Assembly (NCBI GenBank): GCA_041737125.1
Contig: JBGSSJ010000014.1
Coordinates: 1,533 to 65,532, forward strand
Reading direction: 5' to 3'
Length of the DNA: 64,000 bases
DNA from: Minisyncoccia bacterium
Lineage (GTDB): Bacteria; Patescibacteriota; Minisyncoccia; Phycocordibacterales; UBA9973
The position numbers and the translations under genes were made by a program. Positions 1 through 64,000 of the stretch are shown here, in pieces (positions within the stretch are counted from its first letter, which is position 1; every line of letters begins with the position of its first letter). The notes under the pieces were generated by a model that was not told where the DNA came from, made no database searches, and saw only the letters and a list, made by a program, of their open reading frames with translations.

Positions 1-48
1 GAGATGGCTATGCCAATACATGTATCAAATGTTGCTAAAAAAGATTAA
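1..48 (+). CDS. 3' end of a ribosomal protein gene (probably L24, rplX), truncated by the window edge
   Basis: In-frame ...EMAMPIHVSNVAKKD* ending at TAA 46-48, immediately upstream of rplE as in the spc operon order. The assignment rests on position only. Confidence 0.3.
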   Translation, partial: EMAMPIHVSNVAKKD

Positions 49-80
49 CCAGCCTGCCGGTAGGCAAGTTTAAATAATAT

Positions 81-620
81 ATGGAAACAGTAAAACAAAA
101 AGAGAAGAAATCATACGCAGTACTAAAGCCAAAATATGGTTACAAGAGTACTATGGCTGCACCTCACCTTGTGAAGGTTGTGGTAGCTTGTGGTACAGGC
201 TCAGGGATTAAGCGTGATAAGGATCGTAACAAGTTCGTCATGGAGCGCTTGGCGAAGATTACAGGTCAGAAGCCTGCGACTCGTGGAGCGAAGAAGTCCA
301 TCGCGTCATTCAAGGTCCGCCTAGGTGACCCGATCGGTGTCATGGTTACACTACGTGGTGCACGTATGTATGGATTCCTAGATAAGCTTATAAACGTAGC
401 TATCCCTCGTACGAAAGACTTCCGTGGTATTGAAAGGAAAATTGTGGATAATATCGGTAACCTAACTATGAGTATCAAGGAGCACACTATCTTCCCAGAA
501 ACAGGAGATGAAGATATCAAAGACATCTTCGGCCTAGCAGTTACAATCGTAACTACAGCAAAGACCAAAGCAGAAGCTACAGAGTTCTTCGAACTCATAG
601 GTGTTCCGTTCAAGAAATAA
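81..620 (+). CDS. rplE: 50S ribosomal protein L5
   Basis: 179 aa; conserved L5 motifs (KPKYGYKSTMAAPHL..., GVMVTLRG, RDFRG); expected position in the spc operon. Confidence 0.9.
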   Translation: METVKQKEKKSYAVLKPKYGYKSTMAAPHLVKVVVACGTGSGIKRDKDRNKFVMERLAKITGQKPATRGAKKSIASFKVRLGDPIGVMVTLRGARMYGFLDKLINVAIPRTKDFRGIERKIVDNIGNLTMSIKEHTIFPETGDEDIKDIFGLAVTIVTTAKTKAEATEFFELIGVPFKK

Positions 621-670
621 AACACTTTTCTTGTTGTTTACAATAATTTTTCTATTTGTAATAAAATTTT

Positions 671-1120
671 ATGGAGCAAAATACGAAAGTTAACCAAAAG
701 AGAAAAGTTATATTATCTTTTCTGGGTATCGTAATACTTTTAACGGCTATTAATTCTCTACTTACTCTGACGCTAGTTTCACTAGGTAGTTTAGCGTTGA
801 TGATAATTATATTTTATTGGGTTAACAAAAACACAATCCAAGGCTATCAAACAGCTAGAATATGGTCTATCTCATTCTTTTTTCTTGTTATATTAAATGG
901 GGGATACAAATCAATAAATAAGATGGATGTAGTAGATTTAGTATTGTATCTAACATTCACTTCTATGATGATTACAGTAGTGCTTTTGATAAATTCTATA
1001 TGTAAAAGTTTTGAATCTAAGGATAAACAAATTAAAGCTCCCAAAACAAGACCGGTATTTATCTATATTTTACTCGCAATACTTATAATTCCAGTCATTA
1101 TCGGGTATCTCTTTTTTTAA
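671..1120 (+). CDS. Hypothetical polytopic membrane protein inserted between rplE and rpsN
   Basis: 149-aa ORF with about four hydrophobic helices; no recognisable family; codon usage matches its neighbours. Confidence 0.5.
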   Translation: MEQNTKVNQKRKVILSFLGIVILLTAINSLLTLTLVSLGSLALMIIIFYWVNKNTIQGYQTARIWSISFFFLVILNGGYKSINKMDVVDLVLYLTFTSMMITVVLLINSICKSFESKDKQIKAPKTRPVFIYILLAILIIPVIIGYLFF

Positions 1121-1257
1121 TTTGACTTTAAAATATCTATCTGCTAGTATGGGGGAAGTTCGGTATTGAGGTGATCTGTGTTTCTCCTTAAGGTTTATCT
1201 ATAAGCTTTAAGAAATAACACATGATATCACTCGATTAAGAACACTATTTTTTATAT

Positions 1258-1443
1258 ATGGCAAAAACATCCGTTTTAGCAAGACATTTAAAGAAGTCAA
1301 AGTTCAAATCACGAGAAACAAATCGTTGTTTTCGCTGTGGAAGAGGTCATGCATACATGAGAGATTTCGGACTATGTCGTATCTGCTTCCGTGAGCTTGC
1401 CAATGAAGGTATGCTTCCAGGTGTTCGTAAGTCTTCTTGGTAA
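1258..1443 (+). CDS. rpsN: 30S ribosomal protein S14, Zn-binding type Z
   Basis: 61 aa; CxxC...CxxC ([25 protein letters not shown]) is the short type-Z S14 signature. Confidence 0.9.
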
Positions 1444-1481
1444 ATCGTAATTCTTAATTAGTAATTCGTAATTATTTTCAA

Positions 1482-1868
1482 ATGGATCAAATAGCAAACA
1501 TGATAAATATGATAAAGAACGGCAGTCGTGCAGAGCACGAGTTTGTCACTGTTCCTTATTCTAAAATCAAGAATTCTGTAGCAGAATGCCTAGTCAAAGA
1601 AGGCTTCCTTGCTTCAGCTACAAAGAAGACAAAGAAAGGCTTCCCAATACTTGAACTTGGTCTTATGTACGTAGATGGAGCTCCGAAAGTTACTGGTGTT
1701 GAGCGTGTTTCTAAGTCTTCTCGCCGTGTATACAAAGGAGTTAGTGGTCTAAAGCCAGCACGTAGTGGATTCGGTCTTACTGTACTTACTACACCGAAAG
1801 GAATCCTTACAGACAAAGAAGCAAAGAAAGGAATGGTCGGAGGAGAAGTTTTATTCAAACTTTGGTAA
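1482..1868 (+). CDS. rpsH: 30S ribosomal protein S8
   Basis: 128 aa; S8-like termini (MDQIANMINMIKNG... / ...GGEVLFKLW); operon position. Confidence 0.9.
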   Translation: MDQIANMINMIKNGSRAEHEFVTVPYSKIKNSVAECLVKEGFLASATKKTKKGFPILELGLMYVDGAPKVTGVERVSKSSRRVYKGVSGLKPARSGFGLTVLTTPKGILTDKEAKKGMVGGEVLFKLW

Positions 1869-1885
1869 TTCGATAATATAATTTT

Positions 1886-2425
1886 ATGTCAAGAATAGGA
1901 AAACAAATCGTAATAATCCCAGCCGGTACAGAAGCAAAGCTTTCTGGAACTGTCTTCTCTGTTAAAGGCCCAAAGGGTACTCTTACTCGTGACTTCCCAG
2001 GACATGTATCTATAAACATCAACGGTAATGAAATCACATTCGTCAAAGGCGGTAAAGAAGGCGACAAGAAGGTAAATGCTCTATGGGGTGCTTATGCTTC
2101 ACATGTGAAGAACATGGTAGATGGAGTAAATACTGGATATACTAAAGTTCTTATTCTAGAAGGAGTCGGATTCAAATCAGACGTAGCAGGCAGTGTACTT
2201 AATCTTGCTCTAGGTTTCTCTCACCCAGTCAAAGTAAATATACCAGCAGGAATAGAAGTAAAAGCAGAGAAGAACAACGTGACTATTTCAGGTATAGACA
2301 AAGAGTTAGTTGGATCATTCGCAGCATCAATACGAGCTATGAAGAAGCCAGAACCATATAAAGGTAAAGGTTTCCGTTACTCTGATGAAGTTATCCGTCG
2401 TAAACAAGGTAAGAAAGCAGCGTAA
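1886..2425 (+). CDS. rplF: 50S ribosomal protein L6
   Basis: 179 aa; MSRIGKQIVIIPAGTE... with the duplicated L6 domain; operon position. Confidence 0.9.
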   Translation: MSRIGKQIVIIPAGTEAKLSGTVFSVKGPKGTLTRDFPGHVSININGNEITFVKGGKEGDKKVNALWGAYASHVKNMVDGVNTGYTKVLILEGVGFKSDVAGSVLNLALGFSHPVKVNIPAGIEVKAEKNNVTISGIDKELVGSFAASIRAMKKPEPYKGKGFRYSDEVIRRKQGKKAA

Positions 2426-2442
2426 GATAATTACAAAAATTT

Positions 2443-2784
2443 ATGAACAAGAAATTAGAAAAAAGATTAAGATTAAAGAAAAAGATTCGTACCAAAATTT
2501 CTGGTACAGCTTCTTCTCCACGTCTTTCAATATTCAGATCAAATCAATACATCTATGCGCAAGTTATCGATGATACTACAGGTAAAACTGTTGTTTCAGC
2601 ATCTGACATGGCCTCCGACCGCGGTACAAAGACAGAGCGTGCTATATCAGTAGGTGCTGAAGTAGCAAAGCAAGCGAAAGAAAAAGGTATATCTTCTGTA
2701 GTTTTTGATCGCAATGGATTTAAATATACTGGTCGCATTAAAGCACTTGCAGATTCTGCTCGTAATAGTGGTCTAAAGTTCTAA
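2443..2784 (+). CDS. rplR: 50S ribosomal protein L18
   Basis: 113 aa; [18 protein letters not shown]...GKT and C-terminal [17 protein letters not shown] are L18 motifs. Confidence 0.85.
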
Positions 2785-2788
2785 TTAT

Positions 2789-3427
2789 ATGGATACAACA
2801 AAGAAAACAACACAAAATAAAGGTACAACACGACCATCAACTGGGGCTCCTCGCCGTGAAGGTGGTGACCGCAAGCCTCGTGCACACTTCGAGCGTCCAA
2901 AGCCAGAGTTTGATCAGAAGATGGTTTCTATTCGTCGCGTTACTCGTGTGGTAGCTGGAGGACGCCGTATGACATTTGCAGTTGCTATTGCTATTGGTGA
3001 TAAGAAAGGCTCAGTTGGACTTGGTACTGGAAAGGGAGGCGACACAGCAGTTGCTATCGCGAAAGCTCTTCGCCAAGCGAAGAAGAACATGTTCAAGATT
3101 AAAACTACAAAAGAAATGTCTATTCCTCATGCAGTAGCTGCGAAGTATTCTAGCGCAAGACTCTCAATAATGCCGAACCGGGGCAAAGGTCTCGTAGCAG
3201 GTAGTACTGTCCGCGACATGTTAATACTAGCAGGTATCAAGAATGTGACAGCGAAGCTTCACTCAGGCACAAAGAATAAGCTAAACAATGCACGCTGTGC
3301 ATATGCGACACTTTATCAATTACGTGCAAAAGCTGCTCTACCAAAAGTAGCAGAAATACTTGCTGAAACAGAAGCCATCGATAAAGAAATATCAAATGCT
3401 GATGTAGTAGTAGAAGTATTAAAATAA
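2789..3427 (+). CDS. rpsE: 30S ribosomal protein S5 with a basic N-terminal extension
   Basis: 212 aa; S5 dsRBD and C-terminal domain (VSIRRVTRVVAGGRRMTFAV..., GKGLVAGSTVRDMLILAGIKNV). Confidence 0.9.
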   Translation: MDTTKKTTQNKGTTRPSTGAPRREGGDRKPRAHFERPKPEFDQKMVSIRRVTRVVAGGRRMTFAVAIAIGDKKGSVGLGTGKGGDTAVAIAKALRQAKKNMFKIKTTKEMSIPHAVAAKYSSARLSIMPNRGKGLVAGSTVRDMLILAGIKNVTAKLHSGTKNKLNNARCAYATLYQLRAKAALPKVAEILAETEAIDKEISNADVVVEVLK

Positions 3428-3431
3428 TTTT

Positions 3432-3860
3432 ATGCAATTAAACACATTAAAAAGAGAAAATCCAAATAAGAAAGCTCGCCAAGTAGGCCGTGGTGGTACA
3501 CGTGGTAAGCAATCAGGCCGTGGAGGTAAAGGGCAGACAGCTCGTGCTGGTAATAAGCGTCGTCCACAAATGCGTGATATAATCAAGAAGCTTCCAAAGC
3601 TTCGCGGATATCGCTTTAATTCAGCTTCAAAGAAGAACTCTCCTGTGAACTTGAATGCACTCAATGTATTCGAGAAAGGCGCAGAAGTAAACCCAGAATC
3701 ACTATTCAAAGCTGGTATCGTTCGTAAAGTTGGAGGAGTCTATCCTCACATGAAGATCCTAGGAACTGGAGATGTTAAAGTTGCTTTATCTATCTCTATG
3801 TGTGTAGTTTCTAAGTCAGCGAAAGAGAAGATCGAGAAAGCAGGCGGAACGGTTAAGTAA
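3432..3860 (+). CDS. rplO: 50S ribosomal protein L15. No L30 gene lies between rpsE and rplO.
   Basis: 142 aa; Gly/Arg-rich N-terminus (GRGGTRGKQSGRGGKGQTARAG) and L15 C-terminal domain; the rpsE stop at 3427 and rplO start at 3432 leave no room for rpmD. Confidence 0.85.
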   Translation: MQLNTLKRENPNKKARQVGRGGTRGKQSGRGGKGQTARAGNKRRPQMRDIIKKLPKLRGYRFNSASKKNSPVNLNALNVFEKGAEVNPESLFKAGIVRKVGGVYPHMKILGTGDVKVALSISMCVVSKSAKEKIEKAGGTVK

Positions 3861-3935
3861 TCAAGTTGAAAGTATAAAGTTATAAAGCACGAAACTTTAA
3901 AAACTTGAAACTTTAAAAACTTTATAACTCATTAC

Positions 3936-5207
3936 ATGGAAACTATTTGGAACAAACTAAAAATGATATTTACAGACAGAACATTGCGTTCTCGCATTTT
4001 GTTCGTACTTGCTGCCCTTATCGTATTCCGCTTACTCTCTACTATTCCTATCCCAGGTATCGATCCACTGAAGCTACAAGCATTCCTTGCTAATAACCAA
4101 TTCTTCGGAGTCCTAAACCTATTCTCTGGTGGAGGATTATCTAACCTTTCTATATTAATGCTCGGAGTTGGACCATATATTACTGGTTCTATTATAATGC
4201 AGCTTCTGACTATCATGTCTCCAAGACTAAAGGCTATGTATCAAGAAGATGGAGAAATAGGCAGGAAGAAATTCACTCAATACGGTAGAATGCTTACAGT
4301 TCCACTTGCTATTATCCAAGGCCTAGGACTTATGGTTCTACTACAAAGACAAGGTATTATTGCAGACCTTACACTATTTGAGACTATCGCGAATCTTTCA
4401 GTTATAGTTGCGGGTTCACTCCTTATAATGTGGATCGGTGAGCTTATATCTGAATTCGGTATTGGTAACGGTGTATCACTTATCATCTTTGCTGGTATCG
4501 TGGTTAACCTACCTACATCAGTAGCTCAGTTCCTACTTACTTTTGATATAGCAAACTTGCCACTTTATCTATTGTTCTTGGCTGTTGGTGTAGTTATTAT
4601 CGGTGGTGTAGTAGTAGTGAGTGAAGCAGAGCGCCCAATACCAGTAACATATGCCAAGCAGATGCGAGGCGATAGGGTTGCGGGTGGTACTCAGACTTAT
4701 CTTCCACTTCGTGTGAACCAAGCTGGAGTTATCCCTATAATCTTCGCACTTTCTATACTTATGTTCCCTCAGCTTATCGGTAACTTCTTTGCAAATCATT
4801 CAAACGCCATACTAGCAGCTATTTCCAAAGGAATGCTTTGGTTCGTAGCGAATACTTGGGTTTACTCATTATTCTACTTTATCCTTGTATTCTTATTTAC
4901 TTACTTCTACACTGCTGTAACTTTCGATCCTGATCAGCTATCGACCAATCTACAGAAGAACGGAGCTTTCGTACCAGGTATTCGTCCAGGTCCGGCTACT
5001 CGTGAATATGTGTCAAAGATTGTTACTCGTATAACGCTCGTCGGTGCAATATTCCTTGGCCTTATTGCAGTACTCCCTCTGATTATTCAATCGCTTACTG
5101 GTATAACAGCTTTTGCTATCGGTGGTACAGCTCTTCTAATCGTTGTTTCTGTTGTCCTTGATTTAATAAAGAAAGTGGAAGCGCAATTATCAATGAGAGA
5201 ATATTAA
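3936..5207 (+). CDS. secY: Preprotein translocase subunit SecY
   Basis: 423 aa, ten TM helices, conserved SecY motifs (GIDPLKLQ, LFSGGGLSNLSILMLGVGPYITGSIIMQLL). Confidence 0.95.
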   Translation: METIWNKLKMIFTDRTLRSRILFVLAALIVFRLLSTIPIPGIDPLKLQAFLANNQFFGVLNLFSGGGLSNLSILMLGVGPYITGSIIMQLLTIMSPRLKAMYQEDGEIGRKKFTQYGRMLTVPLAIIQGLGLMVLLQRQGIIADLTLFETIANLSVIVAGSLLIMWIGELISEFGIGNGVSLIIFAGIVVNLPTSVAQFLLTFDIANLPLYLLFLAVGVVIIGGVVVVSEAERPIPVTYAKQMRGDRVAGGTQTYLPLRVNQAGVIPIIFALSILMFPQLIGNFFANHSNAILAAISKGMLWFVANTWVYSLFYFILVFLFTYFYTAVTFDPDQLSTNLQKNGAFVPGIRPGPATREYVSKIVTRITLVGAIFLGLIAVLPLIIQSLTGITAFAIGGTALLIVVSVVLDLIKKVEAQLSMREY

Positions 5208-5231
5208 AAAAGACCTTAAATAGGTCTTTTT
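5205..5231 (+). terminator. Rho-independent terminator after secY
   Basis: aaaaaagacc-ttaaata-ggtctttttt hairpin followed by a T-run. Confidence 0.6.
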
Positions 5232-5237
5232 TAATGT

Positions 5238-5855
5238 ATGAGTAATTTAGTATATAATAACAATATGAAACCTTATACATTTATGTTTTTTGGAATAGTG
5301 GGCTCAGGTAAAGGAACTCAGGTTAAACTTCTGCAAGATTATTTGAAAGAGAAAAGTTTAGCTGAAGATGTATTATCTACTTCTACGGGAGTAGAGTATC
5401 GTAAGCTTATAGATAGTGGTAACTATACAGGTCAAATTGTAAAAGTTAGCTTAGAGAAAGGCAACTTACAACCTAATTTCCTAACAATTAGTTTGTTTAC
5501 AAATATCCTAACTGCAAATATGCAAGAAAATACATCTTTTATCGCAGATGGTTTCCCTCGAACAATTATACAATCTGAAGCATTCGAAAGCGCTATGCAA
5601 TTCTATGGGAGAGATACCGTTCATGTCATTTATATTGAGCTTGGTAAAGAAGAGGCAACTAAACGTATGAAATTAAGAGCAAGAGCTGATGATACAGATG
5701 AAGGTATCTCTAAAAGATTTGATGAATATATAAACAACGTCATTCCAGCGATGAATTACTTTAAAGACAAAGCAGGCTACACTATACATACCATAAATGG
5801 TGATCAATCCATCGAAGATGTACAGAAGGATATAATTAAAGCTCTAAATTTATAA
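5238..5855 (+). CDS. adk: Adenylate kinase; the true start may be the internal Met near 5265
   Basis: P-loop GIVGSGKGTQ, NMP-binding DGFPRTIIQSEAF, LID/C-terminal ...DDTDEGISKRFDEY; operon position after secY. Confidence 0.8.
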   Translation: MSNLVYNNNMKPYTFMFFGIVGSGKGTQVKLLQDYLKEKSLAEDVLSTSTGVEYRKLIDSGNYTGQIVKVSLEKGNLQPNFLTISLFTNILTANMQENTSFIADGFPRTIIQSEAFESAMQFYGRDTVHVIYIELGKEEATKRMKLRARADDTDEGISKRFDEYINNVIPAMNYFKDKAGYTIHTINGDQSIEDVQKDIIKALNL

Positions 5856-6541
5856 TGCATAAAAACGAACACATTGTTATATCGCTAGGTGGATCTCTTG
5901 TTGTGCCTGATCAGATAGATACAGGCTTCCTAAAATCTTTTATTGAAACTATAAAAGAATATGTAAATAAAGGATTCTACTTTCTTATTATTACTGGTGG
6001 AGGAAGAACAGCTCGCAACTATACAATTGCAGCCAAGGAGATAAGTAATCCAACGAATGAAGACTTAGATTGGATAGGCATAGAGACCACTCGCATAAAT
6101 GCAGAGTTCGTACGTGTGTGCTTCGGTGATATCGCTTATTCAGAAATCATTTTGAACCCAGAATCAATCCCAGAGACTGATAAGCACGTCATACTTGGGG
6201 GTGGATGGAAGCCAGGCAACTCGAGCGACCTTGCTGCTGTTGTATGTGCCGAGACAGTAGGAGCGCATAAGATTATAAACCTTTCTAATATTGATTATGT
6301 ATACACAGCAGACCCTCGCCATAATAGTGATGCAGTGAAGATAGAGCATTCTTCTTGGAGTGATTTGCGGGCACTACTACCGAAAGAATGGGACCCAGGT
6401 CTAAACAGTCCTTTTGACCCAATAGCAGCCGAGAAGGCCGAATCCTTAGGCCTTGAAGTAGTAGTTATGAATGGTAAGAACATAGAGAATTTGAAGAACT
6501 ACTTAGATGGCAAAGAATTCGCAGGGACTGTTATTCGCTAA
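5855..6541 (+). CDS. pyrH: UMP kinase, archaeal-type short form
   Basis: 228 aa; ISLGGSLVVP, ITGGGRTARNY, IGIETTRINA, LGGGWKPGNSSDLAAVVCAE, NIDYVYTADPRHN track archaeal UMPK closely; the start overlaps the adk stop (TAATG). Confidence 0.75.
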   Translation: MHKNEHIVISLGGSLVVPDQIDTGFLKSFIETIKEYVNKGFYFLIITGGGRTARNYTIAAKEISNPTNEDLDWIGIETTRINAEFVRVCFGDIAYSEIILNPESIPETDKHVILGGGWKPGNSSDLAAVVCAETVGAHKIINLSNIDYVYTADPRHNSDAVKIEHSSWSDLRALLPKEWDPGLNSPFDPIAAEKAESLGLEVVVMNGKNIENLKNYLDGKEFAGTVIR

Positions 6542-6564
6542 ATTCTTAGGGTACAATACTATAT

Positions 6565-8247
6565 ATGTCCGAGAATCGTATATGTCAGAATTGTAAGAAC
6601 GAATTCAGTATTGAGGCTGATGACTTTTCTTTCTATGAAAAGATGCAAGTTCCACCACCGACATTCTGTTCACAGTGTCGTATGGTTCGTAGGTTAGTTT
6701 TCCGTAATGAAAGAAGATTATTTAAAGTAAATAATGCTTTTACTGGGGAGAAGATATTCTCTCTATATCCAGAGCAGTCAGGAATGAAGGTCGTCACACA
6801 GGATGAGTGGTTCGGTGATTCTTGGGACCCGAAAGAATATGCTTGTGATTACGATTTCTCAGTAAATTGCTTCCAACAGCTTTTTGATCTGGACAAAAAG
6901 GTTCCTATTTATGGGCTTAATGTAAGGGGGATGATTCAGAGTGATTACTGTGCTAATGCTTCATATCTGAAAGATTGCTACTTACTGTTCAACTCAAATA
7001 CTTCCGAGAACTGTTTATATGGTAATTCTGTCGATACTTCTCGAGATTGTGTAGACAACTCACATATAGCAAAATCTGAGCGTTGCTATGAATCATTCTG
7101 GTTAAATAATTGTTATCAATGTTATTACACTATTATGTGTGTGGACTCAAGGAATATGTGGTTTTCTAGAGACTGTCTTGATTGCAGTAATTGCTTTGGT
7201 TGTACAAATCTAAGGAAAGCCTCGTATTGTATTTTCAACCAGCAATATACAAAAGAAGAATATTTAAATGAATTAAATTTAAATACTAGAAGTGGTATAG
7301 AAGAAGCAAATAAGGTCTGTATGGACTTTTGGAAGACACAACCTAATAAATTACACCAGGGTCTAATGAATACTAATTCTAATGGTGCTTATGTTTCTAA
7401 TTGCAAGAATGTCCTAGATTCATATTTAGTACGTGATAGTGAAGATATGCGCTACTGCCAATATATGCTTGTTGGCGGTAATAAGGACTGCATGGATGCC
7501 TGCGTTTGGGGACAGAAAACTGAACTCTCATACGAGACAGTGACTTGTGGTGAGAACTCTTATAATCTCAAATTCTGTTTTGACTGTTGGCCAAACGTTC
7601 GAGATTGTGAATATTCTCTACATCTGAAATCATCATCGGACTGTTTTGCTTGCGTTGGTTTAAAGAATGCACAGTACTGTATTTTGAATAAACAGTATAC
7701 GAAAGATGAATATTTTGAAATGGTAGAGAAGATAAAGAAACATATGGATGAAATGCCTTATATAGATAAAAAAGGAAGAGTATATAAATATGGGGAATTC
7801 TTTCCAATTGAATTATCTGCTTTTGGTTACAACAATACAGCAGCAAAAGACCAAGCACCGATTAATAAAGAAGAAGTGGAAGAAAATAATTATCCATGGA
7901 TAGAAGTTGATCGTGGTAACTATGATATAACACTTGATGGTAATGATATTCCAGATAATATAAATGATGTAAAGGATAGTATCTTAAATGAAGTTATAAG
8001 ATGTACGAATTGTGGATATGCACACCGTATCGTTCCCGGTGAATTGAATTTCTTAAGGAAAGAATCCTTACCTGTCCCTACTATTTGTTATGAATGCCGT
8101 CATTCTAGAAGGATTGAGAACAGGTTGAGAAATAATCTATATAATAGGAATTGTTCAAAATGCGATATTGCTATAAGTACACCTTTTCCACCAGAGAATG
8201 GAGATATAGTTTATTGTGAAAAGTGTTATCAACAAGAGGTGATATAA
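6565..8247 (+). CDS. Cys-rich repeat protein, paralog 1 of 4, with N- and C-terminal zinc-ribbon 'bookends'
   Basis: 560 aa. N-terminus CQNCKNEFSIEADDFSFYEKMQVPPPTFCSQCRMVRRL; two internal Cys-repeat modules each ending C.GCxxLxxAxYCI.N.QYTK.EY; C-terminus CTNCGY...ELNFLRKESLPVPTICYECRHSRR...VYCEKCYQQEVI. No signal peptide or TM helix. Confidence 0.6.
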   Translation: MSENRICQNCKNEFSIEADDFSFYEKMQVPPPTFCSQCRMVRRLVFRNERRLFKVNNAFTGEKIFSLYPEQSGMKVVTQDEWFGDSWDPKEYACDYDFSVNCFQQLFDLDKKVPIYGLNVRGMIQSDYCANASYLKDCYLLFNSNTSENCLYGNSVDTSRDCVDNSHIAKSERCYESFWLNNCYQCYYTIMCVDSRNMWFSRDCLDCSNCFGCTNLRKASYCIFNQQYTKEEYLNELNLNTRSGIEEANKVCMDFWKTQPNKLHQGLMNTNSNGAYVSNCKNVLDSYLVRDSEDMRYCQYMLVGGNKDCMDACVWGQKTELSYETVTCGENSYNLKFCFDCWPNVRDCEYSLHLKSSSDCFACVGLKNAQYCILNKQYTKDEYFEMVEKIKKHMDEMPYIDKKGRVYKYGEFFPIELSAFGYNNTAAKDQAPINKEEVEENNYPWIEVDRGNYDITLDGNDIPDNINDVKDSILNEVIRCTNCGYAHRIVPGELNFLRKESLPVPTICYECRHSRRIENRLRNNLYNRNCSKCDIAISTPFPPENGDIVYCEKCYQQEVI

Positions 8248-8254
8248 TAAAAGC

Positions 8255-9955
8255 ATGGAGACAAGAAACTGCCAGAACTGCAAAAATAAGTTCAAGATCG
8301 AACCAGACGATTTTTCTTTCTATAATAAGATAAAGGTACCCCCACCTACTTTCTGTCCACAATGTAGACTTATTCGAAGAATGAGTCATACAAACGAAAG
8401 AGTTCTATATAGGCGTAAATGTGATCTGACAGGTGAAAATATCCTTAGTATGTTTGGAGTAGATGCCGAATTCCCAGTATATAAATCTGAAGCTTGGTAT
8501 TCTGATGATTGGGATCCATATAAATATGGAGTAGATTATGATTTTTCTAAGTCATTTTTTGAGCAATTCAAAGAATTATTACAACGAGTACCTAGAATGG
8601 CATTAGTTAAACAAGGTCTTTCTAAGAATAGTGAATATACACACAGAGTCCATGATATGAAAGACTCTCATATGGTTTTTCGTATGTCTGGTAGTTTAGA
8701 TTCATCTTATTGTTATGTAGGTAGAAATATAACGAATTGCGTTGATTGTCTTAGTATCTGGGATAGTGAGTTGTGTTATGAATGTATAGATTGCAATAAT
8801 TGTTACAAGGTCCGATATTCTCAAGAAAGTCATGATTGCAGGGATTCTTTTTTCTTGTATGCCTGCAGAAATTGTTCAAATTGTATCGGTTGTGTAAACT
8901 TGATTAATCAAACACATTGCATTTTTAATGTTAAATACACAAAAGAGGAATACGAGAAAAAATTAAAAGAGCTTAATTTGGAAACTTATTCTGGACTAAA
9001 AGAATTTAAAGATAATTTTGAACAATTTAGAAAAAAGTTTCCATATCGTTCAAATCACTCTTTGAAGTCCAGTAATTATTCTGGTAATTGGATCGTCAGT
9101 TGTCAAAATGTTAAAGAATCATTTGGTTGTATTAATGTAAAAGATGGCAAATATTTATTATGGATTTTTAATGCACAAGATTGCATGGATCATTTCCAGT
9201 GGGGTAATGGAGCCGAGCTTATATACGAATCAGAAAACGTAGGAATTAATGTTTCAAGGGTAAAGTTTTCTTCTCAATGTTGGATGGGTGCTCATGATTT
9301 GGAATACTGTGATTCTTGCCCTGGGGCGGGGAATTGTTTTGGTTGCATAGGATTAAAGAAGGGTGAATACTCTATTTTAAATAAAAAGTATAGTAAAGAA
9401 GAATACGAAGAATTGCTACCTAAAATAAAGCAGCACATGATCGATGTACCATATGTAGATATTAAAGGATGTCTTTATTCATATGGTGAAAATTTCCCTT
9501 TTGAAATATCACCGTTTGCTTATAATGAAACAGCTGCTATCGACTTCTTCCCGATAACAAAAGAGCAGGCTTTAGAGAGTGGTTATAAATGGAAAGATAG
9601 GGAAAAAACTCAGTATAATATAACTAAAGATTTTACTGATCTCCCTGAAACAATAGCAGAAGTGGGCGATGATATAAAAAATGAAATAATATCTTGCGAG
9701 GAATCAGATGAAGAATATTCACCTGGAGCTTTTAATATTACAGACCAAGAATTAGCTTTTTATAGAAAGATGAATTTACCGCTACCACGAGCTTCTTTCT
9801 CCGTCAGACATATGCGTCGTTTCAAACAACGTCCTCCTCTAAAATTAATAAACCGACAATGTTTGAGATGTGGTATAGATGTTGAGACAATTTATACTGA
9901 AGAATTTGCCCCCATTCTTTATTGTGAATCTTGCTATCAACAAGAAGTGATATAA
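8255..9955 (+). CDS. Cys-rich repeat protein, paralog 2 of 4
   Basis: 566 aa; same architecture (CQNCKNKFKIEPDDFSFYNKIKVPPPTFCPQCR..., CFGCIGLKKGEYSILNKKYSKEEYE, ...YCESCYQQEVI); 7-nt gap from paralog 1. Confidence 0.6.
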   Translation: METRNCQNCKNKFKIEPDDFSFYNKIKVPPPTFCPQCRLIRRMSHTNERVLYRRKCDLTGENILSMFGVDAEFPVYKSEAWYSDDWDPYKYGVDYDFSKSFFEQFKELLQRVPRMALVKQGLSKNSEYTHRVHDMKDSHMVFRMSGSLDSSYCYVGRNITNCVDCLSIWDSELCYECIDCNNCYKVRYSQESHDCRDSFFLYACRNCSNCIGCVNLINQTHCIFNVKYTKEEYEKKLKELNLETYSGLKEFKDNFEQFRKKFPYRSNHSLKSSNYSGNWIVSCQNVKESFGCINVKDGKYLLWIFNAQDCMDHFQWGNGAELIYESENVGINVSRVKFSSQCWMGAHDLEYCDSCPGAGNCFGCIGLKKGEYSILNKKYSKEEYEELLPKIKQHMIDVPYVDIKGCLYSYGENFPFEISPFAYNETAAIDFFPITKEQALESGYKWKDREKTQYNITKDFTDLPETIAEVGDDIKNEIISCEESDEEYSPGAFNITDQELAFYRKMNLPLPRASFSVRHMRRFKQRPPLKLINRQCLRCGIDVETIYTEEFAPILYCESCYQQEVI

Positions 9956-9987
9956 AACAATTAAAAATTACTAATTACTAATTACGA

Positions 9988-11667
9988 ATGGAACACAAAG
10001 AAGAAAATAAAATATGTCAAAATTGTAAAAACTCATTCACAATAGAACCAGATGACTTTTCTTTCTATGAGAAAGTAAAAGTTCCACCACCTACATTCTG
10101 CCCAGAGTGTCGTAGGCAGAGAAGGCTGACATGGAGAACTGAGTTTAATTTTTATAACCGTAAATGTGATATGTGCGAGAGGGACATAATCTCTTCTTAT
10201 CCTGCTCGTTCTACACTTAAGGTGTATTGTAATAAATGTTGGTGGAGTGACAATTGGGATCCAAAATCCTATGAGAGAGATATAGACTGGGGGAAAAGCT
10301 TCTTTGATCAATTGCAGGAATTACGAGAATCTGTACCAGTACTCTCACTAATAAATGACAATAATGTAGGAAGTATAAACTGTGAGTACACTCAGAACTT
10401 TGTCCTAAGTAAGAATTGCTATATGTGTATGGTGGCTTGGCATTGGGATGACTGTATGTATTCTTGTTATGGAGCAGATGCTAGAAATTGTGTAGATTGT
10501 ATGGGGTTATTTGGCTCATGCGAGAATTGCTATGAGAGTATTTTTATTGAAAAGTGTTATGGATGTAAGTTTGTCTACCAAAGTACTTCTATGGTAAATT
10601 CTAGTTTCTGTTTTGATTGTAGGAATTGTGATGATTGTTTTATGTGCACAGGACTTAGGAATAAAAAGTTCTATTTTAAAAACAAAAAATATTCTGAAGA
10701 AGAATATAAAGAGATAGTTAGTAATTATGCTATTCATACTTATACAGGACAACAAAAGGCTATAGAAGAATTTCGTAAATTTAAATTGGAAAATATCCAC
10801 CCATATGCATTCTTGAAAAATTGTACATCTTGTACTGGTGGTTATCTTTTCAACTCAAAAAATTCTCAAAATAGTTATAATGCAAGGAACTTAGAAGACT
10901 GTTATTGTGTGGACACCGGCGATACAATGAAAGAATGTCGCGACATTTCTGTGGGTGGGGAAGCGGAGTTGTGCTATGAAGGTGTGACGCCTGATAATTC
11001 TCATGATACTGCATTTACTAATTATACCTGGAAGAGTAGTAGTTGCTATTATTGTGATTTCTGCCAATCTTGTAATGATTGTTTTGGTTGTGTATCTTTG
11101 AAAAAAGGAGAATACTGTATTTTGAACAAACAGTACTCAAAGGCTGAATATTTAGAAATAAAAAATAAATTAATTGAGCATATGAAATCAAATGGAGAGT
11201 GGGGTGAATTTTTTAGAGCCCGAGATTCTTTCTTTGGTTATAATGAAACTATAGCGAACTTCCACTTTCCACTATCAAAGGAACAAGCACTCCGGGAAGG
11301 TTATAAATGGCAAGATAGTTTACAAATTACAACCGGGAAAGAAACATTGGATATAAGTGCCATAGAGGATGATATTAATAATATAAGCGATTCCATAATT
11401 AATGAGACTATCGCTTGCACTTCTTGCTCAAGGAACTACCGTATTACTGAAAATGAGCTTCTTTTTTATCGCAAAATGAATATACCTTTACCCAGGAATT
11501 GCTTTTTCTGTAGGTTAAATAATAGATTTAATTTCCGTAATCCTTCCAAGCTCTGGCACCGCTCATGCATGAAAGAAGGTTGTAATAATGAATTCGAGAC
11601 AAGCTACGCACCAGAAAGGCCGGAGATAGTTTATTGCGAGAAATGTTATCAACAAGAAGTGATATAA
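9988..11667 (+). CDS. Cys-rich repeat protein, paralog 3 of 4
   Basis: 559 aa; MEHKEENKICQNCKNSFTIEPDDFSFYEKVKVPPPTFCPECRRQRR...; ends ...VYCEKCYQQEVI. Confidence 0.6.
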   Translation: MEHKEENKICQNCKNSFTIEPDDFSFYEKVKVPPPTFCPECRRQRRLTWRTEFNFYNRKCDMCERDIISSYPARSTLKVYCNKCWWSDNWDPKSYERDIDWGKSFFDQLQELRESVPVLSLINDNNVGSINCEYTQNFVLSKNCYMCMVAWHWDDCMYSCYGADARNCVDCMGLFGSCENCYESIFIEKCYGCKFVYQSTSMVNSSFCFDCRNCDDCFMCTGLRNKKFYFKNKKYSEEEYKEIVSNYAIHTYTGQQKAIEEFRKFKLENIHPYAFLKNCTSCTGGYLFNSKNSQNSYNARNLEDCYCVDTGDTMKECRDISVGGEAELCYEGVTPDNSHDTAFTNYTWKSSSCYYCDFCQSCNDCFGCVSLKKGEYCILNKQYSKAEYLEIKNKLIEHMKSNGEWGEFFRARDSFFGYNETIANFHFPLSKEQALREGYKWQDSLQITTGKETLDISAIEDDINNISDSIINETIACTSCSRNYRITENELLFYRKMNIPLPRNCFFCRLNNRFNFRNPSKLWHRSCMKEGCNNEFETSYAPERPEIVYCEKCYQQEVI

Positions 11668-11713
11668 AACAATTAAAAATTACTAATTACTAATTACTAA
11701 TTACTAATTACGA

Positions 11714-13414
11714 ATGGAACACAAAGAAGAAAATAAAATATGTCAAAATTGTAAAAACTCATTCACAATAGAACCAGATGACTTTTCTTTCTATGAGAAG
11801 ATAAAAGTTCCACCGCCTACTTTTTGCCCGGAGTGTAGGAGGCATAGAAGATTCGGCTGGAGGAATTATGTGAATTACTACAAACGAACTTGTGGACTTA
11901 GTGGTGAGTCTCTTATATCACTATACAGTGAAGATTCTGGCATTACCGTCTACTCTCCGAAAGCTTGGCATTCGGATAAATGGGACGCACTTGATTACGG
12001 ACAGGAGTACGATTTCTCTAAATCATTTTTTGAACAATATACACGCTTACTCTATGCTGTGCCCAAGCCAGCTATGGATACTGACGATGGATTACTAAGC
12101 ACGAATTGTATGTATACCAATGACTTTGCTATGGGGAAAGACTGTTACCTGGTGGTGAAAGCTTGGAAGCTTGAGAATGTAATGTATTCATTCTATGTGG
12201 TGAACAGTCGCGACTTGGTAGATGTGCATACTAGCTTTGGTAAGGATGAAGGTAACTATGAGACGGTTAACACAGAGCATTGTTACCAATGTAAATATGT
12301 ATATGATTCTAGGAGTTGCTCGGATTCCAGCTTCTGTTTTGACTGTAGGAATTGTGACCACACCTTTATGTGCACAGGGCTTCGTGGGAAGTCATACTAT
12401 TTTAAGAATGAGGAAGTAGGTAAAGAGAAGTATGAAGAGATTATGAAAGAATATGCACTTCATACTTACTTGGGAGTAGAGAAAGCTAAGAAAGAATTCG
12501 AACCGATGATGTTTAATCATCCCAGGAAAGCAGTTCGAATACTAAATTCTGTTGATTGTTCTGGTGACCTATTAACTAATTGTCATAATTGCAAGAATTG
12601 TTTTCTAATGCTAGATAGTGAGAATTGTCGATATGATAATTATGCTGATGGAGCTCGCGATTCGTATGATACCGATGCCGGAGGAGGATCTGAGCTTGCT
12701 TATGAGTCTGACCTGCCTGCATTCTCTGCGAATATTGTTGGTAGTTATTCTGCTTGGTATTGCCAGGACGTAAGCTATGTGAGTCATATGTATAGGAGTA
12801 AAGACTGCTTCGGGTGTGATGGATTGAAGAATGCACAATACTCTATACTCAATAAGCAATATACGAAAGAAGAATATTTCAATATGCTAGAGAAGATAAA
12901 GAAGCACATGGACGACATGCCTTATATAGATAAGATGGGGAATATGTATAAGTACGGTGACTATTTACCATTGGAATTATCATACTTCCCTTACAAAGAC
13001 ACAGAAGCGATGGAGCTATATCCGCTTGATGATAATGCCTTACTTACGAGGGGATATAAAGAGAAGAAAATAAATGAGAACTCACAAATAATGGAGACAA
13101 TAAAAGCAGAAGACTTGCCAGACTCTATTGATGATGTGTCTGATGATATATTAAGTGAGATAATTCTATCAAAAGGAGGAGAGAAGAAATATAAAATAAC
13201 AGAGCAAGAATTAAATTTCTATCGGAAGTATAGAATTCCACTACCTCGTGAATCTTTTTTCGAAAGGCATGTCCGTAGGCATAAAATGGCAAGTTCATTT
13301 AGGTTATATGAACGAGTAAGTGATAAGTCAGGTGAAGTTGTTCAAAGTTCTTATCCAATAGAAGCAAAGGAAACAGTGTGGAGTGTAGAGGAATATAGAA
13401 AAGAGTTTGAATAG
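11714..13414 (+). CDS. Cys-rich repeat protein, paralog 4 of 4, lacking the terminal CxxC ribbon
   Basis: 566 aa; the first ~42 residues and ~50 nt upstream are near-identical to paralog 3, then diverge; the C-terminus keeps ELNFYRKYRIPLPRESFFERHVRRHK but has no final CEKCYQQEVI. Confidence 0.6.
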   Translation: MEHKEENKICQNCKNSFTIEPDDFSFYEKIKVPPPTFCPECRRHRRFGWRNYVNYYKRTCGLSGESLISLYSEDSGITVYSPKAWHSDKWDALDYGQEYDFSKSFFEQYTRLLYAVPKPAMDTDDGLLSTNCMYTNDFAMGKDCYLVVKAWKLENVMYSFYVVNSRDLVDVHTSFGKDEGNYETVNTEHCYQCKYVYDSRSCSDSSFCFDCRNCDHTFMCTGLRGKSYYFKNEEVGKEKYEEIMKEYALHTYLGVEKAKKEFEPMMFNHPRKAVRILNSVDCSGDLLTNCHNCKNCFLMLDSENCRYDNYADGARDSYDTDAGGGSELAYESDLPAFSANIVGSYSAWYCQDVSYVSHMYRSKDCFGCDGLKNAQYSILNKQYTKEEYFNMLEKIKKHMDDMPYIDKMGNMYKYGDYLPLELSYFPYKDTEAMELYPLDDNALLTRGYKEKKINENSQIMETIKAEDLPDSIDDVSDDILSEIILSKGGEKKYKITEQELNFYRKYRIPLPRESFFERHVRRHKMASSFRLYERVSDKSGEVVQSSYPIEAKETVWSVEEYRKEFE

Positions 13415-13458
13415 CTTTATGTTGCACAATAGTGCTTATTCCGCTAGTATAATCTTAT

Positions 13459-14226
13459 ATGGCTGTGATTATAAAAACTAAAGAAGAGATAGATATACTT
13501 CGCGTTGGGGGCAAGAGATTGGCCTCTATTTTGGCGAAAGTGGCTAAAAAGGTTGCCCCAGGGGTGACTACCAAAGAGCTTGATCTATATGCCTACACAC
13601 TCATAAAAGAAATGGGGGATGAGCCAGCATTCCTAAACTATAAGCCAGAGGGCCAATCGAAGGCTTTCCCGGCCTCTCTTTGTACATCTGTAAATAATGA
13701 AATAGTTCATGGCATACCAGGCGATGAGAAAGTTCTAAAAGAGGGGGATATTATAGCCATAGACTTGGGGCTCAAGCATAAAGGACTTTTTACAGATCAT
13801 GCTATCACTGTGCCTGTCGGCAAAGTGCCAAAGGCATCACAAGTACTGATGCAAAAGACTAAAGAAGCGCTCTGTGTAGGAATAGAACAAGCAAAAGCGG
13901 GTAATACAGTTGGGGACATAGGCTATGCTATAGAGAAATTCGTCGGTGGGAAGTATGGCATAGTCCGCGAACTTTCAGGTCATGGAGTCGGGAAGAAGAT
14001 TCACGAAGATCCATATATTCCTAACTATGGAAAGCGCGGCAAAGGCCAGAAGTTGATCCCGGGTATGGTTGTGGCTATTGAACCAATGCTTAATATCGGT
14101 AAAGCCTCTATCTTAACTACGTCTGATGGATATACGATAAAGACAGCAGATGGTACGCGCTCAGCGCACTTTGAGCACACTGTTCTCATAACAGAAGGCG
14201 AACCAGAGATTCTAACTACAATATAA
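13459..14226 (+). CDS. map: Methionine aminopeptidase type I
   Basis: 255 aa; pita-bread metal ligands and motifs (VHGIPGD, IIAIDLG, HFEHTVLITE); canonical partner of adk in this cluster. Confidence 0.9.
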   Translation: MAVIIKTKEEIDILRVGGKRLASILAKVAKKVAPGVTTKELDLYAYTLIKEMGDEPAFLNYKPEGQSKAFPASLCTSVNNEIVHGIPGDEKVLKEGDIIAIDLGLKHKGLFTDHAITVPVGKVPKASQVLMQKTKEALCVGIEQAKAGNTVGDIGYAIEKFVGGKYGIVRELSGHGVGKKIHEDPYIPNYGKRGKGQKLIPGMVVAIEPMLNIGKASILTTSDGYTIKTADGTRSAHFEHTVLITEGEPEILTTI

Positions 14227-14229
14227 GAT

Positions 14230-14400
14230 TGCTTCAAATTATATAATAAAAAATGGCACGCAAATTTTGAAGCTTAAAATTTAGAAAAGCGAGTTACTGT
14301 AAATTTTATTCGTTTATCCCTACTCAGACTGCGTCTGAGCGCGCGCCCACACCTACTCATAAAATTTACAATAACTCGCCTTTCTTTGCATTCTGTATGA
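14230..14400. repeat. MITE-like compound inverted-repeat element
   Basis: Hairpin gcttcaaatt...aattttgaagc at 14230-14272; near-perfect ~24-bp terminal inverted repeat gaaaagcgagttactgtaaattttat (14284-14311) / ataaaatttacaataactcgcctttc (14358-14385) enclosing the inner hairpin ctcagac-tgc-gtctgag. Confidence 0.4.
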
Positions 14401-14413
14401 TATAATAATTGGA

Positions 14414-17140
14414 ATGGAAGGATTAAATCTAAACAATGCACAGAAATTTAAAACTCCCCAAGAAGAGCTTGAGTTTCTTCGTGCGCATATAGCAGAGAAA
14501 GAGAGAGCCCTCATAGACCAAGGGCAGGAATATTCACGTGAGAACTTGGCTCATGATGTTATTTCTGAATACAAGAAATACGAACCTGAAGATGTCATGC
14601 ACAAAAGTGTGACCATACCACAGCCTGATGTAGAGAATTTCGTTCTACGGCTCCATCCAGAAACTCACGATAATAAAATGGAAGAAATGCTCGGTATATT
14701 ACTTTCGAAAGGCATATCAAGCGCACTATCTATAGTAGGCAAAATGCACAACCCGCACCTAGACGATGATTTCCATAGATTTCTAGTTCAATACCTATAC
14801 AGCACTCACAAAATTCCAGGACTCAAAGAGGGTACTCCACTATTCAAATCTCTCGATATGAAATTATTCGAGATAACACTTCCTGATCCTACAGATGACG
14901 AGAAAGATAAGAAAGGTTTAAAGGAATTACTTTCCGCCATGGAGCAATTCTATGCTGGTATGCATTCTGTCGGTGAAGGCAGACAGAATTTTAATCGTAA
15001 TCACTTCACTCTCGAGATCGCTCTGTCTGAGAACAGTGATCATTTCATATTCTACACAGCAGTACCGTCAAATAAAGCAGATTTATTCGAGAAGCAATTA
15101 CTGGGAGTTCACCCCAATGCCAAGATAATGGAAGCCCCAGATGATTACAATATTTTCGCTGATGGTTCTGCTATTGCTGGCTCATATGCCAAGCTTGCTC
15201 ATAATGAAGTCTTCCCGATCAAGACATACGATACCATAGAGCATGATCCTCTAAATATAATATTGAATGTCTTCACGAAGTTAAAAAAGTCTGGTGAGGG
15301 TGCTTCTGTGCAGTTCACAATTTGTCCGGAAGATGATGACATAATAAAAAAGTTCCATATAATGCTTGGTGATGTGAAGGAAGGCATGTCTGTAAAAACG
15401 GCTGGAAGCCTCACTCGTCAATTCGGTAAAGAAATAGAAAATATAGCAGGAGAATTATTCTTCGGTTCTTCAAAGACTAAAGAGAAGAAAGTAAATGATG
15501 AAGCCGTAGAGAAGATAACAGAGAAGATAAAGAGCACTATCATGGCTTGTAATATACGCATTGTCGCATCTGCTGAAGATTCTAATCGTGCCAAGCAAAT
15601 CCTCTCTGATCTTGAATCATCCTTCAATCAGTTCACTGAAGCCAATAGGAATGGATTTGATTTTAAGCATGTATCAGGGGCAGATTTAGATAAACTTATA
15701 CATGAGTTCTCCTACCGCACTTTCTCACAAGATTACTCCATGCCACTCAATCTCAAAGAGCTTGCTACTATATTCCACTTCCCACATGGCATAGGTTCAT
15801 CTCCACAGCTTAAGCAAGCTCGTGCTGGTATTGCTCCTGCACCTATGGAAATGGGGGTAGAAGGGACCATACTCGGTGTTAATAGTTATCGAGGTAAAGA
15901 TACAGAGATACATTTTGCTCCGGAGGATCGTATGAGACATATGTATGTTATCGGTCAGACAGGTACAGGTAAGACTACAATTATGAAGAACATGATAGCT
16001 CAAGACATAAAGGCAGGCCACGGCGTATGCTATATCGACCCACACGGCACAGATATCCAAGACATACTAAGTTACATTCCGAAAGAGCGTATTGATGATG
16101 TGATTTATTTCGATCCTGCTTATACTCCTCGCCCTATGGGGCTCAACATGCTTGAATATGATCCGAAGTATCCAGAACAGAAGACTTTCGTTGTGAATGA
16201 GCTTATGAACATATTCAACAAACTTTTCGACATGAAGACCTCTGGAGGTCCGATGTTCGAACAGTATTTCAAGAACTCAGCATTCCTGGTGATGGAGCAC
16301 CCTGAGACTGGGTCCACTTTGCTTGAGATTGGACGCGTGCTTGCCGATAAAGAATTCCGTGACATGAAGCTCTCTCACTGTAAGAACCCCATTATTACTC
16401 AATTCTGGAAGAGTGCAGAGCAGACAACAGGTGATCAATCTATTGCGAACTTCGTGCCATATATTACTTCCAAGTTCGACAACTTCATCTCGAACGATAT
16501 CATGCGCCCGGTTGTGCTCCAGCAGAATTCTGTTTTCAATTTCAGAGAGATTATGGATAATAAGAAGATATTACTTGTGAACCTTGCCAAAGGTCGCCTT
16601 GGTGATATAAATGCGAACCTCATAGGTCTCTTAATAGTGAACAAGATTCAGATGGCTGCACTTTCTCGTGTGGATATGTATGGCAAGAAGATGGAAGACT
16701 TCTTCCTCTATATAGACGAATTCCAGAATGTGACCACTGACTCTATCGAGTCCATACTATCCGAGGCACGTAAGTACCGCCTGTCACTCACTGTAGCCCA
16801 CCAGTACATATCACAGCTTGAAGATAATATAAAGAATGCAGTATTTGGTAACGTCGGCTCTATGGCAGTGTTCCGTGTCGGTGCTGAAGATGCGCAATTC
16901 CTTGAAAGTAAATACAAACCAGTTTTCAGTGCAGCAGACATTATGAAGATTGATAACTATAATGCTTATGTGTCTATGCTTATCAAAGGCCAGCCTACGA
17001 AACCTTTCAATATGGCAACACTACGACCACCAACAGGAAATATGGAAATAGTAGAGAAGATTAAAGAGCTTTCATATCTGAAGTTCGGCCGCGAGCGCTC
17101 CGAAGTAGAAGAAGAAATAATGGATAAATATAGGCAGTAA
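14414..17140 (+). CDS. FtsK/HerA/VirD4-superfamily P-loop ATPase (TraG/VirD4- or DUF87-like) with a ~480-aa N-terminal domain of unknown function
   Basis: 908 aa; Walker A GQTGTGKTT, Walker B FLYIDEFQNV, C-terminal ARKYRLSLTVAHQYISQL (the R-K...Q motif of coupling-protein/HerA ATPases); no TM segments. Confidence 0.65.
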   Translation: MEGLNLNNAQKFKTPQEELEFLRAHIAEKERALIDQGQEYSRENLAHDVISEYKKYEPEDVMHKSVTIPQPDVENFVLRLHPETHDNKMEEMLGILLSKGISSALSIVGKMHNPHLDDDFHRFLVQYLYSTHKIPGLKEGTPLFKSLDMKLFEITLPDPTDDEKDKKGLKELLSAMEQFYAGMHSVGEGRQNFNRNHFTLEIALSENSDHFIFYTAVPSNKADLFEKQLLGVHPNAKIMEAPDDYNIFADGSAIAGSYAKLAHNEVFPIKTYDTIEHDPLNIILNVFTKLKKSGEGASVQFTICPEDDDIIKKFHIMLGDVKEGMSVKTAGSLTRQFGKEIENIAGELFFGSSKTKEKKVNDEAVEKITEKIKSTIMACNIRIVASAEDSNRAKQILSDLESSFNQFTEANRNGFDFKHVSGADLDKLIHEFSYRTFSQDYSMPLNLKELATIFHFPHGIGSSPQLKQARAGIAPAPMEMGVEGTILGVNSYRGKDTEIHFAPEDRMRHMYVIGQTGTGKTTIMKNMIAQDIKAGHGVCYIDPHGTDIQDILSYIPKERIDDVIYFDPAYTPRPMGLNMLEYDPKYPEQKTFVVNELMNIFNKLFDMKTSGGPMFEQYFKNSAFLVMEHPETGSTLLEIGRVLADKEFRDMKLSHCKNPIITQFWKSAEQTTGDQSIANFVPYITSKFDNFISNDIMRPVVLQQNSVFNFREIMDNKKILLVNLAKGRLGDINANLIGLLIVNKIQMAALSRVDMYGKKMEDFFLYIDEFQNVTTDSIESILSEARKYRLSLTVAHQYISQLEDNIKNAVFGNVGSMAVFRVGAEDAQFLESKYKPVFSAADIMKIDNYNAYVSMLIKGQPTKPFNMATLRPPTGNMEIVEKIKELSYLKFGRERSEVEEEIMDKYRQ

Positions 17141-17210
17141 TATGGCCATTGCTGTGTAAGCATTTTTCTGCTATTATAACCTTATTATTTAATAACATTT
17201 TAAAGATAAA

Positions 17211-17684
17211 ATGAACCCAACACATGAGAAGTCATTGATAATTATCAAACCAGATGCAGTACAACGCAATCTTATTGGTGAAATCATAAGTAGAGTAGAA
17301 AGAAAAGGATTAAAGATTATAGGAATGAAGATGATGAGCATAGAAGATGCTCTTCTAGAAGAACACTATGCTCACATCAAAGACAAACCATTTTTCCCTG
17401 GTATTCGGGATTTCATGAAGTCATGTCCTGTTATAGTTCTTGCTGTTGAGGGTATTAATGCTATTTCAGCACTTAGATTACTTGTAGGACCTACTAAAGC
17501 TTGGGAAGCTGATGCGGGTACTATACGTGGAGATTTCTCATTATCTACTCAGTCAAACATAGTCCATGCTTCTGATTCTATAGAAAATGGAGAAATAGAA
17601 GTTAAAAGATTCTTTAATTCTGAAGAAATATTCTCTTATCAGAAAATCGATACAGATTTTATTTACGCCGAACACAAGAAATAA
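17211..17684 (+). CDS. ndk: Nucleoside diphosphate kinase
   Basis: 157 aa; IIKPDAVQRNLIGEII..., NIVHASDS active-site His region. Confidence 0.9.
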   Translation: MNPTHEKSLIIIKPDAVQRNLIGEIISRVERKGLKIIGMKMMSIEDALLEEHYAHIKDKPFFPGIRDFMKSCPVIVLAVEGINAISALRLLVGPTKAWEADAGTIRGDFSLSTQSNIVHASDSIENGEIEVKRFFNSEEIFSYQKIDTDFIYAEHKK

Positions 17685-17687
17685 AAA

Positions 17688-17712
17688 TAAAATCCCCGAA
17701 AGGGGATTTTAT
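17688..17712 (+). terminator. Rho-independent terminator after ndk
   Basis: aaaatccccgaaaggggatttt hairpin plus T-run. Confidence 0.7.
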
Positions 17713-17726
17713 GATAATATAGCCAT

Positions 17727-18365
17727 ATGCGGAAAATTACTGACATATACAAAGAATATAAGATAATGCCGAATTTAGCATTGCATCAGCTACGCGTAGC
17801 GGCTGTAGCTAGGCAAATTTGTGATAGCCTCGATATAAACGTAGATAAAGAGTCGGTTATTGTGGCTTGCCTCCTACATGATATGGGCAATATTATTAAA
17901 TCTAAGTTAGATTATTTTCCTGAATTTGTAGAACCCAAAGGCTTACCGTATTGGAAAAATGTTCAAGATGAGTATATTAATAAATATGGTAGAGATGAAG
18001 ATGAAGCTACGGTTAAAATAGCAAAAGAAATAGGCTTATCTGATGAGAAAGTTTTATTTATTCATGAAATTGTAGCTCATTTAATTAAAGATGATCCGAA
18101 AACAGTGAATGCAGATATTGCTTCTCTTATATGCAAGTACTCCGATATGCGTGTTGGACCAAAGAATATTATGCCATTACGTCAGAGACTAGAGGAATGG
18201 CAAAAAAGAGATAGTAGAATTAGTATAGAATACATGGAAATGACCTTTAGCATTTTTAATAAAGTAGAAAATAAAATTTTTGCACACTCAAATATCAAAC
18301 CGGAAGATATAAATGACGAATCGGTGAAAGATATTATCGAAGAATTGAAAAATTTTGAAATTTAA
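17727..18365 (+). CDS. HD-domain phosphohydrolase
   Basis: 212 aa; H...HD motif (LLHDMGNIIK) with downstream His and Asp. Confidence 0.65.
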   Translation: MRKITDIYKEYKIMPNLALHQLRVAAVARQICDSLDINVDKESVIVACLLHDMGNIIKSKLDYFPEFVEPKGLPYWKNVQDEYINKYGRDEDEATVKIAKEIGLSDEKVLFIHEIVAHLIKDDPKTVNADIASLICKYSDMRVGPKNIMPLRQRLEEWQKRDSRISIEYMEMTFSIFNKVENKIFAHSNIKPEDINDESVKDIIEELKNFEI

Positions 18366-18417
18366 ACTCTAAATACAACTTGAAATGATGTCAAAAGTGT
18401 GTTCGTTTGTAAAAAAA

Positions 18418-18446
18418 CTTGCACACTTCGCTGTGTTAAGTATAAT
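18418..18446 (+). promoter_or_regulatory. Sigma70-like promoter (TTGCAC-16-TATAAT) about 230 nt upstream of the RNase J-like gene
   Basis: cTTGCACacttcgctgtgttaagTATAATtt; a hairpin plus T-run (atccttc...gaaggatttttt) follows near 18590-18640. Confidence 0.4.
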
Positions 18447-18675
18447 TTAAGTAGGGTTATTTGATTTGTATTACCTAGATCATATTTTATAGGGGAGAGA
18501 GTGTTTTGATATAGTGCTGTAACGTTATTAATGTGAACAAATCTATATCATCCCCAATCCCACTTAGCTTAACGCTACGGTAATATCCTTCAGATAGTCC
18601 TAATAAGAGATTCTTCTACTAAAATGGAAGGATTTTTTATTTTCACAATATAAAAAATGATTTTTTCAGTATATA

Positions 18676-20064
18676 ATGTATAATAAGGAACATATGACAA
18701 ATGATACAAATCTAAAGGTTACGTTCTGTTCGGGTGCGGGGACTGTGACGGGTTCAAATTTTTTATTAGAAGGCAATGACAAGAAGTTTTTAATTGATTG
18801 TGGGCTTATCCAAGGAGAGAAATTGGCTGAAGATACGAACTGGGATCCATTCCCATACGATGTGCCTTCTATAGATATACTTTTTATTACTCATGGACAT
18901 ATAGACCACATAGGTCGCATACCGAAGCTTATAAGTGAAGGCTTCCAAGGGAAGATTATATCTACTATTCCCACTAAAGAGATTACAGAAGTAATGCTTG
19001 CCGACACTGCGCACATACTTTCTCGTGAGAAAGAGCTCGGCCTCGATAAAATTTATACAGAAGAGAATATTAAGAAAGCTCTCCACATGTGGGAGACTCT
19101 CGAATACCATCAAGTTCTAAATGTAGATCATGGTTTCCAATTTTCTTTTAAAGACGCAGGACATATTCTAGGCTCTGGAATGCTTGAGATTGTTTATAAT
19201 GGGAAGAAAGTAGTCTTCACTGGCGACCTTGGCAATTCACCTTCACCACTTCTTCCAAACACAGAGATAGTTACCGATGCAGATTATCTAATCATGGAGT
19301 CTGTGTATGGTGATCGTAATCATGAACACAGAGATATAAGAAAGGAAAGGTTAGAAGAGGTCATTAAGGCCAATTATGATCGTAAGGGTACACTCATGAT
19401 ACCGACATTCTCACTCGAGCGTACTCAAGAGCTACTTTATGAATTAGATTCACTAGTAGAGAATAATAAAATACCAAAGATGCCCATCTTCCTCGACTCA
19501 CCACTAGCCATAAAGCTTACTGATGTGTATCTAAAGTATGAAAAATATTTTAATGAAACTGCCAAGAAGATCATAGCCACAGGGAATAGACTATTCGAAT
19601 TCGAAGGCCTAAAGGAGACTCCAGATACAGACCAATCAAAAGGTATCCTCACTGCCCCAAATCCAAAGATTGTTATAGCAGGTAGTGGTATGTCGAACGG
19701 TGGTCGTATTATTCACCACGAGAAGAATTACTTACCAGATAAGAATAATACTATACTCCTAACTGGTTATCAGTCTGTAGGTACTCTAGGGCGCTCCATA
19801 CAAGAGGGTATAAAGTCCATACATATACAAGGCGAAGAAATACCTCTTCGTGCTCATGTAGAGATGGTCAGTGGCTATTCAGGGCATAAAGACTCTGATC
19901 ACTTACTTGAGTTCGTTAGCTACACTGCAGAGAAAGTAAAGAAAGTGTTCGTAGTTATGGGAGAGCCCAAGTCTTCACTTTACCTCGCACAGAAATTACG
20001 CGATAATCTAGATATAGAAGTACATACCCCTGAAGCAGGAGAATCAATTATCCTTAAGTGTTAA
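18676..20064 (+). CDS. Metallo-beta-lactamase/beta-CASP ribonuclease (RNase J family)
   Basis: 462 aa; HGHIDHIGRIP (HxHxDH), beta-CASP region, C-terminal His; shorter than typical bacterial RNase J. Confidence 0.7.
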   Translation: MYNKEHMTNDTNLKVTFCSGAGTVTGSNFLLEGNDKKFLIDCGLIQGEKLAEDTNWDPFPYDVPSIDILFITHGHIDHIGRIPKLISEGFQGKIISTIPTKEITEVMLADTAHILSREKELGLDKIYTEENIKKALHMWETLEYHQVLNVDHGFQFSFKDAGHILGSGMLEIVYNGKKVVFTGDLGNSPSPLLPNTEIVTDADYLIMESVYGDRNHEHRDIRKERLEEVIKANYDRKGTLMIPTFSLERTQELLYELDSLVENNKIPKMPIFLDSPLAIKLTDVYLKYEKYFNETAKKIIATGNRLFEFEGLKETPDTDQSKGILTAPNPKIVIAGSGMSNGGRIIHHEKNYLPDKNNTILLTGYQSVGTLGRSIQEGIKSIHIQGEEIPLRAHVEMVSGYSGHKDSDHLLEFVSYTAEKVKKVFVVMGEPKSSLYLAQKLRDNLDIEVHTPEAGESIILKC

Positions 20065-20070
20065 ATTTTT

Positions 20071-20691
20071 GTGAAAATCAATCCTCATAAAACTGAACAT
20101 CTTTGTTATAATGGTCCTATTGGTAATGGAGATAAGAATAATCATATTAAGATTAAGATTGGAGTATCTGGTGCAGCAGAAACTGGGCTTTGTGGTGCAA
20201 ATGCCTTTGCCCAAGGTAAAGAGCTGGGCCGCCAGATAGTCCTTCAAGGTGGAGTACTAGTCACAGGAGCAACCACCGGCTTCCCATTATGGTCTGCTAT
20301 TGGTGCTAAAGAGGAGAGAGGTGTCAGTATCGGACTCTCTCCTGCAGCGAACGAGCGCGAGCATGTAGATGCATATAGACTACCACTTGATTATATGGAT
20401 CTGATTATTTATACAGGTTTTGGTTTCCCTGGCAGAGATTTACTTTTTACTCGTAGTTGTGATGCTATTGTTATCGGATGTGGACGAATAGGCACAATAC
20501 ATGAATTCACAATCGCATTTGAAGATGGTAAGCCCATAGGTATACTCGAAGGGGACTGGACCATGGATGAGACTATTAGAGATATCATTGATAGGAGTGG
20601 TAGACCAAATGATAGAATAGTTTTCGACAAAGACCCTGAAGTTCTAGTAGAGAAAGTTATAGAAATGGTTGAAAAGATAAAGATAAAATAA
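20071..20691 (+). CDS. LOG/TIGR00725-type Rossmann-fold nucleotide-binding protein
   Basis: 206 aa; IGVSGAAE...GGVLVTGATTG...GLSPA...DAIVIGCGRIGT pattern typical of the LOG/SLOG family. Confidence 0.55.
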   Translation: MKINPHKTEHLCYNGPIGNGDKNNHIKIKIGVSGAAETGLCGANAFAQGKELGRQIVLQGGVLVTGATTGFPLWSAIGAKEERGVSIGLSPAANEREHVDAYRLPLDYMDLIIYTGFGFPGRDLLFTRSCDAIVIGCGRIGTIHEFTIAFEDGKPIGILEGDWTMDETIRDIIDRSGRPNDRIVFDKDPEVLVEKVIEMVEKIKIK

Positions 20692-20727
20692 AACCCCTCC
20701 GACCTGGGTCGGAGGGGTTTTATTTTA
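20690..20727. terminator. Bidirectional rho-independent terminator between convergent genes
   Basis: aaaacccctccgacc-tgg-gtcggaggggtttt with A-run and T-run flanks. Confidence 0.75.
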
Positions 20728-21066
20728 TATTGCTTTTACTATTCTCTCGAATGTTTGTGGATTCTTATTTGCAATGTCGGATAAGATCTTGCGGTCAATT
20801 ACTATGTTCTTCTTCTTTAGGCCATCGATGAACTTACTGTATGTTATGCCCATTGGACGAACCGCAGCATTGATACGTAGTGTCCATAAGCTTCTTGCAT
20901 CTGCCTTCTTGTCTTTCCTGTGGGCAAATGAGTATGCACCAGCGTGAGCAATAGCTTCTGTTGCTTGAGCAACCTTTGTACTACGACCGAAACGATAACC
21001 TTTTGTTTGAGCAAGAATATTCTTCTTGCGCTTACTCTTCATTGGACCTCTTTTTACTCTTGTCAT
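20725..21066 (-). CDS. rplT: 50S ribosomal protein L20
   Basis: 113 aa; MTRVKRG...KGYRFGRS...SFAHRKDKK L20 signature. Confidence 0.9.
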   Translation of the reverse strand: MTRVKRGPMKSKRKKNILAQTKGYRFGRSTKVAQATEAIAHAGAYSFAHRKDKKADARSLWTLRINAAVRPMGITYSKFIDGLKKKNIVIDRKILSDIANKNPQTFERIVKAI

Positions 21067-21098
21067 ATTGATTAATTAAATTAATAATTGTTAATTTA

Positions 21099-21296
21099 TT
21101 AGTTACTTGCGTTGGCTAAATATGTACGACGATTCTTGTTGGAAATAGCGAAGTCATTCATCTTCTTGCCATTTAATTGCTTTCTACGAGACTGCTTGGC
21201 ATTGAAGTGGTTGAAGCCTGGAGCACGTGACAGTATCTTGCCTTTCTTTGTAACTTTTAGACGCTTTGTTAATGATTTGTTTGTTTTTATACTCAT
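21099..21296 (-). CDS. rpmI: 50S ribosomal protein L35; start taken at the internal Met (MSIKTNKSL...)
   Basis: Small basic protein between infC and rplT; KRLKVTKKGKILSRAPG resembles L35. Confidence 0.7.
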   Translation of the reverse strand: MSIKTNKSLTKRLKVTKKGKILSRAPGFNHFNAKQSRRKQLNGKKMNDFAISNKNRRTYLANASN

Positions 21297-21300
21297 ATAA

Positions 21301-21834
21301 TTATTTTGATATTGGTGCAACCGGTGCCCCTCTATCCTTTTCTATTGTAATAGTTGGACCTTTTGGACCTTTCTTGTAAGCTTCCGCTACTTTGAAATTC
21401 TCAGTTATAAGATGAAGAACTCTGTCTAATCTTTCTTTTAAGAATGGATCTGGCATATATTTGGATCTTCCTGAGAGGAATAATTCTACTTTTATGCGAT
21501 GTCCTTCCTTTAGCCACTCTGAAGCTTTGCGAGCTTTGAGTGCAAGATCATTATCACCTGTACCTATCTTTATTTGTATAGATTTGGTCTCGGTGGTTTT
21601 GGCTCCTGCTTTGGCTTTCTTCTGTTTCTTATTCTGTTCGTATTGGTATTTACCAAAATCTGCTATTTTTACTATCGGTGGATTTGTATTTGGGGAAATT
21701 TCAATCAAGTCAAAGCCTTGAGCTTGGGCCATAGCAAAGGCATCTTTAAAACTTAAAATACCAAGGTTTTCACCGGTGCTTGAGATTACGCGAATCTCAT
21801 TGGCTCGTATTTGATTGTTGATTCTTTCTCTCAA
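21301..21834 (-). CDS. infC: Translation initiation factor IF-3
   Basis: 177 aa; INNQIRANEIRVISSTGENLGILS, IEISPNTNPPIVKIADFGKYQYE. Confidence 0.9.
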   Translation of the reverse strand: MRERINNQIRANEIRVISSTGENLGILSFKDAFAMAQAQGFDLIEISPNTNPPIVKIADFGKYQYEQNKKQKKAKAGAKTTETKSIQIKIGTGDNDLALKARKASEWLKEGHRIKVELFLSGRSKYMPDPFLKERLDRVLHLITENFKVAEAYKKGPKGPTITIEKDRGAPVAPISK

Positions 21835-21932
21835 TTTTATGTAATCCTTCCGATAAAATAATAGATTGTCTTACTCTTTGGCAAGACTGGCCTACAAAAC
21901 AAATACTAGCATATCTATGTTAGTATGGCAAT

Positions 21933-22769
21933 ATGGAGGACACTATGATAATAGCTTACAAAAATATGGGGGAAACACCCCTTGCATGCCTAGAGAGGGT
22001 ACGCCAAGAGCGCTCTCTTCCTGCAAATCTTCCTATGACTTATGCAGGCCGGCTAGACCCTATGGCAGAAGGTGTCATGATTATACTTTTGGGGGAGGAG
22101 TGTAAGAATAAAGATAAATATCTAGGCTTAGATAAGATATATGAATTTGAAATATTGGTAGGTTTTGCAACTGATACTTATGATTTATTAGGAATGGTGC
22201 TAGAGTCCTCGAATGAAGGATTACGAACGGTCTGGCCGAGCTTCCAAAAGAATTCGGCGAGGAGATCCGAGGACCTGAGTAATTCTTCATTGGAGGATGG
22301 AAGGGAAAATCTTTTTTCCGGCTTTACTCAAACTTTCCAATCTTTCATCGGCACATTTGTACAGAAGTATCCGAGCTTCTCTTCGAAGACGATAGATGGC
22401 AAGCAACTTTTCCAACTTTCTAAAGATGATAATTTACCAGACGAGCTTCCATCTCATACCGTGACGATTAGCGAACTATTATGTACTAGTACATGGATAC
22501 AAAAGAAAGATGAGTTAGAGACGGAAATAAAGAGGCGCATAGGACTTGTTCATGGTGACTTCCGCCAAGAAGAAATATTAAATAGATGGCATGAAGTTTT
22601 GGAGAACTTAACACAAGAATCTTTCAAGATTATTGCGTGTACAGTGTCTGCTAGTAGTGGCACATACGTTAGACAACTAGTCGCTGATATCAGTGAGAAG
22701 ATGGGAATTCCTATGACAACTTATTCTATAAAACGTACGAATGTAGGGGAATACAAGCTAAATTCATAA
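21933..22769 (+). CDS. truB: tRNA pseudouridine synthase TruB-family protein carrying an in-frame insertion
   Basis: 278 aa; catalytic motif YAGRLDPMAEGVMIILLGEE (GxLDPxAxG); the insertion ...KNSARRSEDLSNSS... is encoded by the 45-nt repeat at 22230-22274. Confidence 0.65.
   Translation: MEDTMIIAYKNMGETPLACLERVRQERSLPANLPMTYAGRLDPMAEGVMIILLGEECKNKDKYLGLDKIYEFEILVGFATDTYDLLGMVLESSNEGLRTVWPSFQKNSARRSEDLSNSSLEDGRENLFSGFTQTFQSFIGTFVQKYPSFSSKTIDGKQLFQLSKDDNLPDELPSHTVTISELLCTSTWIQKKDELETEIKRRIGLVHGDFRQEEILNRWHEVLENLTQESFKIIACTVSASSGTYVRQLVADISEKMGIPMTTYSIKRTNVGEYKLNS
22230..22274. repeat. Short dispersed repeat, copy A, in frame inside truB
   Basis: gtctggcc-N22-cgaggagatccgaggac; the same 8-mer and 17-mer with the same spacing recur at 57952-57997 inside ligA. 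Confidence 0.5.
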
Positions 22770-22773
22770 AATA

Positions 22774-24111
22774 CTAGCTTATGTATTTATTTGCTCTCTC
22801 TATGAGTTCCTCTGCGCGAGCTTTATCACGTGCTTCAGCCCAGATGCGCATAATAGGCTCAGTGTTGGAAGAGCGTAGTTGGACCCATGAAGAGTCGGGG
22901 AAGTCCACACGGATACCGTCTTGTAGATCCACTTTCCCTTCTTTAAACTCAAGGGCTACTTTCTCTAGTATGCCTTTAATCTCTCCAGTGAATACTATTT
23001 TCGTTTTAATGAATTCATACCGAGGTAGGCTCTCTACTATCTCAGATACTTTCTTACCTTCACGAGTTATAAGCTCAAGTATGAGCGCCATACCCACGAG
23101 ACTGTCGCGGCATAAATTTATTTTCGGATATATTACTCCGCCACTACCTTCACCACCTATAACTGCATTGTGTTCGATAATGCCTCGGACTACATTCCCC
23201 TCACCAACACTTGTACGATAATTTATAAAACCTTTTTCTTTTACCAAGTCCTCGCTTGTATTTGAAGTCGAGACATTCGTGACTATATCACCAGGATTTT
23301 GACTTAGGACATTTTTAATACATAGAGCAAGCATATATTCCTCGAGCACTATCTTGCCTTGCTCGTCACATATGACTAGTCTATCTGCGTCGGGATCTTG
23401 AGCGAAGCCTATGTCGGCGCCAACTTCTCTTACTTTGTCGCCCAATGATTGTAAGTTGATAGCGAGTGGTTCGGGCATGTGAGCGAAGTTCCCATCAGGC
23501 TCGCCATTCATAACTGTGACTTCGCATCCAAGATGCTCAAGTAGCATAGGCCCGAGCTTGTATCCTGCTCCATTGATAGTGTCGATGACTACTTTCCACT
23601 TCTTCTCTTTTATCTTCTCTTTATCTACATTATCCACGACATGATTTACATGGAGTACATCTATGTCACTATTCTCGGACACTGATCCACCAGGGACTTC
23701 TTTTGGTTTCTTGCCTAGATAACTTTTTATTTCGGCTAGTTCCTGAAAATCTAAATAGAAGGCCTTCTTATCGAATAATTTAATACCGTTATATTCCGGA
23801 GGGTTGTGTGAAGCGCTAATCATAATACTGCCATCAAATGGTGTCGTCCTTTGTAGGAATAGAAGGGTAGGGGTAGGTAGTATTCCTGTATCTACCACTT
23901 TGAAGCCTGCCTTGGTAAGTACATCTATAGCTATATTTATAATAGTAGGGCCTGATTTACGAGTGTCTCTACCTAGGATCACTTTCTTCGCACCTTTGTT
24001 CTGTAGATAGACAGCGTAGGCTTCAATATGGGTGCGAGCTATGTCCTCGGTCAGAGTCTCACCCCAGACTCCACGAAGTCCCGATATTCCAAATTTTGCT
24101 TCATTTACCAT
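22774..24111 (-). CDS. glmM: Phosphoglucosamine mutase / PGM-PMM family protein; start taken at MVNEAKFGISGLRG
   Basis: FGISGLRG N-terminus, active-site loop ISASHNPPEYNGIKLF, four-domain length; ORF trimmed from the upstream in-frame extension. Confidence 0.7.
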   Translation of the reverse strand: MVNEAKFGISGLRGVWGETLTEDIARTHIEAYAVYLQNKGAKKVILGRDTRKSGPTIINIAIDVLTKAGFKVVDTGILPTPTLLFLQRTTPFDGSIMISASHNPPEYNGIKLFDKKAFYLDFQELAEIKSYLGKKPKEVPGGSVSENSDIDVLHVNHVVDNVDKEKIKEKKWKVVIDTINGAGYKLGPMLLEHLGCEVTVMNGEPDGNFAHMPEPLAINLQSLGDKVREVGADIGFAQDPDADRLVICDEQGKIVLEEYMLALCIKNVLSQNPGDIVTNVSTSNTSEDLVKEKGFINYRTSVGEGNVVRGIIEHNAVIGGEGSGGVIYPKINLCRDSLVGMALILELITREGKKVSEIVESLPRYEFIKTKIVFTGEIKGILEKVALEFKEGKVDLQDGIRVDFPDSSWVQLRSSNTEPIMRIWAEARDKARAEELIERANKYIS

Positions 24112-24245
24112 AGCCTTATAATACCAGGGTAAAACTGATAAACCAAATTCCAAAAGGTCCATAACCCTACTTACTTGACTATTTATGCATATAGTTGTAT
24201 TATTTATACGAACAGGAATCACATTTTTCATCCATAAAAACAAAA

Positions 24246-24476
24246 ATTATGGAAAATATGAATCATCAAGATGAGTTCGGCTATACCCCAAAATGGTATA
24301 TGTCGATGGGTTTTTTTTCCTTATCAATTTTTATTTGCATCATTGTTATGATGTTAATAAAACACCCTGAGGATGAAAACTTGGGACTTTATCCTTTTGT
24401 TTTTGTAGGCTCTTTAGGGCTTGCAATATTGCTCTTTTTAAGAGCTTTTTATCTTAAAAAAAGACAACAAGGGTAA
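24246..24476 (+). CDS. Small hypothetical membrane protein
   Basis: 76 aa from the internal Met (MENMNHQDEF...), two hydrophobic helices; weak support. Confidence 0.3.
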   Translation: MMENMNHQDEFGYTPKWYMSMGFFSLSIFICIIVMMLIKHPEDENLGLYPFVFVGSLGLAILLFLRAFYLKKRQQG

Positions 24477-24608
24477 AAATGGTAAAATTTACTTTACTAC
24501 AACAGACAACTGCACTTATTAACCCTAAGAACAGTTGTTTTTTTATGCCTAAAATTTCTTTGACTATTTTTGAGTTTCGTGGTAATTTAAAATAAAAAAT
24601 TTAAAAGC

Positions 24609-25019
24609 ATGAGAAATGAAAAAACCACGCTGTATTTTTGGCTATCAGCGTTAGCCGTATCCGTATTGGGTCTAGTGATTACCTTGTGGGTTGTTGAGAA
24701 TTCACAAAATTATCGTTTTAGTAAGATACTGTGTTCATTCATAGCGCTACTATCGATATGGGAACTTAGGCCTTATATTGTGGAAAGGTTCGGGTATCTT
24801 TATATACCCGTAAAAGTGATTGAAAATAATAAAACCCGATATTCTAAAATCCGGTACTACAAGAAAAAAGATTTGTACGAACTAAAAGAAAAAGATGGTT
24901 CGTACCGGGAATTAACAATAGGGGAAATCCAACTATTTCAATCTTCCTCTAACGTAGGACCCGGGCAAAAAATTGTCCTTAATTTTTCAGAACTAAACAA
25001 AAAAATCAAAAGCGCCTAA
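24609..25019 (+). CDS. Hypothetical membrane protein
   Basis: 136 aa; two N-terminal TM helices then a soluble domain; no family recognised. Confidence 0.4.
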   Translation: MRNEKTTLYFWLSALAVSVLGLVITLWVVENSQNYRFSKILCSFIALLSIWELRPYIVERFGYLYIPVKVIENNKTRYSKIRYYKKKDLYELKEKDGSYRELTIGEIQLFQSSSNVGPGQKIVLNFSELNKKIKSA

Positions 25020-25105
25020 TGTTTAGAAAAATTATTAATGCATCGCCTTATTACAAGAGCGGTGCATTTTAGTTTCACCTATCAATAATATGTTAATATA
25101 AGTAT

Positions 25106-25549
25106 ATGACACTTTTGATAGACAACAGGAAAGCACACTTTAATTATGAGGTTGTAAGCCGATACGAAGCAGGTATTGAGCTTTTGGGCTTGGAAGTGAA
25201 GTCTATCAAGAACGGCCGAGCGATACTTGCTGGAGCATTTGCTATAGTGCGCGGAGGTGAAGTCTATCTTATGAATATGCAAATCCCACCTTACCAAGTA
25301 GGGAACACCCCGCTTGATTATGACCCGACTCGTACTCGCAAGCTCTTGCTAAGTAGGAAACAGATTAATGAAATAGCCCCGAATGGTGACATGAAGAGTT
25401 TGACGCTAGTACCATTATCATTGTATAGTAAAGGGCGCTTGATAAAAGTAGAACTCGCTGTCGTAAAAGGTAAGAAGAATTACGACAAGAGGGAGACCAT
25501 AAAGAAGCGGGAGACAGATAGGGAGATAGATCGCGAGTATAAGAGATAA
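25106..25549 (+). CDS. smpB: SsrA-binding protein SmpB
   Basis: 147 aa; KAHFNYEV..., GIELLGLEVKSIK, DPTRTRKLLL motifs; lies immediately upstream of the tmRNA. Confidence 0.9.
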   Translation: MTLLIDNRKAHFNYEVVSRYEAGIELLGLEVKSIKNGRAILAGAFAIVRGGEVYLMNMQIPPYQVGNTPLDYDPTRTRKLLLSRKQINEIAPNGDMKSLTLVPLSLYSKGRLIKVELAVVKGKKNYDKRETIKKRETDREIDREYKR

Positions 25550-25651
25550 TTACAAATGACGAGTTACGAATTACGAATGGAGCCCACTTGGATTTCATTA
25601 TTAATTAGTAATTTGAAATTCGTAATTAAAATTTTCTTTGAAAATTTATAT

Positions 25652-26044
25652 GGGACTGACGGGCTTCGACGAAGGATCGTCCTCATAAATATGCATGTAA
25701 AGTACCCAGGAATCTTTTAAAACTTCTTGGAAAAGACTAAGTGCAAACAAAGTCGCTTCAATTAAATCACCTTACTCTTTTGGGTTTGGTAATTTAGTTC
25801 CTGCTGTCGCCTAAACGGTCACACAGGTGTCTCTCTTATCGACATCCGATACATAGGGGAGGCATAATTTATCGGGTTACGAATCTATCACTGCTTGAGT
25901 TAGATTCCGACAATGAAGAGCTCGGTGTTCACTTTTTTTGTTTGTTCTCTAGAGTGAATATTTAAACCAAATGAACATACTACACATGTAGATTTATTTA
26001 TGAACATCTTTTGCATCTGGGTTCAACTCCCAGCAGTTCCACCA
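25652..26044 (+). ncRNA. ssrA: tmRNA (SsrA)
   Basis: 5' GGGACUG pairs with 3' CAGUUCC including a G3-U wobble (Ala identity); GGGTTCAACTCCC T-arm, discriminator A, CCA at 26042-26044; tag ORF GCA...TAA (25743-25814) encodes ANKVASIKSPYSFGFGNLVPAVA*; adjacent to smpB. Confidence 0.85.
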
Positions 26045-26079
26045 TTTCACACCCCTAACTTTATCCCCACCTACTTATT

Positions 26080-26108
26080 GATGCATTTATTCTATCTAGT
26101 ATAATTAT
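26080..26108 (+). promoter_or_regulatory. Sigma70-like promoter (TTGATG-16-TATAAT) inside direct repeat A downstream of the tmRNA
   Basis: TTGATGcatttattctatctagTATAATta; a related box (TTGACG...) sits in repeat copy B at 26333. Confidence 0.35.
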
Positions 26109-26480
26109 AAGTAAGATTGTATTATTTTTTCTTTGTATAAAAGAAAAAAGAGCTTTCCTAACGAGGTCTAAATGAAGGGTAGGCCCAATGCGCCCTTTGT
26201 TTCTAAAAATTCTTTTCTTGCTTTGGATTTTATCTAAAGTAAAATAACTTATATTGTGGGTGTGGGGATGTAAAGAGCGTGTGCTAAGGTTTACCTTGCC
26301 ACGCTTCTTTTTTTATCCCCACCCATCTATTGACGACATATTGTATTTTATGTACCCTAAAAAGATAAGTTTGTTTTTAGTTTTTTACAATCTCCTGAAC
26401 TGAGGACTCAGGGAACAAAGAAATTAAAAACAAATTCAGATCTTTCAACAATTTTTTTCATCATTTAAATCTTACGATCT

Positions 26481-26855
26481 ATGAAAAAGTTAATTCTTTT
26501 CCTGTCGTTGATTATGTTAGTAGGCATTGCTTTTGCCTACACACCTATGGCCTCACCACAGACAGAGGACCAACAAGTGGCTTCCGATTTTGTTTTTGCA
26601 GCTATTATTGTACCTGATGCCGCAAACTGCCAGGAGTGGCAAAGTTTCACTACCGACATTGTGGCTACTCTTGGTATAAAAGTTGGTGGCGAAAATAAAC
26701 TGGAAGAACAAGCAAGCAACAGCGGCGCGATAAAAGCAGGCAATCCCGGGGAGGTGGATTATTCTATGAAAACACATATAAATGTTAATTCAGAAAATAA
26801 CACTACCGATGCAACAGCCGTAAACACGATGGAACATTTCGTTCCCCGTGAGTAA
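26481..26855 (+). CDS. Small secreted protein
   Basis: 124 aa; signal peptide MKKLILFLSLIMLVGIAFA, then a polar Ser/Thr/Asn-rich domain. Confidence 0.5.
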   Translation: MKKLILFLSLIMLVGIAFAYTPMASPQTEDQQVASDFVFAAIIVPDAANCQEWQSFTTDIVATLGIKVGGENKLEEQASNSGAIKAGNPGEVDYSMKTHINVNSENNTTDATAVNTMEHFVPRE

Positions 26856-26964
26856 GTGCCCGTATAATTTTAACAAATGCAGTACCAGTGCAATTGAGTG
26901 TAGAGGGATTATTCCTTCTGCACTTATTTTTTTTATCCACCTTTTCGTGTATAATACTCCTACC

Positions 26965-28851
26965 ATGCAGATTAAAAACAAAAAACAACAACCTAAAAAA
27001 CTCAATATTATCAACCAGATTGTGATTGCTATATTCATATTCATGAGTATCAGCATCCTCTACTCTTTCGTAGCGAAAAGTCCTGAAGAGATCAAGCCTC
27101 TAGCAATATCAGACGTAGCCAAAGGTGTGATAGAAGGCAAGATAAAGAAGATAGATGTTGTAGGACAAGATGTGTCCGTAGTATTTTCCGATGATACGAA
27201 AGGCAAAGCGAAGAAGGAGCTCGAAGCTTCATTGTCAGAGACATTATTTAACTACGGCGTGACGAAAGAGCAACTAGCTGCGACCCCTATAGAAGTGAAG
27301 AATGAAAGTGGCTTCGGTTACTGGATTATGAATATCTTGCCATTCTTGCTACCTGTACTACTAATAGTGTTCTTCGTATGGATGCTCTCTCGCCAAGTGA
27401 AAGGCCAAGGCATGCAAGCTTTCACATTCGGTCAGTCGAAGGCTCGTATTACAGATCCGAACGATAAGAATAATAAAGTGACTTTCAAGGACGTAGCCGG
27501 CGCCAAAGAAGCGAAAGAAGAGTTAAAAGAGATAGTAGACTTCCTAAAGAATCCGAAAAAGTTCCTCGACATCGGTGCAAGAATACCCAAAGGTGTGCTA
27601 CTTACAGGTTCACCAGGTACAGGTAAGACTTTGCTTGCGCGAGCAGTGGCAGGTGAGGCCGGTGTGCCGTTCTTCCATTTATCCGGATCTGAATTCGTAG
27701 AAATGTTCGTCGGTGTCGGTGCTTCTCGTGTGCGTGACCTTTTCAAGATGGCGAAGAATGCATCACCCGCAATAGTCTTCATTGATGAGATAGATGCAGT
27801 AGGCCGTGTGCGTGGCACAGGTGTAGGTGGAGGTAATGATGAGAGAGAGCAGACACTAAACCAGATACTAGTCGAGATGGATGGCTTCGAACCCAATGAG
27901 AAGGTCATAGTCATGGCAGCGACGAATCGCTCTGATGTGCTTGACCCAGCATTACTACGTCCGGGCAGATTTGACCGTAGGGTGAAGCTTGATCTACCTG
28001 ATAGGTCTGATCGTGAAGATATACTTACAATACATAGCGCGAAGAAGCCTTTTGCAGAAGATGTGAATCTGAAAGTTATTGCCGAGCGTACTCCAGGATT
28101 CTCTGGTGCAGATCTATATTCACTGATGAATGAAGGTGCGATACTTGCTGCACGTGAAGATAGGAAGAAGGTCTCTCAGTTCGATCTTATTCGTTCTATA
28201 GAGAAGGTGATGATGGGTCCTGAGCGTAAGAGCCACTTGCTATCGAAGAAAGAGAAAGAGATAACAGCTTACCATGAAGCAGGGCATGCACTCGTGGCAT
28301 CTGTGCTCCCTTATGCAGACCCAGTGCACAAAGTGTCCATCGTTTCTCGTGGTAGTGCTGGAGGCTACACATTGAAGCTTCCACTCGAAGAACGCAAACT
28401 TCAAAGCAAGAAAGAATTCCTCGATGATATAGCTATGGCTATGGGAGGCTATGCTGCAGAGAAAATGATTTTCGGAGATATAACTACTGGCCCATCGAAT
28501 GACTTGCAAGTAGCGACAAGCATGGCTCGTGCTATGGTCACTAGGTGGGGTATGAGTGATGAGATAGGCCCGATAGCACTTGAGAGTGATGGAGGGAGGA
28601 CAATGTTCGGTCGTGGAGTGAATGACCAGGAATACTCTGAGCGTGTCGGTGCACTGATCGATGGTGAAGTATCGAAGATTATGAATGAAGCACTTGCTGT
28701 TGCGAACAAGACACTGACTGATCACCGCAAAGTTCTCGATGCAATAGCGCTCAAGCTTGTAGAAGTAGAGACACTCGAGCAAGATGAATACAATCAGCTC
28801 ATTATCGCGAATGGAATAATGCCAAAAATGAAGGAAGAGGTGAAGGCTTAA
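26965..28851 (+). CDS. ftsH: ATP-dependent zinc metalloprotease FtsH; start taken at MQIKNKK
   Basis: TM-periplasmic-TM N-terminus; AAA+ Walker A GSPGTGKT, Walker [13 protein letters not shown]; Zn site HEAGHALV; TATAAT at 26949. Confidence 0.9.
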
Positions 28852-28974
28852 CAAATCACTAAAATTCGGTTAGTATGTATAAGTTATACGATAACCGCAA
28901 TTCTACCCTTAGCTGTTTTGGTTAGTTAAGCAGGTGAAAAACCTTTGGTTGTTTAGGTATATAAACAACATTAA

Positions 28975-29048
28975 CCACCCTTAGCTCAGTTGGTTAGAGC
29001 ACAGAGCTTATACCTCTGGGGTCCTTGGTTCGAATCCAAGAGGGTGGA
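28975..29048 (+). tRNA. tRNA-Ile with anticodon UAU
   Basis: Cloverleaf CCACCCT/AGGGTGG acceptor, GCTC-AGTTGGTTA-GAGC D-arm (Ile-like), anticodon arm CAGAG-CTTATAC-CTCTG giving 5'-TAT-3', TTCGAAT T-loop, discriminator A; no CCA encoded. Confidence 0.8.
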
Positions 29049-29121
29049 CATTAAAAAGCTTTATAATCTGTTAAAACATTAATTGATTGATTATCAATTA
29101 ATAATGTAATAATATATAGCT

Positions 29122-30528
29122 ATGGAAAATCAAAACTTAAAGCAAGAAAGCCTGTCGCCTTTTGATGTTGAAAAAATAGAGGAGATTAAACATACGAATG
29201 TCGAAATTAAAGATGATCAACTTTTGATAGATGGGGTTATACAGGGAAAATACTCTAACGTCGACGATAAGCGATTGCAGAAAAATAATTCAAACTTAGT
29301 TTATTTTAATGCCTCTATGAATGGAGCAGAAGAGGGAAGTTGGGCAGGACGTGTTATTGATGTAAATAATCCAGAAAAAGAACTTTTAGAAGTAAAGACA
29401 GATAAAAAAGATGATACTATTTTAGTAAATGGTAGTAAATGGGATTCTTTGAGAGGTAAAGATGTTTATTTTGGTGGTTATCACGTAGAAATTGATCCCC
29501 AGGGAGAGAAAATTGTTTTCACAGAACTTGGGAAAGATAAAAGTAGTATTATTGTAAATAATACTGAATGGCAAACAAAATTTAAAGGAGTTCAATTTGC
29601 TACAAGTTCATTCGGGGTTGTGTATGCTATTGTGGATAATGATTTTTACGAACACACAAGATTGCTTGTTGACGATAAGGAATGGGTGTACCCAAAATTT
29701 TCTGCTGAATTAAACCAACAAAAAGATCATGTAGTGAATGCGACCATTGGGAAGAATGATCTAGTTGTTGCTATTGTAGACTCTATCCGTACCAAAGATA
29801 GGCGTAGTCATGTTCTAACTGGTGATAAAATAGGAGCTAAAAATGAATGGAAAAATACGTTAAATCAAGTAAAGAAAATTATTACCGATAATGAGACAGG
29901 TAACGTAGCTGTTTTTGGTGAAACTGAATACAATTCTAAAGAAATGGCTTTCATTATAAATGATATGCCGTATCAAATAGAGGATATGGTAGGAGACCCT
30001 GAAGTCTTTAAATTTGAAGGAGGCGCAGTTCTTATTCAGTATTTAAACGCACTTGGTGAGAAAATCAGTAAAAAAATTACACTTCGTGAAAATGCAAAAG
30101 AAGTTCAAAAAATGAAAGAGAAAAAATTAGCGGAAGAAAAAGCATTTGAGAATTTGCGTCACATGTTGACTAATGAAAATATTACAGCAAGCGAGATTGT
30201 AGCTCGTCTTAACCAAGTCGGTGATCTTGAAAAGAAGATTGAGGAAGTTAAAAATCTTCATCAAACAGTTGATAAATTAACAGAAGAAAAAATTGGATTA
30301 AAATTAAAAATTGAAAAAGATAATACGGCTCATGAAAAGGAAAAAGAAGCTTTAGAGCTAAAAATTACAGAAACACAAAAAGTTGTAGGAGAACTCAAAG
30401 ATACTTTGACAAGAGCGGAAAAAACTACTTTTGGTTCCAATTTCAAAATTTCTAATGACTCAATGAAACTCGCATTAAAATCTCTAATAGATTTAGAAGA
30501 AAAGTACGGGCAAACTAAAAATAGTTAA
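29122..30528 (+). CDS. Hypothetical protein with an N-terminal beta-rich repeat domain and a C-terminal coiled coil
   Basis: 468 aa; the C-terminal ~150 aa are a heptad-rich K/E coiled coil (LKLKIEKDNTAHEKEKEALELKITE...). Confidence 0.55.
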   Translation: MENQNLKQESLSPFDVEKIEEIKHTNVEIKDDQLLIDGVIQGKYSNVDDKRLQKNNSNLVYFNASMNGAEEGSWAGRVIDVNNPEKELLEVKTDKKDDTILVNGSKWDSLRGKDVYFGGYHVEIDPQGEKIVFTELGKDKSSIIVNNTEWQTKFKGVQFATSSFGVVYAIVDNDFYEHTRLLVDDKEWVYPKFSAELNQQKDHVVNATIGKNDLVVAIVDSIRTKDRRSHVLTGDKIGAKNEWKNTLNQVKKIITDNETGNVAVFGETEYNSKEMAFIINDMPYQIEDMVGDPEVFKFEGGAVLIQYLNALGEKISKKITLRENAKEVQKMKEKKLAEEKAFENLRHMLTNENITASEIVARLNQVGDLEKKIEEVKNLHQTVDKLTEEKIGLKLKIEKDNTAHEKEKEALELKITETQKVVGELKDTLTRAEKTTFGSNFKISNDSMKLALKSLIDLEEKYGQTKNS

Positions 30529-30708
30529 TTGTCCTTAGAATAAATTTTTTATAACCCATTAGAATTTTTACTGAAAACTATAAAATCTTAAACACAAAAT
30601 GCAAAGATAATTCTGTGTAGTATTTGCTGTTATTTTGTACAGGGTAGTCATGTATCTATATTATTCTACTTGCAAAAAAGTTGCATCTAGTTTATACTCA
30701 GAAAACTT

Positions 30709-31461
30709 ATGAATATTTTATTATTACAATTAATTTTAGCTGGTGTTGTGCCTGTACTCTTAGTGTTCTTCTTACCGAAGAACCCATCTTTTTTCCAGAA
30801 AGATTGGGTGAAAGGTTTCGCGCTCGGTGTATACCTTACACTTATAATTTTACTGCTTCGAGAATCAATATCCGATAGTGGGGTGGGGGATACAACTCTT
30901 TGGTTCTTGGTAGGAGTAGTCGCTAGTGTTGTCATTGGTTACTTTGTAAAAGAGTTCCACCACCACCACAATGTTCTAGGGGTTCACCATTCGCATACGA
31001 AAGCTAGTACCATTCGTCTATTTATTTCTGATTTATTTCATAATGCTGTAGATGGTATCGCTGTTTCGGCTGGAGGGTTTGTCGCTATGTTTGGAATACT
31101 TGGTCATCAGACTATTCAGCAATTTGGCCAGCAGATACTGCTTGTCGAGAGTGGGGTAAAGCCATACAAAGCCCTCTTCATTTCTTTCCTTATATCGCTT
31201 TCAATATTTACTACACTATTTATCAGTGGGGAAGCAGGTGAAGTAATAGAGCCTATTTTTATAGCATTATCTGCTGGTATTATTTCATGGAAGGTTTATC
31301 AAGATTTGTCGCACTCTATATATACTAGAAAGTATATTCTCGGATTCCTGGTCGGAGTCATACTTCTATCTGCTTCACTATTACTTATTCCACATGCTCA
31401 CGGAGAACACGAGGATGAAGATAATCATGACGAAAGTATAGAATTAATTTATGCTGAATAA
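30709..31461 (+). CDS. ZIP-family (ZupT-like) divalent metal transporter
   Basis: 250 aa; multiple TM helices; His-rich loop EFHHHHNVLGVHHSH; ZIP signature LFHNAVDGIAVSAGG. Confidence 0.6.
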   Translation: MNILLLQLILAGVVPVLLVFFLPKNPSFFQKDWVKGFALGVYLTLIILLLRESISDSGVGDTTLWFLVGVVASVVIGYFVKEFHHHHNVLGVHHSHTKASTIRLFISDLFHNAVDGIAVSAGGFVAMFGILGHQTIQQFGQQILLVESGVKPYKALFISFLISLSIFTTLFISGEAGEVIEPIFIALSAGIISWKVYQDLSHSIYTRKYILGFLVGVILLSASLLLIPHAHGEHEDEDNHDESIELIYAE

Positions 31462-31888
31462 TACGATTAAATTAGAAACAATTAAAAATATCTTGAAAGA
31501 TAATAACCTCAAAGCAACTACACAGAGGGTGGAATTACTGTCTGTATTATCTGAGATCAAAAAACCGATCACACTCAAAGATTTAATGAATAAAATGAAA
31601 TCCAAAAGCGTGCATGAAGTCACGCTGTATAGGTTGCTCGCATCTTTTAAAAGTTTAGGTATCGTGAGACAAATTGATTTTCAGGATGGCACACCACTTT
31701 TTGAATTAATGGACAAAGAAAACGATCACCATCATATAGTATGCACTAATTGCAAAAAGGTAAGCGATTTTGTGGGCTGTCAGATAGACGGTATAATAAG
31801 TAAAGCACTCAAGCAAACAAAAGATTTCTCATCTATCAATAGTCATTCTTTTGAATTATTTGGTGTATGTAATACTTGCTCCAAATGA
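31451..31888 (+). CDS. Fur-family metalloregulator, probably Zur
   Basis: 145 aa; winged-helix N-terminus; HHHIVCTNC...C..C metal sites; overlaps the ZIP gene stop by 11 nt. Confidence 0.75.
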   Translation: MLNNTIKLETIKNILKDNNLKATTQRVELLSVLSEIKKPITLKDLMNKMKSKSVHEVTLYRLLASFKSLGIVRQIDFQDGTPLFELMDKENDHHHIVCTNCKKVSDFVGCQIDGIISKALKQTKDFSSINSHSFELFGVCNTCSK

Positions 31889-33027
31889 TTAATCTTATAA
31901 AAAAAATTATTCCAATTGTTTTTATATTTTCTATGTTTATACCGACTATTTTTGTAGGCGCGGTTGAAATCATGGAAGATAAGCAGGAAATACTAAAAGC
32001 AAAAGTAGTTGAAATATCGGATGAGGGATTGAAAGATGATACAGCTATAGATAAAGATATTTTTTACCAGAATATAAAAGTTGAAGTTCTTAAAGGCGAA
32101 CAAAAAGGAGAGATTATATCGGTTGAGAATGACTATATTAAATTAAAAGAAAATCAAAAATTTTATTTACTAAAATATACCAGTGCAGAGAGTGGTAGTG
32201 TGGTATATAGCGTGCAAGATGTGAATCGCATTCCGTGGCTTATATTCTTTTTCCTATTGTTTATATTTGTTACTTTATTTTTTGGTGGAATGCAGGGCTT
32301 TCGTGGATTACTATCTTTATTTGGTGGATTATTACTAATATTCTATATCTTATTACCAGAGATTGTCGCAGGAACATCTCCTCTCTTAATTAGTATAATA
32401 GTCGCTTCACTCGTAACAGTTGTAGGTTCTTATGTTACACACGGATTAAATCGTACGACCACTAGTGCTGTCTTGGGTATGATTGTAACAGTCGTTATTT
32501 CTGGTTTACTCGCATACTTTGCAGTGAACGTTACTTCACTTTCTGGTTTCGACACAGAGGAAGCTACATATTTATCCCTCAATAGTTATGGAGCTATTGA
32601 CCTGAAAGGCTTACTCATGGGAGGGATTCTTATCGGTTTGCTTGGAGTTCTGTATGATGGTGCTATAGGGCAAGCAATAGCAGTCGAAGAGCTATGGAGG
32701 GCAAATAAAGATTTATCACGTAAATATGTTTTTTCTAGAGTTTTAAGAATCGGACGTGAGCACATAGGTGCACTGGTGAACAATCTTGCCATTGCATACG
32801 TTGGAGCAGCTCTCCCTCTCTTAGTATTCTTCTCGTTCCCGACTTCAGTGTCTACTATGTTTATTGTGAATAGAGAAATATTTGCCACAGAGATAATCCG
32901 TACTCTTATAGGGTCCATTGGTCTAGTCCTTGCTGTGCCCATTACCACAGCTATCTCTATATATATGCTACATGGTAGGGAATTCAAGAATAATAAGGGT
33001 GAGACACATCATCACCATCATCACTAA
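31876..33027 (+). CDS. YibE/F-family membrane protein with a native C-terminal hexahistidine
   Basis: 383 aa; N-terminal extracytoplasmic domain then ~7 TM helices typical of YibE/F; ends ...GETHHHHHH*. Confidence 0.6.
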   Translation: MLQMINLIKKIIPIVFIFSMFIPTIFVGAVEIMEDKQEILKAKVVEISDEGLKDDTAIDKDIFYQNIKVEVLKGEQKGEIISVENDYIKLKENQKFYLLKYTSAESGSVVYSVQDVNRIPWLIFFFLLFIFVTLFFGGMQGFRGLLSLFGGLLLIFYILLPEIVAGTSPLLISIIVASLVTVVGSYVTHGLNRTTTSAVLGMIVTVVISGLLAYFAVNVTSLSGFDTEEATYLSLNSYGAIDLKGLLMGGILIGLLGVLYDGAIGQAIAVEELWRANKDLSRKYVFSRVLRIGREHIGALVNNLAIAYVGAALPLLVFFSFPTSVSTMFIVNREIFATEIIRTLIGSIGLVLAVPITTAISIYMLHGREFKNNKGETHHHHHH

Positions 33028-33068
33028 GTGTAATAAAACATCTATCCAAATGTAGTATATTATATAGG

Positions 33069-33659
33069 ATGGAACAATCTAAAAAAATAGAGACAAAAAC
33101 AGACAAGGAGATAGTCCTTCAGATTAAAAAAGGAGATCATGATCTTTTCAGTGAAATAGTATCTCGGTATGAGCCGAAGCTCAGGCGTTATGCTCGTAAG
33201 TTCCTATTTAAATATAATGACGTCGACGATCTTGTGCAAGATGTTTTCATAAAAGTTTATATAAATCTCCAGAGTTTCGATGATGATAGGGAATTCTCGC
33301 CTTGGATATATAGAATAGCTCACAATACATATGTGAATGCTCTAAAGAAGAAATTAACTGACCGTATATTCTCGACTGACTTTTTTGATTTTGATACTTT
33401 CTTACCTCATACAGGTGAAGCTGAGAGGGCAGACAAAGAGAGTGATAGGGAATTAATAAAGAAAGAGCTTGATCACCACTTAGACTCTATCGATGCGAAG
33501 TACCGCGAAATATTAATTCTTTATTTCTATGAAGATATGGATTACAAAGAGATTGCCCAAGTTCTAGGCATCCCCATATCGACCGTGGGTGTACGTATTA
33601 AAAGAGGTAAAGATAAGCTAAAGGAGCTATTATCAAATAATAATTTTATTTATGAGTAA
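33069..33659 (+). CDS. ECF-type RNA polymerase sigma factor
   Basis: 196 aa; region 2 (DLVQDVFIKVYINLQSF, FSPWIYRIAHNTYVNALKK) and region 4 HTH (DYKEIAQVLGIPISTVGVRIKRGKDKL). Confidence 0.85.
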   Translation: MEQSKKIETKTDKEIVLQIKKGDHDLFSEIVSRYEPKLRRYARKFLFKYNDVDDLVQDVFIKVYINLQSFDDDREFSPWIYRIAHNTYVNALKKKLTDRIFSTDFFDFDTFLPHTGEAERADKESDRELIKKELDHHLDSIDAKYREILILYFYEDMDYKEIAQVLGIPISTVGVRIKRGKDKLKELLSNNNFIYE

Positions 33660-34224
33660 TCTAAATGAAGAAAATTCAATACAAGGGAAAGTGTTAACTG
33701 CTATAAAGGAAGGCAAGCTTGTTATGAAGCCGAAGTGGCATTTCGTACTCAAAACAGTCATGCATATACTAGTGGCTGTTATATTATTCTTCGCACTTAT
33801 CTATCTTATTAGTTTTATTGGCCTTGTCGCTCGAGAGAAAGAATTATTTAAACTATTAAACCTAAACCCTCGGGAGCTTTACTTACTGATGACATCAATC
33901 CCTTGGATTATAGTTATTTTATCTATATTTCTATTATTTACTTTCTATAAATTAGTAAAAGAATATGCATTTATCTATAAGAAGCCACTTGTTTATAGCC
34001 TCTCGGGGATTATATTCCTTGTAGTATTAATAGGTGCCATTATCCAGATACTTGATGTGAACTTCAGATTTGCGCGTTTCGGTGAAGGTCCGCGTGTGCC
34101 AGTACTTGGACCTATGCATAAGTACTATAGGGGAGATATGGACAAGAGGCCAATGATGAAGTTCCGTGATGACAGAAGGGGTATGATGCCACCTCGCGAA
34201 TTAGAGTCTCCATTTTTGAAATAA
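33652..34224 (+). CDS. Putative membrane anti-sigma factor or sigma-associated membrane protein
   Basis: 190 aa; start overlaps the sigma gene stop; three TM helices; Arg/Met-rich C-terminus; the assignment is positional. Confidence 0.4.
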   Translation: MSNLNEENSIQGKVLTAIKEGKLVMKPKWHFVLKTVMHILVAVILFFALIYLISFIGLVAREKELFKLLNLNPRELYLLMTSIPWIIVILSIFLLFTFYKLVKEYAFIYKKPLVYSLSGIIFLVVLIGAIIQILDVNFRFARFGEGPRVPVLGPMHKYYRGDMDKRPMMKFRDDRRGMMPPRELESPFLK

Positions 34225-34297
34225 AATACATTTCTGGGTGTAGTAGTATATGCAAGAGATATCCTTGCATATTATTAAATAATAAAAATAATTAAAT

Positions 34298-34747
34298 ATG
34301 AATAAAACTAAATTACTCAAATATAGCGTCCCAGCACTTGCGCTCGCATTATTACTAAGCGCAGGCTCTATGGAAGCCTTTGGTGGGATGAATAAAAATA
34401 TGACTGCTGACGAAATTGCGACAGTTCATACACAGATGTTCGCACAGCAAGCAACTCTTATAGGCGTATCTGTTGATGAAGTGAAGACTGCATGGGCAAA
34501 TGGTACAAGCTTCAAAGAGCTTGCTAAACAGAAGGGAATTACCGAAGAAGTACTAAGAACAAAAATGCAAGAAGCTCACAAAGCCCAAATGAAAGCTCAC
34601 TTACAAACTCTAGTAGATAAAGGAGTGATCACACAAGCTCAAGCTGATGCTCGTATTACTACAATGGAAAAGATGAAGAATAATGTGAAAGGCAAAAAGG
34701 CCAAAGGACACGGTATGGGAATGGGTATGGGTATGTACGGATTTTAG
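34298..34747 (+). CDS. Secreted helical protein with a Met/His/Gly-rich C-terminus
   Basis: 149 aa; signal peptide MNKTKLLKYSVPALALALLLSAGSMEAFG; ends KGHGMGMGMGMYGF. Confidence 0.5.
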   Translation: MNKTKLLKYSVPALALALLLSAGSMEAFGGMNKNMTADEIATVHTQMFAQQATLIGVSVDEVKTAWANGTSFKELAKQKGITEEVLRTKMQEAHKAQMKAHLQTLVDKGVITQAQADARITTMEKMKNNVKGKKAKGHGMGMGMGMYGF

Positions 34748-34750
34748 CAT

Positions 34751-36934
34751 TTATTCAAAATGAAGATCTAAATCTCTATCAAGTAAAGTTTGTGAAAGGA
34801 GAGGGAAAGACGCCAAAGTGGCGTCTTTTTCGATAAGATTTATAGCTTCACTACGTGCAGCTTCAACCATCTTGATGTTCTTGATAGCTTCCATGCCGAG
34901 GTCTGTGATGCCCCACTGTTTGTCACCACCGAGGAGCCCTGCACCACGCAAAGATAGGTCTAGCTCTGCAAGTTCGAAACCACTTGATGCTTTCGTCAGA
35001 GCTTTGAGGCGGTCTATAGTTTTGTCAGTTTTCGCATTAGCAAAAAGATAGCAATATGATTGGTGATTACTACGTATGACGCGTCCACGGAGCTGGTGAA
35101 GCTGAGCTAGTCCGAAGCGCTCGGCCCCTTCTATAACGATAACTGTAGCATTGGGTACATTTACACCGACTTCTATCACAGAAGTAGAGACTAGTATATC
35201 TATCTCGTGATCTTTGAATTCTTGCATAATTTCCTCTTTCTTCTGCTTGGTCATTTTGCTATGCATTATCTCTATTCTGTATTCCGGGAAAATATCTTTC
35301 TTTAACCTTTTTGCTTCTACGGTTACAGATTTCACATCAAGCTTTATTTTCTCTCCTTCATCCTCGCTATCTATTTTCGGACAGATAACATAAAGTTGCC
35401 TGCCATTCACTAATTCTTTTTTTATTTCTTCGTAAGCTTTCTCTCTTTTATTCTCTCCAATTATTTCTGTTATAACTTTCTTCCTACCGGCTGGCATCTC
35501 GTCTATGATAGAAAGATCCAAGTCTCCGTATATTGTGAGGGCAAGTGTACGAGGGATAGGAGTGGCAGTCATCGATAAGTAATGTGGCGCATGACCTTCC
35601 TTCTTCGCTAGTTTCATACGTTGGTTGGTACCGAAGCGATGTTGCTCGTCTATGACAACGAGCCCTAGGTCTTCGAATTCTACTGATTTCGATATAAGTG
35701 CATGAGTACCTATTACTATCGGTATCTCGCCATTTTTAACCCACTTGAGTAATTGGTTGCGGGCAATCGGTGTCCAAGTTTTAACCTGCTGTCCGTTCTC
35801 CCAATGGGCGCTTTTACTCGGGTATTTCCTGCAACCAGAGCCTGTAATAAGCGCTATAGATATGCCTGTATGCTCAAAGTATGAAATAAAGTTCTCGTAT
35901 AGCTGAGTAGCGAGCACCTCTGTTGGCGCCATGTAGGCCACTTGTAAGTTACCAAAGTTCTGCCCAACTGGTCTATTTTTAATAACTGCATATGCAATAG
36001 TAGCTGCAATGAAAGTTTTTCCACTACCTACATCACCTTCAACAAGTCGTGACATCGGCTTATCCTTTTTTAAATCATCGAGAATTGTATCGATGGCACT
36101 CTGTTGTGCATGTGTCGGAGTAAAAGGGAATCGTGATATGAAGTCCTCGATATCACTTTCGGGAATTTTGAGTTTGTATGAGAATAATTCTTCGTAAGCT
36201 TTGCGTTCCTGCTGGCGTGCAAGCTGTATGAAGAATACTTCTTCGAAAGCAAAACGCTTGCGAGCTATATCTGCATGATTCTTCCTCTGTGGCATGTGTA
36301 TCCATATAAGAGCTGTATGTAATGCCGGCAAGCTATACTTCTCTAGAATATATTCTGGCAAATAATCTTTGATATTTTTTATAATATCTGATTTCAGTAT
36401 CTTTTGTATTGCATGGTATATCCACAGTGATGTTATGCCTTTCGACTCGCCATATACAGGGTAGCCGAATTGTTGGACGACATTCTCTCTATTAAAAAGT
36501 GAGTCATGAAGATCTATCGGCAACACGTCGCTCGGACTTATCTCAGGATTTGTAAGTGTTAGTCCGTAAGTTGTACTCTCAGATATCTTACCAGTGACGC
36601 GCACAATAGAACCCTCCTTTAACATCTTGGCCAAGTAGGGTTGGTGGAACCAGACTATTTTTATCGAGCCAGTGATATCTGAAAGTGTGGCTTCACTCAT
36701 CGGGATTTTACTCTTGAAACTTTTCTTAGTCGCGAGTTTTGATATGGTGCCGAGTATTGTCACATTCTCACCTTTCTCTAGTGTGTTTATGTGTCGCACT
36801 TCAGATATATCTGTATATCTAGAAGGGAAGTAGAAAAGTAGGTCTTTTATCTTGCTTAGACCCATTCGTTCTAAGGCTAATTTTTGTTTATCATCTAAAC
36901 GGAAATGCTTCTCAATTTTATCTTCCAATTGCAT
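34751..36934 (-). CDS. recG: ATP-dependent DNA helicase RecG
   Basis: 727 aa; wedge/OB N-terminal domain; helicase motifs GDVGSGKT, DEQHRFG, TATPIPRTL; C-terminal RecG TRG region. Confidence 0.9.
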   Translation of the reverse strand: MQLEDKIEKHFRLDDKQKLALERMGLSKIKDLLFYFPSRYTDISEVRHINTLEKGENVTILGTISKLATKKSFKSKIPMSEATLSDITGSIKIVWFHQPYLAKMLKEGSIVRVTGKISESTTYGLTLTNPEISPSDVLPIDLHDSLFNRENVVQQFGYPVYGESKGITSLWIYHAIQKILKSDIIKNIKDYLPEYILEKYSLPALHTALIWIHMPQRKNHADIARKRFAFEEVFFIQLARQQERKAYEELFSYKLKIPESDIEDFISRFPFTPTHAQQSAIDTILDDLKKDKPMSRLVEGDVGSGKTFIAATIAYAVIKNRPVGQNFGNLQVAYMAPTEVLATQLYENFISYFEHTGISIALITGSGCRKYPSKSAHWENGQQVKTWTPIARNQLLKWVKNGEIPIVIGTHALISKSVEFEDLGLVVIDEQHRFGTNQRMKLAKKEGHAPHYLSMTATPIPRTLALTIYGDLDLSIIDEMPAGRKKVITEIIGENKREKAYEEIKKELVNGRQLYVICPKIDSEDEGEKIKLDVKSVTVEAKRLKKDIFPEYRIEIMHSKMTKQKKEEIMQEFKDHEIDILVSTSVIEVGVNVPNATVIVIEGAERFGLAQLHQLRGRVIRSNHQSYCYLFANAKTDKTIDRLKALTKASSGFELAELDLSLRGAGLLGGDKQWGITDLGMEAIKNIKMVEAARSEAINLIEKDATLASFPLLSQTLLDRDLDLHFE

Positions 36935-37097
36935 TTGTGTTTAAGTTAGGTTTATCTTCTCCATATAACACAATACCACCTATTGCTATAAATATCATCA
37001 ATAGTATTATATAAAAAGTTTTCTCTTTTTGACTCATAGAGAGGTGTATAAAATGAAGAAATATCCTCAATTAAATAGTAAAAAACCTAGATAGCTT

Positions 37098-37463
37098 CTA
37101 TTTCAATAGGGAACTTATTTTCTCTAGCAATTCCTCTAGGGTGAAGTTAGATTTAACCATAAATTCGTCAGCCCCTAGGTCCTTTGCTTTTTTAACTTCT
37201 TTATCATCCGATAGGTTGGAGAACATGATAACAGGTATTTTCTTAGTGCTTTCTGTTTCTCGTATTTTCTTAATTATTTCAAATCCATCAACTACTGGAA
37301 GCATAATATCGAGTAATATTAAGTCTATGCCCGGAGTCATAATCTGTTTCATGCCTTCTTCTCCTGTTGAGGCTGTTATTACATCATAATTCGCCTTTTT
37401 AAGCTTAGCAACTTCTAATCCCTGTAAGAATGAATCATCCTCTATAATTAATATCTTTTTCAT
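37098..37463 (-). CDS. Single-domain response regulator (CheY-like receiver)
   Basis: 121 aa; acidic pocket DD, phospho-acceptor D in LILLDIMLP, conserved T and K. Confidence 0.85.
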   Translation of the reverse strand: MKKILIIEDDSFLQGLEVAKLKKANYDVITASTGEEGMKQIMTPGIDLILLDIMLPVVDGFEIIKKIRETESTKKIPVIMFSNLSDDKEVKKAKDLGADEFMVKSNFTLEELLEKISSLLK

Positions 37464-37486
37464 ATTATATTATTGTAACACAATAT

Positions 37487-38233
37487 TTATATCGTAGGCA
37501 ATGATACAAAAAAGGTCGTACCATTATCCTGGTCGCTCACAAACCAAATCTTACCTTTATGGTTCTCTATGATATGTTTGGTAGTAAAAAGACCGAGTCC
37601 TGAGCCAATATAATCTTTTGTTTTAGCATTTTCGGCTCGGAAGAACTTTTCAAATATCTTACTCTTATCCTCTTCTTTGATACCTATGCCACTATCATGT
37701 ATAGATATCTCGATTTCTTTATTCACCTCACTATATTTTAGCGATATTACCACTTTGTCTTTAATGTTACTGTATTTAATAGCATTCTCTATAAGGTTTT
37801 GGAATACTACACGAATCATTTCTTCATCACACTTCACTTTGGGTAGGTCTTTGTAGTCTTTAAGGAATATTAACTCCACCTCTTTTTTATGTGATTCACC
37901 ATAAAATTCGAAAAGAGTCTGTTCTAACAATTCTAGTATATTTACTTCCTTAAAATTAAATTTTATTACTGTATTCTCTGCATGGTTGAGTGTGAGTAGA
38001 TCATTCACAAGGACAATCATACGCTCATTACTATCTAGAGCCTTTTGCATGAAGCCTTCTTGTTCGCTGGTTATCTTCCCCAAATCTTTATCGATGAACA
38101 TACGGAGTATCCACTTGAGTGCAGATAACGATGTACGTAGCTGGTGTGCTGATATAGAGATAAGATCAGACTTTACTGCATTCATTTTCTTTAGTTCTTC
38201 ATTTTCAATCTTTAGCTTTTCGATTTCATCCAT
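37487..38233 (-). CDS. Cytoplasmic sensor histidine kinase
   Basis: 248 aa; N-terminal coiled coil; H-box ISAHQLRTSLSAL; N, G1 (DSGIGI), G2 (GSGLGL) boxes; no TM helix. Confidence 0.85.
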   Translation of the reverse strand: MDEIEKLKIENEELKKMNAVKSDLISISAHQLRTSLSALKWILRMFIDKDLGKITSEQEGFMQKALDSNERMIVLVNDLLTLNHAENTVIKFNFKEVNILELLEQTLFEFYGESHKKEVELIFLKDYKDLPKVKCDEEMIRVVFQNLIENAIKYSNIKDKVVISLKYSEVNKEIEISIHDSGIGIKEEDKSKIFEKFFRAENAKTKDYIGSGLGLFTTKHIIENHKGKIWFVSDQDNGTTFFVSLPTI

Positions 38234-38323
38234 CTTTTAATTATAGCAGATAATTAATATTTTGTTTTTACAAAAAGTAATTAATAGTAACATATTGAAA
38301 AAAATAGATTTTATGTTATAATA

Positions 38324-39466
38324 TTGAATATGAAAATAGCTACCAATCTTACGAGAGAATACCTAGGTGGAATCACTAGATCCAATGTAAACTTCATGGA
38401 TTCATTAGATTGTAAAGGAAAGGGAATAATCGGACTTGAACTAAATGGAAAGAGATATATGCAAGGACCCACAATATTTAGACACCTATCGCCTATCTGG
38501 TTCAAGCATCATATAATAAATATACATGATATTCCAATTAATAAAGCCATAAATTCATCAAGAAATTTGAAGGATTTAGAGAAAAAGTATAGACCCATTA
38601 TTAAAATTATTAAGGAGATTTTATCGAAAGACAAACCCGATGTAGTATTCCTGAATGGGACTTACTATGTTCCTTGGATTATATCTATCGCTGCTTTCGA
38701 ATTAAAAATACCTATCGTTTTACGATATGCGGGCGTTTATTCAAAAGAGACAGAAGGCGCCAAACCTAAAGCCCGCAAATTCTTCAATGAAATAGAGAAG
38801 TCTTTCCAGAAAAGGGTTAGTCATTTCATTTTCCCTTCTAGATTGTGCATGGATGTAGTAGAAAAAGAAATCACAAAAAAACCCATAAAGAATGCTTTTG
38901 TTGTACCGAACTCTTTTAAAGTGCCTGAGCATCAATCAATTTTTAATAGTGTAGACAGAAGGATAGCGGCTGTTGGTAGGTGGGATAAAATCAAAAACTT
39001 TAAAAAGTTTTTCGAGATTCATAATGTATTAAAAAGGGAAGGATGGCAACATGAAGCTTCGTTTGTTACGGGTGATTCTAAAATAAAAAAGATCCCGAAA
39101 ACAATTAATAGATTTACTCCTATGACTCATGATGAATTATTAAAATTTTATTCTTCCCAAGGGTTGATAATATGCCCGTCATTATTTGAAACATTCGGGA
39201 ATGTACCAATGGAAGCTGTCTGTATGGGGATACCTGTACTCGTGAGTAATAATATGGGATGCGCAGAAGTATTAGAGACTGCAGGACTTAGTAGCATGGT
39301 AATGTCTTTCGAAGATTCTAAAAAAGTAGCAGAAAGGGCAAGAGAACTTTGTGGTCAGCAAATACTTCCTCGACAGATAAATAATTTAAGGAAGATACTG
39401 GACCCGAAAGCAATCAATGCGAAAATAATGTCTATACTAAGAGATGCTATAAATAATCATAGTTAA
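38324..39466 (+). CDS. GT-B fold glycosyltransferase (GT4-like)
   Basis: 380 aa; C-terminal E...E motif region PSLFETFGNVPMEAVCMGIPVLVSN. Confidence 0.65.
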   Translation: MNMKIATNLTREYLGGITRSNVNFMDSLDCKGKGIIGLELNGKRYMQGPTIFRHLSPIWFKHHIINIHDIPINKAINSSRNLKDLEKKYRPIIKIIKEILSKDKPDVVFLNGTYYVPWIISIAAFELKIPIVLRYAGVYSKETEGAKPKARKFFNEIEKSFQKRVSHFIFPSRLCMDVVEKEITKKPIKNAFVVPNSFKVPEHQSIFNSVDRRIAAVGRWDKIKNFKKFFEIHNVLKREGWQHEASFVTGDSKIKKIPKTINRFTPMTHDELLKFYSSQGLIICPSLFETFGNVPMEAVCMGIPVLVSNNMGCAEVLETAGLSSMVMSFEDSKKVAERARELCGQQILPRQINNLRKILDPKAINAKIMSILRDAINNHS

Positions 39467-39512
39467 ATTTATAATAGATTATATTATGGTGTGAAAATTT
39501 ATGTTATAAGGG

Positions 39513-39872
39513 TTATTCACGATAATCTTCGATAACTTTCACACTTTCATTATCAAAGTATTCCATATGGTTCTCTTCTTTTCTTTTTGCAAAGAGAATT
39601 TGCGAATATAAACGAGGTGCGTCTTTGGCGCGAGAAATAGTAATGTGTGGGTATTTATTTGTTGATTTAGGATTTTCAACCAAAAGGTCGTCCCCATATT
39701 CATCATACACTCTGCCGATAATTTTAATTTTTGATTCTTTACCAGTTTCTACTCCATTTAAATCATTTGGGTTAAATTCAATAGTAGAATGGTCACCAAA
39801 AATTACCTCATGCTTCGGGGGGAATCTTTTAAGTAAATCTTCTACATCTTTTACAAAAAGTGCGGTGTACAT
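39513..39872 (-). CDS. Hypothetical protein
   Basis: 119-aa ORF; no family recognised. Confidence 0.4.
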   Translation of the reverse strand: MYTALFVKDVEDLLKRFPPKHEVIFGDHSTIEFNPNDLNGVETGKESKIKIIGRVYDEYGDDLLVENPKSTNKYPHITISRAKDAPRLYSQILFAKRKEENHMEYFDNESVKVIEDYRE

Positions 39873-39888
39873 ATTTATACTATTATTG

Positions 39889-39974
39889 CGGAGGCGGTGA
39901 GATTCGAACTCACGGTCCTTTAAGGGGACGACGGTTTAGTAAACCGTTGATTTAAACCACTCATCCACGCCTCC
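39889..39974 (-). tRNA. Type II (long variable arm) Ser-like tRNA with apparent anticodon ACU
   Basis: Minus-strand sense GGAGGCG-TG-GAT...ATC-A-ACGGT-TTACTAA-ACCGT-[17-nt variable arm CGTCCCCTTAAAGGACC]-GTGAG-TTCGAAT-CTCAC-CGCCTCC-G; perfect 7-bp acceptor, G73, U33/A37 in place; the loop reads 5'-ACT-3'. Confidence 0.7.
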
Positions 39975-40097
39975 ATTGCTTCGCTCATTTAATTACAATA
40001 TAAACTCCAATTTTCATATACTAGCACAATATATACACTGAAACAAAGAAGTTTTTGAGTAAATATACTAAATATGATAAGGTGTAAAAGTATTAAA

Positions 40098-40186
40098 GGA
40101 GACGTGTCAGAGTGGTCTAACGTACCTCTTTGCTAAAGAGGCAGGGGCTTCAAACCCCCTCGCGAGTTCGAATCTCGCCGTCTCCG
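40098..40186 (+). tRNA. tRNA-Ser (anticodon GCU)
   Basis: GGAGACG acceptor, anticodon arm CCTCT-TTGCTAA-AGAGG, long variable arm CAGGGGCTTCAAACCCCCTC, TTCGAAT T-loop, discriminator G. Confidence 0.85.
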
Positions 40187-40273
40187 CATTAAATCGGATT
40201 AAAATTATCTACCGCTACTCTTTATTCTTGTATCAGTATATAATATAGATATTAGAAATTAATTATATTTTTT

Positions 40274-40445
40274 ATGTTATTTATTCAAACATTAATACAG
40301 ACTATATGGGCCTCCATCCTAGCCCTAGGTATCTTACAAGTAGTAATTATTATCATAGTGATAGGTCTTCTCTCTAGAGCTCACTCAATGCTAGGATTAC
40401 TAGGGGTTGTTATCTTCATTGCTTATCTATTGGGTTGGATTTAGG
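40274..40445 (+). CDS. Small hydrophobic protein (57 aa, below the ORF-track cutoff)
   Basis: MLFIQTLIQTIWASILALGILQVVIIIIVIGLLSRAHSMLGLLGVVIFIAYLLGWI*; followed directly by a terminator; weak support. Confidence 0.3.
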
Positions 40446-40451
40446 AATAAA

Positions 40452-40488
40452 AAAAGGGGACTCCGAAAGGAGTCCTTTTTCTTTTTTA
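40452..40488. terminator. Bidirectional rho-independent terminator
   Basis: aaaaaggggactcc-gaaa-ggagtccttttt with flanking A- and T-runs. Confidence 0.7.
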
Positions 40489-40824
40489 TAAATTACTATC
40501 CTTTTTTATGGGGATTTTTATCCTGTCGAACACAACATAACCATTGAAGCAGAAGGTGGAACCTTCTTTAATAAAGAATCGAGCCCCTGGACTAAGGCCT
40601 ATTACTTTCTCTTTGTCTCCTTCTTTGATTATTATTTCGCTTCTTTTATCAATTACAGTGACAATAAGAATTATCATCTTGCAGTCAAGTGAAGGAAAAT
40701 CATGAGTATGTGTTTTCACTATTATTCTGTGCATTTGTGTATCCGTAGCCTTCATCCATATATATTCTTCTTTATCGTATAGGCCGCAATTATCACGCTC
40801 CAAATAAATTTCAGGTGTTTCCAT
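40486..40824 (-). CDS. Hypothetical protein
   Basis: 112-aa ORF, mainly beta-type sequence; no family recognised. Confidence 0.4.
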   Translation of the reverse strand: METPEIYLERDNCGLYDKEEYIWMKATDTQMHRIIVKTHTHDFPSLDCKMIILIVTVIDKRSEIIIKEGDKEKVIGLSPGARFFIKEGSTFCFNGYVVFDRIKIPIKKDSNL

Positions 40825-41056
40825 ATTAAATTTTTCCTACATACTAATATATCCCAGTCGATAAGTCTACTTTCAGTACTTAGTTATTCAAATTATTGTG
40901 GTATAATATAAAATATGCAAAATAAGACGAAATACTATTGGGTAATTATTGTTATTTTTATGTTGCTAAACATTGGAGTTTTCATGTTATTTTCCAATAA
41001 ATTAGGTAATCTAGTTGTAGACTATAGTACTAATCCTAGCCTTTAATACTACTCGA

Positions 41057-41581
41057 ATGAATCAAAAGATTAAGTTGACTAGAAGTCAAAGAATTAAAAA
41101 GAATATATGGAAATTCCTATATCCTATGTTCCCTTGGGTTCAGAAGCATTTCCTCAAATGGCACTTAGTCTGGCACGAGAAAGGTCGCCAGCCTTACCAT
41201 ATAGGGTGGCTAGCACCTGGGAAAACATTACAAGACTTAGAGAAGCACTTGCACGAGAAGTGGAACTTCGGGAATCATTTCGTGGCTTGGACTGATAATG
41301 GACAGGTACTTTCTTGGCGCAAGCTCGAGAATTTCGATTTGCAGTACCACATACGAGTATTCCAAGATGGGGAAGTCAGAGGTCACCATGAGTACACTCC
41401 AGAGAGTAAGCCAGTAGATCACTTCATAGAGATAAATGAAGAGCCAAGAATAGAAGACTTTAAGAAATTTTTAGGAGAATTTATAGTAGAAGATAAATAT
41501 GAATCCCATCTTGTTCCCGATGTGAATACTGCACCAGAATCTGAACTTACCATAGATCAGGGTCTTACTGTTGATAAGTAA
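41057..41581 (+). CDS. Hypothetical His/Trp-rich protein with an acidic Thr/Asp/Glu-rich C-terminal tail
   Basis: 174 aa; WHLVWHEKGRQPYHIGW...; C-terminus ...EDKYESHLVPDVNTAPESELTIDQGLTVDK. Confidence 0.45.
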   Translation: MNQKIKLTRSQRIKKNIWKFLYPMFPWVQKHFLKWHLVWHEKGRQPYHIGWLAPGKTLQDLEKHLHEKWNFGNHFVAWTDNGQVLSWRKLENFDLQYHIRVFQDGEVRGHHEYTPESKPVDHFIEINEEPRIEDFKKFLGEFIVEDKYESHLVPDVNTAPESELTIDQGLTVDK

Positions 41582-41737
41582 TAATTGGTGTATTTTAAAT
41601 GTGTGATATACTATCCTTGTGGGTCGTTTACTAAACTCATAACTTATAAATCTATGTTAAAAGGTGAAGGACATTAAAATGTTTATGTTTATTATATAAA
41701 AGACAGCGCAAGCTGTCTTTTGTTATAATGATTAAGT

Positions 41738-42925
41738 ATGAAGAAAGATAAAGATATTAAAAATAATAGATGCTTTTATTGTGGCGAAGCGCCAGTTAAC
41801 CACTTCCTGTATAAGATTGAGAATTTCATAACTTCAGTTTTCGAGCCACATATGCTCTCTGTTGCCAATCACGCACCTAAATTCTTAAAAGATTTCGCTG
41901 ATTTTATTCCTGTTTCCCTTTTAAAAATACTCATAGCTTTAGGTCTTGCCCGCTTTTCCTCGGATATAGAGAAAGCGAACTCTTTCAGGTCAAAAGTAAT
42001 ATGGGAAGAAGCCAAAAGACGTAATATTCATATGGATCAAGTTGTCCTAGGGAATAGATATATTGATTGGTATCGCGCATTTTTGAATGGTAAGACTATT
42101 TATTTTGAAAGTATACCAATTCAATCCGAGTTTCTCGAATCTAAAATGAATTGGGATGATAAAATTATTCTAAAAAATGAATTAAAGAAGAATAGTATTC
42201 CAGTTCCAGATTACGAGGAACTTTCTATCTTTAGTTTTAAGAACTTGAACAATGTTTTCAGTAAATTTAATACACCGGTAATAATAAAACCGAAGTTGGG
42301 TTCTCGTGCGCGACATACAGTGACAAATATAAGTAATATTGATCAGTTCAAGCTCGGCATAAAAGTTGCCCGTAAAATTTCCACACATTTAGTTATAGAA
42401 GAGCATTTATACGGGTCTATTTGTAGGGCAACCATTGTAGGGGGCGTACTTGCGGGTTTTTATAGTGGTACAGTTCCTACAATAAGAGGCGATGGTAATA
42501 ATACTATTGCACAATTAATACAAATAAAAAATCATGGGAAAATTAAGAAATATCACATACTTCTTAATGAGGAACTGACGGATCATATATTAAGACTTGG
42601 TTTTACTGTCGATGATATATTGCCTAAAGATAAAGAATTAACATTATCACATAGGAGAGGGCAGCTTTTCGGAGGAGATACAAAGGAGATGATCGATGAA
42701 TTGCACCCGAGCTTCGTTCCTATATTAGAAAAGGCAGCAAGGGTGACTGGTTTATCAGTACTAGGTTTCGATTGTATTATTCCTGACCCTACCAAAGACG
42801 AGAGTGCTCAAAGATGGGGGATTATAGAGTGCAACACTCTTCCATTTATAGATATGCATTACTATGCATTAGAGGGTAAGCCGCGCAATATAGCTGGTAT
42901 GATATGGGATCTATGGGGTAACTAA
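41738..42925 (+). CDS. ATP-grasp ligase-family protein
   Basis: 395 aa; ATP-grasp hallmarks (PVIIKPKLGSRARH, EEHLYGS loop, C-terminal GIIECNTLP E-x-N metal site); N-terminal CFYCGE motif. Confidence 0.6.
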   Translation: MKKDKDIKNNRCFYCGEAPVNHFLYKIENFITSVFEPHMLSVANHAPKFLKDFADFIPVSLLKILIALGLARFSSDIEKANSFRSKVIWEEAKRRNIHMDQVVLGNRYIDWYRAFLNGKTIYFESIPIQSEFLESKMNWDDKIILKNELKKNSIPVPDYEELSIFSFKNLNNVFSKFNTPVIIKPKLGSRARHTVTNISNIDQFKLGIKVARKISTHLVIEEHLYGSICRATIVGGVLAGFYSGTVPTIRGDGNNTIAQLIQIKNHGKIKKYHILLNEELTDHILRLGFTVDDILPKDKELTLSHRRGQLFGGDTKEMIDELHPSFVPILEKAARVTGLSVLGFDCIIPDPTKDESAQRWGIIECNTLPFIDMHYYALEGKPRNIAGMIWDLWGN

Positions 42926-43596
42926 TGTGCTATAACAAAGCCTACGACCTTCTTTACACCGTTTTGTCTTAGAACTTTCATTATTTCATTTAATGTTCCA
43001 CCTGTTGTAGTAACATCGTCTATGACTATCACAGTGCGTCCTTTTATAAATTCACCTTTATACATACCAAACGTATTTTTAATATTATTTAACCTATCTA
43101 CTCTGTTACTAATTCTTGCCTGTGGCTTTGTTTCAAATTTTTTATAAACAACATCATTCCTTAATTCAAATATCCCTTTTTCACTAGAATTAATAAAACC
43201 TTTTGCTATTACTTCTGCTTGATTATATCCACGATTCCTCATTTTCTTTTTGGATATTGGGGTAGGAATGACAAGTATTGGTTTACCAATTGTGTATGTT
43301 CTTATGTCTGATATTTCTTCTATTGTATTTTCGTATAGTAATTTACCCAGTTTGTGACCTATGTTTAAACGATGGTAATACTTCAGGTTCCAGATAGCTT
43401 TTTTAATTAAAGGGTCTCTATAATCATAAATAGCTATGATATTACTTTCTGTCTCACGCTCTGCTTGTGGTATTTTTAGGACACATATTTCACATATTGT
43501 TTCACTTTGTTTTCCACAGCCGAGACAGTTCTCGGGGAATAATATATCTAATATTTGCAACCTAATATATTTGAATAAATTAATTGCCTTTTCCAT
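42922..43596 (-). CDS. comF: ComF-family phosphoribosyltransferase (competence protein ComFC-like)
   Basis: 224 aa; N-terminal Zn finger CLGCGK...CEICV; PRTase motif VIVIDDVTTTGGTL. Confidence 0.8.
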   Translation of the reverse strand: MEKAINLFKYIRLQILDILFPENCLGCGKQSETICEICVLKIPQAERETESNIIAIYDYRDPLIKKAIWNLKYYHRLNIGHKLGKLLYENTIEEISDIRTYTIGKPILVIPTPISKKKMRNRGYNQAEVIAKGFINSSEKGIFELRNDVVYKKFETKPQARISNRVDRLNNIKNTFGMYKGEFIKGRTVIVIDDVTTTGGTLNEIMKVLRQNGVKKVVGFVIAH

Positions 43597-43637
43597 GCCT
43601 TATTTTACTATAGCTGTGATATAATAGTTAGTATACT

Positions 43638-44777
43638 ATGGATAATTCACTAAAGACAATTATAGACTCAGGACTAGCAAGTTTATCCAAGGCTTTTAGT
43701 TCTAACAAGTCCTCTGAAAGCGCCTTAGGTATTGATATAGGATCTTCTTCTATAAAAGTTGTTCAGCTGAAAAAGAAAGGAGGTAAAGCAGTTCTCGAGA
43801 CTTATGGAGCGCTCGCTCTTGGTCCTTATGGCAACACTGCTGTAGGAACAGTCACGAACTTAGATACAGATAATATTTCTAAAGCTCTTATTGATGTAAT
43901 GAAGGAGTCAAATATCACAACGAATATGGGTGTTGTGGCCATACCTTCATCTTCTAGTCTTATATTTACTATTACATTACCAGGGAAAGTAACTGAAGCT
44001 GATTTACCACGCATAGTTCCTACGGAAGCACGCAAATACATACCGGTACCTATATCAGAAGTTAGCCTTGATTGGTTCATGGTTCCTCAAGAAGTCCTAC
44101 TATCAAGTGATCAATCATCCGATGATAAAGTTCCTGAGGCCAAGGTAGAGGTCCTCGTGGTGGCTATACACAATGACATCCTCTCTAAATATCAAGAGGT
44201 TCTTACAAAAACACAACTACGATCAGATTCTTTTGAAATGGAAATATTCAGTAATATTCGTTCATCTTTTGATTATGATCTTGCTCCTGTAATGTTTATG
44301 GATTTTGGAGCATCAAAGACGAAATTATTTATTGTTGAAGCCGGAGTAGTCAGAGTATTCCATGTTGTTAATCGTGGATCTCAGGATATTACGAAAAATA
44401 TTTCTTCATCTCTCGGTATATCTTTTGACGAAGCAGAGAAATTGAAAAGATCAGTAGGTTTAGACTCTTCGAAGAACAGTGAAGCAGCAGATATTGCTCG
44501 CTTGTCAGTAGATTATATTTTTGGGGATACGAATACTGTTGTGCTTACTTACCAGAAGAAGTATAATAAGACCATAAGTAAAGTTGTTATGATTGGTGGT
44601 GGTGCATTGCTCCGTGGTTTGCTTGAAAAAGCAAAAGAAAGTTTACACAATGAGCAAGTAGTTTATGGTGATCCATTTAGTAGAACAGAAGCCCCAGCTT
44701 TTTTGAAACAAATACTAGAAATAAGTGGGCCGGAGTTTTCAGTTGCTGTGGGGCTCGCGCTTCGTCAGTTGTCATAA
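43638..44777 (+). CDS. pilM: Type IV pilus assembly protein PilM (actin-like ATPase)
   Basis: 379 aa; LGIDIGSSSIKVVQL phosphate-1 motif, FtsA/PilM fold length; first gene of the pilMNO block. Confidence 0.8.
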   Translation: MDNSLKTIIDSGLASLSKAFSSNKSSESALGIDIGSSSIKVVQLKKKGGKAVLETYGALALGPYGNTAVGTVTNLDTDNISKALIDVMKESNITTNMGVVAIPSSSSLIFTITLPGKVTEADLPRIVPTEARKYIPVPISEVSLDWFMVPQEVLLSSDQSSDDKVPEAKVEVLVVAIHNDILSKYQEVLTKTQLRSDSFEMEIFSNIRSSFDYDLAPVMFMDFGASKTKLFIVEAGVVRVFHVVNRGSQDITKNISSSLGISFDEAEKLKRSVGLDSSKNSEAADIARLSVDYIFGDTNTVVLTYQKKYNKTISKVVMIGGGALLRGLLEKAKESLHNEQVVYGDPFSRTEAPAFLKQILEISGPEFSVAVGLALRQLS

Positions 44778-44788
44778 TAATATAAAAT

Positions 44789-45547
44789 ATGGATAATTCA
44801 TTTCAAACATCTTTCATACCCAAGAAACCGATCACAAGTGTCGGAGGTAGAACTAATAGTGGAGCACCGACTAGTCTATTTACTGTTATGGCTATTATTG
44901 TCCTCATAGTGGTAGGAGGAGCTTCTGCTGGTCTTTATTTGTATAAGAATTATTTAACCAAAGAAGTAGAATCATTATCTGCCTCATTAAAGATAGTAAG
45001 AGATTCATTTGAAGAGGGGACAATCGAAGAGCTTTCTTTGTATGACAAAAGGATTGATTCTTCTAGATTACTCTTATCTAATCACATTGTTCTCTCACCT
45101 ATGTTCGAGAAATTGGGTACTCTAACACTACCAACAATACAGTATACAAATTTTGAACATAGTTTGAATGGCGATATTTTCTCTGTAAAGATGGCAGGTA
45201 TTGCTTCGGATTACAAATCTATTGCACTACAAGCTAATGTTTTTAACGCAGACAAGGGCCGTTATTTCAAGAATGTAGTTTTCTCTAATTTAGTAAAAGA
45301 TAAAAACAATAAAGTTAAATTCAATATTGAATTCGATATAGATAAGTCCTTAATGTCATATGTAGAAAACAATAAAATAAATGCCAATAATAAAGCTATA
45401 CAATCCTCAAGTAAAGAACCAGCACCTGCACCTGCAGTACCAGTAAGTAACACACCCCAAGGAGGAGTGGGTACAGGAGCTCCAATTGAAGGAACAACTC
45501 TGCCAGGCATAACAACACCAAAAGAAATTAACACACAACAACCATAA
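44789..45547 (+). CDS. pilN: PilN-like bitopic pilus assembly protein
   Basis: 252 aa; single N-terminal TM helix, periplasmic coiled region, Pro/Ala/Thr-rich tail; position after pilM. Confidence 0.55.
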   Translation: MDNSFQTSFIPKKPITSVGGRTNSGAPTSLFTVMAIIVLIVVGGASAGLYLYKNYLTKEVESLSASLKIVRDSFEEGTIEELSLYDKRIDSSRLLLSNHIVLSPMFEKLGTLTLPTIQYTNFEHSLNGDIFSVKMAGIASDYKSIALQANVFNADKGRYFKNVVFSNLVKDKNNKVKFNIEFDIDKSLMSYVENNKINANNKAIQSSSKEPAPAPAVPVSNTPQGGVGTGAPIEGTTLPGITTPKEINTQQP

Positions 45548-45551
45548 TATT

Positions 45552-46166
45552 ATGAAATTCATTTTTTCTATATCAATTCTAATAATTTCCGGAGTATTAT
45601 TTTTTGTAATAACAAATCCTTTGTATGGTGATATTAAAAAGGTGCGCAAAGAAGTGGAAGTTTATAATACTGCATTAGATAATTCTAAGGAGTTACAAGT
45701 TAGGCGTGATGAGCTGATGAAGAACTACAAAAGTGTAAAAAAGGTGGATATGGATAGGCTTGAGAGCTTCCTACCAAACACAGTTAATAACATCAAGTTC
45801 ATTCTCGAAGTTGAGCGTATTGCCAATCTGCACGGTATGGCTATAGAAGACATTAAATTCGATTCTATAAAGCTAGACGAAACCAAAGATAATACAACAG
45901 GAGAAGATTCTATGCTTATAGTATCAGATACTTCTGAGTCTCTACCTTATGGAGTATTCCCTGTAGAATTTTCTACCGAGGGAAAATATGAGACGTTCAT
46001 TAGTTTCCTTAAAGATTTGGAGTATAATTTACGTCTTATAGATGTAAAATCTGTTATATTTACTGTACCTGAAGTCTTAGATACTAAAGCGGTTCCAGGA
46101 GAAGACAGGAAGGATCCTACTATATATAGATATACTTTAAAAGTAGAAACGTATTGGCTTAAATAA
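45552..46166 (+). CDS. pilO: PilO-like bitopic pilus assembly protein
   Basis: 204 aa; single TM helix then coiled coil plus ferredoxin-like region; position. Confidence 0.55.
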   Translation: MKFIFSISILIISGVLFFVITNPLYGDIKKVRKEVEVYNTALDNSKELQVRRDELMKNYKSVKKVDMDRLESFLPNTVNNIKFILEVERIANLHGMAIEDIKFDSIKLDETKDNTTGEDSMLIVSDTSESLPYGVFPVEFSTEGKYETFISFLKDLEYNLRLIDVKSVIFTVPEVLDTKAVPGEDRKDPTIYRYTLKVETYWLK

Positions 46167-46167
46167 T

Positions 46168-46794
46168 ATGAAAAACACATTTAAAAAATTATTAACTACA
46201 TTTTCGATACTACTTATTCTAGTAGGTATTTATACCTATTTTTCTAATACCTTAGACATAATTGCCGTAGATGAACCAGCCCTTTCTTCTTCGGAAGGTA
46301 GTGAAGCGACCATGTCTGGTGAAGACAAAACTGCACAAGATACAGCTTTTATATATACTCTTACATCTCTTAATACTCTCAAGGTAGACACATCTATCTT
46401 CTCAGATGTTTTGTTTAGGAATTTGAGAGACAATTCCATTTCATTGGGTGAAGCAAGTAGTGTCGGTAGAGAGAACCCATTCTTACCTATCAATGGATTA
46501 CCAAATGCTCCGAAACAAGCTCCAGTTATGAATGGAGGCGAACAAATAATAGATAAAACAGCAGTTCTAAATGGTGCTGTCGAGAGTACCCTAGGAGTAA
46601 CGAATGTTTATTTCGAATATGGTACTACTGAAGCTTTGGGCAAGGTTACACCACAAGCAAAGCTCTCCCTAATAGGATCATTTAGTTCGACTATTACAGG
46701 ACTTGCACCCAAGACTACTTATTACTATCGATCAGTTGCTCGTATTGATGGTGTGCTTAATTATGGAGAGATAACTTCTTTCACAACTAAGTAA
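46168..46794 (+). CDS. Pilus-associated membrane-anchored protein with a C-terminal Ig/FN3-like beta domain (PilP analogue?)
   Basis: 208 aa; N-terminal TM helix; C-terminal YFEYGTTEALG...TTYYYRSVARI...ITSFTTK beta-sandwich-like pattern. Confidence 0.4.
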   Translation: MKNTFKKLLTTFSILLILVGIYTYFSNTLDIIAVDEPALSSSEGSEATMSGEDKTAQDTAFIYTLTSLNTLKVDTSIFSDVLFRNLRDNSISLGEASSVGRENPFLPINGLPNAPKQAPVMNGGEQIIDKTAVLNGAVESTLGVTNVYFEYGTTEALGKVTPQAKLSLIGSFSSTITGLAPKTTYYYRSVARIDGVLNYGEITSFTTK

Positions 46795-46795
46795 T

Positions 46796-48532
46796 ATGAT
46801 AATTCTTGATGAATTAGTTAAAGCAAATATTCTAACAGAAGAGCAAATACCAGAAGTTCTAAAGATTGCAAATGAGAAATACGCTGGTAATATAGACGAT
46901 GCTCTTCTTGATTTAAAAGTAGATGAAGACAGAATTCTTAAGATAAAAGAAGTCTTTTTCAATATTCCAAGCAAAGAAGTTGATCCGAGGAATGTAGCAT
47001 CAGAATTATATAAATTGTTCCCACTAGATGCTGTAAAAATGTATAGATTCTTACCAATCGGATTTACAGATTCAATACTTGAGATTGGTATAGTTGACCC
47101 CGAGAATACTCAGTCAGTCGATGCCATAACCTTTATCACAGCCAAGCTCGATAAGCCTTTTAAGATTTTTCTTATAAAGAATTCAACCTTTAGAAATCTA
47201 TTAGACCATTATAATGGTCTCGATACTCAAGTAGGAGAAGCTCTCTCTGAGCTCGATGAAGAGATAGATAATAGTAAAGACGCAGGTGTAACCATAGAAT
47301 CTATCAAAAAAGCATCAGATACACTAAAGCCTGGCGAAGAAGAGAAGATCGTTGAAGATGCCCCTATTATCAAGATAGTAGCAGTTATACTTCGCCATGC
47401 AACAGAAGGACTTGCTTCTGATATACACATAGAGAATGTCGGAGACAAAGTGAAAGTTCGCTTCCGTGTAGATGGAGTACTCCATACTTCACTAGAATTA
47501 CCCATTAATGTATATAATGGAGTAATTGCTCGTATCAAAATTCTAGCCAAGCTTCGCTTAGATGAGAAGCGTAAGCCTCAAGACGGAGGAATCTCTGCGA
47601 AAATAAATGGAAGAAAAATTGATTTCCGCGTATCTACTATGCCGTCCTACTATGGAGAGAAGATAGTTATGCGTATTCTTGATTCAGAAAAAGGTGTTCA
47701 GAAGCTAGATAACTTGAATATGTCGCCCGAGAATATGAAGCTCGTACGTGAAGCATTGAATAAGCCTTATGGACTAGTCCTTATTACAGGTCCAACAGGT
47801 TCAGGTAAGACAACAACACTATATTCCATGCTAAATGAACTCGATTTCGAAGGGAAGAACATTGTCTCCCTTGAAGACCCAGTAGAGTACCAGATAAGTG
47901 GGATAAACCAGTCACAGATAATGCCTGAGATTGGTTATACATTTGCGTCAGGTCTTCGTTCTATACTTCGTCAAGACCCAGATATTATATACGTGGGAGA
48001 AATCCGAGATAAGGAAACAGCAGAGCTTGCTATTCAAGCTGCTCTTACAGGACACCTAGTATTCTCTACTCTACACACGAATTCTGCTATTGGTGCTATT
48101 CCTCGCCTAGTAGATATGGGAATAGACCCTTATCTTATAGCTCCTACTCTCGTTCTCTGTATTGCTCAGCGTCTGGCTCGTAAAATCTATCCTACTTCAA
48201 AGCATGAAATTCCTATGGATGAATCTACAAAAAGAATGATTGATACACAATTTGCAGATTTACCTAAAGAATATAAAGATAGCCTAAATATTGGTAATAC
48301 TATGTATGAAGCTGTGTCTTCACCCGAGTGTTCATCTGGGCTCCGCGGGCGTATGGCTATATTTGAAATGTTTAGTATTGATAAAGAATTACAACAGATC
48401 ATACTCAACAAGCCCCAAGAACAAGAAATATACAAAGTTGTGCGTTCTCGTGGGATGTTGTCTATTCGCGAAGACGCTATAGTTAAAAGTTTGCAAGGTC
48501 ATATACCAATGCAGGAAGTTTATAACTTCTAG
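46796..48532 (+). CDS. pilB: Type IV pilus assembly ATPase PilB (GspE family)
   Basis: 578 aa; N-terminal GSPII domain, Walker A GPTGSGKTTTL, Asp/His boxes, tetracysteine-like motif region. Confidence 0.9.
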   Translation: MIILDELVKANILTEEQIPEVLKIANEKYAGNIDDALLDLKVDEDRILKIKEVFFNIPSKEVDPRNVASELYKLFPLDAVKMYRFLPIGFTDSILEIGIVDPENTQSVDAITFITAKLDKPFKIFLIKNSTFRNLLDHYNGLDTQVGEALSELDEEIDNSKDAGVTIESIKKASDTLKPGEEEKIVEDAPIIKIVAVILRHATEGLASDIHIENVGDKVKVRFRVDGVLHTSLELPINVYNGVIARIKILAKLRLDEKRKPQDGGISAKINGRKIDFRVSTMPSYYGEKIVMRILDSEKGVQKLDNLNMSPENMKLVREALNKPYGLVLITGPTGSGKTTTLYSMLNELDFEGKNIVSLEDPVEYQISGINQSQIMPEIGYTFASGLRSILRQDPDIIYVGEIRDKETAELAIQAALTGHLVFSTLHTNSAIGAIPRLVDMGIDPYLIAPTLVLCIAQRLARKIYPTSKHEIPMDESTKRMIDTQFADLPKEYKDSLNIGNTMYEAVSSPECSSGLRGRMAIFEMFSIDKELQQIILNKPQEQEIYKVVRSRGMLSIREDAIVKSLQGHIPMQEVYNF

Positions 48533-48574
48533 TACAGTAGGAAAAGCTTTATTAATGTATTATAATATTTATAT

Positions 48575-48964
48575 ATGGAATCCAAAAAGAAAATTTTGAT
48601 TATTGATGATGATAGTTTCTTGCTTGATATGTATGCATTGAAGTTCAATCAGGCGAATTTTGATGTGCACACCTCACTTGGGCCAGAGCCTGCATTAGAA
48701 TTACTACACGGTGGCTTCGTTCCAGATATTATACTCCTTGATATAGTGATGCCTGTTATGGACGGCTTTGAATTTATGGAGAAATTAAAAGAAGAGAAAT
48801 TATCTCAAACTTCTATCATCATAATACTTTCAAATAGAGGGCAACCTTCAGATATTGCTCGCGGTGAATCCCTTGGTGCTTCTGGTTATATTATAAAAGC
48901 ATCCAGCACTCCTTCGGAAGTCATCAAGAAAGTAAATGAAATTATTAACGACGTAAATAAATAA
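48575..48964 (+). CDS. CheY-like response regulator embedded in the pilus locus (PilH/PilG-like)
   Basis: 129 aa; receiver-domain motifs (IIDDD, ILLDIVMP). Confidence 0.8.
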   Translation: MESKKKILIIDDDSFLLDMYALKFNQANFDVHTSLGPEPALELLHGGFVPDIILLDIVMPVMDGFEFMEKLKEEKLSQTSIIIILSNRGQPSDIARGESLGASGYIIKASSTPSEVIKKVNEIINDVNK

Positions 48965-48968
48965 TAAT

Positions 48969-50027
48969 ATGGATTATAAGAAATTTATAGACGAATTACT
49001 GACGAGCCTTATGCATGAAGATGGATCAGATCTTCATCTAGGTGTAGGACGTAAGCCTGCTATGAGGATAAATGGTCAGCTACTTTTTCTCGTGAATCAG
49101 AATAACCAAACTAGAGATGATATTATAGGCATACTCGTAGCTATGATAGGGCAGAGTAGAGTGGATATTTTCCTTGAAGTGAAGGAAGCTGACTTCTCGT
49201 ATTCATTCATGGGGAATACTCGTATCCGTGGTAATGCTTTCTTCCAGCGCGGAGAGATATGTATCGCACTGCGTTTGATCCCTAAAGCGAAATCTATGGA
49301 AGACTTGAATCTACCTATGATACTCGAGAGCTTTACTCAGAAGAATCAAGGATTCTTCTTGTGCGTAGGACCAGTTGGACAAGGTAAGTCTACAACACTA
49401 TCTACGATGATAAATATGATTAATAAGAACAAAGCTGTACATATAGTCACCATAGAGGACCCTATAGAATTCGTCTATGAAGCAGATAAATCTATTATTG
49501 ATCAGCGTGAAGTAGGTACTGATACTGCTGACTTCTCTGTAGCGATGAAGGCAGTACTTCGTGAAGATGTGAATGTAATATTCGTAGGAGAAATGCGTGA
49601 CCCAGATACTATATCAGCAGCAGTGACTGCAGCCGAGACTGGGCACCTCGTGTTCTCTACACTACATACGAATAATGCTGCTCAGACTATAGATCGTATC
49701 ATCGACTCTTTCCCTCCGAACCAACAAGATCAGATTCGCCTTCAGCTGTCCTCTAGTTTACTCGGAGTATTCTCTCAGCGTCTAATCCCTCGCATTTCTG
49801 GAGGACGTATTCCTGCTTATGAATTACTTATCAATAATAATGCTATAGCGAACCTTATTCGTGAGAAGAGAACTCACGAGATAACGAATGTCATCGAGAC
49901 CTCATCCGAGCTAGGCATGATAGATATGAACAGGTCTCTAGTCGAGCTCGTACAAAAAGGCGAGATAAGTATGGAGAGTGCTTATCAATTCTCATTTAAC
50001 CCTAAAGCGCTTGAGCGCATGCTATAA
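48969..50027 (+). CDS. pilT: Twitching-motility retraction ATPase PilT
   Basis: 352 aa; Walker A GPVGQGKSTT, His box VFSTLHTNNAAQTIDRI, no N-terminal GSPII domain. Confidence 0.9.
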   Translation: MDYKKFIDELLTSLMHEDGSDLHLGVGRKPAMRINGQLLFLVNQNNQTRDDIIGILVAMIGQSRVDIFLEVKEADFSYSFMGNTRIRGNAFFQRGEICIALRLIPKAKSMEDLNLPMILESFTQKNQGFFLCVGPVGQGKSTTLSTMINMINKNKAVHIVTIEDPIEFVYEADKSIIDQREVGTDTADFSVAMKAVLREDVNVIFVGEMRDPDTISAAVTAAETGHLVFSTLHTNNAAQTIDRIIDSFPPNQQDQIRLQLSSSLLGVFSQRLIPRISGGRIPAYELLINNNAIANLIREKRTHEITNVIETSSELGMIDMNRSLVELVQKGEISMESAYQFSFNPKALERML

Positions 50028-50032
50028 AATAT

Positions 50033-51244
50033 ATGTTATTTAATTATGAAGCCATATCAAATACAGGAGAGAAGAAGAAGGGCACAGTAGATGCGAGCTC
50101 TCGTGATACAGCTATCTCTGCTATTCAGAACAGAGGCCTCATAGTAATTGCGGTCAATGAAGACGATGATAACAAAGGTATGCTAGCTAAATTGTCTTTT
50201 TTCCAGAAAGGTATCGATCTGAAAGATGTGGTTATCATGTCTCGCCAGATATCGACACTCTTTGAGGCTCAAGTCTCAGCGCTTAAAGCATTCAACCTTC
50301 TTGCAAGTAATACAGAGAACAAAGCTCTTATAAAAGTCCTCACAAGTGTGTCTGATTATATATCATCTGGTCTATCTATTTCGGAGGCTCTAAGTAGACA
50401 CCCGGAAGCCTTCTCTGAATTCTATGTGAATATGGTCAAAGCGGGTGAAGAGTCCGGTAAACTTACTCAGACATTCTCATACTTGGCAGATTATCTCGAT
50501 CGCCAGTACCAGCTCACAGCCAAGACGAAGCACGCGCTTATATATCCTGGATTCGTCATAGGAGTATTTATACTTGTGATGGTGATGATGTTCGTATTTA
50601 TTGTGCCACGACTTGCAGTTATCATTGAGGAATCAGGCCAAGACATACCTTTCTCTACGAAGATAGTACTCGGTATTAGTGACTTATTAGTGAACTACGG
50701 ACTATTCGTACTCGTAGGTGTCGCTCTATTTATAGTCTATATGTATAGATTCAGTAAGTCAGAGAAAGGACAGAAGTATTTAGATAGTATGAAAATATCC
50801 ATCCCAGTGTTCAAGAACATATTCACCAAGCTCTACCTCGCTCGTATCGCAGATAATATGGATACAATGCTCTCATCAGGTATACCTATAATCCGTGCGA
50901 TAGAGCTCACAGGTAATGTAGTAGGGAACAAAGTTTTCAGCGACATAATGCTTGGAGTAACAGAAGAAGTGAAGAGTGGCGCCTCATTCTCTGACTCGTT
51001 AGCGAAACACAAGGAGATACCTGCTATCATGTCCGGCATGGTGAAAGTGGGCGAGGAGACAGGGTCCATGGGTAGCATACTGAAAACTCTCGGACACTTT
51101 TACGGTAGAGAAGTGAATGACGCAGTGGATACACTAGTCGGGCTTATCGAGCCGTTCATGATAGTGGCTCTTGGTCTCGGAGTAGGATTACTTCTGACTT
51201 CAATACTGATGCCGATATATAATATCGCAGGTGGAATAAGTTAA
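50033..51244 (+). CDS. pilC: Type IV pilus inner-membrane platform protein PilC (GspF family)
   Basis: 403 aa; duplicated GspF domains with three TM segments. Confidence 0.85.
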   Translation: MLFNYEAISNTGEKKKGTVDASSRDTAISAIQNRGLIVIAVNEDDDNKGMLAKLSFFQKGIDLKDVVIMSRQISTLFEAQVSALKAFNLLASNTENKALIKVLTSVSDYISSGLSISEALSRHPEAFSEFYVNMVKAGEESGKLTQTFSYLADYLDRQYQLTAKTKHALIYPGFVIGVFILVMVMMFVFIVPRLAVIIEESGQDIPFSTKIVLGISDLLVNYGLFVLVGVALFIVYMYRFSKSEKGQKYLDSMKISIPVFKNIFTKLYLARIADNMDTMLSSGIPIIRAIELTGNVVGNKVFSDIMLGVTEEVKSGASFSDSLAKHKEIPAIMSGMVKVGEETGSMGSILKTLGHFYGREVNDAVDTLVGLIEPFMIVALGLGVGLLLTSILMPIYNIAGGIS

Positions 51245-51379
51245 AATCAGTCCTGACTTATCCACAGTATATATAATATTGCGTTTTTATAACGTTTATA
51301 TGATATAATAAGAGTATTAAAAATAAGGTCGCGTCTTCTTAAATAAAAGAAGACACAAATTAATAGAATAAATTTTAGT

Positions 51380-51907
51380 ATGAATAAAAATAAAGGTTTC
51401 ACATTAATCGAGCTTCTAGTCGTTATCGCAATCATCGGTATCTTGGCATCTGTAATCTTGGCGTCACTTTCAAGTGCTCGTACAAAAGCAGCTGATGCAA
51501 AAATCACAAGTCAGTTAGCAGCTATGAGATCACAAGCTGAGTTGTATACAGGTGTAGGTAATCCTCCTACAGAGGCAGCTGTAACTGCTATGACAGCTAC
51601 TTCATCAAGTTTGTGTGCCCCTGCAGCAACTACTACTGTTTTTGACACAGCGAATGGAGGTTTAGGTGCTTTAATGGGAGGACTATTAGCTCCAGATATT
51701 CGTTGTGCTTCAGAAGCAGGCAAACTACCTTCAAATGGAGGAGCTTGGGCTTTCGCAGCTAAAACATCTACTGGAGCATGGTGCGTAGACTCAACTGGTT
51801 GGTCTAGTGATAAGAACAAAACAGCAGGAGCTGCTTATAATGGTACAGGTTCAGCTGTTGGTCATACAACACCTGCTATTGCTACTTCAGCGATTGCATG
51901 TTCATAA
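51380..51907 (+). CDS. pilA: Type IV pilin (major pilin candidate 1)
   Basis: Prepilin leader MNKNKG|FTLIELLVVIAIIGILA (G-1, F+1, E+5), C-terminal Cys pair. Confidence 0.85.
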   Translation: MNKNKGFTLIELLVVIAIIGILASVILASLSSARTKAADAKITSQLAAMRSQAELYTGVGNPPTEAAVTAMTATSSSLCAPAATTTVFDTANGGLGALMGGLLAPDIRCASEAGKLPSNGGAWAFAAKTSTGAWCVDSTGWSSDKNKTAGAAYNGTGSAVGHTTPAIATSAIACS

Positions 51908-51923
51908 AGTAAATGTTTCAAAT

Positions 51924-51953
51924 AAAAAAACCACCAAAAGGGTGGTTTTTTTA
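51924..51953 (+). terminator. Rho-independent terminator after the first pilin
   Basis: aaaaaaaccacc-aaaa-ggtggttttttt. Confidence 0.8.
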
Positions 51954-52018
51954 TTTGTAGGTGTTATAATTAATTTACTCATTAAAGTCGTATTTATTAT
52001 TTTATTATTTTATTTATT

Positions 52019-52606
52019 ATGAAAGATCAAAGAGGTTTCACTCTCATAGAGGTTCTGGTTGTTATATTAATAATCGGTGTCTTAGCTACTGTCGTTCTTG
52101 TTGCTTTAGGTGATTCTAAAAAAAGAGCAAATGACAAAAAGGTGGCAGCACAGCTAAAGGCCATGATTCCACAAGCACTTCTGTATACAGGGACCAATGT
52201 TACAGGTAGCTTTTCAGCTATTGGTAACAACAATCCATCTGGTGCGCTTGATGCTACTACTCTCAATGGAGACACAAGTAATACTGGCAATATGTTTAAT
52301 TATTCTGGTTCATTAAATAGAAATAGCCTCTATAAATTAATTAAAGGTTTACCGAAAGGAACTACAGTTATATTTGCAAAAGGGATAGGCAACCAAACTA
52401 ATGCTGCTGGACAATGGGCACTTGCTGCTACAACTACAACTGGATCAGTTTGCGTAGATTACAGACAAAAAATAGTCACAAAAGAACATCCTCCAGTTGT
52501 GGCCGCTGTGACTAATAGTGGTACTCCGAGTCTCCAACAGTACTGGCCAAATGTTCAAAATCCTAGCGGTACAGGACAAAATTTATTACGTGCTAATTGT
52601 AATTAA
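52019..52606 (+). CDS. Type IV pilin paralog 2
   Basis: MKDQRG|FTLIEVLVVILIIGVLA leader; C-terminal Cys pair. Confidence 0.8.
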   Translation: MKDQRGFTLIEVLVVILIIGVLATVVLVALGDSKKRANDKKVAAQLKAMIPQALLYTGTNVTGSFSAIGNNNPSGALDATTLNGDTSNTGNMFNYSGSLNRNSLYKLIKGLPKGTTVIFAKGIGNQTNAAGQWALAATTTTGSVCVDYRQKIVTKEHPPVVAAVTNSGTPSLQQYWPNVQNPSGTGQNLLRANCN

Positions 52607-52770
52607 CGGTTTAATTTCGCAAGGACAGTCCTTGTGTTTGAGTTAAAGCTAATAATTTTAGAGTCAAAAGACCATTCTCGATGATTGGTCTTTTACTTTT
52701 CAGGTCTATTAGTTTCGCAAGGACAGTTCTTGCGAAAGGTTAAAATTCTTTTTTATGATACAATTAACGT
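52607..52770. repeat. Intergenic direct repeats (2 x ~20 nt) flanking a terminator hairpin between pilin genes
   Basis: tttcgcaaggacagtccttg (52614-52633) and tttcgcaaggacagttcttg (52714-52733), each an internal palindrome; between them aaaagacca-ttctcgatga-tggtctttt (52667-52695). Confidence 0.45.
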
Positions 52771-53361
52771 ATGTCTAAAAATCATACAAATACTCCTCGC
52801 TCCAGTGGTGGTTTTACTCTCATAGAATTATTAATATTAATTTTAATATTAGCAGTATTTGCATCCATTACTATATTCTCTGTTAGTAAAGCTCGCACTA
52901 AAGGTCAGAATTCTTCTATTGAGCTTGCTCTTGCACCACTTTACTATGAGTCACAGAAGCTATATGACCAGAGAGGGACGCACGGTAATTGGATCTTCGG
53001 TTCGCTTACAGAAGCTCCGAATTGCCAAGTGAACACATCGACGAATCCCTACATAGCTTTCTTTTTCTATCCTCATATTACAAATATTATCAAGTCAGCA
53101 AGTCAGAAGTCAGGTGGTGTAATGAACGGTACTAGTATTACTAGGACTGCCTGCAGGCTTAATACGAATGGTACTTGGGCGGTAGCAGTGACCAGTAAAG
53201 ATAATACAGGAGCCTATTGTGTAGACTCTAGTGGTCTAATAAAACTCGTGAATAAAGATACACTAAAAAGTGGAAGCCCAGACTTCAGTATAGCTAACCC
53301 CAATAATCCGATAGAAGCCATATTAAATGGTGGTAGTGGTGCCAAAATTAGCTGTAAATAA
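52771..53361 (+). CDS. Type IV pilin paralog 3
   Basis: ...SSGG|FTLIELLILILILAVFA prepilin-type N-terminus after a longer leader; C-terminal Cys pair. Confidence 0.7.
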   Translation: MSKNHTNTPRSSGGFTLIELLILILILAVFASITIFSVSKARTKGQNSSIELALAPLYYESQKLYDQRGTHGNWIFGSLTEAPNCQVNTSTNPYIAFFFYPHITNIIKSASQKSGGVMNGTSITRTACRLNTNGTWAVAVTSKDNTGAYCVDSSGLIKLVNKDTLKSGSPDFSIANPNNPIEAILNGGSGAKISCK

Positions 53362-53397
53362 TTATTAATTTTTATAATTGGGTGCTATAATATCTAT

Positions 53398-54237
53398 ATG
53401 TATATACTTGCATTTATTCTTATTTTCTTCATGGGCACTATCATCGGAAGCTTTCTTAATGTAGTTATTTATCGCTTTAATACAGGCAAATCCATAGTCC
53501 ACGGCAGGTCCATGTGTATGACTTGCAGTCACAAGCTGCGTTGGTACGAGCTTATACCTGTATTTTCTTTCTTGATACAGTCTGGCCGCTGCAGAAGCTG
53601 TGCGAGCTCTATCTCACACCAGTATCCGATAGTTGAATTCATCACGGGTATAGTTTTCGTAATGATTATGATGCGCTTAATGCCGTTGCTACTATTCTCT
53701 GAATTTCTGTTTTTCCTTCTTATGACACTGTTTGTGTTTATGTTCTCTATACTTATCGTTATATCTTTCTACGATATTCGCCACAAAATTATACCAAATA
53801 AGCTAGTCTATACTTTCATCATAGTATCTTTCCTGTCTCTTTTTATAAATTATAATCTCGGAGGCCCATTCCTAGCTATTCCACCACTTATGCATATACT
53901 AGCAGGCCCGGTGCTCGCTCTACCTTTTGCTCTTATTTGGCTTATAAGCAAGGGTCGCTCTATGGGGCTAGGGGATGCGAAGCTTATTCTCGGTATCGGT
54001 TGGCTCTTCATGCCGTATGAAGCACTTGCTGTACTGATACTTTCCTTTTGGATTGGCTCTATAGTCAGTATAATATTACTCCTTATAAATAAGAGTAAGA
54101 ATAAGAAGATGGGTATGAAGACCGAGATACCGTTTGCTCCGTTCCTAGTACTATCTTCTCTATTGGTATTCTTCTTTGGTCTTGATATATTCTCCCTAGC
54201 TACTATGTTTAATAATTTCATCAGCTTGTTCTACTAG
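53398..54237 (+). CDS. pilD: Prepilin peptidase PilD (A24 family)
   Basis: 279 aa; N-terminal Cys cluster (CMTC...CRSC), multiple TM helices, catalytic Asp regions. Confidence 0.85.
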   Translation: MYILAFILIFFMGTIIGSFLNVVIYRFNTGKSIVHGRSMCMTCSHKLRWYELIPVFSFLIQSGRCRSCASSISHQYPIVEFITGIVFVMIMMRLMPLLLFSEFLFFLLMTLFVFMFSILIVISFYDIRHKIIPNKLVYTFIIVSFLSLFINYNLGGPFLAIPPLMHILAGPVLALPFALIWLISKGRSMGLGDAKLILGIGWLFMPYEALAVLILSFWIGSIVSIILLLINKSKNKKMGMKTEIPFAPFLVLSSLLVFFFGLDIFSLATMFNNFISLFY

Positions 54238-54246
54238 CATTTATAA

Positions 54247-54948
54247 ATGAATAAGAATATAAATAAATTTAAATATATTCGAACTATAGGTACTCAATCC
54301 GGTATGACTCTCATAGAGATGCTAGTGGTACTCGCTATCTTTATGATGGTTTCAGGTATTGTTATCTTTGACTATAATAAGTTCAGGTCACAAGTCTCAC
54401 TCAATAACCTCGTTGATGATATAGCATCATCTATTCGTAAAACTCAGAATTTCGCTATAGGTGTACGCAGTTCGAATACGGCGGACTTCGGTTCTGGTTA
54501 TGGTATATACTTTAATCTAAACACCCCGTCTTATAATTCCTCTCGTAATGGATCAAACAAAAGCTTCTTAATCTTCAATGATAAGACCCCAAATATGAGA
54601 TATGATACTAACTATGTTTCAGGCATGGCTGCTTGCAGTCCCAAGACTGTTAGCAAAGATGATGAATGTATGGAAATGTTTACAATAAATACTGCTGATT
54701 ATATTAGTAGAATATGTGCTTATTATGACGGTAGTTCTGATCCTACTTGTACTAGTGATGCCAATGGCTCAGTAGCTATATCTTTCCTTAGACCTGATCC
54801 AGAAGCACATATTTATGCTTGTATACCTCCTTTGTGTCGCTCTACAACCCCAGCTGATAGTGTGCAAATTTATATAATGAATACAGCAAGCCAAGATACT
54901 AAGTTCATAACTATAACTAATCTAGGTCAGATAAGTATAAACAGCTAA
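54247..54948 (+). CDS. Minor pilin / pseudopilin
   Basis: Leader ...QSG|MTLIEMLVVLAIFMMVSG. Confidence 0.65.
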   Translation: MNKNINKFKYIRTIGTQSGMTLIEMLVVLAIFMMVSGIVIFDYNKFRSQVSLNNLVDDIASSIRKTQNFAIGVRSSNTADFGSGYGIYFNLNTPSYNSSRNGSNKSFLIFNDKTPNMRYDTNYVSGMAACSPKTVSKDDECMEMFTINTADYISRICAYYDGSSDPTCTSDANGSVAISFLRPDPEAHIYACIPPLCRSTTPADSVQIYIMNTASQDTKFITITNLGQISINS

Positions 54949-54949
54949 T

Positions 54950-55513
54950 ATGAATATTTTTAATATAAATAGGAATAAAGGTTTTACTCTTATAGAGATC
55001 ATGGTGGCATCTTCTATATTCATGGTGGTCATGCTCGTAGTAATGGGAGCCCTTGTTTCTGTGTCGTATGCAGCCAAAGAAGCTCAAGCACTTCGTACTG
55101 CCATGGATAATGTAAATTTCGCCATGGAGAGCATGACTAGAAGTTTACGTACTGGCACTAATTACACTTGTGTGTCTCCTGGTGGTACTACAATGGGGGG
55201 CAGTCAAAATATAGATTGTATTGATGGTGGTGGTGCTATTATTTTCACATCTCAAGACGGTTCAGTACGCGACACAGCATACAAGCTTGAAGATGGCACA
55301 GTGAAGAAATGTACAAATATTGCAACAAATTGTCTTAGTATTGTGTCACCAAATGTGAATGTAAACAGATTGGTATTTTATGTGAAGGGTTCAGCCCCAG
55401 GTGATTTGGTACAACCAAGTGTTTATATCCTTATGAGAGGGTCTGTAAAAGTCAAAAATGTCGATCACCCGTTTGCTTTACAAACGTTCGTTTCACAGCG
55501 TTCATGGGAATAA
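54950..55513 (+). CDS. Minor pilin / pseudopilin
   Basis: Leader MNIFNINRNKG|FTLIEIMVASSIFMVV. Confidence 0.65.
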   Translation: MNIFNINRNKGFTLIEIMVASSIFMVVMLVVMGALVSVSYAAKEAQALRTAMDNVNFAMESMTRSLRTGTNYTCVSPGGTTMGGSQNIDCIDGGGAIIFTSQDGSVRDTAYKLEDGTVKKCTNIATNCLSIVSPNVNVNRLVFYVKGSAPGDLVQPSVYILMRGSVKVKNVDHPFALQTFVSQRSWE

Positions 55514-55514
55514 T

Positions 55515-56141
55515 ATGAAAAATTACATCAAACATATAAATACATACCAGAATAACAGAGCTTTCACATTGATAGAGACAATGATCGCAATTTTTATCTT
55601 AGTACTTATGGTAAATGCGAGCCTTGTTGTGATTACCCAGAGTTTATTCGCTGCACGATATGTGAAGAATGAAATAGTGTCAAATTACCTCATCCAAGAA
55701 GCAATAGATTATATAAGGAATGATAGGGATACAATAGCTTTCCAGCAGAAAGATTTACCACAGGGAGGTTGGCAGAATTTTAAGAATAAATATGGTTCTA
55801 GTACAAATAATACTGTATGTTTCTCTGCTGATGGCTGCGATATAGATATAATGGCAGCTACCACACCTAAAGATTGTAGTTTGAATACATCCAACCCGTC
55901 TCCATTTACAATACGCTGCCAGATGCTAAAGTATGATGCAGTAGGTACAAATAAGAGTTTTTATAGTGCAAACAATACGAATGGTACAATAAGTAATATA
56001 AAAAGACAGATTAAAATGTCTGACAGTGATTCTAGTATTGGTCCTGACGAGCTAGATATATATGTAAAAGTTGAGTGGTTCAATGGCTCAACACTGAAGT
56101 CCAAAGTTTATAGGACAAGTTTGCTAAATTGGCAATTATAA
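55515..56141 (+). CDS. Minor pilin / pseudopilin; start at the internal Met 55515
   Basis: Leader ...NNRA|FTLIETMIAIFILVLMV; the upstream in-frame extension of the tracked ORF overlaps the preceding gene. Confidence 0.6.
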   Translation: MKNYIKHINTYQNNRAFTLIETMIAIFILVLMVNASLVVITQSLFAARYVKNEIVSNYLIQEAIDYIRNDRDTIAFQQKDLPQGGWQNFKNKYGSSTNNTVCFSADGCDIDIMAATTPKDCSLNTSNPSPFTIRCQMLKYDAVGTNKSFYSANNTNGTISNIKRQIKMSDSDSSIGPDELDIYVKVEWFNGSTLKSKVYRTSLLNWQL

Positions 56142-56144
56142 TTT

Positions 56145-56648
56145 ATGACTAAGAATCCTAAAATACAAAAGAATAATGGTGGCTATGCAATACTTTTCGC
56201 AGTGGTGCTCATAAGTATCCTCTCTATGATAACCATAGGTCTGACCAACAGTACCTATAAGCATATATTATTCGCGTCGCTGGCTAGTGATTCACAGACA
56301 GCATTCTATCAAGCTGATACTGCTGCAGAATGTGCATTATATGCTAGTACATTTAATTTAGACACGATAGGTACTCCCACGGCTCCTTTTGCATGTGCCA
56401 AACATACAGATACTGCTTCTCCTTTTCCCTCAGGTTATTATTTATTTGAGAAAATAAAGACAAGTATAGATGATAATAAATTTAAATATGAATTTAATTT
56501 ACTCGCTGGTTGGTCTTCTAAAGATCCATGTTTTAATTTTGATATAATAAAGGGAAGTTCTACTACAGAAATTTTTGCTAGAGGGTATAGTAGTTGTGAT
56601 TTAAGTAATCCTAGAACTGTAGAGCGAGGAATAAGCGTCTCTTATTAA
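56145..56648 (+). CDS. PilX-like pilus assembly protein
   Basis: 167 aa; N-terminal hydrophobic helix GGYAILFAVVLISILSMITIGL then QADTAAECAL, as in the PilX N-terminal domain. Confidence 0.5.
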   Translation: MTKNPKIQKNNGGYAILFAVVLISILSMITIGLTNSTYKHILFASLASDSQTAFYQADTAAECALYASTFNLDTIGTPTAPFACAKHTDTASPFPSGYYLFEKIKTSIDDNKFKYEFNLLAGWSSKDPCFNFDIIKGSSTTEIFARGYSSCDLSNPRTVERGISVSY

Positions 56649-58766
<2,118 letters not shown>

Positions 58767-58807
58767 CGTTTATTTAAAAAACTCACAAAATATGCTATTC
58801 TAGGTTT

Positions 58808-59092
58808 ATGCAATTAGAAGACGTTAAAAAGCTCGCAATTATGGCTCGGGTAGATATGGACGAAGCAGAAATGCTAGAGATAGCAAATAGCTTTGATTCT
58901 ATTTTGGCGTATGTTGGTCAAATAGAGAAAGTCTCTGCCTCCTCAAATACTAAACAAGACATTGGGAGCATACCTTTTAATATCGTCCGGGAGGATGTAG
59001 TGACAAATAAGCCTGGCGAATATACAGATAAGATTGTTGTTCAAATGCCAGAGAGTGTTGATGGCTTCCTAAAAGTGAAAAAAATATTATGA
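58808..59092 (+). CDS. gatC: Asp/Glu-tRNA amidotransferase subunit C
   Basis: 94 aa; ...VKKLAIMARVDMDEAEM... GatC pattern; precedes gatA with a 4-nt overlap. Confidence 0.85.
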   Translation: MQLEDVKKLAIMARVDMDEAEMLEIANSFDSILAYVGQIEKVSASSNTKQDIGSIPFNIVREDVVTNKPGEYTDKIVVQMPESVDGFLKVKKIL

Positions 59093-60519
59093 TAGATCTA
59101 CAGAATCTTACAATAGAAAAGGCTCACACATCACTTGTAAGTGGTGAATTTACTGTGACTGAATTGTTAAATGCATATTTGGATATTATTAAAGAGAAGA
59201 ACTCTGACTTAAATGCATATCTTGAAATATTTACTGATGATGTATTTGCACAAGCAAAAGTTGCTGAAGAAATGTTCAAAAATGGGACTGCAACTATACT
59301 AACCGGTATTCCGATAGCGATAAAAGATAATATTTTATTCGAAGGACACATAGCATCTGCTTCTTCGAAAATGCTAGGCAATCATAAAGCAGTTTATGAT
59401 TCTTTCGCTGTAAAGAAGTTAAAGGAGCAAGGCGTAGTAATACTAGGCCGTACGAATATGGACGAATTCGCCATGGGTTCATCTACACAAACTAGTGCAT
59501 ACGGTATTACGAAGAATCCCGTCGATACATCTCGTGTTCCTGGAGGTTCATCAGGTGGATCTGCTGTTACAGTAGCAAGCGATATGTCACTTGCATCATT
59601 AGGAACCGAGACATGTGGCTCAGTACGTCAACCCGCATCTTTCTGTGGTGTTGTAGGTATAAAGCCTACATATGGGGCAATATCACGAAGTGGCATTATC
59701 GCCATGGGTAGCTCTCTTGATCAAGTGGGCCCGATAGGCAAAAATGTTGCCGATACGGAAATACTTTTCAATGCTCTTTCAGGCTATGATGCCCTTGATA
59801 GTACGTCACTCTCTCCAGAATTTCGTTCTTCTATAAAGAAAAATCCGCTCAAGAAGAGGATAGGGGTACCGCGTGATTTCTTAAATGGGGGAGGAATAGA
59901 TCCTGAAGTACTTTCGAATTTTAATGAGAGCTGTGAGAAGCTCAAAGATTCTGGATATGAAATTGTAGATGTAACTTCAGAAGCTATGAAGTATTCGCTC
60001 GCTGTGTATTACATTATTATGCCTGCAGAAGTATCTAGTAATCTTGCTCGCTATGATGGTATACGTTATGGGATGTCTGTAGAGGTAGATAAGCTTTATG
60101 ATGTTTATGCCAAGAGCAGGGCTCAAGGCTTCGGGAAAGAAGTCCGCCGTAGAATACTACTCGGCACGTACATACTTTCTCATGGTTATCATGATGCTTA
60201 CTATAACAAAGCATTACAAGTTCGAGACATGATTACACGAGAACTTCTTGATATGTTCGAGAATGTAGATGCATTTATAACTCCGACTGTTCCATTCCCT
60301 GCATTCAAGCTAGGCGAGAAGATGGATGACCCTATGGCTATGTATATGTGTGATATTTTCTCTGCACCAGCGAACTTGGCGGGAGTACCTGCTATATCTA
60401 TACCTTCAGGTAAGACGAAGGACGGATTACCCCTCGGATTACAAATCACAGCACCTTATCTACGTGAAGATATACTCTTTACTATTGGTAAAGACTTTGA
60501 GAATAAAGCGAAAAACTAG
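59089..60519 (+). CDS. gatA: Asp/Glu-tRNA amidotransferase subunit A (amidase signature family)
   Basis: 476 aa; amidase signature GGSSGGSAVTVAS; Ser-cisSer-Lys triad context. Confidence 0.9.
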   Translation: MIDLQNLTIEKAHTSLVSGEFTVTELLNAYLDIIKEKNSDLNAYLEIFTDDVFAQAKVAEEMFKNGTATILTGIPIAIKDNILFEGHIASASSKMLGNHKAVYDSFAVKKLKEQGVVILGRTNMDEFAMGSSTQTSAYGITKNPVDTSRVPGGSSGGSAVTVASDMSLASLGTETCGSVRQPASFCGVVGIKPTYGAISRSGIIAMGSSLDQVGPIGKNVADTEILFNALSGYDALDSTSLSPEFRSSIKKNPLKKRIGVPRDFLNGGGIDPEVLSNFNESCEKLKDSGYEIVDVTSEAMKYSLAVYYIIMPAEVSSNLARYDGIRYGMSVEVDKLYDVYAKSRAQGFGKEVRRRILLGTYILSHGYHDAYYNKALQVRDMITRELLDMFENVDAFITPTVPFPAFKLGEKMDDPMAMYMCDIFSAPANLAGVPAISIPSGKTKDGLPLGLQITAPYLREDILFTIGKDFENKAKN

Positions 60520-60531
60520 TATAATGTTCAT

Positions 60532-61143
60532 ATGGAACAAAGTGTAGTTCAATCTGTCATAGACAAACCAGTTTTTGAACCAACATATCTCAACATGGAA
60601 TATGTTTTTGCAAAGATACTCGCAGTTATTAAACCAATAATTGAGTTTATTTTCAATCCACATACTTGGACAGTAATAGGATTTATATCTTCATTCTTCA
60701 CCCTTTTCTTCATTACTATCATAATATTTTGTTTAGTGCGTATGCGTGAAATACAGCTACACGAGAAAGAAGAGCTTGATCATGAGATACATCAAGCTCT
60801 TGCCCGTGACAAGGAGGCGAATCGTAACGAGAATCCACGCTGGCACTACATACTCACCCTTATCGAGAGCTCCAATGAATCTGATTGGCGTGTAGCTATC
60901 ATAGAGGCAGACAGTATGCTTGAGGAAATACTTAGAGATAAAGGCATGGACGGGGATAGTGTCAGCGAGCTCCTCGAATCTGCAAGGTCTAATGGTTATC
61001 AGAGTATTCAGAGTGCATGGGATGCACACTTAGTTCGTAATCAGATAGCTCACGCTGGGTCTGAATTCTCTCTCACTCAGCTCGAAGGCCGCCGCGTCAT
61101 AAAAATGTTCCAAAGCTTCTTCGAAGAATTAGGGGTGGTATAG
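60532..61143 (+). CDS. Hypothetical membrane-anchored protein
   Basis: 203 aa; one or two TM helices, then a charged helical cytoplasmic domain. Confidence 0.45.
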   Translation: MEQSVVQSVIDKPVFEPTYLNMEYVFAKILAVIKPIIEFIFNPHTWTVIGFISSFFTLFFITIIIFCLVRMREIQLHEKEELDHEIHQALARDKEANRNENPRWHYILTLIESSNESDWRVAIIEADSMLEEILRDKGMDGDSVSELLESARSNGYQSIQSAWDAHLVRNQIAHAGSEFSLTQLEGRRVIKMFQSFFEELGVV

Positions 61144-61145
61144 TC

Positions 61146-61430
61146 ATGAATAAAACATTATTATATATTTCATATTTCTTTTTAATTATCGGCTTTGCTC
61201 CAATGATATTTATAATGTTATTTTGCATTGGTTATGTTGTTGTTCTTATATCAATACTACTTGGCATCGAGGGAATCGCAAATATAACTTTATCTCTACT
61301 TGCGCAACCCGTTTTACTTTTGGCTAAAATAGACGATGGTCGTCCGCTGTTCATTGGATTTATTGTTCTTACTATAATAAGTTTTATTTTTCTCCGAATT
61401 CTTAGAAAACAAAAATTTATAAATTATTAA
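61146..61430 (+). CDS. Small hypothetical membrane protein
   Basis: 94 aa; three hydrophobic helices. Confidence 0.4.
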   Translation: MNKTLLYISYFFLIIGFAPMIFIMLFCIGYVVVLISILLGIEGIANITLSLLAQPVLLLAKIDDGRPLFIGFIVLTIISFIFLRILRKQKFINY

Positions 61431-61440
61431 GATTAATAAA

Positions 61441-61468
61441 AAGGCTGAAGCGCGAGCGCTCCAGCCTT
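61441..61468. terminator. GC-rich hairpin shared by convergent genes
   Basis: aaggctg-aagcgcgagcgctc-cagcctt. Confidence 0.5.
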
Positions 61469-61489
61469 GAATACCTTTTGGGTGGAAAT

Positions 61490-61717
61490 TTATGCAACTT
61501 TTTCAATATATGAAAGCAATTGCAAAGAATTAAATTCCTCAATTTTAACAACAACTGTCTTGGTTTCAGTTGTCATTTCTACAAAATCACCATTTATTTT
61601 TGTCTCAAAGGTTTCCCCCTCAATACAAAATGGTACAAATTTTGTTAGTTCATTTTCTTGTTCGAAAGAAATTCCTTTCATTGCTACATAAGTAGTCGCA
61701 GTGGTTAAATTTTCCAT
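61490..61717 (-). CDS. Small hypothetical protein
   Basis: 75-aa ORF, acidic; no family recognised. Confidence 0.35.
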   Translation of the reverse strand: MENLTTATTYVAMKGISFEQENELTKFVPFCIEGETFETKINGDFVEMTTETKTVVVKIEEFNSLQLLSYIEKVA

Positions 61718-61747
61718 TCTGATTGTTATTTAAATGTTAAAAAGAAC

Positions 61748-61782
61748 AAAATAAGAGCTCTCATTTGAGAGCTCTTATTTTG
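61748..61782. terminator. Perfect 13-bp-stem hairpin downstream of the prephenate dehydratase gene
   Basis: aaaataagagctctca-tt-tgagagctcttatttt with A- and T-runs (bidirectional). Confidence 0.6.
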
Positions 61783-61907
61783 TTTCAATGTTTTTAGATT
61801 TATCTATAAAGCAAAATAGCAGCCCTCAAATTGTGGGAGTTGTAATACCAGAAGCTAAAGCTATTTATTGCAATACGATTCATATATTGTTTATATCATT
61901 TTGAGAC

Positions 61908-62534
61908 TTATCGGTCAATCATTCTTTTTAACACTACGAAAGCCGTTAGGTTATTGTGGCTATCTTGTAGGTCCTTATCTATTATCTCAAGGTTATATAG
62001 GTCTGCTATGGATTTCGAGCCCAGTATTGCATAAGTCTCAGGTAGGGTTCCTTTAGCCAATGCCTCACCTGCTTTTGCTGTGTCCACCAGGTCTCCCTTA
62101 CCGCTTAGTGTTTCAAGCTCTGGGTACTTCTTTTTTAGCGTGCTTTTGCATTGTAGGAATACTTGCGGGTGAGCCATGATGTGAGTGATGGACTTCGTAT
62201 CGACACCCTTTTTCTTCATGAGGAAGTGCCTGACTATAATATTGAACTCACATACTATGTCGCATTTATGGCGAGCTACGGCGTATAGAGTCTCTGTGAC
62301 TACACCACCGACACTGTTGTGTAGGGCGCATATACCGTAATCAATATCCTTTTTAAAAAGGGAAGTGAGAACCTTCTCGGATGTATATAAGTATTTAATT
62401 TTAGGATTTTTAATTCCATTTTCCTCTATGTATTTATTCACAGCTTCCTCGCAGAAGCTACCCCTTGCACCTTGGATGCCGAAAGTTGTGTATTTCTTAT
62501 TGTCTTTTTTGACTCTTTTTTTCATAAGAACCAT
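61908..62534 (-). CDS. pheA: Prephenate dehydratase catalytic domain protein with no ACT regulatory domain
   Basis: 208 aa; PDT motifs (TTFGIQGARGSF, HNSVGGVV / ENS-like, NNLTAFVVL ~ NxTRF); too short to carry an ACT domain. Confidence 0.7.
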   Translation of the reverse strand: MVLMKKRVKKDNKKYTTFGIQGARGSFCEEAVNKYIEENGIKNPKIKYLYTSEKVLTSLFKKDIDYGICALHNSVGGVVTETLYAVARHKCDIVCEFNIIVRHFLMKKKGVDTKSITHIMAHPQVFLQCKSTLKKKYPELETLSGKGDLVDTAKAGEALAKGTLPETYAILGSKSIADLYNLEIIDKDLQDSHNNLTAFVVLKRMIDR

Positions 62535-62611
62535 TGTATCATTTACATATCAGATATATCAATAAAATAGTCGAAGGGAGTCTTTCCCGCAACTTAAATT
62601 ATCTCCTGCAG

Positions 62612-62636
62612 AAAAAGCTCCTTTTGGAGCTTTTTC
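62612..62636. terminator. Rho-independent terminator downstream of the RelQ-like gene
   Basis: aaaaagctcc-tttt-ggagcttttt. Confidence 0.6.
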
Positions 62637-62744
62637 TTAATGCGCGACATAGTGAACGAAGTGAGAACTGTTATTTGTAGATACTATGGTTGTGTTTATA
62701 TATCGAATCTAGCAGAAAAGCGAGAAATTAAAATTAATTAATAA

Positions 62745-63428
62745 CTAGTTTATATTATCCTGAATTACCCCCTCAAGTTCCTTTGCAGCTTTTTTAATAT
62801 ATTTTTCCATGATTTCTTCCATCTTAGATTTTATCTTTTCAAATTTTTCCTGATCTTTTTTTTTGAAACCATGGATATCTTTGTAGATCAAATCATGTTC
62901 AATCTCTGCCCAAGCATGATGAAGAATTGATGTTATTTGCACTTCACTTTTCAAATTAGTAAAATGTTGATATTCGCTCAATTGAAGTCTTTTAGGCCCG
63001 AAAGCCATTATTAAATGAGAGGCTTGATATCCACCATTTTTAATTCGTTCCTCAGCTTTTATTAATCCACTTATCTCATTTTTGATCTCTTTTAGAAATT
63101 TTACCCTATCGTGCTCGGTGTAGAAAATTACCCTAATTCCCACAAGATCTTCTATCTCATCTAGTGAAGCATAATATTTTCCTTCTTCTTTTTTACGAAT
63201 AAGTTTTTCTTCTAATCTATCTAGGGATTTCGTTCTAGATGAAATTTGATATTTATATTGACGTTCTCTAAGAAAAGCTTCAATTACTTTATGAATTACT
63301 CCTCTAAATTCTTCATAAATGAAGTATTTTTTTTTATATTCTACCAAAACATCTTCCAAATAATCTACTTCTTTTTTATACTTTGGATTAAATATAGCTA
63401 AAATATTATACAAAAATTGAGAAGCCAT
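62745..63428 (-). CDS. Small alarmone synthetase (RelQ/RelP-like, RelA/SpoT synthetase domain only)
   Basis: 227 aa; YQISSRTKSLDRLEEKLIRK, DLVGIRVIFY, GYQASHLIMAF, EVQITSILHHAWAEIEH(D) map onto the (p)ppGpp synthetase motifs; no hydrolase domain. Confidence 0.8.
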   Translation of the reverse strand: MASQFLYNILAIFNPKYKKEVDYLEDVLVEYKKKYFIYEEFRGVIHKVIEAFLRERQYKYQISSRTKSLDRLEEKLIRKKEEGKYYASLDEIEDLVGIRVIFYTEHDRVKFLKEIKNEISGLIKAEERIKNGGYQASHLIMAFGPKRLQLSEYQHFTNLKSEVQITSILHHAWAEIEHDLIYKDIHGFKKKDQEKFEKIKSKMEEIMEKYIKKAAKELEGVIQDNIN

Positions 63429-63493
63429 ATTTATATTATAACAGTTTTCCGTTTAATACACCTACAACAAAAATAACCATATTACTATGGTTA

Positions 63494-63655
63494 TTTTTTC
63501 TTTTGCGCAGTCGAAGGAAATCTTTCGCCATACAGTCGCGGGTGCTTTTCGCTCCGATTCAATCGGAGAACGAAAAGCCTTTCAAGATCCCTGCGCAAGC
63601 AAAGGTTTTGCTTGCTTATCCTGCACGAAAAAAGAGGCCTGAGGCCCCTTTTTTC
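63494..63655. other. GC-rich (~50%) multi-hairpin element; candidate structured RNA or leader
   Basis: Outer pairing ttgcgcag (63494-63501) / ctgcgcaa (63591-63598); 14-bp hairpin gcttttcgctccga-ttcaa-tcggag(aa)cgaaaagc; hairpin caagcaaa-ggt-tttgcttg; terminator-like ggcc-tga-ggcc with T/A runs on both strands. Confidence 0.3.
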
Positions 63656-63836
63656 TCTTGCGCGCCCTAGTGGACTCTGTTGGAACCGCTATAAGGGAAT
63701 ATAATGGTTACATTTATGTACCAAATCTAAAGGAAAAATCAGAAAAACTAGCCATATTGACATAATGGGTTATATTATGCTATAATATACATCAAGAACG
63801 ATGTTGTTCTTAATAAACAAATAGGAGATAAGAAAA

Positions 63837-64000
63837 TGAGTAAATCAGTGAGTATTGACCAATCTCATTCAGTTATCCAAGCCCTTGCTAACAATGTGGA
63901 CTGGAGTGTTCTGGATGGTGATATGTTGCAGGAAAAGATTATCAAAAATCAAAAGGAAGTTGGCAAACAGTTCACTCTGTTTTTGAAAAATGGTGGAAAA
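63837..64000 (+). CDS. 5' part of a hypothetical protein gene, truncated by the window edge
   Basis: Shine-Dalgarno-like taggag 8 nt upstream of the ATG; open frame MSKSVSIDQSHSVIQALANN... to the end of the window. Confidence 0.4.

Follow-up and report, generated by a model that had tools for sequence, protein, structure and literature searches.

The nearest described counterparts of the proteins considered here are found among small zinc fingers, laddered β-solenoids, the ATPases of type IV secretion, and Cys4-type chaperones. The zinc fingers zf_Tbcl (PF13451) and zf_Tbcl_2 (PF23477/TIGR04272) are described as isolated domains of ~37–45 aa with no function assigned to them, and fingers resembling these lie at the termini of four proteins encoded in tandem in the window, the 64,000-nt stretch of Minisyncoccia DNA that was analyzed. 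Unlike the isolated domains, however, the four proteins carry two pairs of fingers (A and B) placed around ~430 aa that match no model, and the fingers account for less than 30% of the protein. PF23477 matches paralog 1 at 28.0 bits (cutoff 27), and TIGR04272 scores it at 27.6 bits, under its cutoff of 36; paralogs 2–4 gave no match, and six of 42 family members gave one. PF13451 likewise finds none of the four window paralogs (E≤1) and six of 42 relatives, with a best E of 3.3e-6.

Between the fingers, the predicted solenoids resemble in fold the Cys- or Thr-laddered solenoids of curli CsgA (8c50), ryegrass IRI (3ult), and the antifreeze proteins of budworm and Tenebrio (1m8n, 1ezg), at 2–13% sequence identity and with no Pfam match. 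Those proteins are secreted, and TmAFP is disulfide-bonded, whereas members of the present family lack a signal peptide, start with a zinc finger, and have one variable cysteine per repeat. Secretion and the 12-aa TCTxSxxCxxAx coils of TmAFP-type proteins, with two disulfide-bonded cysteines per coil, were not found, nor were the profile match and uncapped, stackable solenoid of curli CsgA and bactofilins, or the PF00132 repeat profile and trimeric acyltransferase active site of hexapeptide transferases. An antifreeze or ice-binding role was rejected, as its basis was generic fold likeness only, in a protein that lacks a signal peptide.

Most T4CP homologs of CPR bacteria are not linked to virB4, and the role of these (~5,700) is a question raised in the CPR type IV secretion literature. 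The ATPases encoded near the family differ from TrwB/VirD4/TraD and TrwK/VirB4 in scoring far under every NCBIfam cutoff, in lacking TM anchors, and in having no VirB3/6/8-like neighbors in the gene lists of their loci; unlike T4CP/VirB4 systems, they are placed in hsp70 and ribosomal operons. To our knowledge, no T4CP partner resembles the family. Substrates of type IV secretion are recruited by a membrane T4CP through an unstructured, often basic C-terminal signal, whereas proteins of the family end in a conserved and folded finger whose net charge is -1.1. Finally, Cys4-type zinc sites and an embedding among grpE, dnaK, and dnaJ in many genomes recall the DnaJ CXXCXGXG domain and Hsp33; there is no sequence or profile similarity to either, and the embedding is a likeness of context only.

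The array comprises four ORFs on the forward strand: paralog 1 (6565..8247; 560 aa, 39 Cys), paralog 2 (8255..9955; 566 aa, 32 Cys), paralog 3 (9988..11667; 559 aa, 45 Cys), and paralog 4 (11714..13414; 566 aa, 22 Cys), with spacers of 7, 32, and 46 nt. The initial annotation had described four co-directional genes of these lengths between pyrH and map, and both points hold: a pyrH-like AA_kinase gene (5855-6541) flanks the array on one side and map (13459-14226) on the other, with rplE..secY-adk lying upstream, and the array sits in the ribosomal/secY operon. The HD-domain protein and VirD4/HerA-like ATPase that it reported in the neighborhood are also present. By contrast, its "MITE-like element" comes down to one inverted repeat of 27 nt (14283-14385) found nowhere else in the window, and its estimate of 45–55 cysteines per protein was too high, the counts ranging from 22 to 45 around a family median of 34. 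Cysteine content is 4–8%, and the four paralogs align end to end at 39–43% pairwise identity.

All members share one layout: a finger A–finger B pair, a helical linker, two Cys/Ser-ladder β-solenoids each followed by a cap, an acidic linker, and a second A–B pair. Finger A is basic and zf_Tbcl-like, while finger B has the form CxxC-x17-CxxC. In paralog 1, the first finger A (aa 1–48; 6565..6708, + strand) is a net-basic, treble-clef-type finger with C7,C10...C35,C38, and these cysteines are 98–99% conserved among 208 members. Solenoid module 1 follows (aa 125–237; 6937..7275, +), a Cys/Ser ladder that repeats every ~12 aa and is closed by a cap with a CxxCxxCxxC motif (C204xxC207xxC210xxC213) and YCIFNQQYTKEEY. 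Module 2 (aa 262–390; 7348..7734, +), supported by the AF2 model, fold search, hhalign, and repeat period, ends in CFACVGLKNAQYCILNKQYTKDEY, where C363 is 97% and C372 85% conserved. The strongly basic second finger A (aa 475–522; 7987..8130, +; C480,C483...C508,C511) is joined by a finger B of zf_Tbcl_2 type (aa 523–560; 8131..8244, +; C530xxC533-x17-C551xxC554) with cysteines 97–98% conserved. Mean net charge is +2.2 for the N-terminal finger A and +4.6 for the second, with the remainder of the protein acidic. The AF2 model of paralog 1 has a pLDDT of 83 and a pTM of 0.84, with pLDDT just 60–75 in the solenoid regions.

The motifs on which the initial annotation was built are borne out, namely the N-terminal CQNCKN..F.IEPDDFSFY.K..VPPPTFC..CR..RR, the C-terminal ELNF.RK..LPLP..C..CR..RR...VYCEKCYQQEVI, and the CFGC..L....YCI.NKQY.K.EY that closes each of the two internal modules; as a cap signature, CFGC..YCIxNKQYTKEEY ends each solenoid. 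Profile–profile comparison (hhalign) likewise bears out its view that the C-terminal ribbon repeats the N-terminal one (N-finger versus penultimate finger, 99.3% probability; residues 51–85 versus the last finger, 98.3%), and it shows module 1 and module 2 to be homologous (99.9%, E 7e-35). The sub-repeat period had been put at ~20 aa and was measured at ~12 aa. The proteins read as soluble, with no signal peptide and no TM helix (Kyte-Doolittle maxima of 0.6–1.1, versus 2.9 for SecY), as had been claimed, and the radical-SAM/Fe-S motif CxxxCxxC is absent from all four. No catalytic-looking invariant residues were found in the conservation map; the invariant residues are nearly all Cys, Pro, Gly, Asn, and aromatics, which suggests a role in binding or structure rather than catalysis. 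Conservation of the solenoid cysteines is only 30–78%, and paralog 4 retains the fold despite having 22 cysteines; structural ladder positions fit this pattern better than metal sites.

The paralogs differ in which fingers they have kept, with three, two, four, and one intact in paralogs 1–4, respectively. Paralog 1 retains N-A, C-A, and C-B, its N-B being degenerate. Paralog 2 retains N-A and C-B, and its penultimate finger has lost three of four cysteines. All four fingers are intact in paralog 3, including the second N-terminal ribbon (CDMC...CNKC). The initial annotation had noted that paralog 4 lacks the final CxxC, and this is so, but the loss is wider: all eight cysteines of both C-terminal fingers are gone, the ELNFYRK..IPLPR scaffold is kept, and the N-terminal A finger alone is intact. 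Finger B accordingly appears as CxxC-x17-CxxC in paralogs 1 and 2, as a CxxxxC variant in paralog 3, and without any of its four cysteines in paralog 4.

These proteins belong to a very large, ancient, and previously undescribed family. It comprises 4,898 clusters at 50% identity (E≤1e-3), of which 2,113 reach E≤1e-30, and more than 7,200 clusters at 90% identity; the best 120 of more than 7,220 matches are full-length, with 56–75% identity to paralog 1. Members are uniform (550–600 aa, one architecture), and every one is annotated as hypothetical. Among species-representative genomes, the family occurs in at least 590 stretches; all 80 of those listed are from Patescibacteria MAGs, and it has been seen in Paceibacteria-type Patescibacteria only. 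Pfam and NCBIfam searches with the four paralogs and 42 members returned no model over the core and only marginal finger matches. PDB sequence searches with profiles of the whole family, of finger A, and of finger B had no significant match (the best were a LIM second finger, E 0.03, and bL32, E 1.4), and Foldseek against the PDB yielded generic β-solenoids and no match at E≤0.001. No homolog of known function emerged from profile, PDB, or fold searches. Exact cluster look-up of the window's proteins gave no name or accession, and a literature search that also covered the Pfam/TIGRFAM accessions yielded no account of the family (PMC5424206 and bioRxiv 335083 were not relevant). The earlier impression of an uncharacterized family is therefore upheld. 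Some 5,000 clusters at 50% identity without a model, name, or paper represent a substantial blind spot in one of the largest bacterial radiations, and the family merits at least two dedicated domain models, covering the A–B finger pair and the capped solenoid module, respectively.

Paceibacteria genomes are well below 1 Mb (808 kb for the sole complete chromosome represented in the loci). Even so, some contain many copies of this ~1.7-kb gene: a single 21.7-kb locus has 11 full or partial family matches, and a single MAG has at least 12. Where a small genome has several arrays, chance closeness to ATPase genes is not negligible. Full-length copies number one in 35 loci, two in 19, three in 10, four in nine, and five to eight in 10. 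The family normally occurs as tandem arrays whose paralogs have diverged, and the arrays are placed in differing housekeeping operons from genome to genome.

At pyrH|map itself, the window has four copies, L039 one, L022 at least four, and L089–L092 none. With the site filled in three of seven comparably related genomes, it is a variable insertion site. The initial annotation had suggested an accessory insertion into a conserved cluster; the insertion site stands, whereas a foreign, accessory, or recently amplified island is not supported. GC and codon usage are native, and on this basis horizontal acquisition was rejected. The four copies are ancient paralogs of distinct old subfamilies that have lost different fingers. 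Each is nearer to a gene in another genome than to its array mates: paralog 2 to relatives in L086 and L083 (61–62%, versus 39–41% inside the array), paralog 3 to one in L078 (51%), paralog 4 to one in L079 (48%), and paralog 1 to its ortholog in L001 (63%, versus 36% for the housekeeping tRNA-modification enzyme TruB in that genome pair, the one pair comparable). The paralog 1 subfamily is the most conserved and is single-copy per locus, its cluster having 18 members in 18 loci. None of 124 adjacent-copy pairs across loci reaches 60% identity, which argues for no recent diversification; on this ground and that of the closer relatives outside the array, recent tandem duplication was rejected.

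The commonest neighbor of the family is a P-loop ATPase family, found in 37 of 84 loci, with DnaJ next at 13. In a count over 83 loci, 36 held 55 ATPase genes, of which 53 were co-directional with a family gene, 26 within 100 nt, and 49 within 1.5 kb, although family-anchored loci share ancestry and 36 of 83 overstates the independent observations. ATPases of three architectures are found juxtaposed with the family, in a variety of contexts. One of these, of ~700 aa, carries PF23477/TIGR04272, the finger B of the family itself, and a typical order is dnaK – ATPase(zf) – [family x1-3] – ATPase(~490 aa) – dnaJ. This association is facultative. Of four loci centered on the zf-ATPase, two (L095, L096) lack any family gene in the surrounding 10 kb, family genes are also missing from all four loci centered on the VirB4-like ATPase (L089–L092), and many family genes are far from any ATPase, as in L001 (truB-rpoB) and L004 (purine operon). 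Taken together, the family–ATPase linkage is suggestive.

The window's own ATPase (14414..17140, +) is a soluble 908-aa protein with an N-terminal DUF8128 domain of VirB4 N-domain fold and a C-terminal HerA/TrwB/TraG-type domain; it too scores far below every NCBIfam VirB4 cutoff and has no VirB3/6/8 adjacent. It adjoins map in relatives without the array (L089–L092), so its adjacency in the window is no evidence of a link. It was dropped for this window as evidence of a functional cassette, and it may or may not work together with the array.

A zinc-finger-rich, non-enzymatic scaffold, in line with the Zn-rich scaffold proposed in the initial annotation, was graded the most reasonable reading. 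In the form preferred here, to which we give a probability of roughly 45%, the paralogs would be modular, zinc-stabilized, probably hetero-oligomerizing scaffold or adaptor subunits that act together with the organisms' soluble VirD4/VirB4-type P-loop ATPases. The proposal of joint action follows from the ATPase with the same B finger and from the tight gene packing, while the conserved basic A fingers (CR..RR) may bind an acidic partner or, judging from finger type and charge, nucleic acid. The family would then be lineage-specific core cell machinery and not a defense or effector island. A bolder version, which we regard as doubtful, is a hitherto unrecognized cytoplasmic machine across Paceibacteria in which heteromeric family subunits would be loaded, remodeled, or moved along nucleic acid by the soluble orphan VirD4-/VirB4-like motors abundant in CPR genomes, the whole system being embedded in hsp70 and ribosomal super-operons. 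If true, this would provide a role for most of the ~5,700 CPR T4CP homologs lacking virB4 linkage, for which the packing with soluble conjugation-type ATPases is in any case a concrete, testable lead.

It is also conceivable, though unlikely, that the proteins are autonomous zinc-finger/solenoid factors binding nucleic acid or protein independently of any ATPase, their frequent adjacency being inherited gene order in compact genomes with co-directional genes. Family genes without a nearby ATPase, ATPases of both types without family genes, and the constancy of the window's ATPase beside map all suit this idea, but an ATPase is about three times commoner than any other neighbor and usually abuts, the pairing recurs with three architectures in separate contexts, and the B finger is common to both partners. 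Less probable still is a role as a Cys/Zn-center holdase, co-chaperone, or metal buffer expressed along with the hsp70 system. Its appeal lies in the cysteine content, in the repeated position of family genes inside the grpE-dnaK-...-dnaJ block, and in recurrent neighbors such as DnaJ (13 loci), CysRS (10), DnaK (9), and CutA1 (8); those neighbors could represent one conserved synteny block, however, the window's array is in a ribosomal/secY operon, and the variable solenoid cysteines, together with the fold kept by paralog 4, count against a metal or redox role.

Variable multi-copy arrays beside T4SS-family ATPases, one of them with a VirB4-like fold in the window, could suggest cargo recruited by VirD4/VirB4-type ATPases and sent to a host by CPR type IV secretion. 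This is improbable given the missing TM anchors and VirB3/6/8-like neighbors, the old and strongly conserved subfamilies (unlike typical effectors), the folded fingers at both ends with the negative charge of the last, and the location of most CPR T4CP homologs away from virB4. We give equally little weight to the idea that the paralogs co-polymerize in the cytoplasm into a self-assembling filament or lattice, as bactofilin or curli subunits do: Pfam bactofilin and curlin models do not match, and every solenoid ends in a cap made of a helix and a conserved Cys cluster, with globular finger domains adjoining. Such capping usually prevents end-to-end stacking. An anti-phage or diversifying immunity island in a core operon, close to the defense or effector role first suggested, is very improbable and already disfavored. 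Site occupancy and copy number do vary, the adjacent ATPase has weak HerA/mad8 matches in PADLOC, and a gene-conversion tract connects paralogs 3 and 4, but the four paralogs have zero matches in PADLOC-DB 2.0 (E≤0.01), 2.9 M viral contigs gave one marginal fragment match, and no nuclease, protease, or other effector domain accompanies the lack of catalytic invariants. Moreover, composition is native, adjacent copies are well diverged, and TruB evolves faster than the paralog 1 subfamily in the single genome pair compared.

The gene-conversion tract is present in two copies. Copy 1 (9933..10073, +) runs from the final eight codons of paralog 2 across the spacer into paralog 3, of which it includes the first 29 codons, and copy 2 (11645..11799, +) covers the end of paralog 3, the spacer, and the start of paralog 4. 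They are 100% identical save for a 14-nt indel, whereas the proteins are 41% identical overall; the indel reflects the spacer's heptamer repeat, (ATTACTA)n, of which copy 2 has two more units.

The window is low in GC (~37%) and opens with a ribosomal-protein operon comprising rplE, rpsN, rpsH, rplF, rplR, rpsE, rplO, secY, adk, and a pyrH-like amino-acid kinase gene. Between the latter and map (start at 13459) lie four co-directional ORFs, termed paralogs 1–4 in 5′ to 3′ order, encoding proteins of 560 aa (6565–8247), 566 aa (8255–9955), 559 aa (9988–11667), and 566 aa (11714–13414), with spacers of 23, 7, 32, 46, and 44 nt around and within the array. Its presence was described correctly in the initial annotation, and the motifs quoted there are common to all four proteins, which align end to end at 39–43% identity. 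That account was essentially right, numerical slips aside. For instance, the proteins contain 39, 32, 45, and 22 cysteines, respectively, as opposed to 45–55 each, and the internal repeat, given as ~20 aa, has a period of ~12 residues (C/S/T autocorrelation of 0.66 at lag 12 in module 1). The reported loss of the final CxxC from paralog 4 is genuine, but it is not confined to that motif, as all cysteines of both C-terminal fingers are absent. In paralog 2, three of the four cysteines of the penultimate finger are gone.

The array is real and intact, and its four genes belong to a family of soluble zinc-finger/beta-solenoid proteins that is very large and as yet undescribed. Searching clusters at 90% identity with paralog 1 gave more than 7,220 relatives, the best 120 of which are full-length and 56–75% identical. 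All are annotated as “hypothetical”, and the few carrying organism names are assigned to Paceibacterota, Nomurabacteria, Minisyncoccia, or Patescibacteria. When 1.84 billion representatives at 50% identity were searched exhaustively with a profile, 4,898 matched at E ≤ 1e-3, of which 2,113 reached E ≤ 1e-30, and nearly all of the best 150 of these 4,898 are 550–600 aa long. A scan of one genome per species yielded at least 590 stretches, with all 80 of those listed originating from Patescibacteria MAGs. Precomputed Pfam labels gave no match to the family core, even though the release behind them already contains PF26449 and PF27659, and a search of the literature found no description of the family. 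The family is far from any described system.

Profile-profile comparison using an alignment of 208 members revealed three internal homologies: residues 1–48 with 475–522 (99.3% probability), residues 51–85 with the last finger at 523–560 (98.3%), and module 130–237 with module 275–390 (99.9%, E = 7e-35). From these homologies, the protein consists of an A–B finger pair, a helical linker, solenoid modules 1 and 2, a helix with an acidic linker, and a second A–B finger pair. Finger A is zf_Tbcl-like, with a PF13451 match in 6 of 42 relatives, while finger B is of the CxxC-x17-CxxC type (PF23477, 28.0 bits against a cutoff of 27; TIGR04272, under its cutoff). In the same alignment, finger cysteines are 87–99% conserved, and those of the solenoids only 30–78%, with the exception of the cap clusters (C207 90%, C210 97%, C213 87%, C363 97%, and C372 85%). 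The N-terminal B finger occurs in only about 40–65% of members and is intact in paralog 3 alone within the window, where paralogs 1–4 retain 3, 2, 4, and 1 intact fingers, respectively. Residues conserved at ≥98% are almost exclusively Cys, Pro, Gly, Asn, and aromatics, together with a few Arg, Asp, Gln, and Glu; they include neither a conserved His nor an obvious catalytic constellation. The A fingers are basic (net charges of +2.2 and +4.6), the solenoids and linker are acidic, and none of the paralogs possesses a hydrophobic segment. An AlphaFold2 model of paralog 1, built from 42 sequences, reached a pLDDT of 83 and a pTM of 0.84; confidence exceeds 88 for the fingers and linkers but is 60–75 for the repeat modules. 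Foldseek found no match to the fold in the PDB at E ≤ 0.001, nor did sequence searches of the PDB with whole-family or finger profiles give a significant match. From these results, the repeat modules are therefore regarded as generic, narrow, Cys/Ser-laddered beta-solenoids, and the whole protein, as modelled, is without a structural relative by either search.

Tandem co-directional arrays are the rule across 83 non-redundant related loci, with one full-length copy in 35, two in 19, three in 10, four in 9, and five to eight in 10; in the richest cases, 11 full or partial matches occupy a single 21.7-kb locus, and two contigs of one MAG together carry at least 12. The 124 pairs of adjacent copies have a median identity of 40%, and the closest outside relatives of paralogs 1–4 (63%, 62%, 51%, and 48% identical, respectively) each exceed within-array identity. 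Moreover, the paralog-1 subfamily is single-copy per locus (18 members in 18 loci) and is 63% identical between the window and a related locus, L001, versus 36% for TruB. The arrays therefore consist of old, differentiated, and constrained paralogs. Recent amplification is ruled out, as none of the 124 pairs reaches 60% identity and closer relatives lie outside the array.

One sign of ongoing exchange was nonetheless found. Window positions 9933–10073 and 11645–11799 (~140 nt) match at 100% and differ only by a 14-nt indel within an (ATTACTA)n tract. At the paralog 2/3 and 3/4 junctions, the shared sequence runs from the final eight codons of one gene, across the spacer, and through the first 29 codons of the next (paralog 3 or 4). 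Overall, paralogs 3 and 4 are only 41% identical, so the shared sequence looks like a recent tract of gene conversion or recombination. The heptanucleotide repeats directly precede the start codons of paralog 3 (9960–9987) and paralog 4 (11672–11713), the latter being longer by two units (14 nt), and a related inverted copy occurs on the minus strand between rpsN and rpsH (1447–1472). Judging from its position, such copy-number variation could modulate expression. In the spacer between map and the adjoining ATPase gene, a 27-nt inverted repeat (14283–14385; 93% complementary, 49-nt loop) probably corresponds to the “MITE-like element” of the initial annotation. It is unique in the window, so there is no sign of a mobile element, and it may instead form a transcript hairpin.

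The idea that the pyrH-map interval serves as an insertion site was supported by comparing seven genomes that share the block secY...map-ATPase-ndk...beta-CASP-SLOG-rplT-infC. Their distances from the window are mostly similar (SecY 65–69%, Map 58–66%); L092 is lower in identity (60% and 55%), and the comparison with L022 covers only Map (66%) and a portion of the ATPase (50%). Upstream of map, the window has four family genes, L039 one, L022 at least four, and L089–L092 none, and the lone L039 gene matches paralog 1 at only 46% identity versus 53–72% for flanking genes. Occupancy of the site therefore varies, and its content is turning over. Elsewhere, arrays occur between truB and rpoB in L001, within a purine operon in L004, and in the grpE-dnaK-dnaJ region. 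Despite the variable site, the family itself is native and lineage-wide, and the array’s GC content (0.33–0.38) and codon usage fall inside the window’s normal range.

Gene clustering identified soluble P-loop ATPases with TrwB_AAD_bind, T4SS-DNA_transf, TraG-D_C, or DUF87 signatures as the dominant neighbor family (37 of 84 loci), followed by DnaJ (13), CysRS (10), DnaK (9), an AI-2E transporter (9), CutA1 (8), and a PaaX-like protein (8). Of 55 neighboring ATPase genes, 53 are co-directional with the nearest family gene, and the distance to it stays within 100 nt for 26 and within 1.5 kb for 49. One recurring order is ~700-aa ATPase, one to three family genes, and ~490-aa ATPase. The ~700-aa protein carries a finger B, followed by a disordered tail ending in EVPEDVLRKILE. 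This tail is long, low-complexity, and rich in Pro, Lys, and Ser (L012 2854–4986, L021 7768–9657, L025 7798–9984, L028 7562–9664), and its terminal peptide, (K)E(V/I)PEDVL(R/K)K(I/V)LE, is strongly conserved and looks like a putative docking motif. A conserved Paceibacteria block (L093–L096; also L007, L012, L016, L021, L023, L025, L028, and L073) runs infA-rpsM-rpsK-rpsD-rpoA-rplQ-rplM-rpsI-grpE-...-dnaK-[~700-aa T4CP-like ATPase with CxxC-x17-CxxC finger]-[~490-aa T4CP-like ATPase]-dnaJ, and two conjugation-type ATPases are thus embedded in an hsp70 operon. In loci anchored on the finger-bearing ATPase, the wider order is infA-rpsM...rpsI-grpE-[family 0–2]-PaaX-like-dnaK-ATPase(zf)-[family 0–2]-ATPase(~490)-dnaJ, with family genes in two of four. 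According to a recent preprint, 2,918 CPR genomes encode 5,713 VirD4-like homologs, of which just 148 lie near virB4; their role was left undecided there.

The favoured reading is that the paralogs would act as scaffold or adaptor subunits without enzymatic activity and probably form hetero-oligomers. Their A fingers, being basic, would hold on to nucleic acid or to an acidic partner, and the proteins would cooperate with the soluble conjugation-type ATPases, finger B being common to both. We give this joint reading a probability of roughly 45%, with most of the uncertainty residing in the ATPase link and the ligand. The window’s own ATPase (908 aa, DUF8128-type, 14414–17140) adds nothing here: four relatives with this type beside map have no family gene within 10 kb, so its adjacency is no evidence of a functional link. 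A DUF8128-type homolog does abut a family gene directly in a different context (L068, 41-nt gap), and another lies 2.4 kb from a three-gene array (L080). That the paralogs are autonomous binding proteins is unlikely, and a link to the hsp70 block through a chaperone, redox, or metal function is less likely still.

Lower again, and on a par with each other, are translocated cargo and a polymer built from the solenoids, both of which we consider improbable. Defence is the least credible role: PADLOC returned no match for the paralogs, and 2.9 million viral contigs contained one marginal family fragment only. Relative to the initial annotation, the uncharacterised family, the zinc-finger scaffold, and the variable insertion site have held up, but the foreign accessory island and the diversifying defence or effector family have not. 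What is established is that the paralogs are old and constrained and that occupancy of the site is variable; the scaffold or adaptor role is inferred.

Several minor observations were also made. The adk/pyrH-map interval of array-free relatives (L089 7861–9058, L091 6545–7613) contains other variable cargo, namely a DUF559 endonuclease-like gene, cytidylate-kinase fragments, and a HicAB toxin-antitoxin pair; in this lineage, it may generally be a hot spot for insertions. In the window, rplE and rpsN (S14, 1258–1443) are separated by an inserted 149-aa ORF (671–1120) whose translation shows several hydrophobic stretches; in the syntenic L089 and L090, S14 directly follows rplE. A tmRNA is located at 25652–26044, and ARAGORN identified a tRNA-Ile with anticodon UAU (28975–29049) as well as a minus-strand tRNA-Ser with the unusual anticodon ACU (39888–39974), which adjoins a normal tRNA-Ser(GCU) at 40098–40187.

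What the first reader, a model, noticed from the sequence alone, without database searches (positions are those of the whole stretch)
9931..11835. 190-nt junction repeat homogenising paralogs 3 and 4, carrying a copy-number-variable TTACTAA heptamer tract just upstream of the start codon
A block runs from the last ~25 nt of one gene (..tatcaacaagaagtgatataa) through the spacer and the first ~130 nt of the next gene. It is essentially identical at the paralog 2/3 junction (about 9931-10120) and the paralog 3/4 junction (about 11645-11835), whereas the rest of paralogs 3 and 4 is only distantly similar. This is a signature of unequal crossing-over or gene conversion. The only length difference is the heptamer tract, (TTACTAA)2-TTACGAA versus (TTACTAA)4-TTACGAA, which ends 0-2 nt before the ATG. 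Variable short tandem repeats in this position are a classic slipped-strand phase- or expression-variation device, so this points to a contingency-type locus.
Basis: seen in the sequence. Interest (0 to 1): 0.6.

Follow-up and report, generated by a model that had tools for sequence, protein, structure and literature searches.

The report
Gene-conversion patch with heptamer spacer
Two neighbouring copies of an uncharacterised cysteine-rich gene in a Patescibacteria genome have had their start regions made identical by a short gene-conversion event, and the spacer in front of them, built of 7-base repeats, differs by two units; this is ordinary concerted evolution plus repeat slippage, with no evidence for an on/off expression switch.

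Summary
Window 9935-10073 and 11647-11799 are identical over 139 nt (21 nt of gene end, the whole spacer, the first 86 nt of the next gene). The only difference is a 14-nt indel, two TTACTAA units. The next ~50 nt are only at family-background similarity, so the tract is about 140 nt, not 190.

All synonymous sites in the first 29 codons are identical, against about 45% identical codons elsewhere. Each gene body groups with orthologues in other genomes. This indicates short-patch gene conversion. It is a family trait: in 153 arrayed homologues the 5' segment is closest to a same-locus paralogue 32 times (2 expected), against 1 of 123 for a conserved internal control segment.

The contingency-locus reading is not supported:
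- The tract has only 3-5 units.
- It holds no -10-like hexamer and is unstructured as RNA.
- It lies between cistrons in a genome with almost no Shine-Dalgarno sites and mostly leaderless promoters.
- The same AATTANN heptamers precede rpsH and flank the tmRNA gene here, and precede rplE in a relative.
- Paralog 4 is a conserved single-copy resident of the ribosomal-protein operon in relatives.

No population data could be obtained. A second genome (L022) shows the same junction repeat with a two-unit heptamer difference, so the tracts are indel-prone.

The parts
6565..8247 (+). Paralog 1 (560 aa, 39 Cys) of a Patescibacteria-specific Cys-rich zinc-ribbon protein family.
   Evidence: ORF list; protein alignment; C-terminal zf_Tbcl_2 / TIGR04272 hit; TACAAT box 7 nt before the ATG.
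8243..8248 (+). TATAAT box formed by the stop-codon region of paralog 1, 6 nt before the ATG of paralog 2. This is the genome's usual leaderless-promoter geometry and is the intact state of the junction.
   Evidence: 6/6 match at spacing 6. 23 of 58 genes carry a box matching at least 5/6 that ends 5-9 nt before the ATG.
8255..9955 (+). Paralog 2 (566 aa, 32 Cys). Its last 21 nt form the left edge of junction copy A.
   Evidence: Closest orthologue is L079 3432 (75% amino-acid identity).
9935..10073 (+). Junction block copy A (139 nt): 21 nt of the paralog 2 end, a 32-nt spacer, and the first 86 nt of paralog 3.
   Evidence: no substitutions against copy B.
9951..9956 (+). TATAAA, the displaced and degraded counterpart of the paralog 1/2 junction's -10 box. 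It now lies 31 nt from the ATG.
9959..9986 (+). Heptamer tract, 4 units in the AATTANN register (AATTAAA AATTACT AATTACT AATTACG). This equals (TTACTAA)2-TTACGAA at 9968-9988.
9988..11667 (+). Paralog 3 (559 aa, 45 Cys).
   Evidence: Closest orthologue is P0002/L081 (74-75% amino-acid identity), whose N-terminus is METRNCQNCKKEF. AF2 model pLDDT 82.7.
10074..10124 (+). Zone after copy A that is 82-88% identical to 11800-11850. This is family-level conservation of the N-terminal zinc ribbon, not part of the converted tract.
11647..11799 (+). Junction block copy B (153 nt): 21 nt of the paralog 3 end, a 46-nt spacer, and the first 86 nt of paralog 4.
11671..11712 (+). Heptamer tract, 6 units in the AATTANN register. 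This equals (TTACTAA)4-TTACGAA at 11680-11714.
11714..13414 (+). Paralog 4 (566 aa, only 22 Cys, C-terminus ..EEYRKEFE). It belongs to a conserved subfamily that is the sole family copy between the amino-acid kinase gene and map in relatives.
1446..1473 (+). Heptamer tract of the same class in the opposite orientation (CGTAATT CTTAATT AGTAATT CGTAATT). It lies between rpsN and rpsH, 8 nt before the rpsH ATG.
25547..25628 (+). Two inverted arrays of the same heptamers (TTACGAA x2 plus degenerate units / TTCGTAA-type). They fold into a long hairpin just upstream of the tmRNA gene.
   Evidence: -26.2 kcal/mol, z = -4.9.

Best explanation
The setting is a tandem array of four diverged paralogs (about 40% amino-acid identity). 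They belong to a large, uncharacterised, Patescibacteria-specific family of about 560-aa cysteine-rich zinc-ribbon proteins. The array sits in the ribosomal-protein operon between secY-adk-(amino-acid kinase) and map.

A short-patch gene conversion of about 140 nt copied one junction onto the other. The patch comprises the intergenic spacer and the first 29 codons. It is anchored on the family's two most conserved nucleotide stretches: the C-terminal CYQQEVI-stop and the N-terminal zinc ribbon. This is shown by the sequence. The direction is not resolved.

The spacer consists entirely of AATTANN heptamers. These are a short-tandem-repeat class scattered through intergenic and inter-cistronic spacers of this genome and its relatives. 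Since or during the conversion one copy changed by two units through slipped-strand mispairing. That step is inferred from 0 substitutions against one 14-nt indel.

Functional reading (inferred): in this genome, which almost lacks Shine-Dalgarno sites and mostly uses leaderless promoters, the heptamer insertion separates the stop-codon-embedded -10 box from the ATG. That box is intact at the paralog 1/2 junction. Paralogs 3 and 4 are therefore most likely translated as internal cistrons from an unstructured, G-poor, AU-rich spacer, like rpsH. Tract length may tune expression slightly, but it is not an on/off switch.
For: Conversion
- 139 nt with no substitutions, including non-coding and synonymous sites.
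- Identical-codon fraction is 0.86 in the first 45 codons of paralogs 3 and 4, against 0.42-0.67 for other pairs and 0.43 in the rest of paralogs 3 and 4.
- The gene bodies' nearest relatives are in other genomes.
- Beyond CDS nt 86, identity between paralogs 3 and 4 falls to what each shares with its own orthologues.

Family trait
- The window pair ranks first of 172 paralog pairs.
- The 5' segment's nearest neighbour is a same-locus paralog in 32 of 153 genes (2 expected), against 1 of 123 for a conserved internal control segment.
- Similar homogenised junctions occur in L003 and L022.

Tract instability
- The same 2-unit difference separates two otherwise near-identical junctions in L022.
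- Period 7 is the only short period with several perfect tracts of at least 3 units in 1.2 Mb of Patescibacteria loci.

General spacer element
- The same heptamers precede rpsH and flank the tmRNA gene, precede rplE in L204, and occur in L016, L044, L067, L068 and L073.

Expression context
- 2 of 59 genes have an SD-like motif.
- -10 boxes peak 5-8 nt before the ATG.
- Paralog 1 has TACAAT at 7 nt and paralog 2 has TATAAT at 6 nt. Paralogs 3 and 4 have none at 5-9 nt, and TATAAA is displaced to 31 and 45 nt.
- The junction RNAs are unstructured, z about 0.
Against: - No reads were available, so the phasing of the tract lengths and the two junction-to-body joins rests on a single assembly.
- The only independent contig (L203) begins inside the repeat and says nothing about the tract.
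- The direction of conversion is unresolved. 'KNSF' resembles paralog 4 orthologues, but the MEHKEENKI extension is absent from the closest orthologues of both genes.
- No transcription start sites are known. The leaderless and internal-cistron reading is inferred from motif geometry only.
- Heptamer tracts are about 3-fold more frequent at starts of family genes than at other gene starts (8 of 177 against 9 of 631, p = 0.018). This leaves room for a family-specific role.
Confidence: 0.7

Rival explanations
1. Contingency (phase- or expression-variable) locus. The heptamer tract would be a hypermutable SSR whose unit number sets promoter-to-start spacing or 5'-UTR length, and so switches or grades the expression of individual paralogs.
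For: - The tract differs by 2 units between otherwise identical copies, and again in L022.
- Heptamer tracts are somewhat enriched at starts of family genes and inside family genes.
- L023 carries a 10.7-unit (AAACATG)n tract running into the start codon.
- A known precedent is a transcribed heptamer SSR upstream of hmw1A.
Against: - The tract has only 3-5 units, whereas hmw has at least 11 in nature.
- It does not affect the reading frame.
- It has no -10 or -35 context and no RNA structure.
- The same tracts precede rpsH, rplE and tmRNA or tRNA genes.
- Paralog 4 is a conserved syntenic operon gene that has no tract in relatives.
- The N-terminus looks cytoplasmic by eye, with no obvious signal peptide; no predictor was run.
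- No population data are available.
Confidence: 0.1
2. Assembly artefact. The assembler would have made a chimeric join at conserved k-mers shared by the paralogs (for example GATGACTTTTCTTTCTATGA), or used one real junction twice, with tract variants coming from strain heterogeneity.
For: - The source is a metagenome-assembled genome, the only one holding these proteins.
- The right edge of the perfect tract lies in a segment that is conserved in all paralogs.
- The Logan contig of paralog 4 breaks inside the repeat.
Against: - The two copies differ in tract length and have different left flanks within 33 nt of the tract. Single reads, or k-mers of 55 or more, can therefore phase flank and tract (inference).
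- The distance from the distinguishing unit to the first paralog 3/4 mismatch is about 105 nt, within one 150-nt read (inference).
- Gene order with paralog 4 next to map matches relatives.
- Comparable junction repeats exist in independent assemblies, L003 and L022.
Confidence: 0.07
3. No conversion. The block would be a functional cis-regulatory cassette (a protein-binding heptamer array plus a 5' coding element) kept identical by purifying selection, or inserted twice as a unit.
For: - Heptamer arrays recur at gene starts in several genomes.
- The N-terminal extension type ME[YH]K.ENK recurs across subfamilies.
- L073 carries a 'solo' junction remnant.
Against: - Selection would not hold all 29 third-codon positions and every spacer base identical while paralogs 1 and 2 lack the cassette.
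- The homologous junction in L079 has no heptamers.
- The tract sequences differ between genomes.
Confidence: 0.08

Closest known systems
Concerted evolution by short-patch gene conversion in bacterial tandem or duplicated genes (for example tufA/tufB, or opa and pil cassettes; from general knowledge)
   Same: A patch of perfect identity that includes silent and non-coding sites, inside otherwise diverged paralogs. It is bounded by conserved stretches that can act as homology anchors. It recurs across the family.
   Different: The patch is confined to the junction (spacer plus about 29 codons) of an uncharacterised Patescibacteria family. The donor and the recombination machinery are not identified.
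Haemophilus influenzae hmw1A/hmw2A (ATCTTTC)n heptanucleotide SSR in the 5'-UTR (PMC12721329; PMC8262952)
   Same: A 7-nt unit in an intergenic position upstream of the start codon of duplicated genes, with copy number differing between copies.
   Different: The hmw tracts have at least 11 units. They form a long RNase III-processed hairpin with a G-rich arm and show measured population heterogeneity. Here there are 3-5 units, no structure, no mapped promoter and no population data.
Cyanobacterial STRR heptanucleotide repeats (general knowledge; heptamer repeats in Nostoc are mentioned in bioRxiv 10.1101/2022.06.06.494920, listed and not read)
   Same: Tandem heptamers dispersed in intergenic regions, in both orientations, sometimes as inverted arrays that form hairpins.
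   Different: The organism and the unit sequences differ (AATTANN). The number per genome is unknown. The function of STRRs is itself unsettled.
Mycoplasma gallisepticum vlhA (GAA)n upstream repeats (general knowledge)
   Same: A multigene family in a reduced genome, with a short tandem repeat upstream of each copy.
   Different: The vlhA genes encode surface lipoproteins with a demonstrated length-dependent ON state. The proteins here look cytoplasmic, and no length dependence is known.

Membership tests
Gene conversion / concerted evolution between paralogs | A tract of near-identity that includes synonymous and non-coding sites, flanked by diverged sequence. | tested here: met
   139 nt with no substitutions, against 49% nucleotide identity in the rest of the genes. 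Identical-codon fraction 0.86 against about 0.45.
Gene conversion / concerted evolution between paralogs | Phylogenetic discordance: the tract groups paralogs of one genome, while the gene bodies group with orthologues elsewhere. | tested here: met
   Family-wide: 32 of 153 against 1 of 123 for the control segment.
Gene conversion / concerted evolution between paralogs | An identifiable donor and recipient. | tested here: inconclusive
   'KNSF' resembles paralog 4 orthologues, but the 9-aa N-terminal extension is absent from the nearest orthologues of both genes.
SSR-driven contingency (phase-variable) locus | A hypermutable tract long enough for frequent slippage. | tested here: not met
   2 and 4 perfect TTACTAA units plus one variant unit, 21-35 bp. 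The known heptamer switch has at least 11 units.
SSR-driven contingency (phase-variable) locus | The tract is placed so that unit changes alter the reading frame, the -35/-10 spacing or a regulatory RNA structure. | tested here: not met
   The tract is outside the CDS. There is no promoter-like site at the junctions. No hexamer in the tract has A2 and T6, and the nearest -10-like box is 31 or 45 nt away. The RNA is unstructured.
SSR-driven contingency (phase-variable) locus | Tract-length heterogeneity within populations or strains. | not testable with these tools
   The proteins occur in one NCBI assembly plus one Logan contig that starts inside the repeat. The metagenome pattern scan returned no relative of this locus.
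SSR-driven contingency (phase-variable) locus | The gene product is of a class under fluctuating selection (surface, restriction-modification, receptor). | tested here: inconclusive
   The function is unknown and there are no Pfam, PADLOC or PDB matches. The N-terminus is polar. Paralog 4 is a conserved syntenic gene of the ribosomal-protein operon.
STRR-like dispersed heptanucleotide repeats | Tandem 7-nt units at several intergenic sites per genome, in both orientations, sometimes as inverted arrays. | tested here: met
   Window 1446-1473, 9959-9986, 11671-11712 and 25547-25628; relatives.
STRR-like dispersed heptanucleotide repeats | Membership of the named cyanobacterial STRR families (their specific unit sequences and a cyanobacterial host). 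| tested here: not met
   The units are AATTANN / TTACKAA, and the host is a Patescibacteria genome. This is a resemblance in kind only.

The most novel reading that the evidence does not exclude
Start-proximal heptamer tracts, carried along by recurrent 5'-junction gene conversion, could form a tunable expression system for a multi-copy zinc-ribbon protein family in Patescibacteria. Unit number would set the length of an SD-less leader or inter-cistronic spacer, and so the output of each paralog. This would be the first contingency-like locus described in the Candidate Phyla Radiation. My literature searches listed no paper linking Patescibacteria with phase variation or simple sequence repeats.
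Probability: 0.1. Interest if true: 0.65.

Novelty: new member of a known kind. Interest (0 to 1): 0.35.

Why it matters
The finding itself is a clean but ordinary case of concerted evolution plus microsatellite slippage.

Its value is what it exposes about the family. This family has more than 6,400 members, is specific to Patescibacteria and is uncharacterised. It usually lies in tandem arrays. Its 5' junctions are repeatedly homogenised within genomes, and it attracts 7-nt repeats at start codons and in one internal loop.

If tract length turned out to matter for translation in these genomes, which lack Shine-Dalgarno sites and mostly use leaderless mRNAs, it would give a handle on gene regulation in organisms that cannot yet be manipulated genetically.

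Tried and rejected
- **Population data.** Exact-protein look-ups for paralogs 2 and 3 found nothing. The only independent contig (L203, SRR28170474) starts at window 11785, inside the repeat. A search with the body of paralog 3 found no further fragments. P0205, a protein seen on many contigs, gave collapsed identical places. L205-L208 are 100% identical and carry no tract in the overlapping region.
- **Metagenome scan.** None was related to the window.
- **Promoter and terminator scan.** Nothing was found at the junctions.
- **The tract as a -10 box.** Rejected, because no hexamer in either orientation has both A2 and T6 (reasoned).
- **A single AATTAC motif as a pervasive signal.** It is only about 2-fold enriched in intergenic DNA, which AT-richness explains.
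- **Recent unequal crossover.** Rejected, because it would leave two near-identical gene bodies, and none exist.
- **Literature.** No paper links heptamer repeats or phase variation with Patescibacteria.
Full report
**Observation**

The window carries four tandem, same-strand ORFs:

| Paralog | Coordinates | Length |
|---|---|---|
| 1 | 6565-8247 | 560 aa |
| 2 | 8255-9955 | 566 aa |
| 3 | 9988-11667 | 559 aa |
| 4 | 11714-13414 | 566 aa |

They are 39-43% identical in amino acids.

- 9935-10073 equals 11647-11799 over 139 nt without a single substitution.
- That covers the last 21 nt of the upstream gene (TATCAACAAGAAGTGATATAA), the entire spacer and the first 86 nt of the downstream gene.
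- There is one 14-nt indel: (TTACTAA)2-TTACGAA against (TTACTAA)4-TTACGAA. TRF gives 3.4 and 5.4 copies.
- In the AATTANN register the whole spacer is AAC + 4 or 6 heptamers + A.
- The repeat finder recovers the same families. The first 29 nt of the shared CDS occur exactly twice in the window, with 0 expected.

**Extent of the tract**

After CDS nt 86 identity falls to 82-88% for about 50 nt, and then to about 50%. I compared the same segments with orthologues from other genomes.

| Segment (nt from the CQNC motif) | Paralog 3 vs paralog 4 | Each gene vs its own orthologues |
|---|---|---|
| 0-62 | 97% | 76-84% |
| 62-113 | 82% | 80-82% |

The homogenised tract therefore ends at about CDS nt 86. 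It is about 140 nt long, not about 190. The left edge cannot be placed more precisely than the last 21 nt of the upstream gene. That stretch (CYQQEVI-stop) is conserved at the ends of paralogs 1, 2 and 3 anyway.

**What produced it**

- Among residues conserved between paralogs 3 and 4, the fraction encoded by the identical codon is 0.86 in the first 45 codons and 1.0 in the first 29.
- The same fraction is 0.43 in the rest of these two genes, and 0.42-0.67 for every other paralog pair in the same N-terminal region.
- The gene bodies have their nearest relatives in other genomes. Paralog 3 is 74-75% identical to P0002/L081. Paralog 4 is 78-79% identical to P0122-P0127.

Perfect identity at silent and non-coding sites, combined with discordance between tract and body, is the signature of short-patch gene conversion. 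A recent unequal crossover would leave two near-identical gene bodies, and there are none.

The direction is unresolved. 'CQNCKNSF' looks like the paralog 4 orthologues. The nine-residue extension MEHKEENKI is absent from the nearest orthologues of both genes, yet it is common elsewhere in both subfamilies.

**A family trait**

The family is large. More than 6,400 homologues were scored, all from Patescibacteria/Paceibacteria-type MAGs, all 'hypothetical'. It is usually arrayed: 54 of 78 loci hold 2-6 copies.

- Among 172 within-locus paralog pairs, the window's pair has the best junction alignment. L003, L082, L076 and L022 follow (alignments).
- A nearest-neighbour test shows that the 5' 105-nt segment is closest to a same-locus paralog in 32 of 153 genes, with 2 expected.
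- The same holds for only 1 of 153 protein bodies.
- It holds for only 1 of 123 copies of an equally conserved internal nucleotide segment.

Concerted evolution is therefore specific to the 5' end of these genes. The window shows its most recent example.

**The heptamers**

The tract is not peculiar to these junctions.

- In the window the same units stand in the opposite orientation 8 nt before rpsH (1446-1473).
- They also form two inverted arrays just upstream of the tmRNA gene (25547-25628). These fold into a strong hairpin (-26.2 kcal/mol, z = -4.9).
- A relative with a 78%-identical paralog 4 orthologue has such a tract before rplE instead (L204 1874-1906).
- AATTANN tracts also occur in L016, L022, L044 (before a tRNA gene), L067, L068 and L073.
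- In 1.2 Mb of Patescibacteria loci, period 7 is the only period between 5 and 9 with several perfect tracts of at least 3 units: 5, against 0-1 for the others.
- (TTACGAA)n and (TTACTAA)n tracts are abundant in metagenome contigs of GC 0.30-0.67. They often occur as inverted pairs followed by a T-run.

Locus L022 is an independent replicate of the finding. Two non-adjacent junctions are near-identical for about 70 nt past the ATG and differ by exactly two heptamers. The ATG lies inside the last unit. The homologous junction in L079, about 73% identical in DNA, has a 45-nt spacer with no heptamers. The tracts are thus gained, lost and resized on short evolutionary time scales. This supports slippage-proneness. 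It does not show a regulatory switch.

**Expression context**

- Only 2 of 59 genes in the window have an SD-like tetramer at -20 to -4.
- Hexamers matching TATAAT at 5/6 or better, with A2 and T6, pile up 5-8 nt before the ATG. 23 of 58 genes have one at 5-9 nt.
- This is the geometry of leaderless mRNAs.

| Gene | Nearest -10-like box | Distance to ATG |
|---|---|---|
| Paralog 1 | TACAAT | 7 nt |
| Paralog 2 | TATAAT (perfect; built from paralog 1's stop-codon region, gtgaTATAATaaaagcATG) | 6 nt |
| Paralog 3 | TATAAA (degraded) | 31 nt |
| Paralog 4 | TATAAA (degraded) | 45 nt |

- Paralogs 3 and 4 have no box at the usual distance. The counterpart box is pushed away by the heptamer spacer.
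- No hexamer within the heptamers, in either orientation, has both A2 and T6.
- The generic promoter and terminator scan finds nothing at the junctions.
- The junction RNAs are unstructured, z about 0.

My inference is that paralogs 3 and 4 are translated as internal cistrons from an AU-rich, G-poor spacer, like rpsH. Tract length could at most modulate this.

**Why not a contingency locus**

- The known heptamer switch, H. influenzae hmw1A, has at least 11 units in nature. Its tract is transcribed into a long RNase III-processed hairpin and shows measured population heterogeneity (PMC12721329).
- Here the tracts have 3-5 units. They have no structure and no promoter context, and they lie outside the frame.
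- In relatives, paralog 4 is the sole family copy at this position: secY, adk, amino-acid kinase, paralog 4, map. It has its own leaderless-type promoter there and no heptamers.
- It forms a conserved, Cys-poor subfamily with 22 Cys against 45 in paralog 3. That profile fits a housekeeping-like gene rather than a gene under fluctuating selection.

Some points remain in favour of the switch idea:

- Heptamer tracts are about 3-fold enriched at starts of family genes: 8 of 177 against 9 of 631, p = 0.018, a count that includes the two tracts that prompted the test.
- They are about 5-fold enriched inside family genes.
- L023 has a 10.7-unit (AAACATG)n tract running into the start codon.

Population-level tract variation, the decisive test, could not be examined.

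**Artefact check**

- The two copies have different left flanks within 33 nt of the tract, and different tract lengths.
- The first base that distinguishes paralog 3 from paralog 4 lies about 105 nt from the distinguishing heptamer, within one short read.
- Gene order agrees with relatives.
- Analogous junction repeats occur in unrelated assemblies.

I rate an artefact as unlikely, but it cannot be excluded without reads.

**The protein family**

- No Pfam domain matches except a C-terminal treble-clef zinc finger in paralog 1.
- There is no PADLOC hit, no relative in the PDB by sequence, and no Foldseek match for a confident AF2 model (pLDDT 82.7, pTM 0.85).
- Each protein contains two homologous Cys-rich halves (family D5).
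- A TraG/VirD4/HerA-like ATPase lies downstream, here and in relatives.

**Verdict**

Gene conversion is supported (about 0.85). A contingency switch is not supported (about 0.1). This is a new member of a known kind of event, with moderate interest that comes mainly from the family-wide pattern.

Noticed in passing
whole window (59 gene starts): There is almost no Shine-Dalgarno signal: 2 of 59 genes. TATAAT-like boxes end 5-9 nt before the ATG in 23 of 58 genes. The organism therefore appears to use mostly leaderless mRNAs, with -10 boxes often overlapping the stop codon of the preceding gene.
   Followed up: partly
window 11714-13414; L204 8001-9689; L205 8001-9689: Paralog 4 belongs to a conserved Cys-poor subfamily with C-terminus ..EEYKKEFE and 55-79% identical orthologues. 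In relatives it is the single family copy embedded in the ribosomal-protein operon between the amino-acid kinase gene and map. Paralogs 1-3 are lineage-specific additions upstream of it.
   Followed up: partly
window 25540-25651: Inverted arrays of TTACGAA-type heptamers form an 82-nt hairpin (-26.2 kcal/mol, z = -4.9) followed by a T-rich run. It lies between an upstream ORF and the tmRNA gene (25652-26044) and is possibly a terminator.
   Followed up: partly
L083-L202 (metagenome contigs): (TTACGAA)n and (TTACTAA)n tracts of 3-17 units are widespread in contigs of GC 0.30-0.67. They often occur as inverted pairs with a loop and a T-run, and often lie next to other heptamer repeats (for example ATCCGCA, GGTAATG, CCAGTAT). 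The organisms and the function were not determined.
   Followed up: no
L023 7965-8039: A 10.7-unit (AAACATG/AAACAAG) tract runs into the 5' end of a family gene. It creates ATGs in several frames and a repeated MKQETRN/MKQETKN N-terminus. Of the loci examined, this one looks most like a true frame-dependent SSR.
   Followed up: partly
L072 9250-9280; L021 11757-11788; L043 11029-11057; L026 9214-9235: Heptamer tracts with different unit sequences lie inside family genes at the same variable loop, between 'MPYI' and 'YKYGEFF'. Paralog 3 of the window lacks this loop. Period-7 tracts inside genes number 9 in 308 kb of family genes against 4 in 674 kb of other genes.
   Followed up: partly
L073 110-240: A 'solo' junction. 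The stop codon of a family gene is followed by five AATAATT/AAGAATT heptamers, then ATGGAATACAAACCAGAAAAC.., which opens a truncated 16-codon remnant. The real next gene starts about 100 nt further on. This looks like a scar of recombination at a junction.
   Followed up: no
L022 3730-4010 vs 7233-7500: This is an independent replicate of the finding in another Patescibacteria genome (AH-259-L07). Two junctions are near-identical and differ by two heptamers (ATTAAGA ATTATGA). The ATG lies inside the last unit.
   Followed up: yes
window 14414-17140: A 908-aa TraG/VirD4/HerA-like ATPase (DUF87, TrwB_AAD_bind; PADLOC mad8 at 2e-14) lies downstream of the array. It is conserved near family genes in L082, L204 and L205. 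In L082 it carries the same zf_Tbcl_2 finger as the family.
   Followed up: no
window 28975-29049 and 39888-39974: ARAGORN calls a tRNA-Ile with anticodon TAT and a tRNA-Ser with anticodon ACT. The tRNA-Ser(ACT) lies near a tRNA-Ser(GCT). Both anticodons are unusual for bacteria.
   Followed up: no
window 7225-7269 vs 7675-7719 (and the equivalent positions in the other paralogs): Each paralog contains an internal duplication: two Cys-rich beta-modules, each ending in a 'YCI(L/F)NKQYTKEEY' helix. The AF2 model is confident (pLDDT 82.7), but Foldseek finds no match in the PDB.
   Followed up: partly

Follow-up and report, generated by a model that had tools for sequence, protein, structure and literature searches.

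A hairpin-forming DNA repeat lies in frame within genes for core enzymes of Paceibacteria-type Patescibacteria

Why should two unrelated enzymes, the tRNA pseudouridine-55 synthase TruB and the NAD-dependent DNA ligase LigA, share a run of nucleotides? In the 64-kb window (the whole stretch of DNA analysed here), an initial annotation had noticed an identical 17-mer, CGAGGAGATCCGAGGAC, in both genes, preceded in each case by GTCTGGCC, and had interpreted the pair as a nucleotide-level element of ~45 nt inserted in frame into surface loops. Both matches are exact and on the + strand: the 17-mer lies at 22258-22274 and 57981-57997, and GTCTGGCC at 22230-22237 and 57952-57959. The variable spacer, given as 22 nt, measures 20 nt in truB and 21 nt in ligA. 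As had been reported, both host ORFs are open (278 aa for TruB, 704 aa for LigA), and the 17-mer is read in different frames, TruB reading ..NSARRSEDLSNSS.. and LigA a different peptide. With up to 3 mismatches, the 17-mer was found at these two sites of the window, compared with 0.12 expected from shuffled sequences. No third copy was detected in the 64 kb, either with 3 mismatches or with a covariance model at E up to 1. The two copies and their parts are as follows.

21933-22769, + strand: host gene truB, tRNA pseudouridine-55 synthase, 278 aa (ORF; homologues with PF01509)
22205-22298, + strand: whole truB hairpin element, 94 nt, about TruB aa 91-122
22205-22224, + strand: truB copy, 5' arm of the outer stem, GTCCTCGAATGAAGGATTAC, pairing with 22279-22298
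22230-22237, + strand: truB copy, 5' core, GTCTGGCC, conserved
22238-22257, + strand: truB copy, variable apical hairpin, GAGCTTCCAAAAGAATTCGG, from the fold; 'cgagc..gcga' subfamily
22258-22274, + strand: truB copy, 3' core, CGAGGAGATCCGAGGAC, conserved; exact 17-mer
22279-22298, + strand: truB copy, 3' arm of the outer stem, GTAATTCTTCATTGGAGGAT, from the fold
56652-58766, + strand: host gene ligA, NAD-dependent DNA ligase, 704 aa (ORF; homologues with the LigA domain set)
57921-58028, + strand: whole ligA hairpin element, 108 nt, LigA aa 424-459, zinc finger
57921-57941, + strand: ligA copy, 5' arm of the outer stem, ACTGGAAACGGACAAAGTCCT, pairing with 58007-58028
57952-57959, + strand: ligA copy, 5' core, GTCTGGCC, conserved
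57958-57985, + strand: ligA copy, apical hairpin CCTCGAC-14 nt-GTCGAGG, from sequence and fold
57981-57997, + strand: ligA copy, 3' core, CGAGGAGATCCGAGGAC, conserved; exact 17-mer
58007-58028, + strand: ligA copy, 3' arm of the outer stem, AGGAGCTTTGTCTGTTTCCAGT, from the fold

Each window copy is enclosed by a further outer stem of 20-22 bp, which the initial annotation had missed, the truB arm being unrelated in sequence to the ligA arm. The inserted unit therefore comprises 94 nt in truB and 108 nt in ligA; the 45-nt segment originally described is real but corresponds to the conserved core of a ~95-108-nt hairpin. RNA folding yielded −43.2 kcal/mol for the truB element (z −4.6 relative to shuffles) and −50.1 to −51.2 kcal/mol for the ligA element (z −6.4). 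With the covariance model, the copies scored 78.3 bits (truB; E 3.5e-17) and 68.9 bits (ligA). The inverted repeat cctcgac/gtcgagg noticed earlier in ligA is present at 57958-57964 and 57979-57985, where it forms the apical hairpin. The 'cgagc..gcga' apical subfamily of the truB copy is also seen in further host genes and in intergenic copies from other genomes, and the 'ctcgacc' subfamily of the ligA copy in LigA of three relatives (L011, L063, and L121). Other hairpins of the window (2589-2667, 4513-4593, 33444-33525, 34015-34134, and 35017-35104) were rejected as sister elements, as BLAST against ~0.9 Mb of related DNA revealed no sharing; the one at 2589-2667 lies within an L18 protein of normal length.

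The element extends far beyond the window. In species-representative genomes, the search pattern GTCTGGC-N14-34-GGAGATCCGAGGAC matched at least 118 loci, and metagenomes contributed at least 120, compared with ~6 expected by chance according to our estimate. Altogether, the same core was recovered from >240 contigs, with ~55% of the copies in long ORFs. Among the matches listed, nearly all genome records with the core are labelled as Patescibacteria lineages, Paceibacteria-type, and several genomes contain 3-6 copies. No match to the pattern was found in viral contigs, and a viral origin was rejected. The density is low: in addition to the 2 copies in 64 kb, the covariance model finds only 8 further copies in 742 kb, and we estimate one copy per 30-90 kb.

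Counting a copy as intragenic when it lies in an open frame of at least 450 nt, 69 of the 121 matches listed for genomes and 66 of the 122 listed for metagenomes qualify. The frame stays open in all 135, and in the genome set all three frames on each strand are used. Antisense copies outnumber sense copies in genomes (50 vs 19) as well as in metagenomes (51 vs 15). In PolA and LigA, host domains are found on both sides of the insert within a single ORF. The hosts fall into ~50 protein groups, of which PolA, LigA, UvrA/B/C/D, RecG, TGT, TrmD, TruB, and PheS/T recur; judged by raw recurrence among the copies collected, these are mostly DNA-repair/replication and tRNA enzymes. The metagenome set weakened the idea that nucleic-acid enzymes are targeted exclusively, since copies were also found in IF-2, SHMT, a Mur ligase, an HtrA-like protease, an FAD oxidase, and an aminotransferase. 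Copies outside long ORFs lie between the end of one gene and the start of the next. No split genes, as an intron or a bypass would lead one to expect, were seen among them. Nor did the intergenic copies have a recurrent neighbour gene (the largest cluster comprised 3), and a cis-regulatory leader of one gene was rejected. The occurrence in ~50 host protein groups, in six frames, in both orientations, and between genes supports the earlier view of a nucleotide-level repeat rather than a shared protein motif.

Across the family, the full element measures ~80-110 nt. It consists of an outer stem of ~20-30 bp, whose sequence differs at each site, and a conserved asymmetric core at the top of the hairpin, 5'-GGUCUGG...CCGAGGACC-3', in which the helices GUCU/GGAC and GG/CC leave GA unpaired. 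The subfamily of the window copies has GGAGAU as an extension of the core and a variable apical hairpin as its cap. Some copies of the family display an internal loop of the form G-N-A/G-N-A together with basal G-C pairs. The 5' core GTCTGGCC is invariant in 112 aligned copies, which were themselves picked by this pattern. Because the copies were collected with an exact pattern, the conservation is partly circular, and the covariance-model search revealed that divergent cores exist. Both window copies fold strongly and the stem covaries across the family. RNAalifold identified 21 pairs, including 13 outer pairs for each of which 16-57 sequences had changed on both sides with pairing kept. The two arms of one copy align over a median of 21 nt with 90% complementarity, compared with a median of 8 nt when the arms come from two different copies.

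The substitutions within the stem also reveal which strand matters. Transitions that leave a G·U pair numbered 68 on the GTCTGG strand and 13 on the complement. The bias was retained when counted by copies (45 vs 9, p = 7e-7) and with one copy per host cluster (17 vs 5, p = 0.017), and it had the same direction in copies antisense to the host gene (38 vs 6). Since wobbles in antisense copies still favour the strand of the element, a structure acting at the mRNA level was rejected. We conclude that the hairpin is under selection on its own GTCTGG strand, whatever the orientation of the host gene. At the gathering threshold, Rfam 15 returned only tRNA and tmRNA genes in the window and nothing for either copy; at E up to 10, both copies gave only generic hairpin (miRNA-precursor) matches. 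Likewise, 16 loci with intergenic copies contained no known family beyond tRNA/tmRNA and generic miRNA-like hairpins.

Read-through copies add a multiple of 3 nt, which corresponds to an extra loop of ~30 aa. In an AlphaFold2 model of TruB, the host that was modelled, the mean pLDDT was 89.5, whereas the insert (about aa 93-130) reached 44-64, with values <50 at aa 105-122, and had no secondary structure. The model places it in a low-pLDDT loop between a strand and a helix; this predicted disorder is in line with the original proposal that the insert is tolerated in a surface loop. The PolA insert lies between the 5'-3' exonuclease and polymerase domains. In LigA, the insert does separate the Cys pairs of the zinc finger, as had been stated; the loop comprises 48 aa (claimed: ~47), compared with 16-25 aa, rather than ~13-16, in the 27 of 120 relatives that are free of the insert. 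In most relatives with an insert, the Pfam domain of the LigA zinc finger is not detected. TruB orthologues also lack the insert residues, and orthologues without the insert thus exist for both hosts. Judged from the TruB model and from the positions in LigA and PolA, the insert sites appear to be structurally permissive, surface-exposed positions.

The LigA site varies in state among the 120 relatives, being empty in 27, occupied by a forward copy in 20 and by a reversed copy in 31-38, and assigned to other states in 35. LigA pairs with 89-97% protein identity differ in site state, and clean indels of 99 nt and 87 nt, both multiples of 3, were found, the latter in a pair with ~90% nucleotide identity. 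An unrelated hairpin can occupy the same site in close relatives. LigA of the window and of L121 (85% identical) carry the same subfamily in opposite orientation. Among pairs of copies at orthologous sites, 80 had the same orientation and 82 were flipped, and both orientations at one site were observed in PolA, LigA, TGT, TruB, UvrC, PheT, and RecG. In flipped pairs, the core and the inner stem are reversed while the flanks stay, with the breakpoints in the arms. Flips start at 88% flank identity and below; the non-identical pairs at ≥92% flank identity had the same orientation in 4 of 4 cases. Two filled/empty LigA pairs (L120/L119 and L122/L123) displayed no clean direct repeat, only a weak, ambiguous resemblance of 5-6 nt (CTYACY; A-TCGC/ACTGC). 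They are compatible with outer arms derived from an inverted duplication of the target but ambiguous, and this idea was set aside. The differences in presence and orientation between relatives suggest that the element is mobile.

These results support the central interpretation of the initial annotation, a nucleotide-level element in frame in surface loops. The element works at the DNA level and is translated in place within genes. We consider it probable that it represents a dispersed palindromic DNA repeat family specific to Paceibacteria-type Patescibacteria (CPR), which is selfish and acts as a single-stranded hairpin. The element, probably selfish, would be non-autonomous, and its own GTCTGG strand would be propagated or maintained in the form of a single-stranded hairpin, with the conserved core as a putative recognition site for a protein. 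Copies would survive only where the hairpin is tolerated, namely, in surface loops and interdomain linkers of low-abundance enzymes and, between genes, in the loops of terminator-like hairpins. Changes in orientation would be explained most simply by recombination or template switching between the two arms, which would also keep the arms complementary.

Some observations sit less easily with this explanation. The LigA indels lack a clear target-site duplication in the two filled/empty comparisons, and the outer arms vary between copies, unlike the terminal inverted repeats of classical MITEs. Genomes in which LigA is only 60-70% identical at the protein level still have the core in common, and pairing in the stem is strongly preserved. 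Both exceed the need of a decaying selfish element and could mean a host function. Furthermore, simple tolerance may not fully explain the DNA-repair/replication and tRNA enzymes among the hosts.

More tentatively, the element might be the substrate of a so far undescribed, structure-specific system of single-strand DNA recombination/transposition in CPR that recognises the bulged core GGUCUGG..CCGAGGACC, inserts into hairpins, and remodels loops; we regard this as possible, though clearly short of probable. Such a system would insert preferentially into hairpins already present, which would explain the site-specific arms, the occurrence of unrelated hairpin families at common hotspots, and the nesting of copies within terminator-like stems. 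In-frame cassettes would then be flipped or swapped in essential DNA-repair/tRNA enzymes, whose surface loops would be continually remodelled.

It is rather unlikely that the bulged core instead serves the host, as a putative binding site of a cellular protein on ssDNA or RNA that is selected in particular genes. Such a site might act in recombination or replication, in DNA uptake, or, as a hairpin, in the processing or regulation of RNA. A conserved core within surroundings that vary yet stay paired, together with strand-specific G·U selection independent of host transcription, would suit such a motif. So would the leaning of the recurrent hosts toward genome-maintenance and tRNA enzymes, which recalls the reported bias of neisserial and Haemophilus uptake sequences to genome-maintenance genes, although the density of uptake sequences correlates only poorly with functional category (PMC2817400). 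A type IV pilin-like cluster adjoins ligA in the window. However, the density of 2 copies per 64 kb, with 8 more in 742 kb, is far below the hundreds to thousands per genome of uptake sequences, and the uptake signal was therefore rejected. A host motif would also have to accommodate both orientations relative to genes, intergenic copies without a recurrent neighbour, many relatives without the element at the same site, and unrelated hairpins that can fill the same spot.

A programmed intragenic inverton, with the arms as inverted repeats and two isoforms differing in a ~30-aa loop, is less probable again. Intragenic invertons have already been described (bioRxiv 10.1101/2023.03.11.532203), and the two orientations in seven hosts, the near-equal numbers of flipped and unflipped pairs with breakpoints in the arms, and an ORF that is open in either orientation would be expected of one. 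Yet the lack of flips above 88% flank identity and the co-orientation of all pairs at ≥92% make switching look slow and not phase-variable. Moreover, because the arms differ from site to site, they could not serve as the target of a single site-specific invertase. The loops, for which disorder is predicted, reside in housekeeping enzymes, where two isoforms would have no obvious use.

An intervening sequence removed at the RNA level (a mini-intron, an excised and re-ligated hairpin, or a translational bypass) would be absent from the mature protein; we hold this to be very unlikely. CPR bacteria are known for insertions in rRNA genes, and a long stable hairpin with a conserved core and a defined base would be in keeping with such a sequence. 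Removal from the RNA would, however, need neither an open frame nor a multiple of 3, which all 135 intragenic copies and the 99- and 87-nt indels, respectively, display. About three quarters of the intragenic copies are antisense to the mRNA with wobbles that follow the element strand, and no Rfam match, ribozymes and introns included, was obtained. The two window copies might also match by chance or through a motif shared by the proteins. Only their common location in nucleic-acid enzymes speaks for this, and the shuffles together with the >240 further copies in six frames and between genes refute it for practical purposes.

As a probably selfish palindromic repeat, the CPR element most closely resembles the Rickettsia palindromic elements (RPEs) of Ogata et al. 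2000, summarised in PMC10969869. Both are short palindromic repeats (~100-150 bp for RPEs) dispersed in reduced genomes, in frame in many unrelated genes and intergenic as well. Translation of either one yields an additional peptide segment that is considered compatible with the fold of the protein, and no transposase has been assigned to either. The CPR element thus has the RPE-like traits of a multi-copy palindrome in frame in unrelated genes. The host phyla differ (Patescibacteria vs Alphaproteobacteria), and we liken the two by description without claiming common descent. Unlike RPEs, the CPR element has a small bulged core conserved at the top of the hairpin with site-specific arms, occurs in both orientations at one orthologous site, shifts in state between close relatives, shares its spot with unrelated hairpin families, and bears a strand-specific G·U signature. 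MITEs such as Correia/NEMIS, ERIC, and Nezha (PMC10969869) are likewise small, non-coding, hairpin-capable, and multi-copy, with occasional in-frame fusions. Their terminal repeats are conserved between copies and accompanied by target-site duplications, whereas the arms of the CPR element vary even within one genome and no clear duplication appeared in the two filled/empty comparisons. The CPR element therefore lacks the conserved terminal inverted repeats of a classical MITE.

Like REP/REPIN-RAYT and the hairpin ends of IS200/IS605, the CPR element is a structure-defined, strand-specific hairpin that probably acts as a single strand, and its wobble pattern is that expected of such single-strand substrates. 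IS200/IS605-type elements (HUH Y1, ssDNA) require neither terminal inverted repeats nor target duplications, as may be true of the CPR element. REPs, which are extragenic, measure 20-40 nt and bear a GTAG or CGTC tag (PMC3733652); the CPR element measures 80-110 nt, has another motif with no such tag by the palindrome, and is intragenic in more than half of the cases. In comparison with the intragenic invertons (bioRxiv 10.1101/2023.03.11.532203), which are also flanked by inverted repeats, found in both orientations within genes, and recode the protein, inversion of the CPR element is seen only between lineages, at flank identities of ≤88%, and its arms vary from site to site. The coding palindromes of Nematomorpha mitochondria (PMC6649704) are also long inverted repeats in genes with both arms translated, but they are organellar, much longer, and form no dispersed family with a common core. 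DUS/USS share with the CPR element the character of nucleotide-level motifs in ORFs, in several frames, with a reported leaning to genome maintenance (PMC2817400). They are, however, 9-12-mers present in hundreds to thousands per genome, as opposed to ~100 nt and an estimated one copy per ~30-90 kb.

Integron attC sites are imperfect palindromes of ~60-140 nt, for which the folded single-strand structure, unpaired bases, and strand preference matter. They have conserved boxes at the base and a variable top, and flank gene cassettes near the integrase, outside ORFs. In both attC sites and the CPR element, the sequence varies and the structure matters; the conserved part lies at the base in attC and at the top in the CPR element.

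A large part of bacterial diversity belongs to the Patescibacteria (CPR), whose genomes are very small and generally considered to contain few repeats and little mobile DNA. Our literature search found no description of such elements in CPR. A widespread hairpin element in frame in core replication, repair, and tRNA enzymes of CPR accounts for many lineage-specific insertions in their proteins. Loops derived from it call for caution when used as phylogenetic or functional characters, and its sites are markers for strain-level turnover. The Rickettsia case of selfish DNA inside proteins is thereby extended to a second, unrelated group of reduced genomes. The short core, the strand-specific signature, the orientation changes, and the hotspots common to several hairpin families make the mechanism testable. 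If a dedicated enzyme recognises the core, it would represent a new single-strand DNA recombination activity.

The 17-mer CGAGGAGATCCGAGGAC was found as exact matches at 22258-22274 in truB and 57981-57997 in ligA, both on the + strand, and each match is preceded by GTCTGGCC, starting at 22230 and 57952, respectively. The initial annotation had thus described the shared 17-mer and 8-mer correctly, but the spacer between them, given there as 22 nt, measures 20 nt in the truB copy and 21 nt in that of ligA. No third match to the 17-mer with up to three mismatches occurs in the window (expectation from shuffling, 0.12). As also proposed, both host ORFs stay open and the 17-mer is read in different frames, as ARRSED in TruB and RGDPR in LigA. 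Folding, one of the suggested checks, revealed a hairpin with common core pairing in both copies. The repeat therefore stands, but the supposed unit of ~45 nt is the top of a larger hairpin.

Elements of the window and their host ORFs
22205-22298, + strand, truB element, 94 nt on folding
57921-58028, + strand, ligA element, 108 nt on folding
21933-22769, TruB-type host ORF, 278 aa, open across the element
56652-58766, LigA host ORF, 704 aa, open across the element

Each copy has an outer stem of 20-22 bp, unrelated in sequence between truB and ligA, and a folding energy of -43 to -51 kcal/mol, with z-scores against dinucleotide shuffles of -4.6 (truB) and -6.4 (ligA). In the core, GUCU pairs with GGAC and GG with CC, while GA and AGAU on the 3' side are unpaired. 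A variable hairpin caps the top (GCCGA../..UCGGC in truB, CCUCGAC/GUCGAGG in ligA). Several of the divergent copies detected by the covariance model have only a minimal core, GGUCUGG-UG(N4-8)-CCCGAGGACC, without GGAGAU and the apical hairpin; thus, the universal motif is GGUCUGG...CCGAGGACC. Different host genes and genomes have subfamilies of the apical hairpin (cgagc..gcga, ctgcc..ggaca, cgggg..cccc) and of the inner flank (two kinds, gaAUG/CUGAg and aaaAU/UUUUu) in common, and both assort without regard to the outer arms, which are specific to each site. Rfam 15 contained no comparable family; at E up to 10, generic miRNA-precursor hairpin models alone were returned.

The window has a G+C content of ~37%, and the best relatives of its LigA and TruB are encoded by Patescibacteria/Paceibacterota metagenome-assembled genomes. 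We scanned one genome per species (596 Gb) for the pattern GTCTGGC-N14-34-GGAGATCCGAGGAC and obtained at least 118 loci, with an estimated ~6 expected by chance. At least 120 further loci were detected in metagenome contigs and none in viral contigs. Nearly all listed genome matches carry labels such as Paceibacterota, Nomurabacteria, Vogelbacteria, Adlerbacteria or Minisyncoccia, and several genomes hold 3-6 copies among the matches listed. One locus in an IS110 transposase gene in high-GC DNA (L105) looks like one of the expected chance matches. A covariance model trained on 112 copies recovered the two known copies and no others in the window; in 742 kb of related DNA, it detected 8 further copies of greater divergence. 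The density is estimated at about one copy per 30-90 kb. The search beyond the window, with copies in both orientations, several frames and intergenic DNA, bears out the proposal of a nucleotide-level repeat instead of a protein motif. We conclude that the element belongs to a family of DNA-level palindromic repeats found in CPR bacteria (Patescibacteria) of the Paceibacteria type.

Placement was counted for open frames of at least 450 nt. Among the matches listed from species-representative genomes, including both window copies, 69 of 121 lie in such frames, 50 antisense and 19 sense to the GTCTGG strand; among those listed from metagenome contigs, the numbers are 66 of 122, with 51 antisense and 15 sense. 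The in-ORF copies of the genome set occupy all three frames on each strand. The antisense excess is probably caused by stop codons, since direct reading of the sequence shows UGA and UAA on the sense strand in the core-adjacent flanks (e.g., CUGAG), and the complement has no stops there. Because the in-gene copies are in frame and keep the ORF open, they are most likely translated. Copies outside long ORFs are intergenic, the hairpin filling the spacer from one gene end to the next start in either orientation; neither an element-split gene nor a recurrent neighbouring gene was seen among them. Some lie within a G+C-rich outer stem with a T run after it and resemble terminators. In two genomes, a minimal-core copy (GGTCTGGTGAC..ACCCGAGGACC) adjoins a full copy on the opposite strand within one intergenic spacer (L003, 2174-2259/2263-2369; L093, 2402-2485/2508-2615).

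The 69 in-ORF genome copies fall into 31 protein clusters, a few of them unannotated.

Host proteins in the genome set
PolA: 10 copies, all near residue 325, between the 5'-3' exonuclease and polymerase domains
LigA: 9 copies
TGT: 5 copies
PheT, UvrC, TrmD, TruB: 4 copies each
RecG: 3 copies
CCA-adding enzyme, UvrD, UvrB: 2 copies each
LeuRS, Dus, VirD4-like protein, RseP, DprA, GatA, ParB, RecJ, UvrA, PheS, TsaD: 1 copy each
RecA, SodA: 1 copy each, near the N-terminus, and possibly upstream of the true start

The same hosts recur in the metagenome set, which adds IF-2, GatB, SHMT, a Mur ligase, an FAD oxidase, HtrA-like proteases and others. A class V aminotransferase gene of this set (L203) holds two copies ~400 nt apart (3238-3274 and 3640-3674). 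By raw copy counts, the hosts lean strikingly, though not exclusively, towards DNA-repair/replication and tRNA enzymes. This may simply arise because the insert survives in long, multidomain, low-abundance enzymes with flexible linkers.

The loop between the LigA Cys pairs comprises 16-25 aa in 27 of 120 relatives and 33-67 aa in the others. In one filled/empty pair, a 102-nt hairpin cleanly takes the place of 3 nt (net +99 nt), and a second pair of ~90% nucleotide identity differs by a clean 87-nt indel. Both 99 and 87 are multiples of three, and the entire stem is part of the inserted DNA. TruB orthologues carry sense copies, antisense copies, variants or empty sites at one position. The ortholog comparison, another suggested check, thus identified both inserts as lineage-specific, with empty-site relatives. 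Among the LigA relatives P0001-P0120, the precomputed Pfam match to the LigA zinc-binding domain PF03119 is absent from most insert-bearing proteins, as it is from the LigA of the window, and present in most insert-free ones; therefore, profile searches tend to miss the domain where the insert is present. An AlphaFold2 model of the window TruB, built with 62 homologues, had a mean pLDDT of 89.5, falling to 44-64 over approximately residues 93-130, a stretch without secondary structure between strand 89-92 and helix 124-136. The TruB insert is accordingly modeled as a predicted disordered surface loop.

The commonest LigA insert of relatives is the reverse complement of the window element and encodes SPRISS (AGT CCT CGG ATC TCC TCG) and GQTISH (GGC CAG ACT ATT TCT CAT). 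The closest LigA relative (L121, 85% protein identity) carries the window subfamily at the same site but reversed, with the common ctcgacc apical hairpin and ~80% nucleotide identity by hand alignment. We compared 218 copies with 260-nt flanks and paired those matching in both flanks, which gave 80 orthologous-site pairs in the same and 82 in flipped orientation. Leaving identical pairs aside, all four pairs whose flanks agree at 92% or more were in the same orientation; flips appeared from 88% downward, and the two states were about even near 80%. In flipped pairs the core and inner stem (~60-70 nt) are reversed within outer sequence of unchanged orientation, the outcome expected of recombination or template switching between the arms.

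LigA pairs of 89-97% protein identity differ in state: reversed versus empty, forward versus reversed, or element versus a different insert. Two ligA genes of ~95% nucleotide identity over their length carry, at the same spot, the element (L124) versus an unrelated hairpin (L125; metagenome contig, gene 301-2388) with a 25-bp stem GCAGAAGCGAGCCGTTTATGATCGC...GCGAATCATAAACGGCTCGCTTCTGC and the top TTTACCCTAAAGGGCTCCGAC, coding for ..RFTLKGSD... Still other insert families occupy this spot in ~35 of 120 relatives (e.g., ..RVGAPVERVKR.., ..GKGLSSRNEVERGKSLRS.., ..PTGPSREIFQQKNIRAF..). The LigA insert of relative P0065 looks like one insert family nested in another. The element is thus dynamic between close relatives, which may have or lack it, carry it in either orientation or have another insert in its place, and its sites are hotspots with fast turnover. 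If new copies went into existing hairpins, this would account at once for the hotspots, for the terminator-like stems around some copies and for the arms peculiar to each site.

RNAalifold predicted 21 pairs for 112 copies. Eight core pairs are essentially invariant, a consequence of the pattern-based selection of copies; for each of the 13 outer pairs, 16-57 sequences have both sides changed with the pair kept. The median alignment between the 5' arm and the reverse-complemented 3' arm spans 21 nt at 90% identity, compared with 8 nt for arms from different copies.

G·U bias, GTCTGG strand versus complement
G·U-leaving transitions, all: 68 versus 13
Copies with G·U excess on that strand: 45 versus 9 (p = 7e-7)
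The same, one copy per host cluster: 17 versus 5 (p = 0.017)
Copies antisense to the host gene: 38 versus 6

Because this bias favours the GTCTGG strand even in antisense copies, the hairpin is under constraint in single-stranded form, with the polarity of the element itself, and not as host mRNA or merely as a double-stranded palindrome. This fits a single-stranded DNA intermediate, of the kind known for HUH-type enzymes acting on REP, IS200/IS605 or attC-like substrates, and equally an independent transcript.

The element has a conserved core and is under strand-specific structural constraint. We infer a selfish, non-autonomous element whose core would be recognised by some protein as a single-stranded hairpin; survival would be restricted to permissive loops, and exchange between the arms would flip the element and keep the arms complementary. 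The strongest rival is a protein-binding motif that serves the host. Core conservation and host-gene bias favour it, whereas the low density, the dispensability of the element, the acceptance of either orientation and the use of the site by unrelated hairpins do not. A programmed intragenic inverton ranks second and is disfavoured by the lack of flips between near-identical sequences. Removal at the RNA level comes third; the preserved frame and the wobble signal, which follows the element strand, speak against it. A chance match is excluded.

The window contains further hairpins and repeats.

14283-14385, 103-nt hairpin in the intergenic space from ORF 13459-14226 to ORF 14414-17140; 27-bp stem, 93% complementary, fully paired including G·U on the minus strand (-48 kcal/mol); G+C-rich top GTGGGCGCGCGCTCAGACGCAGTCTGAG; no Rfam match at the gathering threshold
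26368-26436, 19-bp A/U-rich hairpin in the spacer following the tmRNA gene (25652-26044), upstream of ORF 26481-26855
2589-2667, 79-nt G+C-rich (51%) hairpin with a 17-bp stem in the gene for ribosomal protein L18 (2443-2784); the protein aligns to its Pfam profile from one end to the other (2-116 of 116), and the hairpin is therefore not an insertion
34015-34134, 120-nt hairpin, outer stem of 14 bp, in ORF 33652-34224 (190 aa, without a Pfam match); the ORF lies immediately downstream of a gene for an ECF-type sigma factor (33069-33659)
6565-8247, 8255-9955, 9988-11667 and 11714-13414, four tandem paralogues of ~560 aa each
9950-9997 and 11662-11723, heptamer runs (TAATTAC/AATTACT) just upstream of the start codons of the last two paralogues; similar runs, in either orientation, at 1437-1478 and 25539-25635
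51380-56648, run of small genes with prepilin-type N-termini (..GFTLIEL..) directly upstream of ligA; the order recurs in related contigs (L119, L120), where N_methyl-domain genes precede ligA and gatC/gatA follow it

Of the known phenomena, the Rickettsia palindromic elements come closest, being dispersed palindromes with in-frame insertions in numerous genes (Ogata et al., 2000, as summarised in PMC10969869); the coding palindromes of nematomorph mitochondria (PMC6649704) are a more distant parallel. The element is not a classical MITE, as terminal repeats are not conserved among its copies, and it differs from REP/REPIN sequences in size, tag and location. Its density does not suit an uptake sequence, and it matched no Rfam family. 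In the searchable literature, we came across no report of such elements from CPR bacteria. There is a minority chance that the element marks a new single-strand recombination system, and the family is relevant to research on mobile DNA and CPR genomes.
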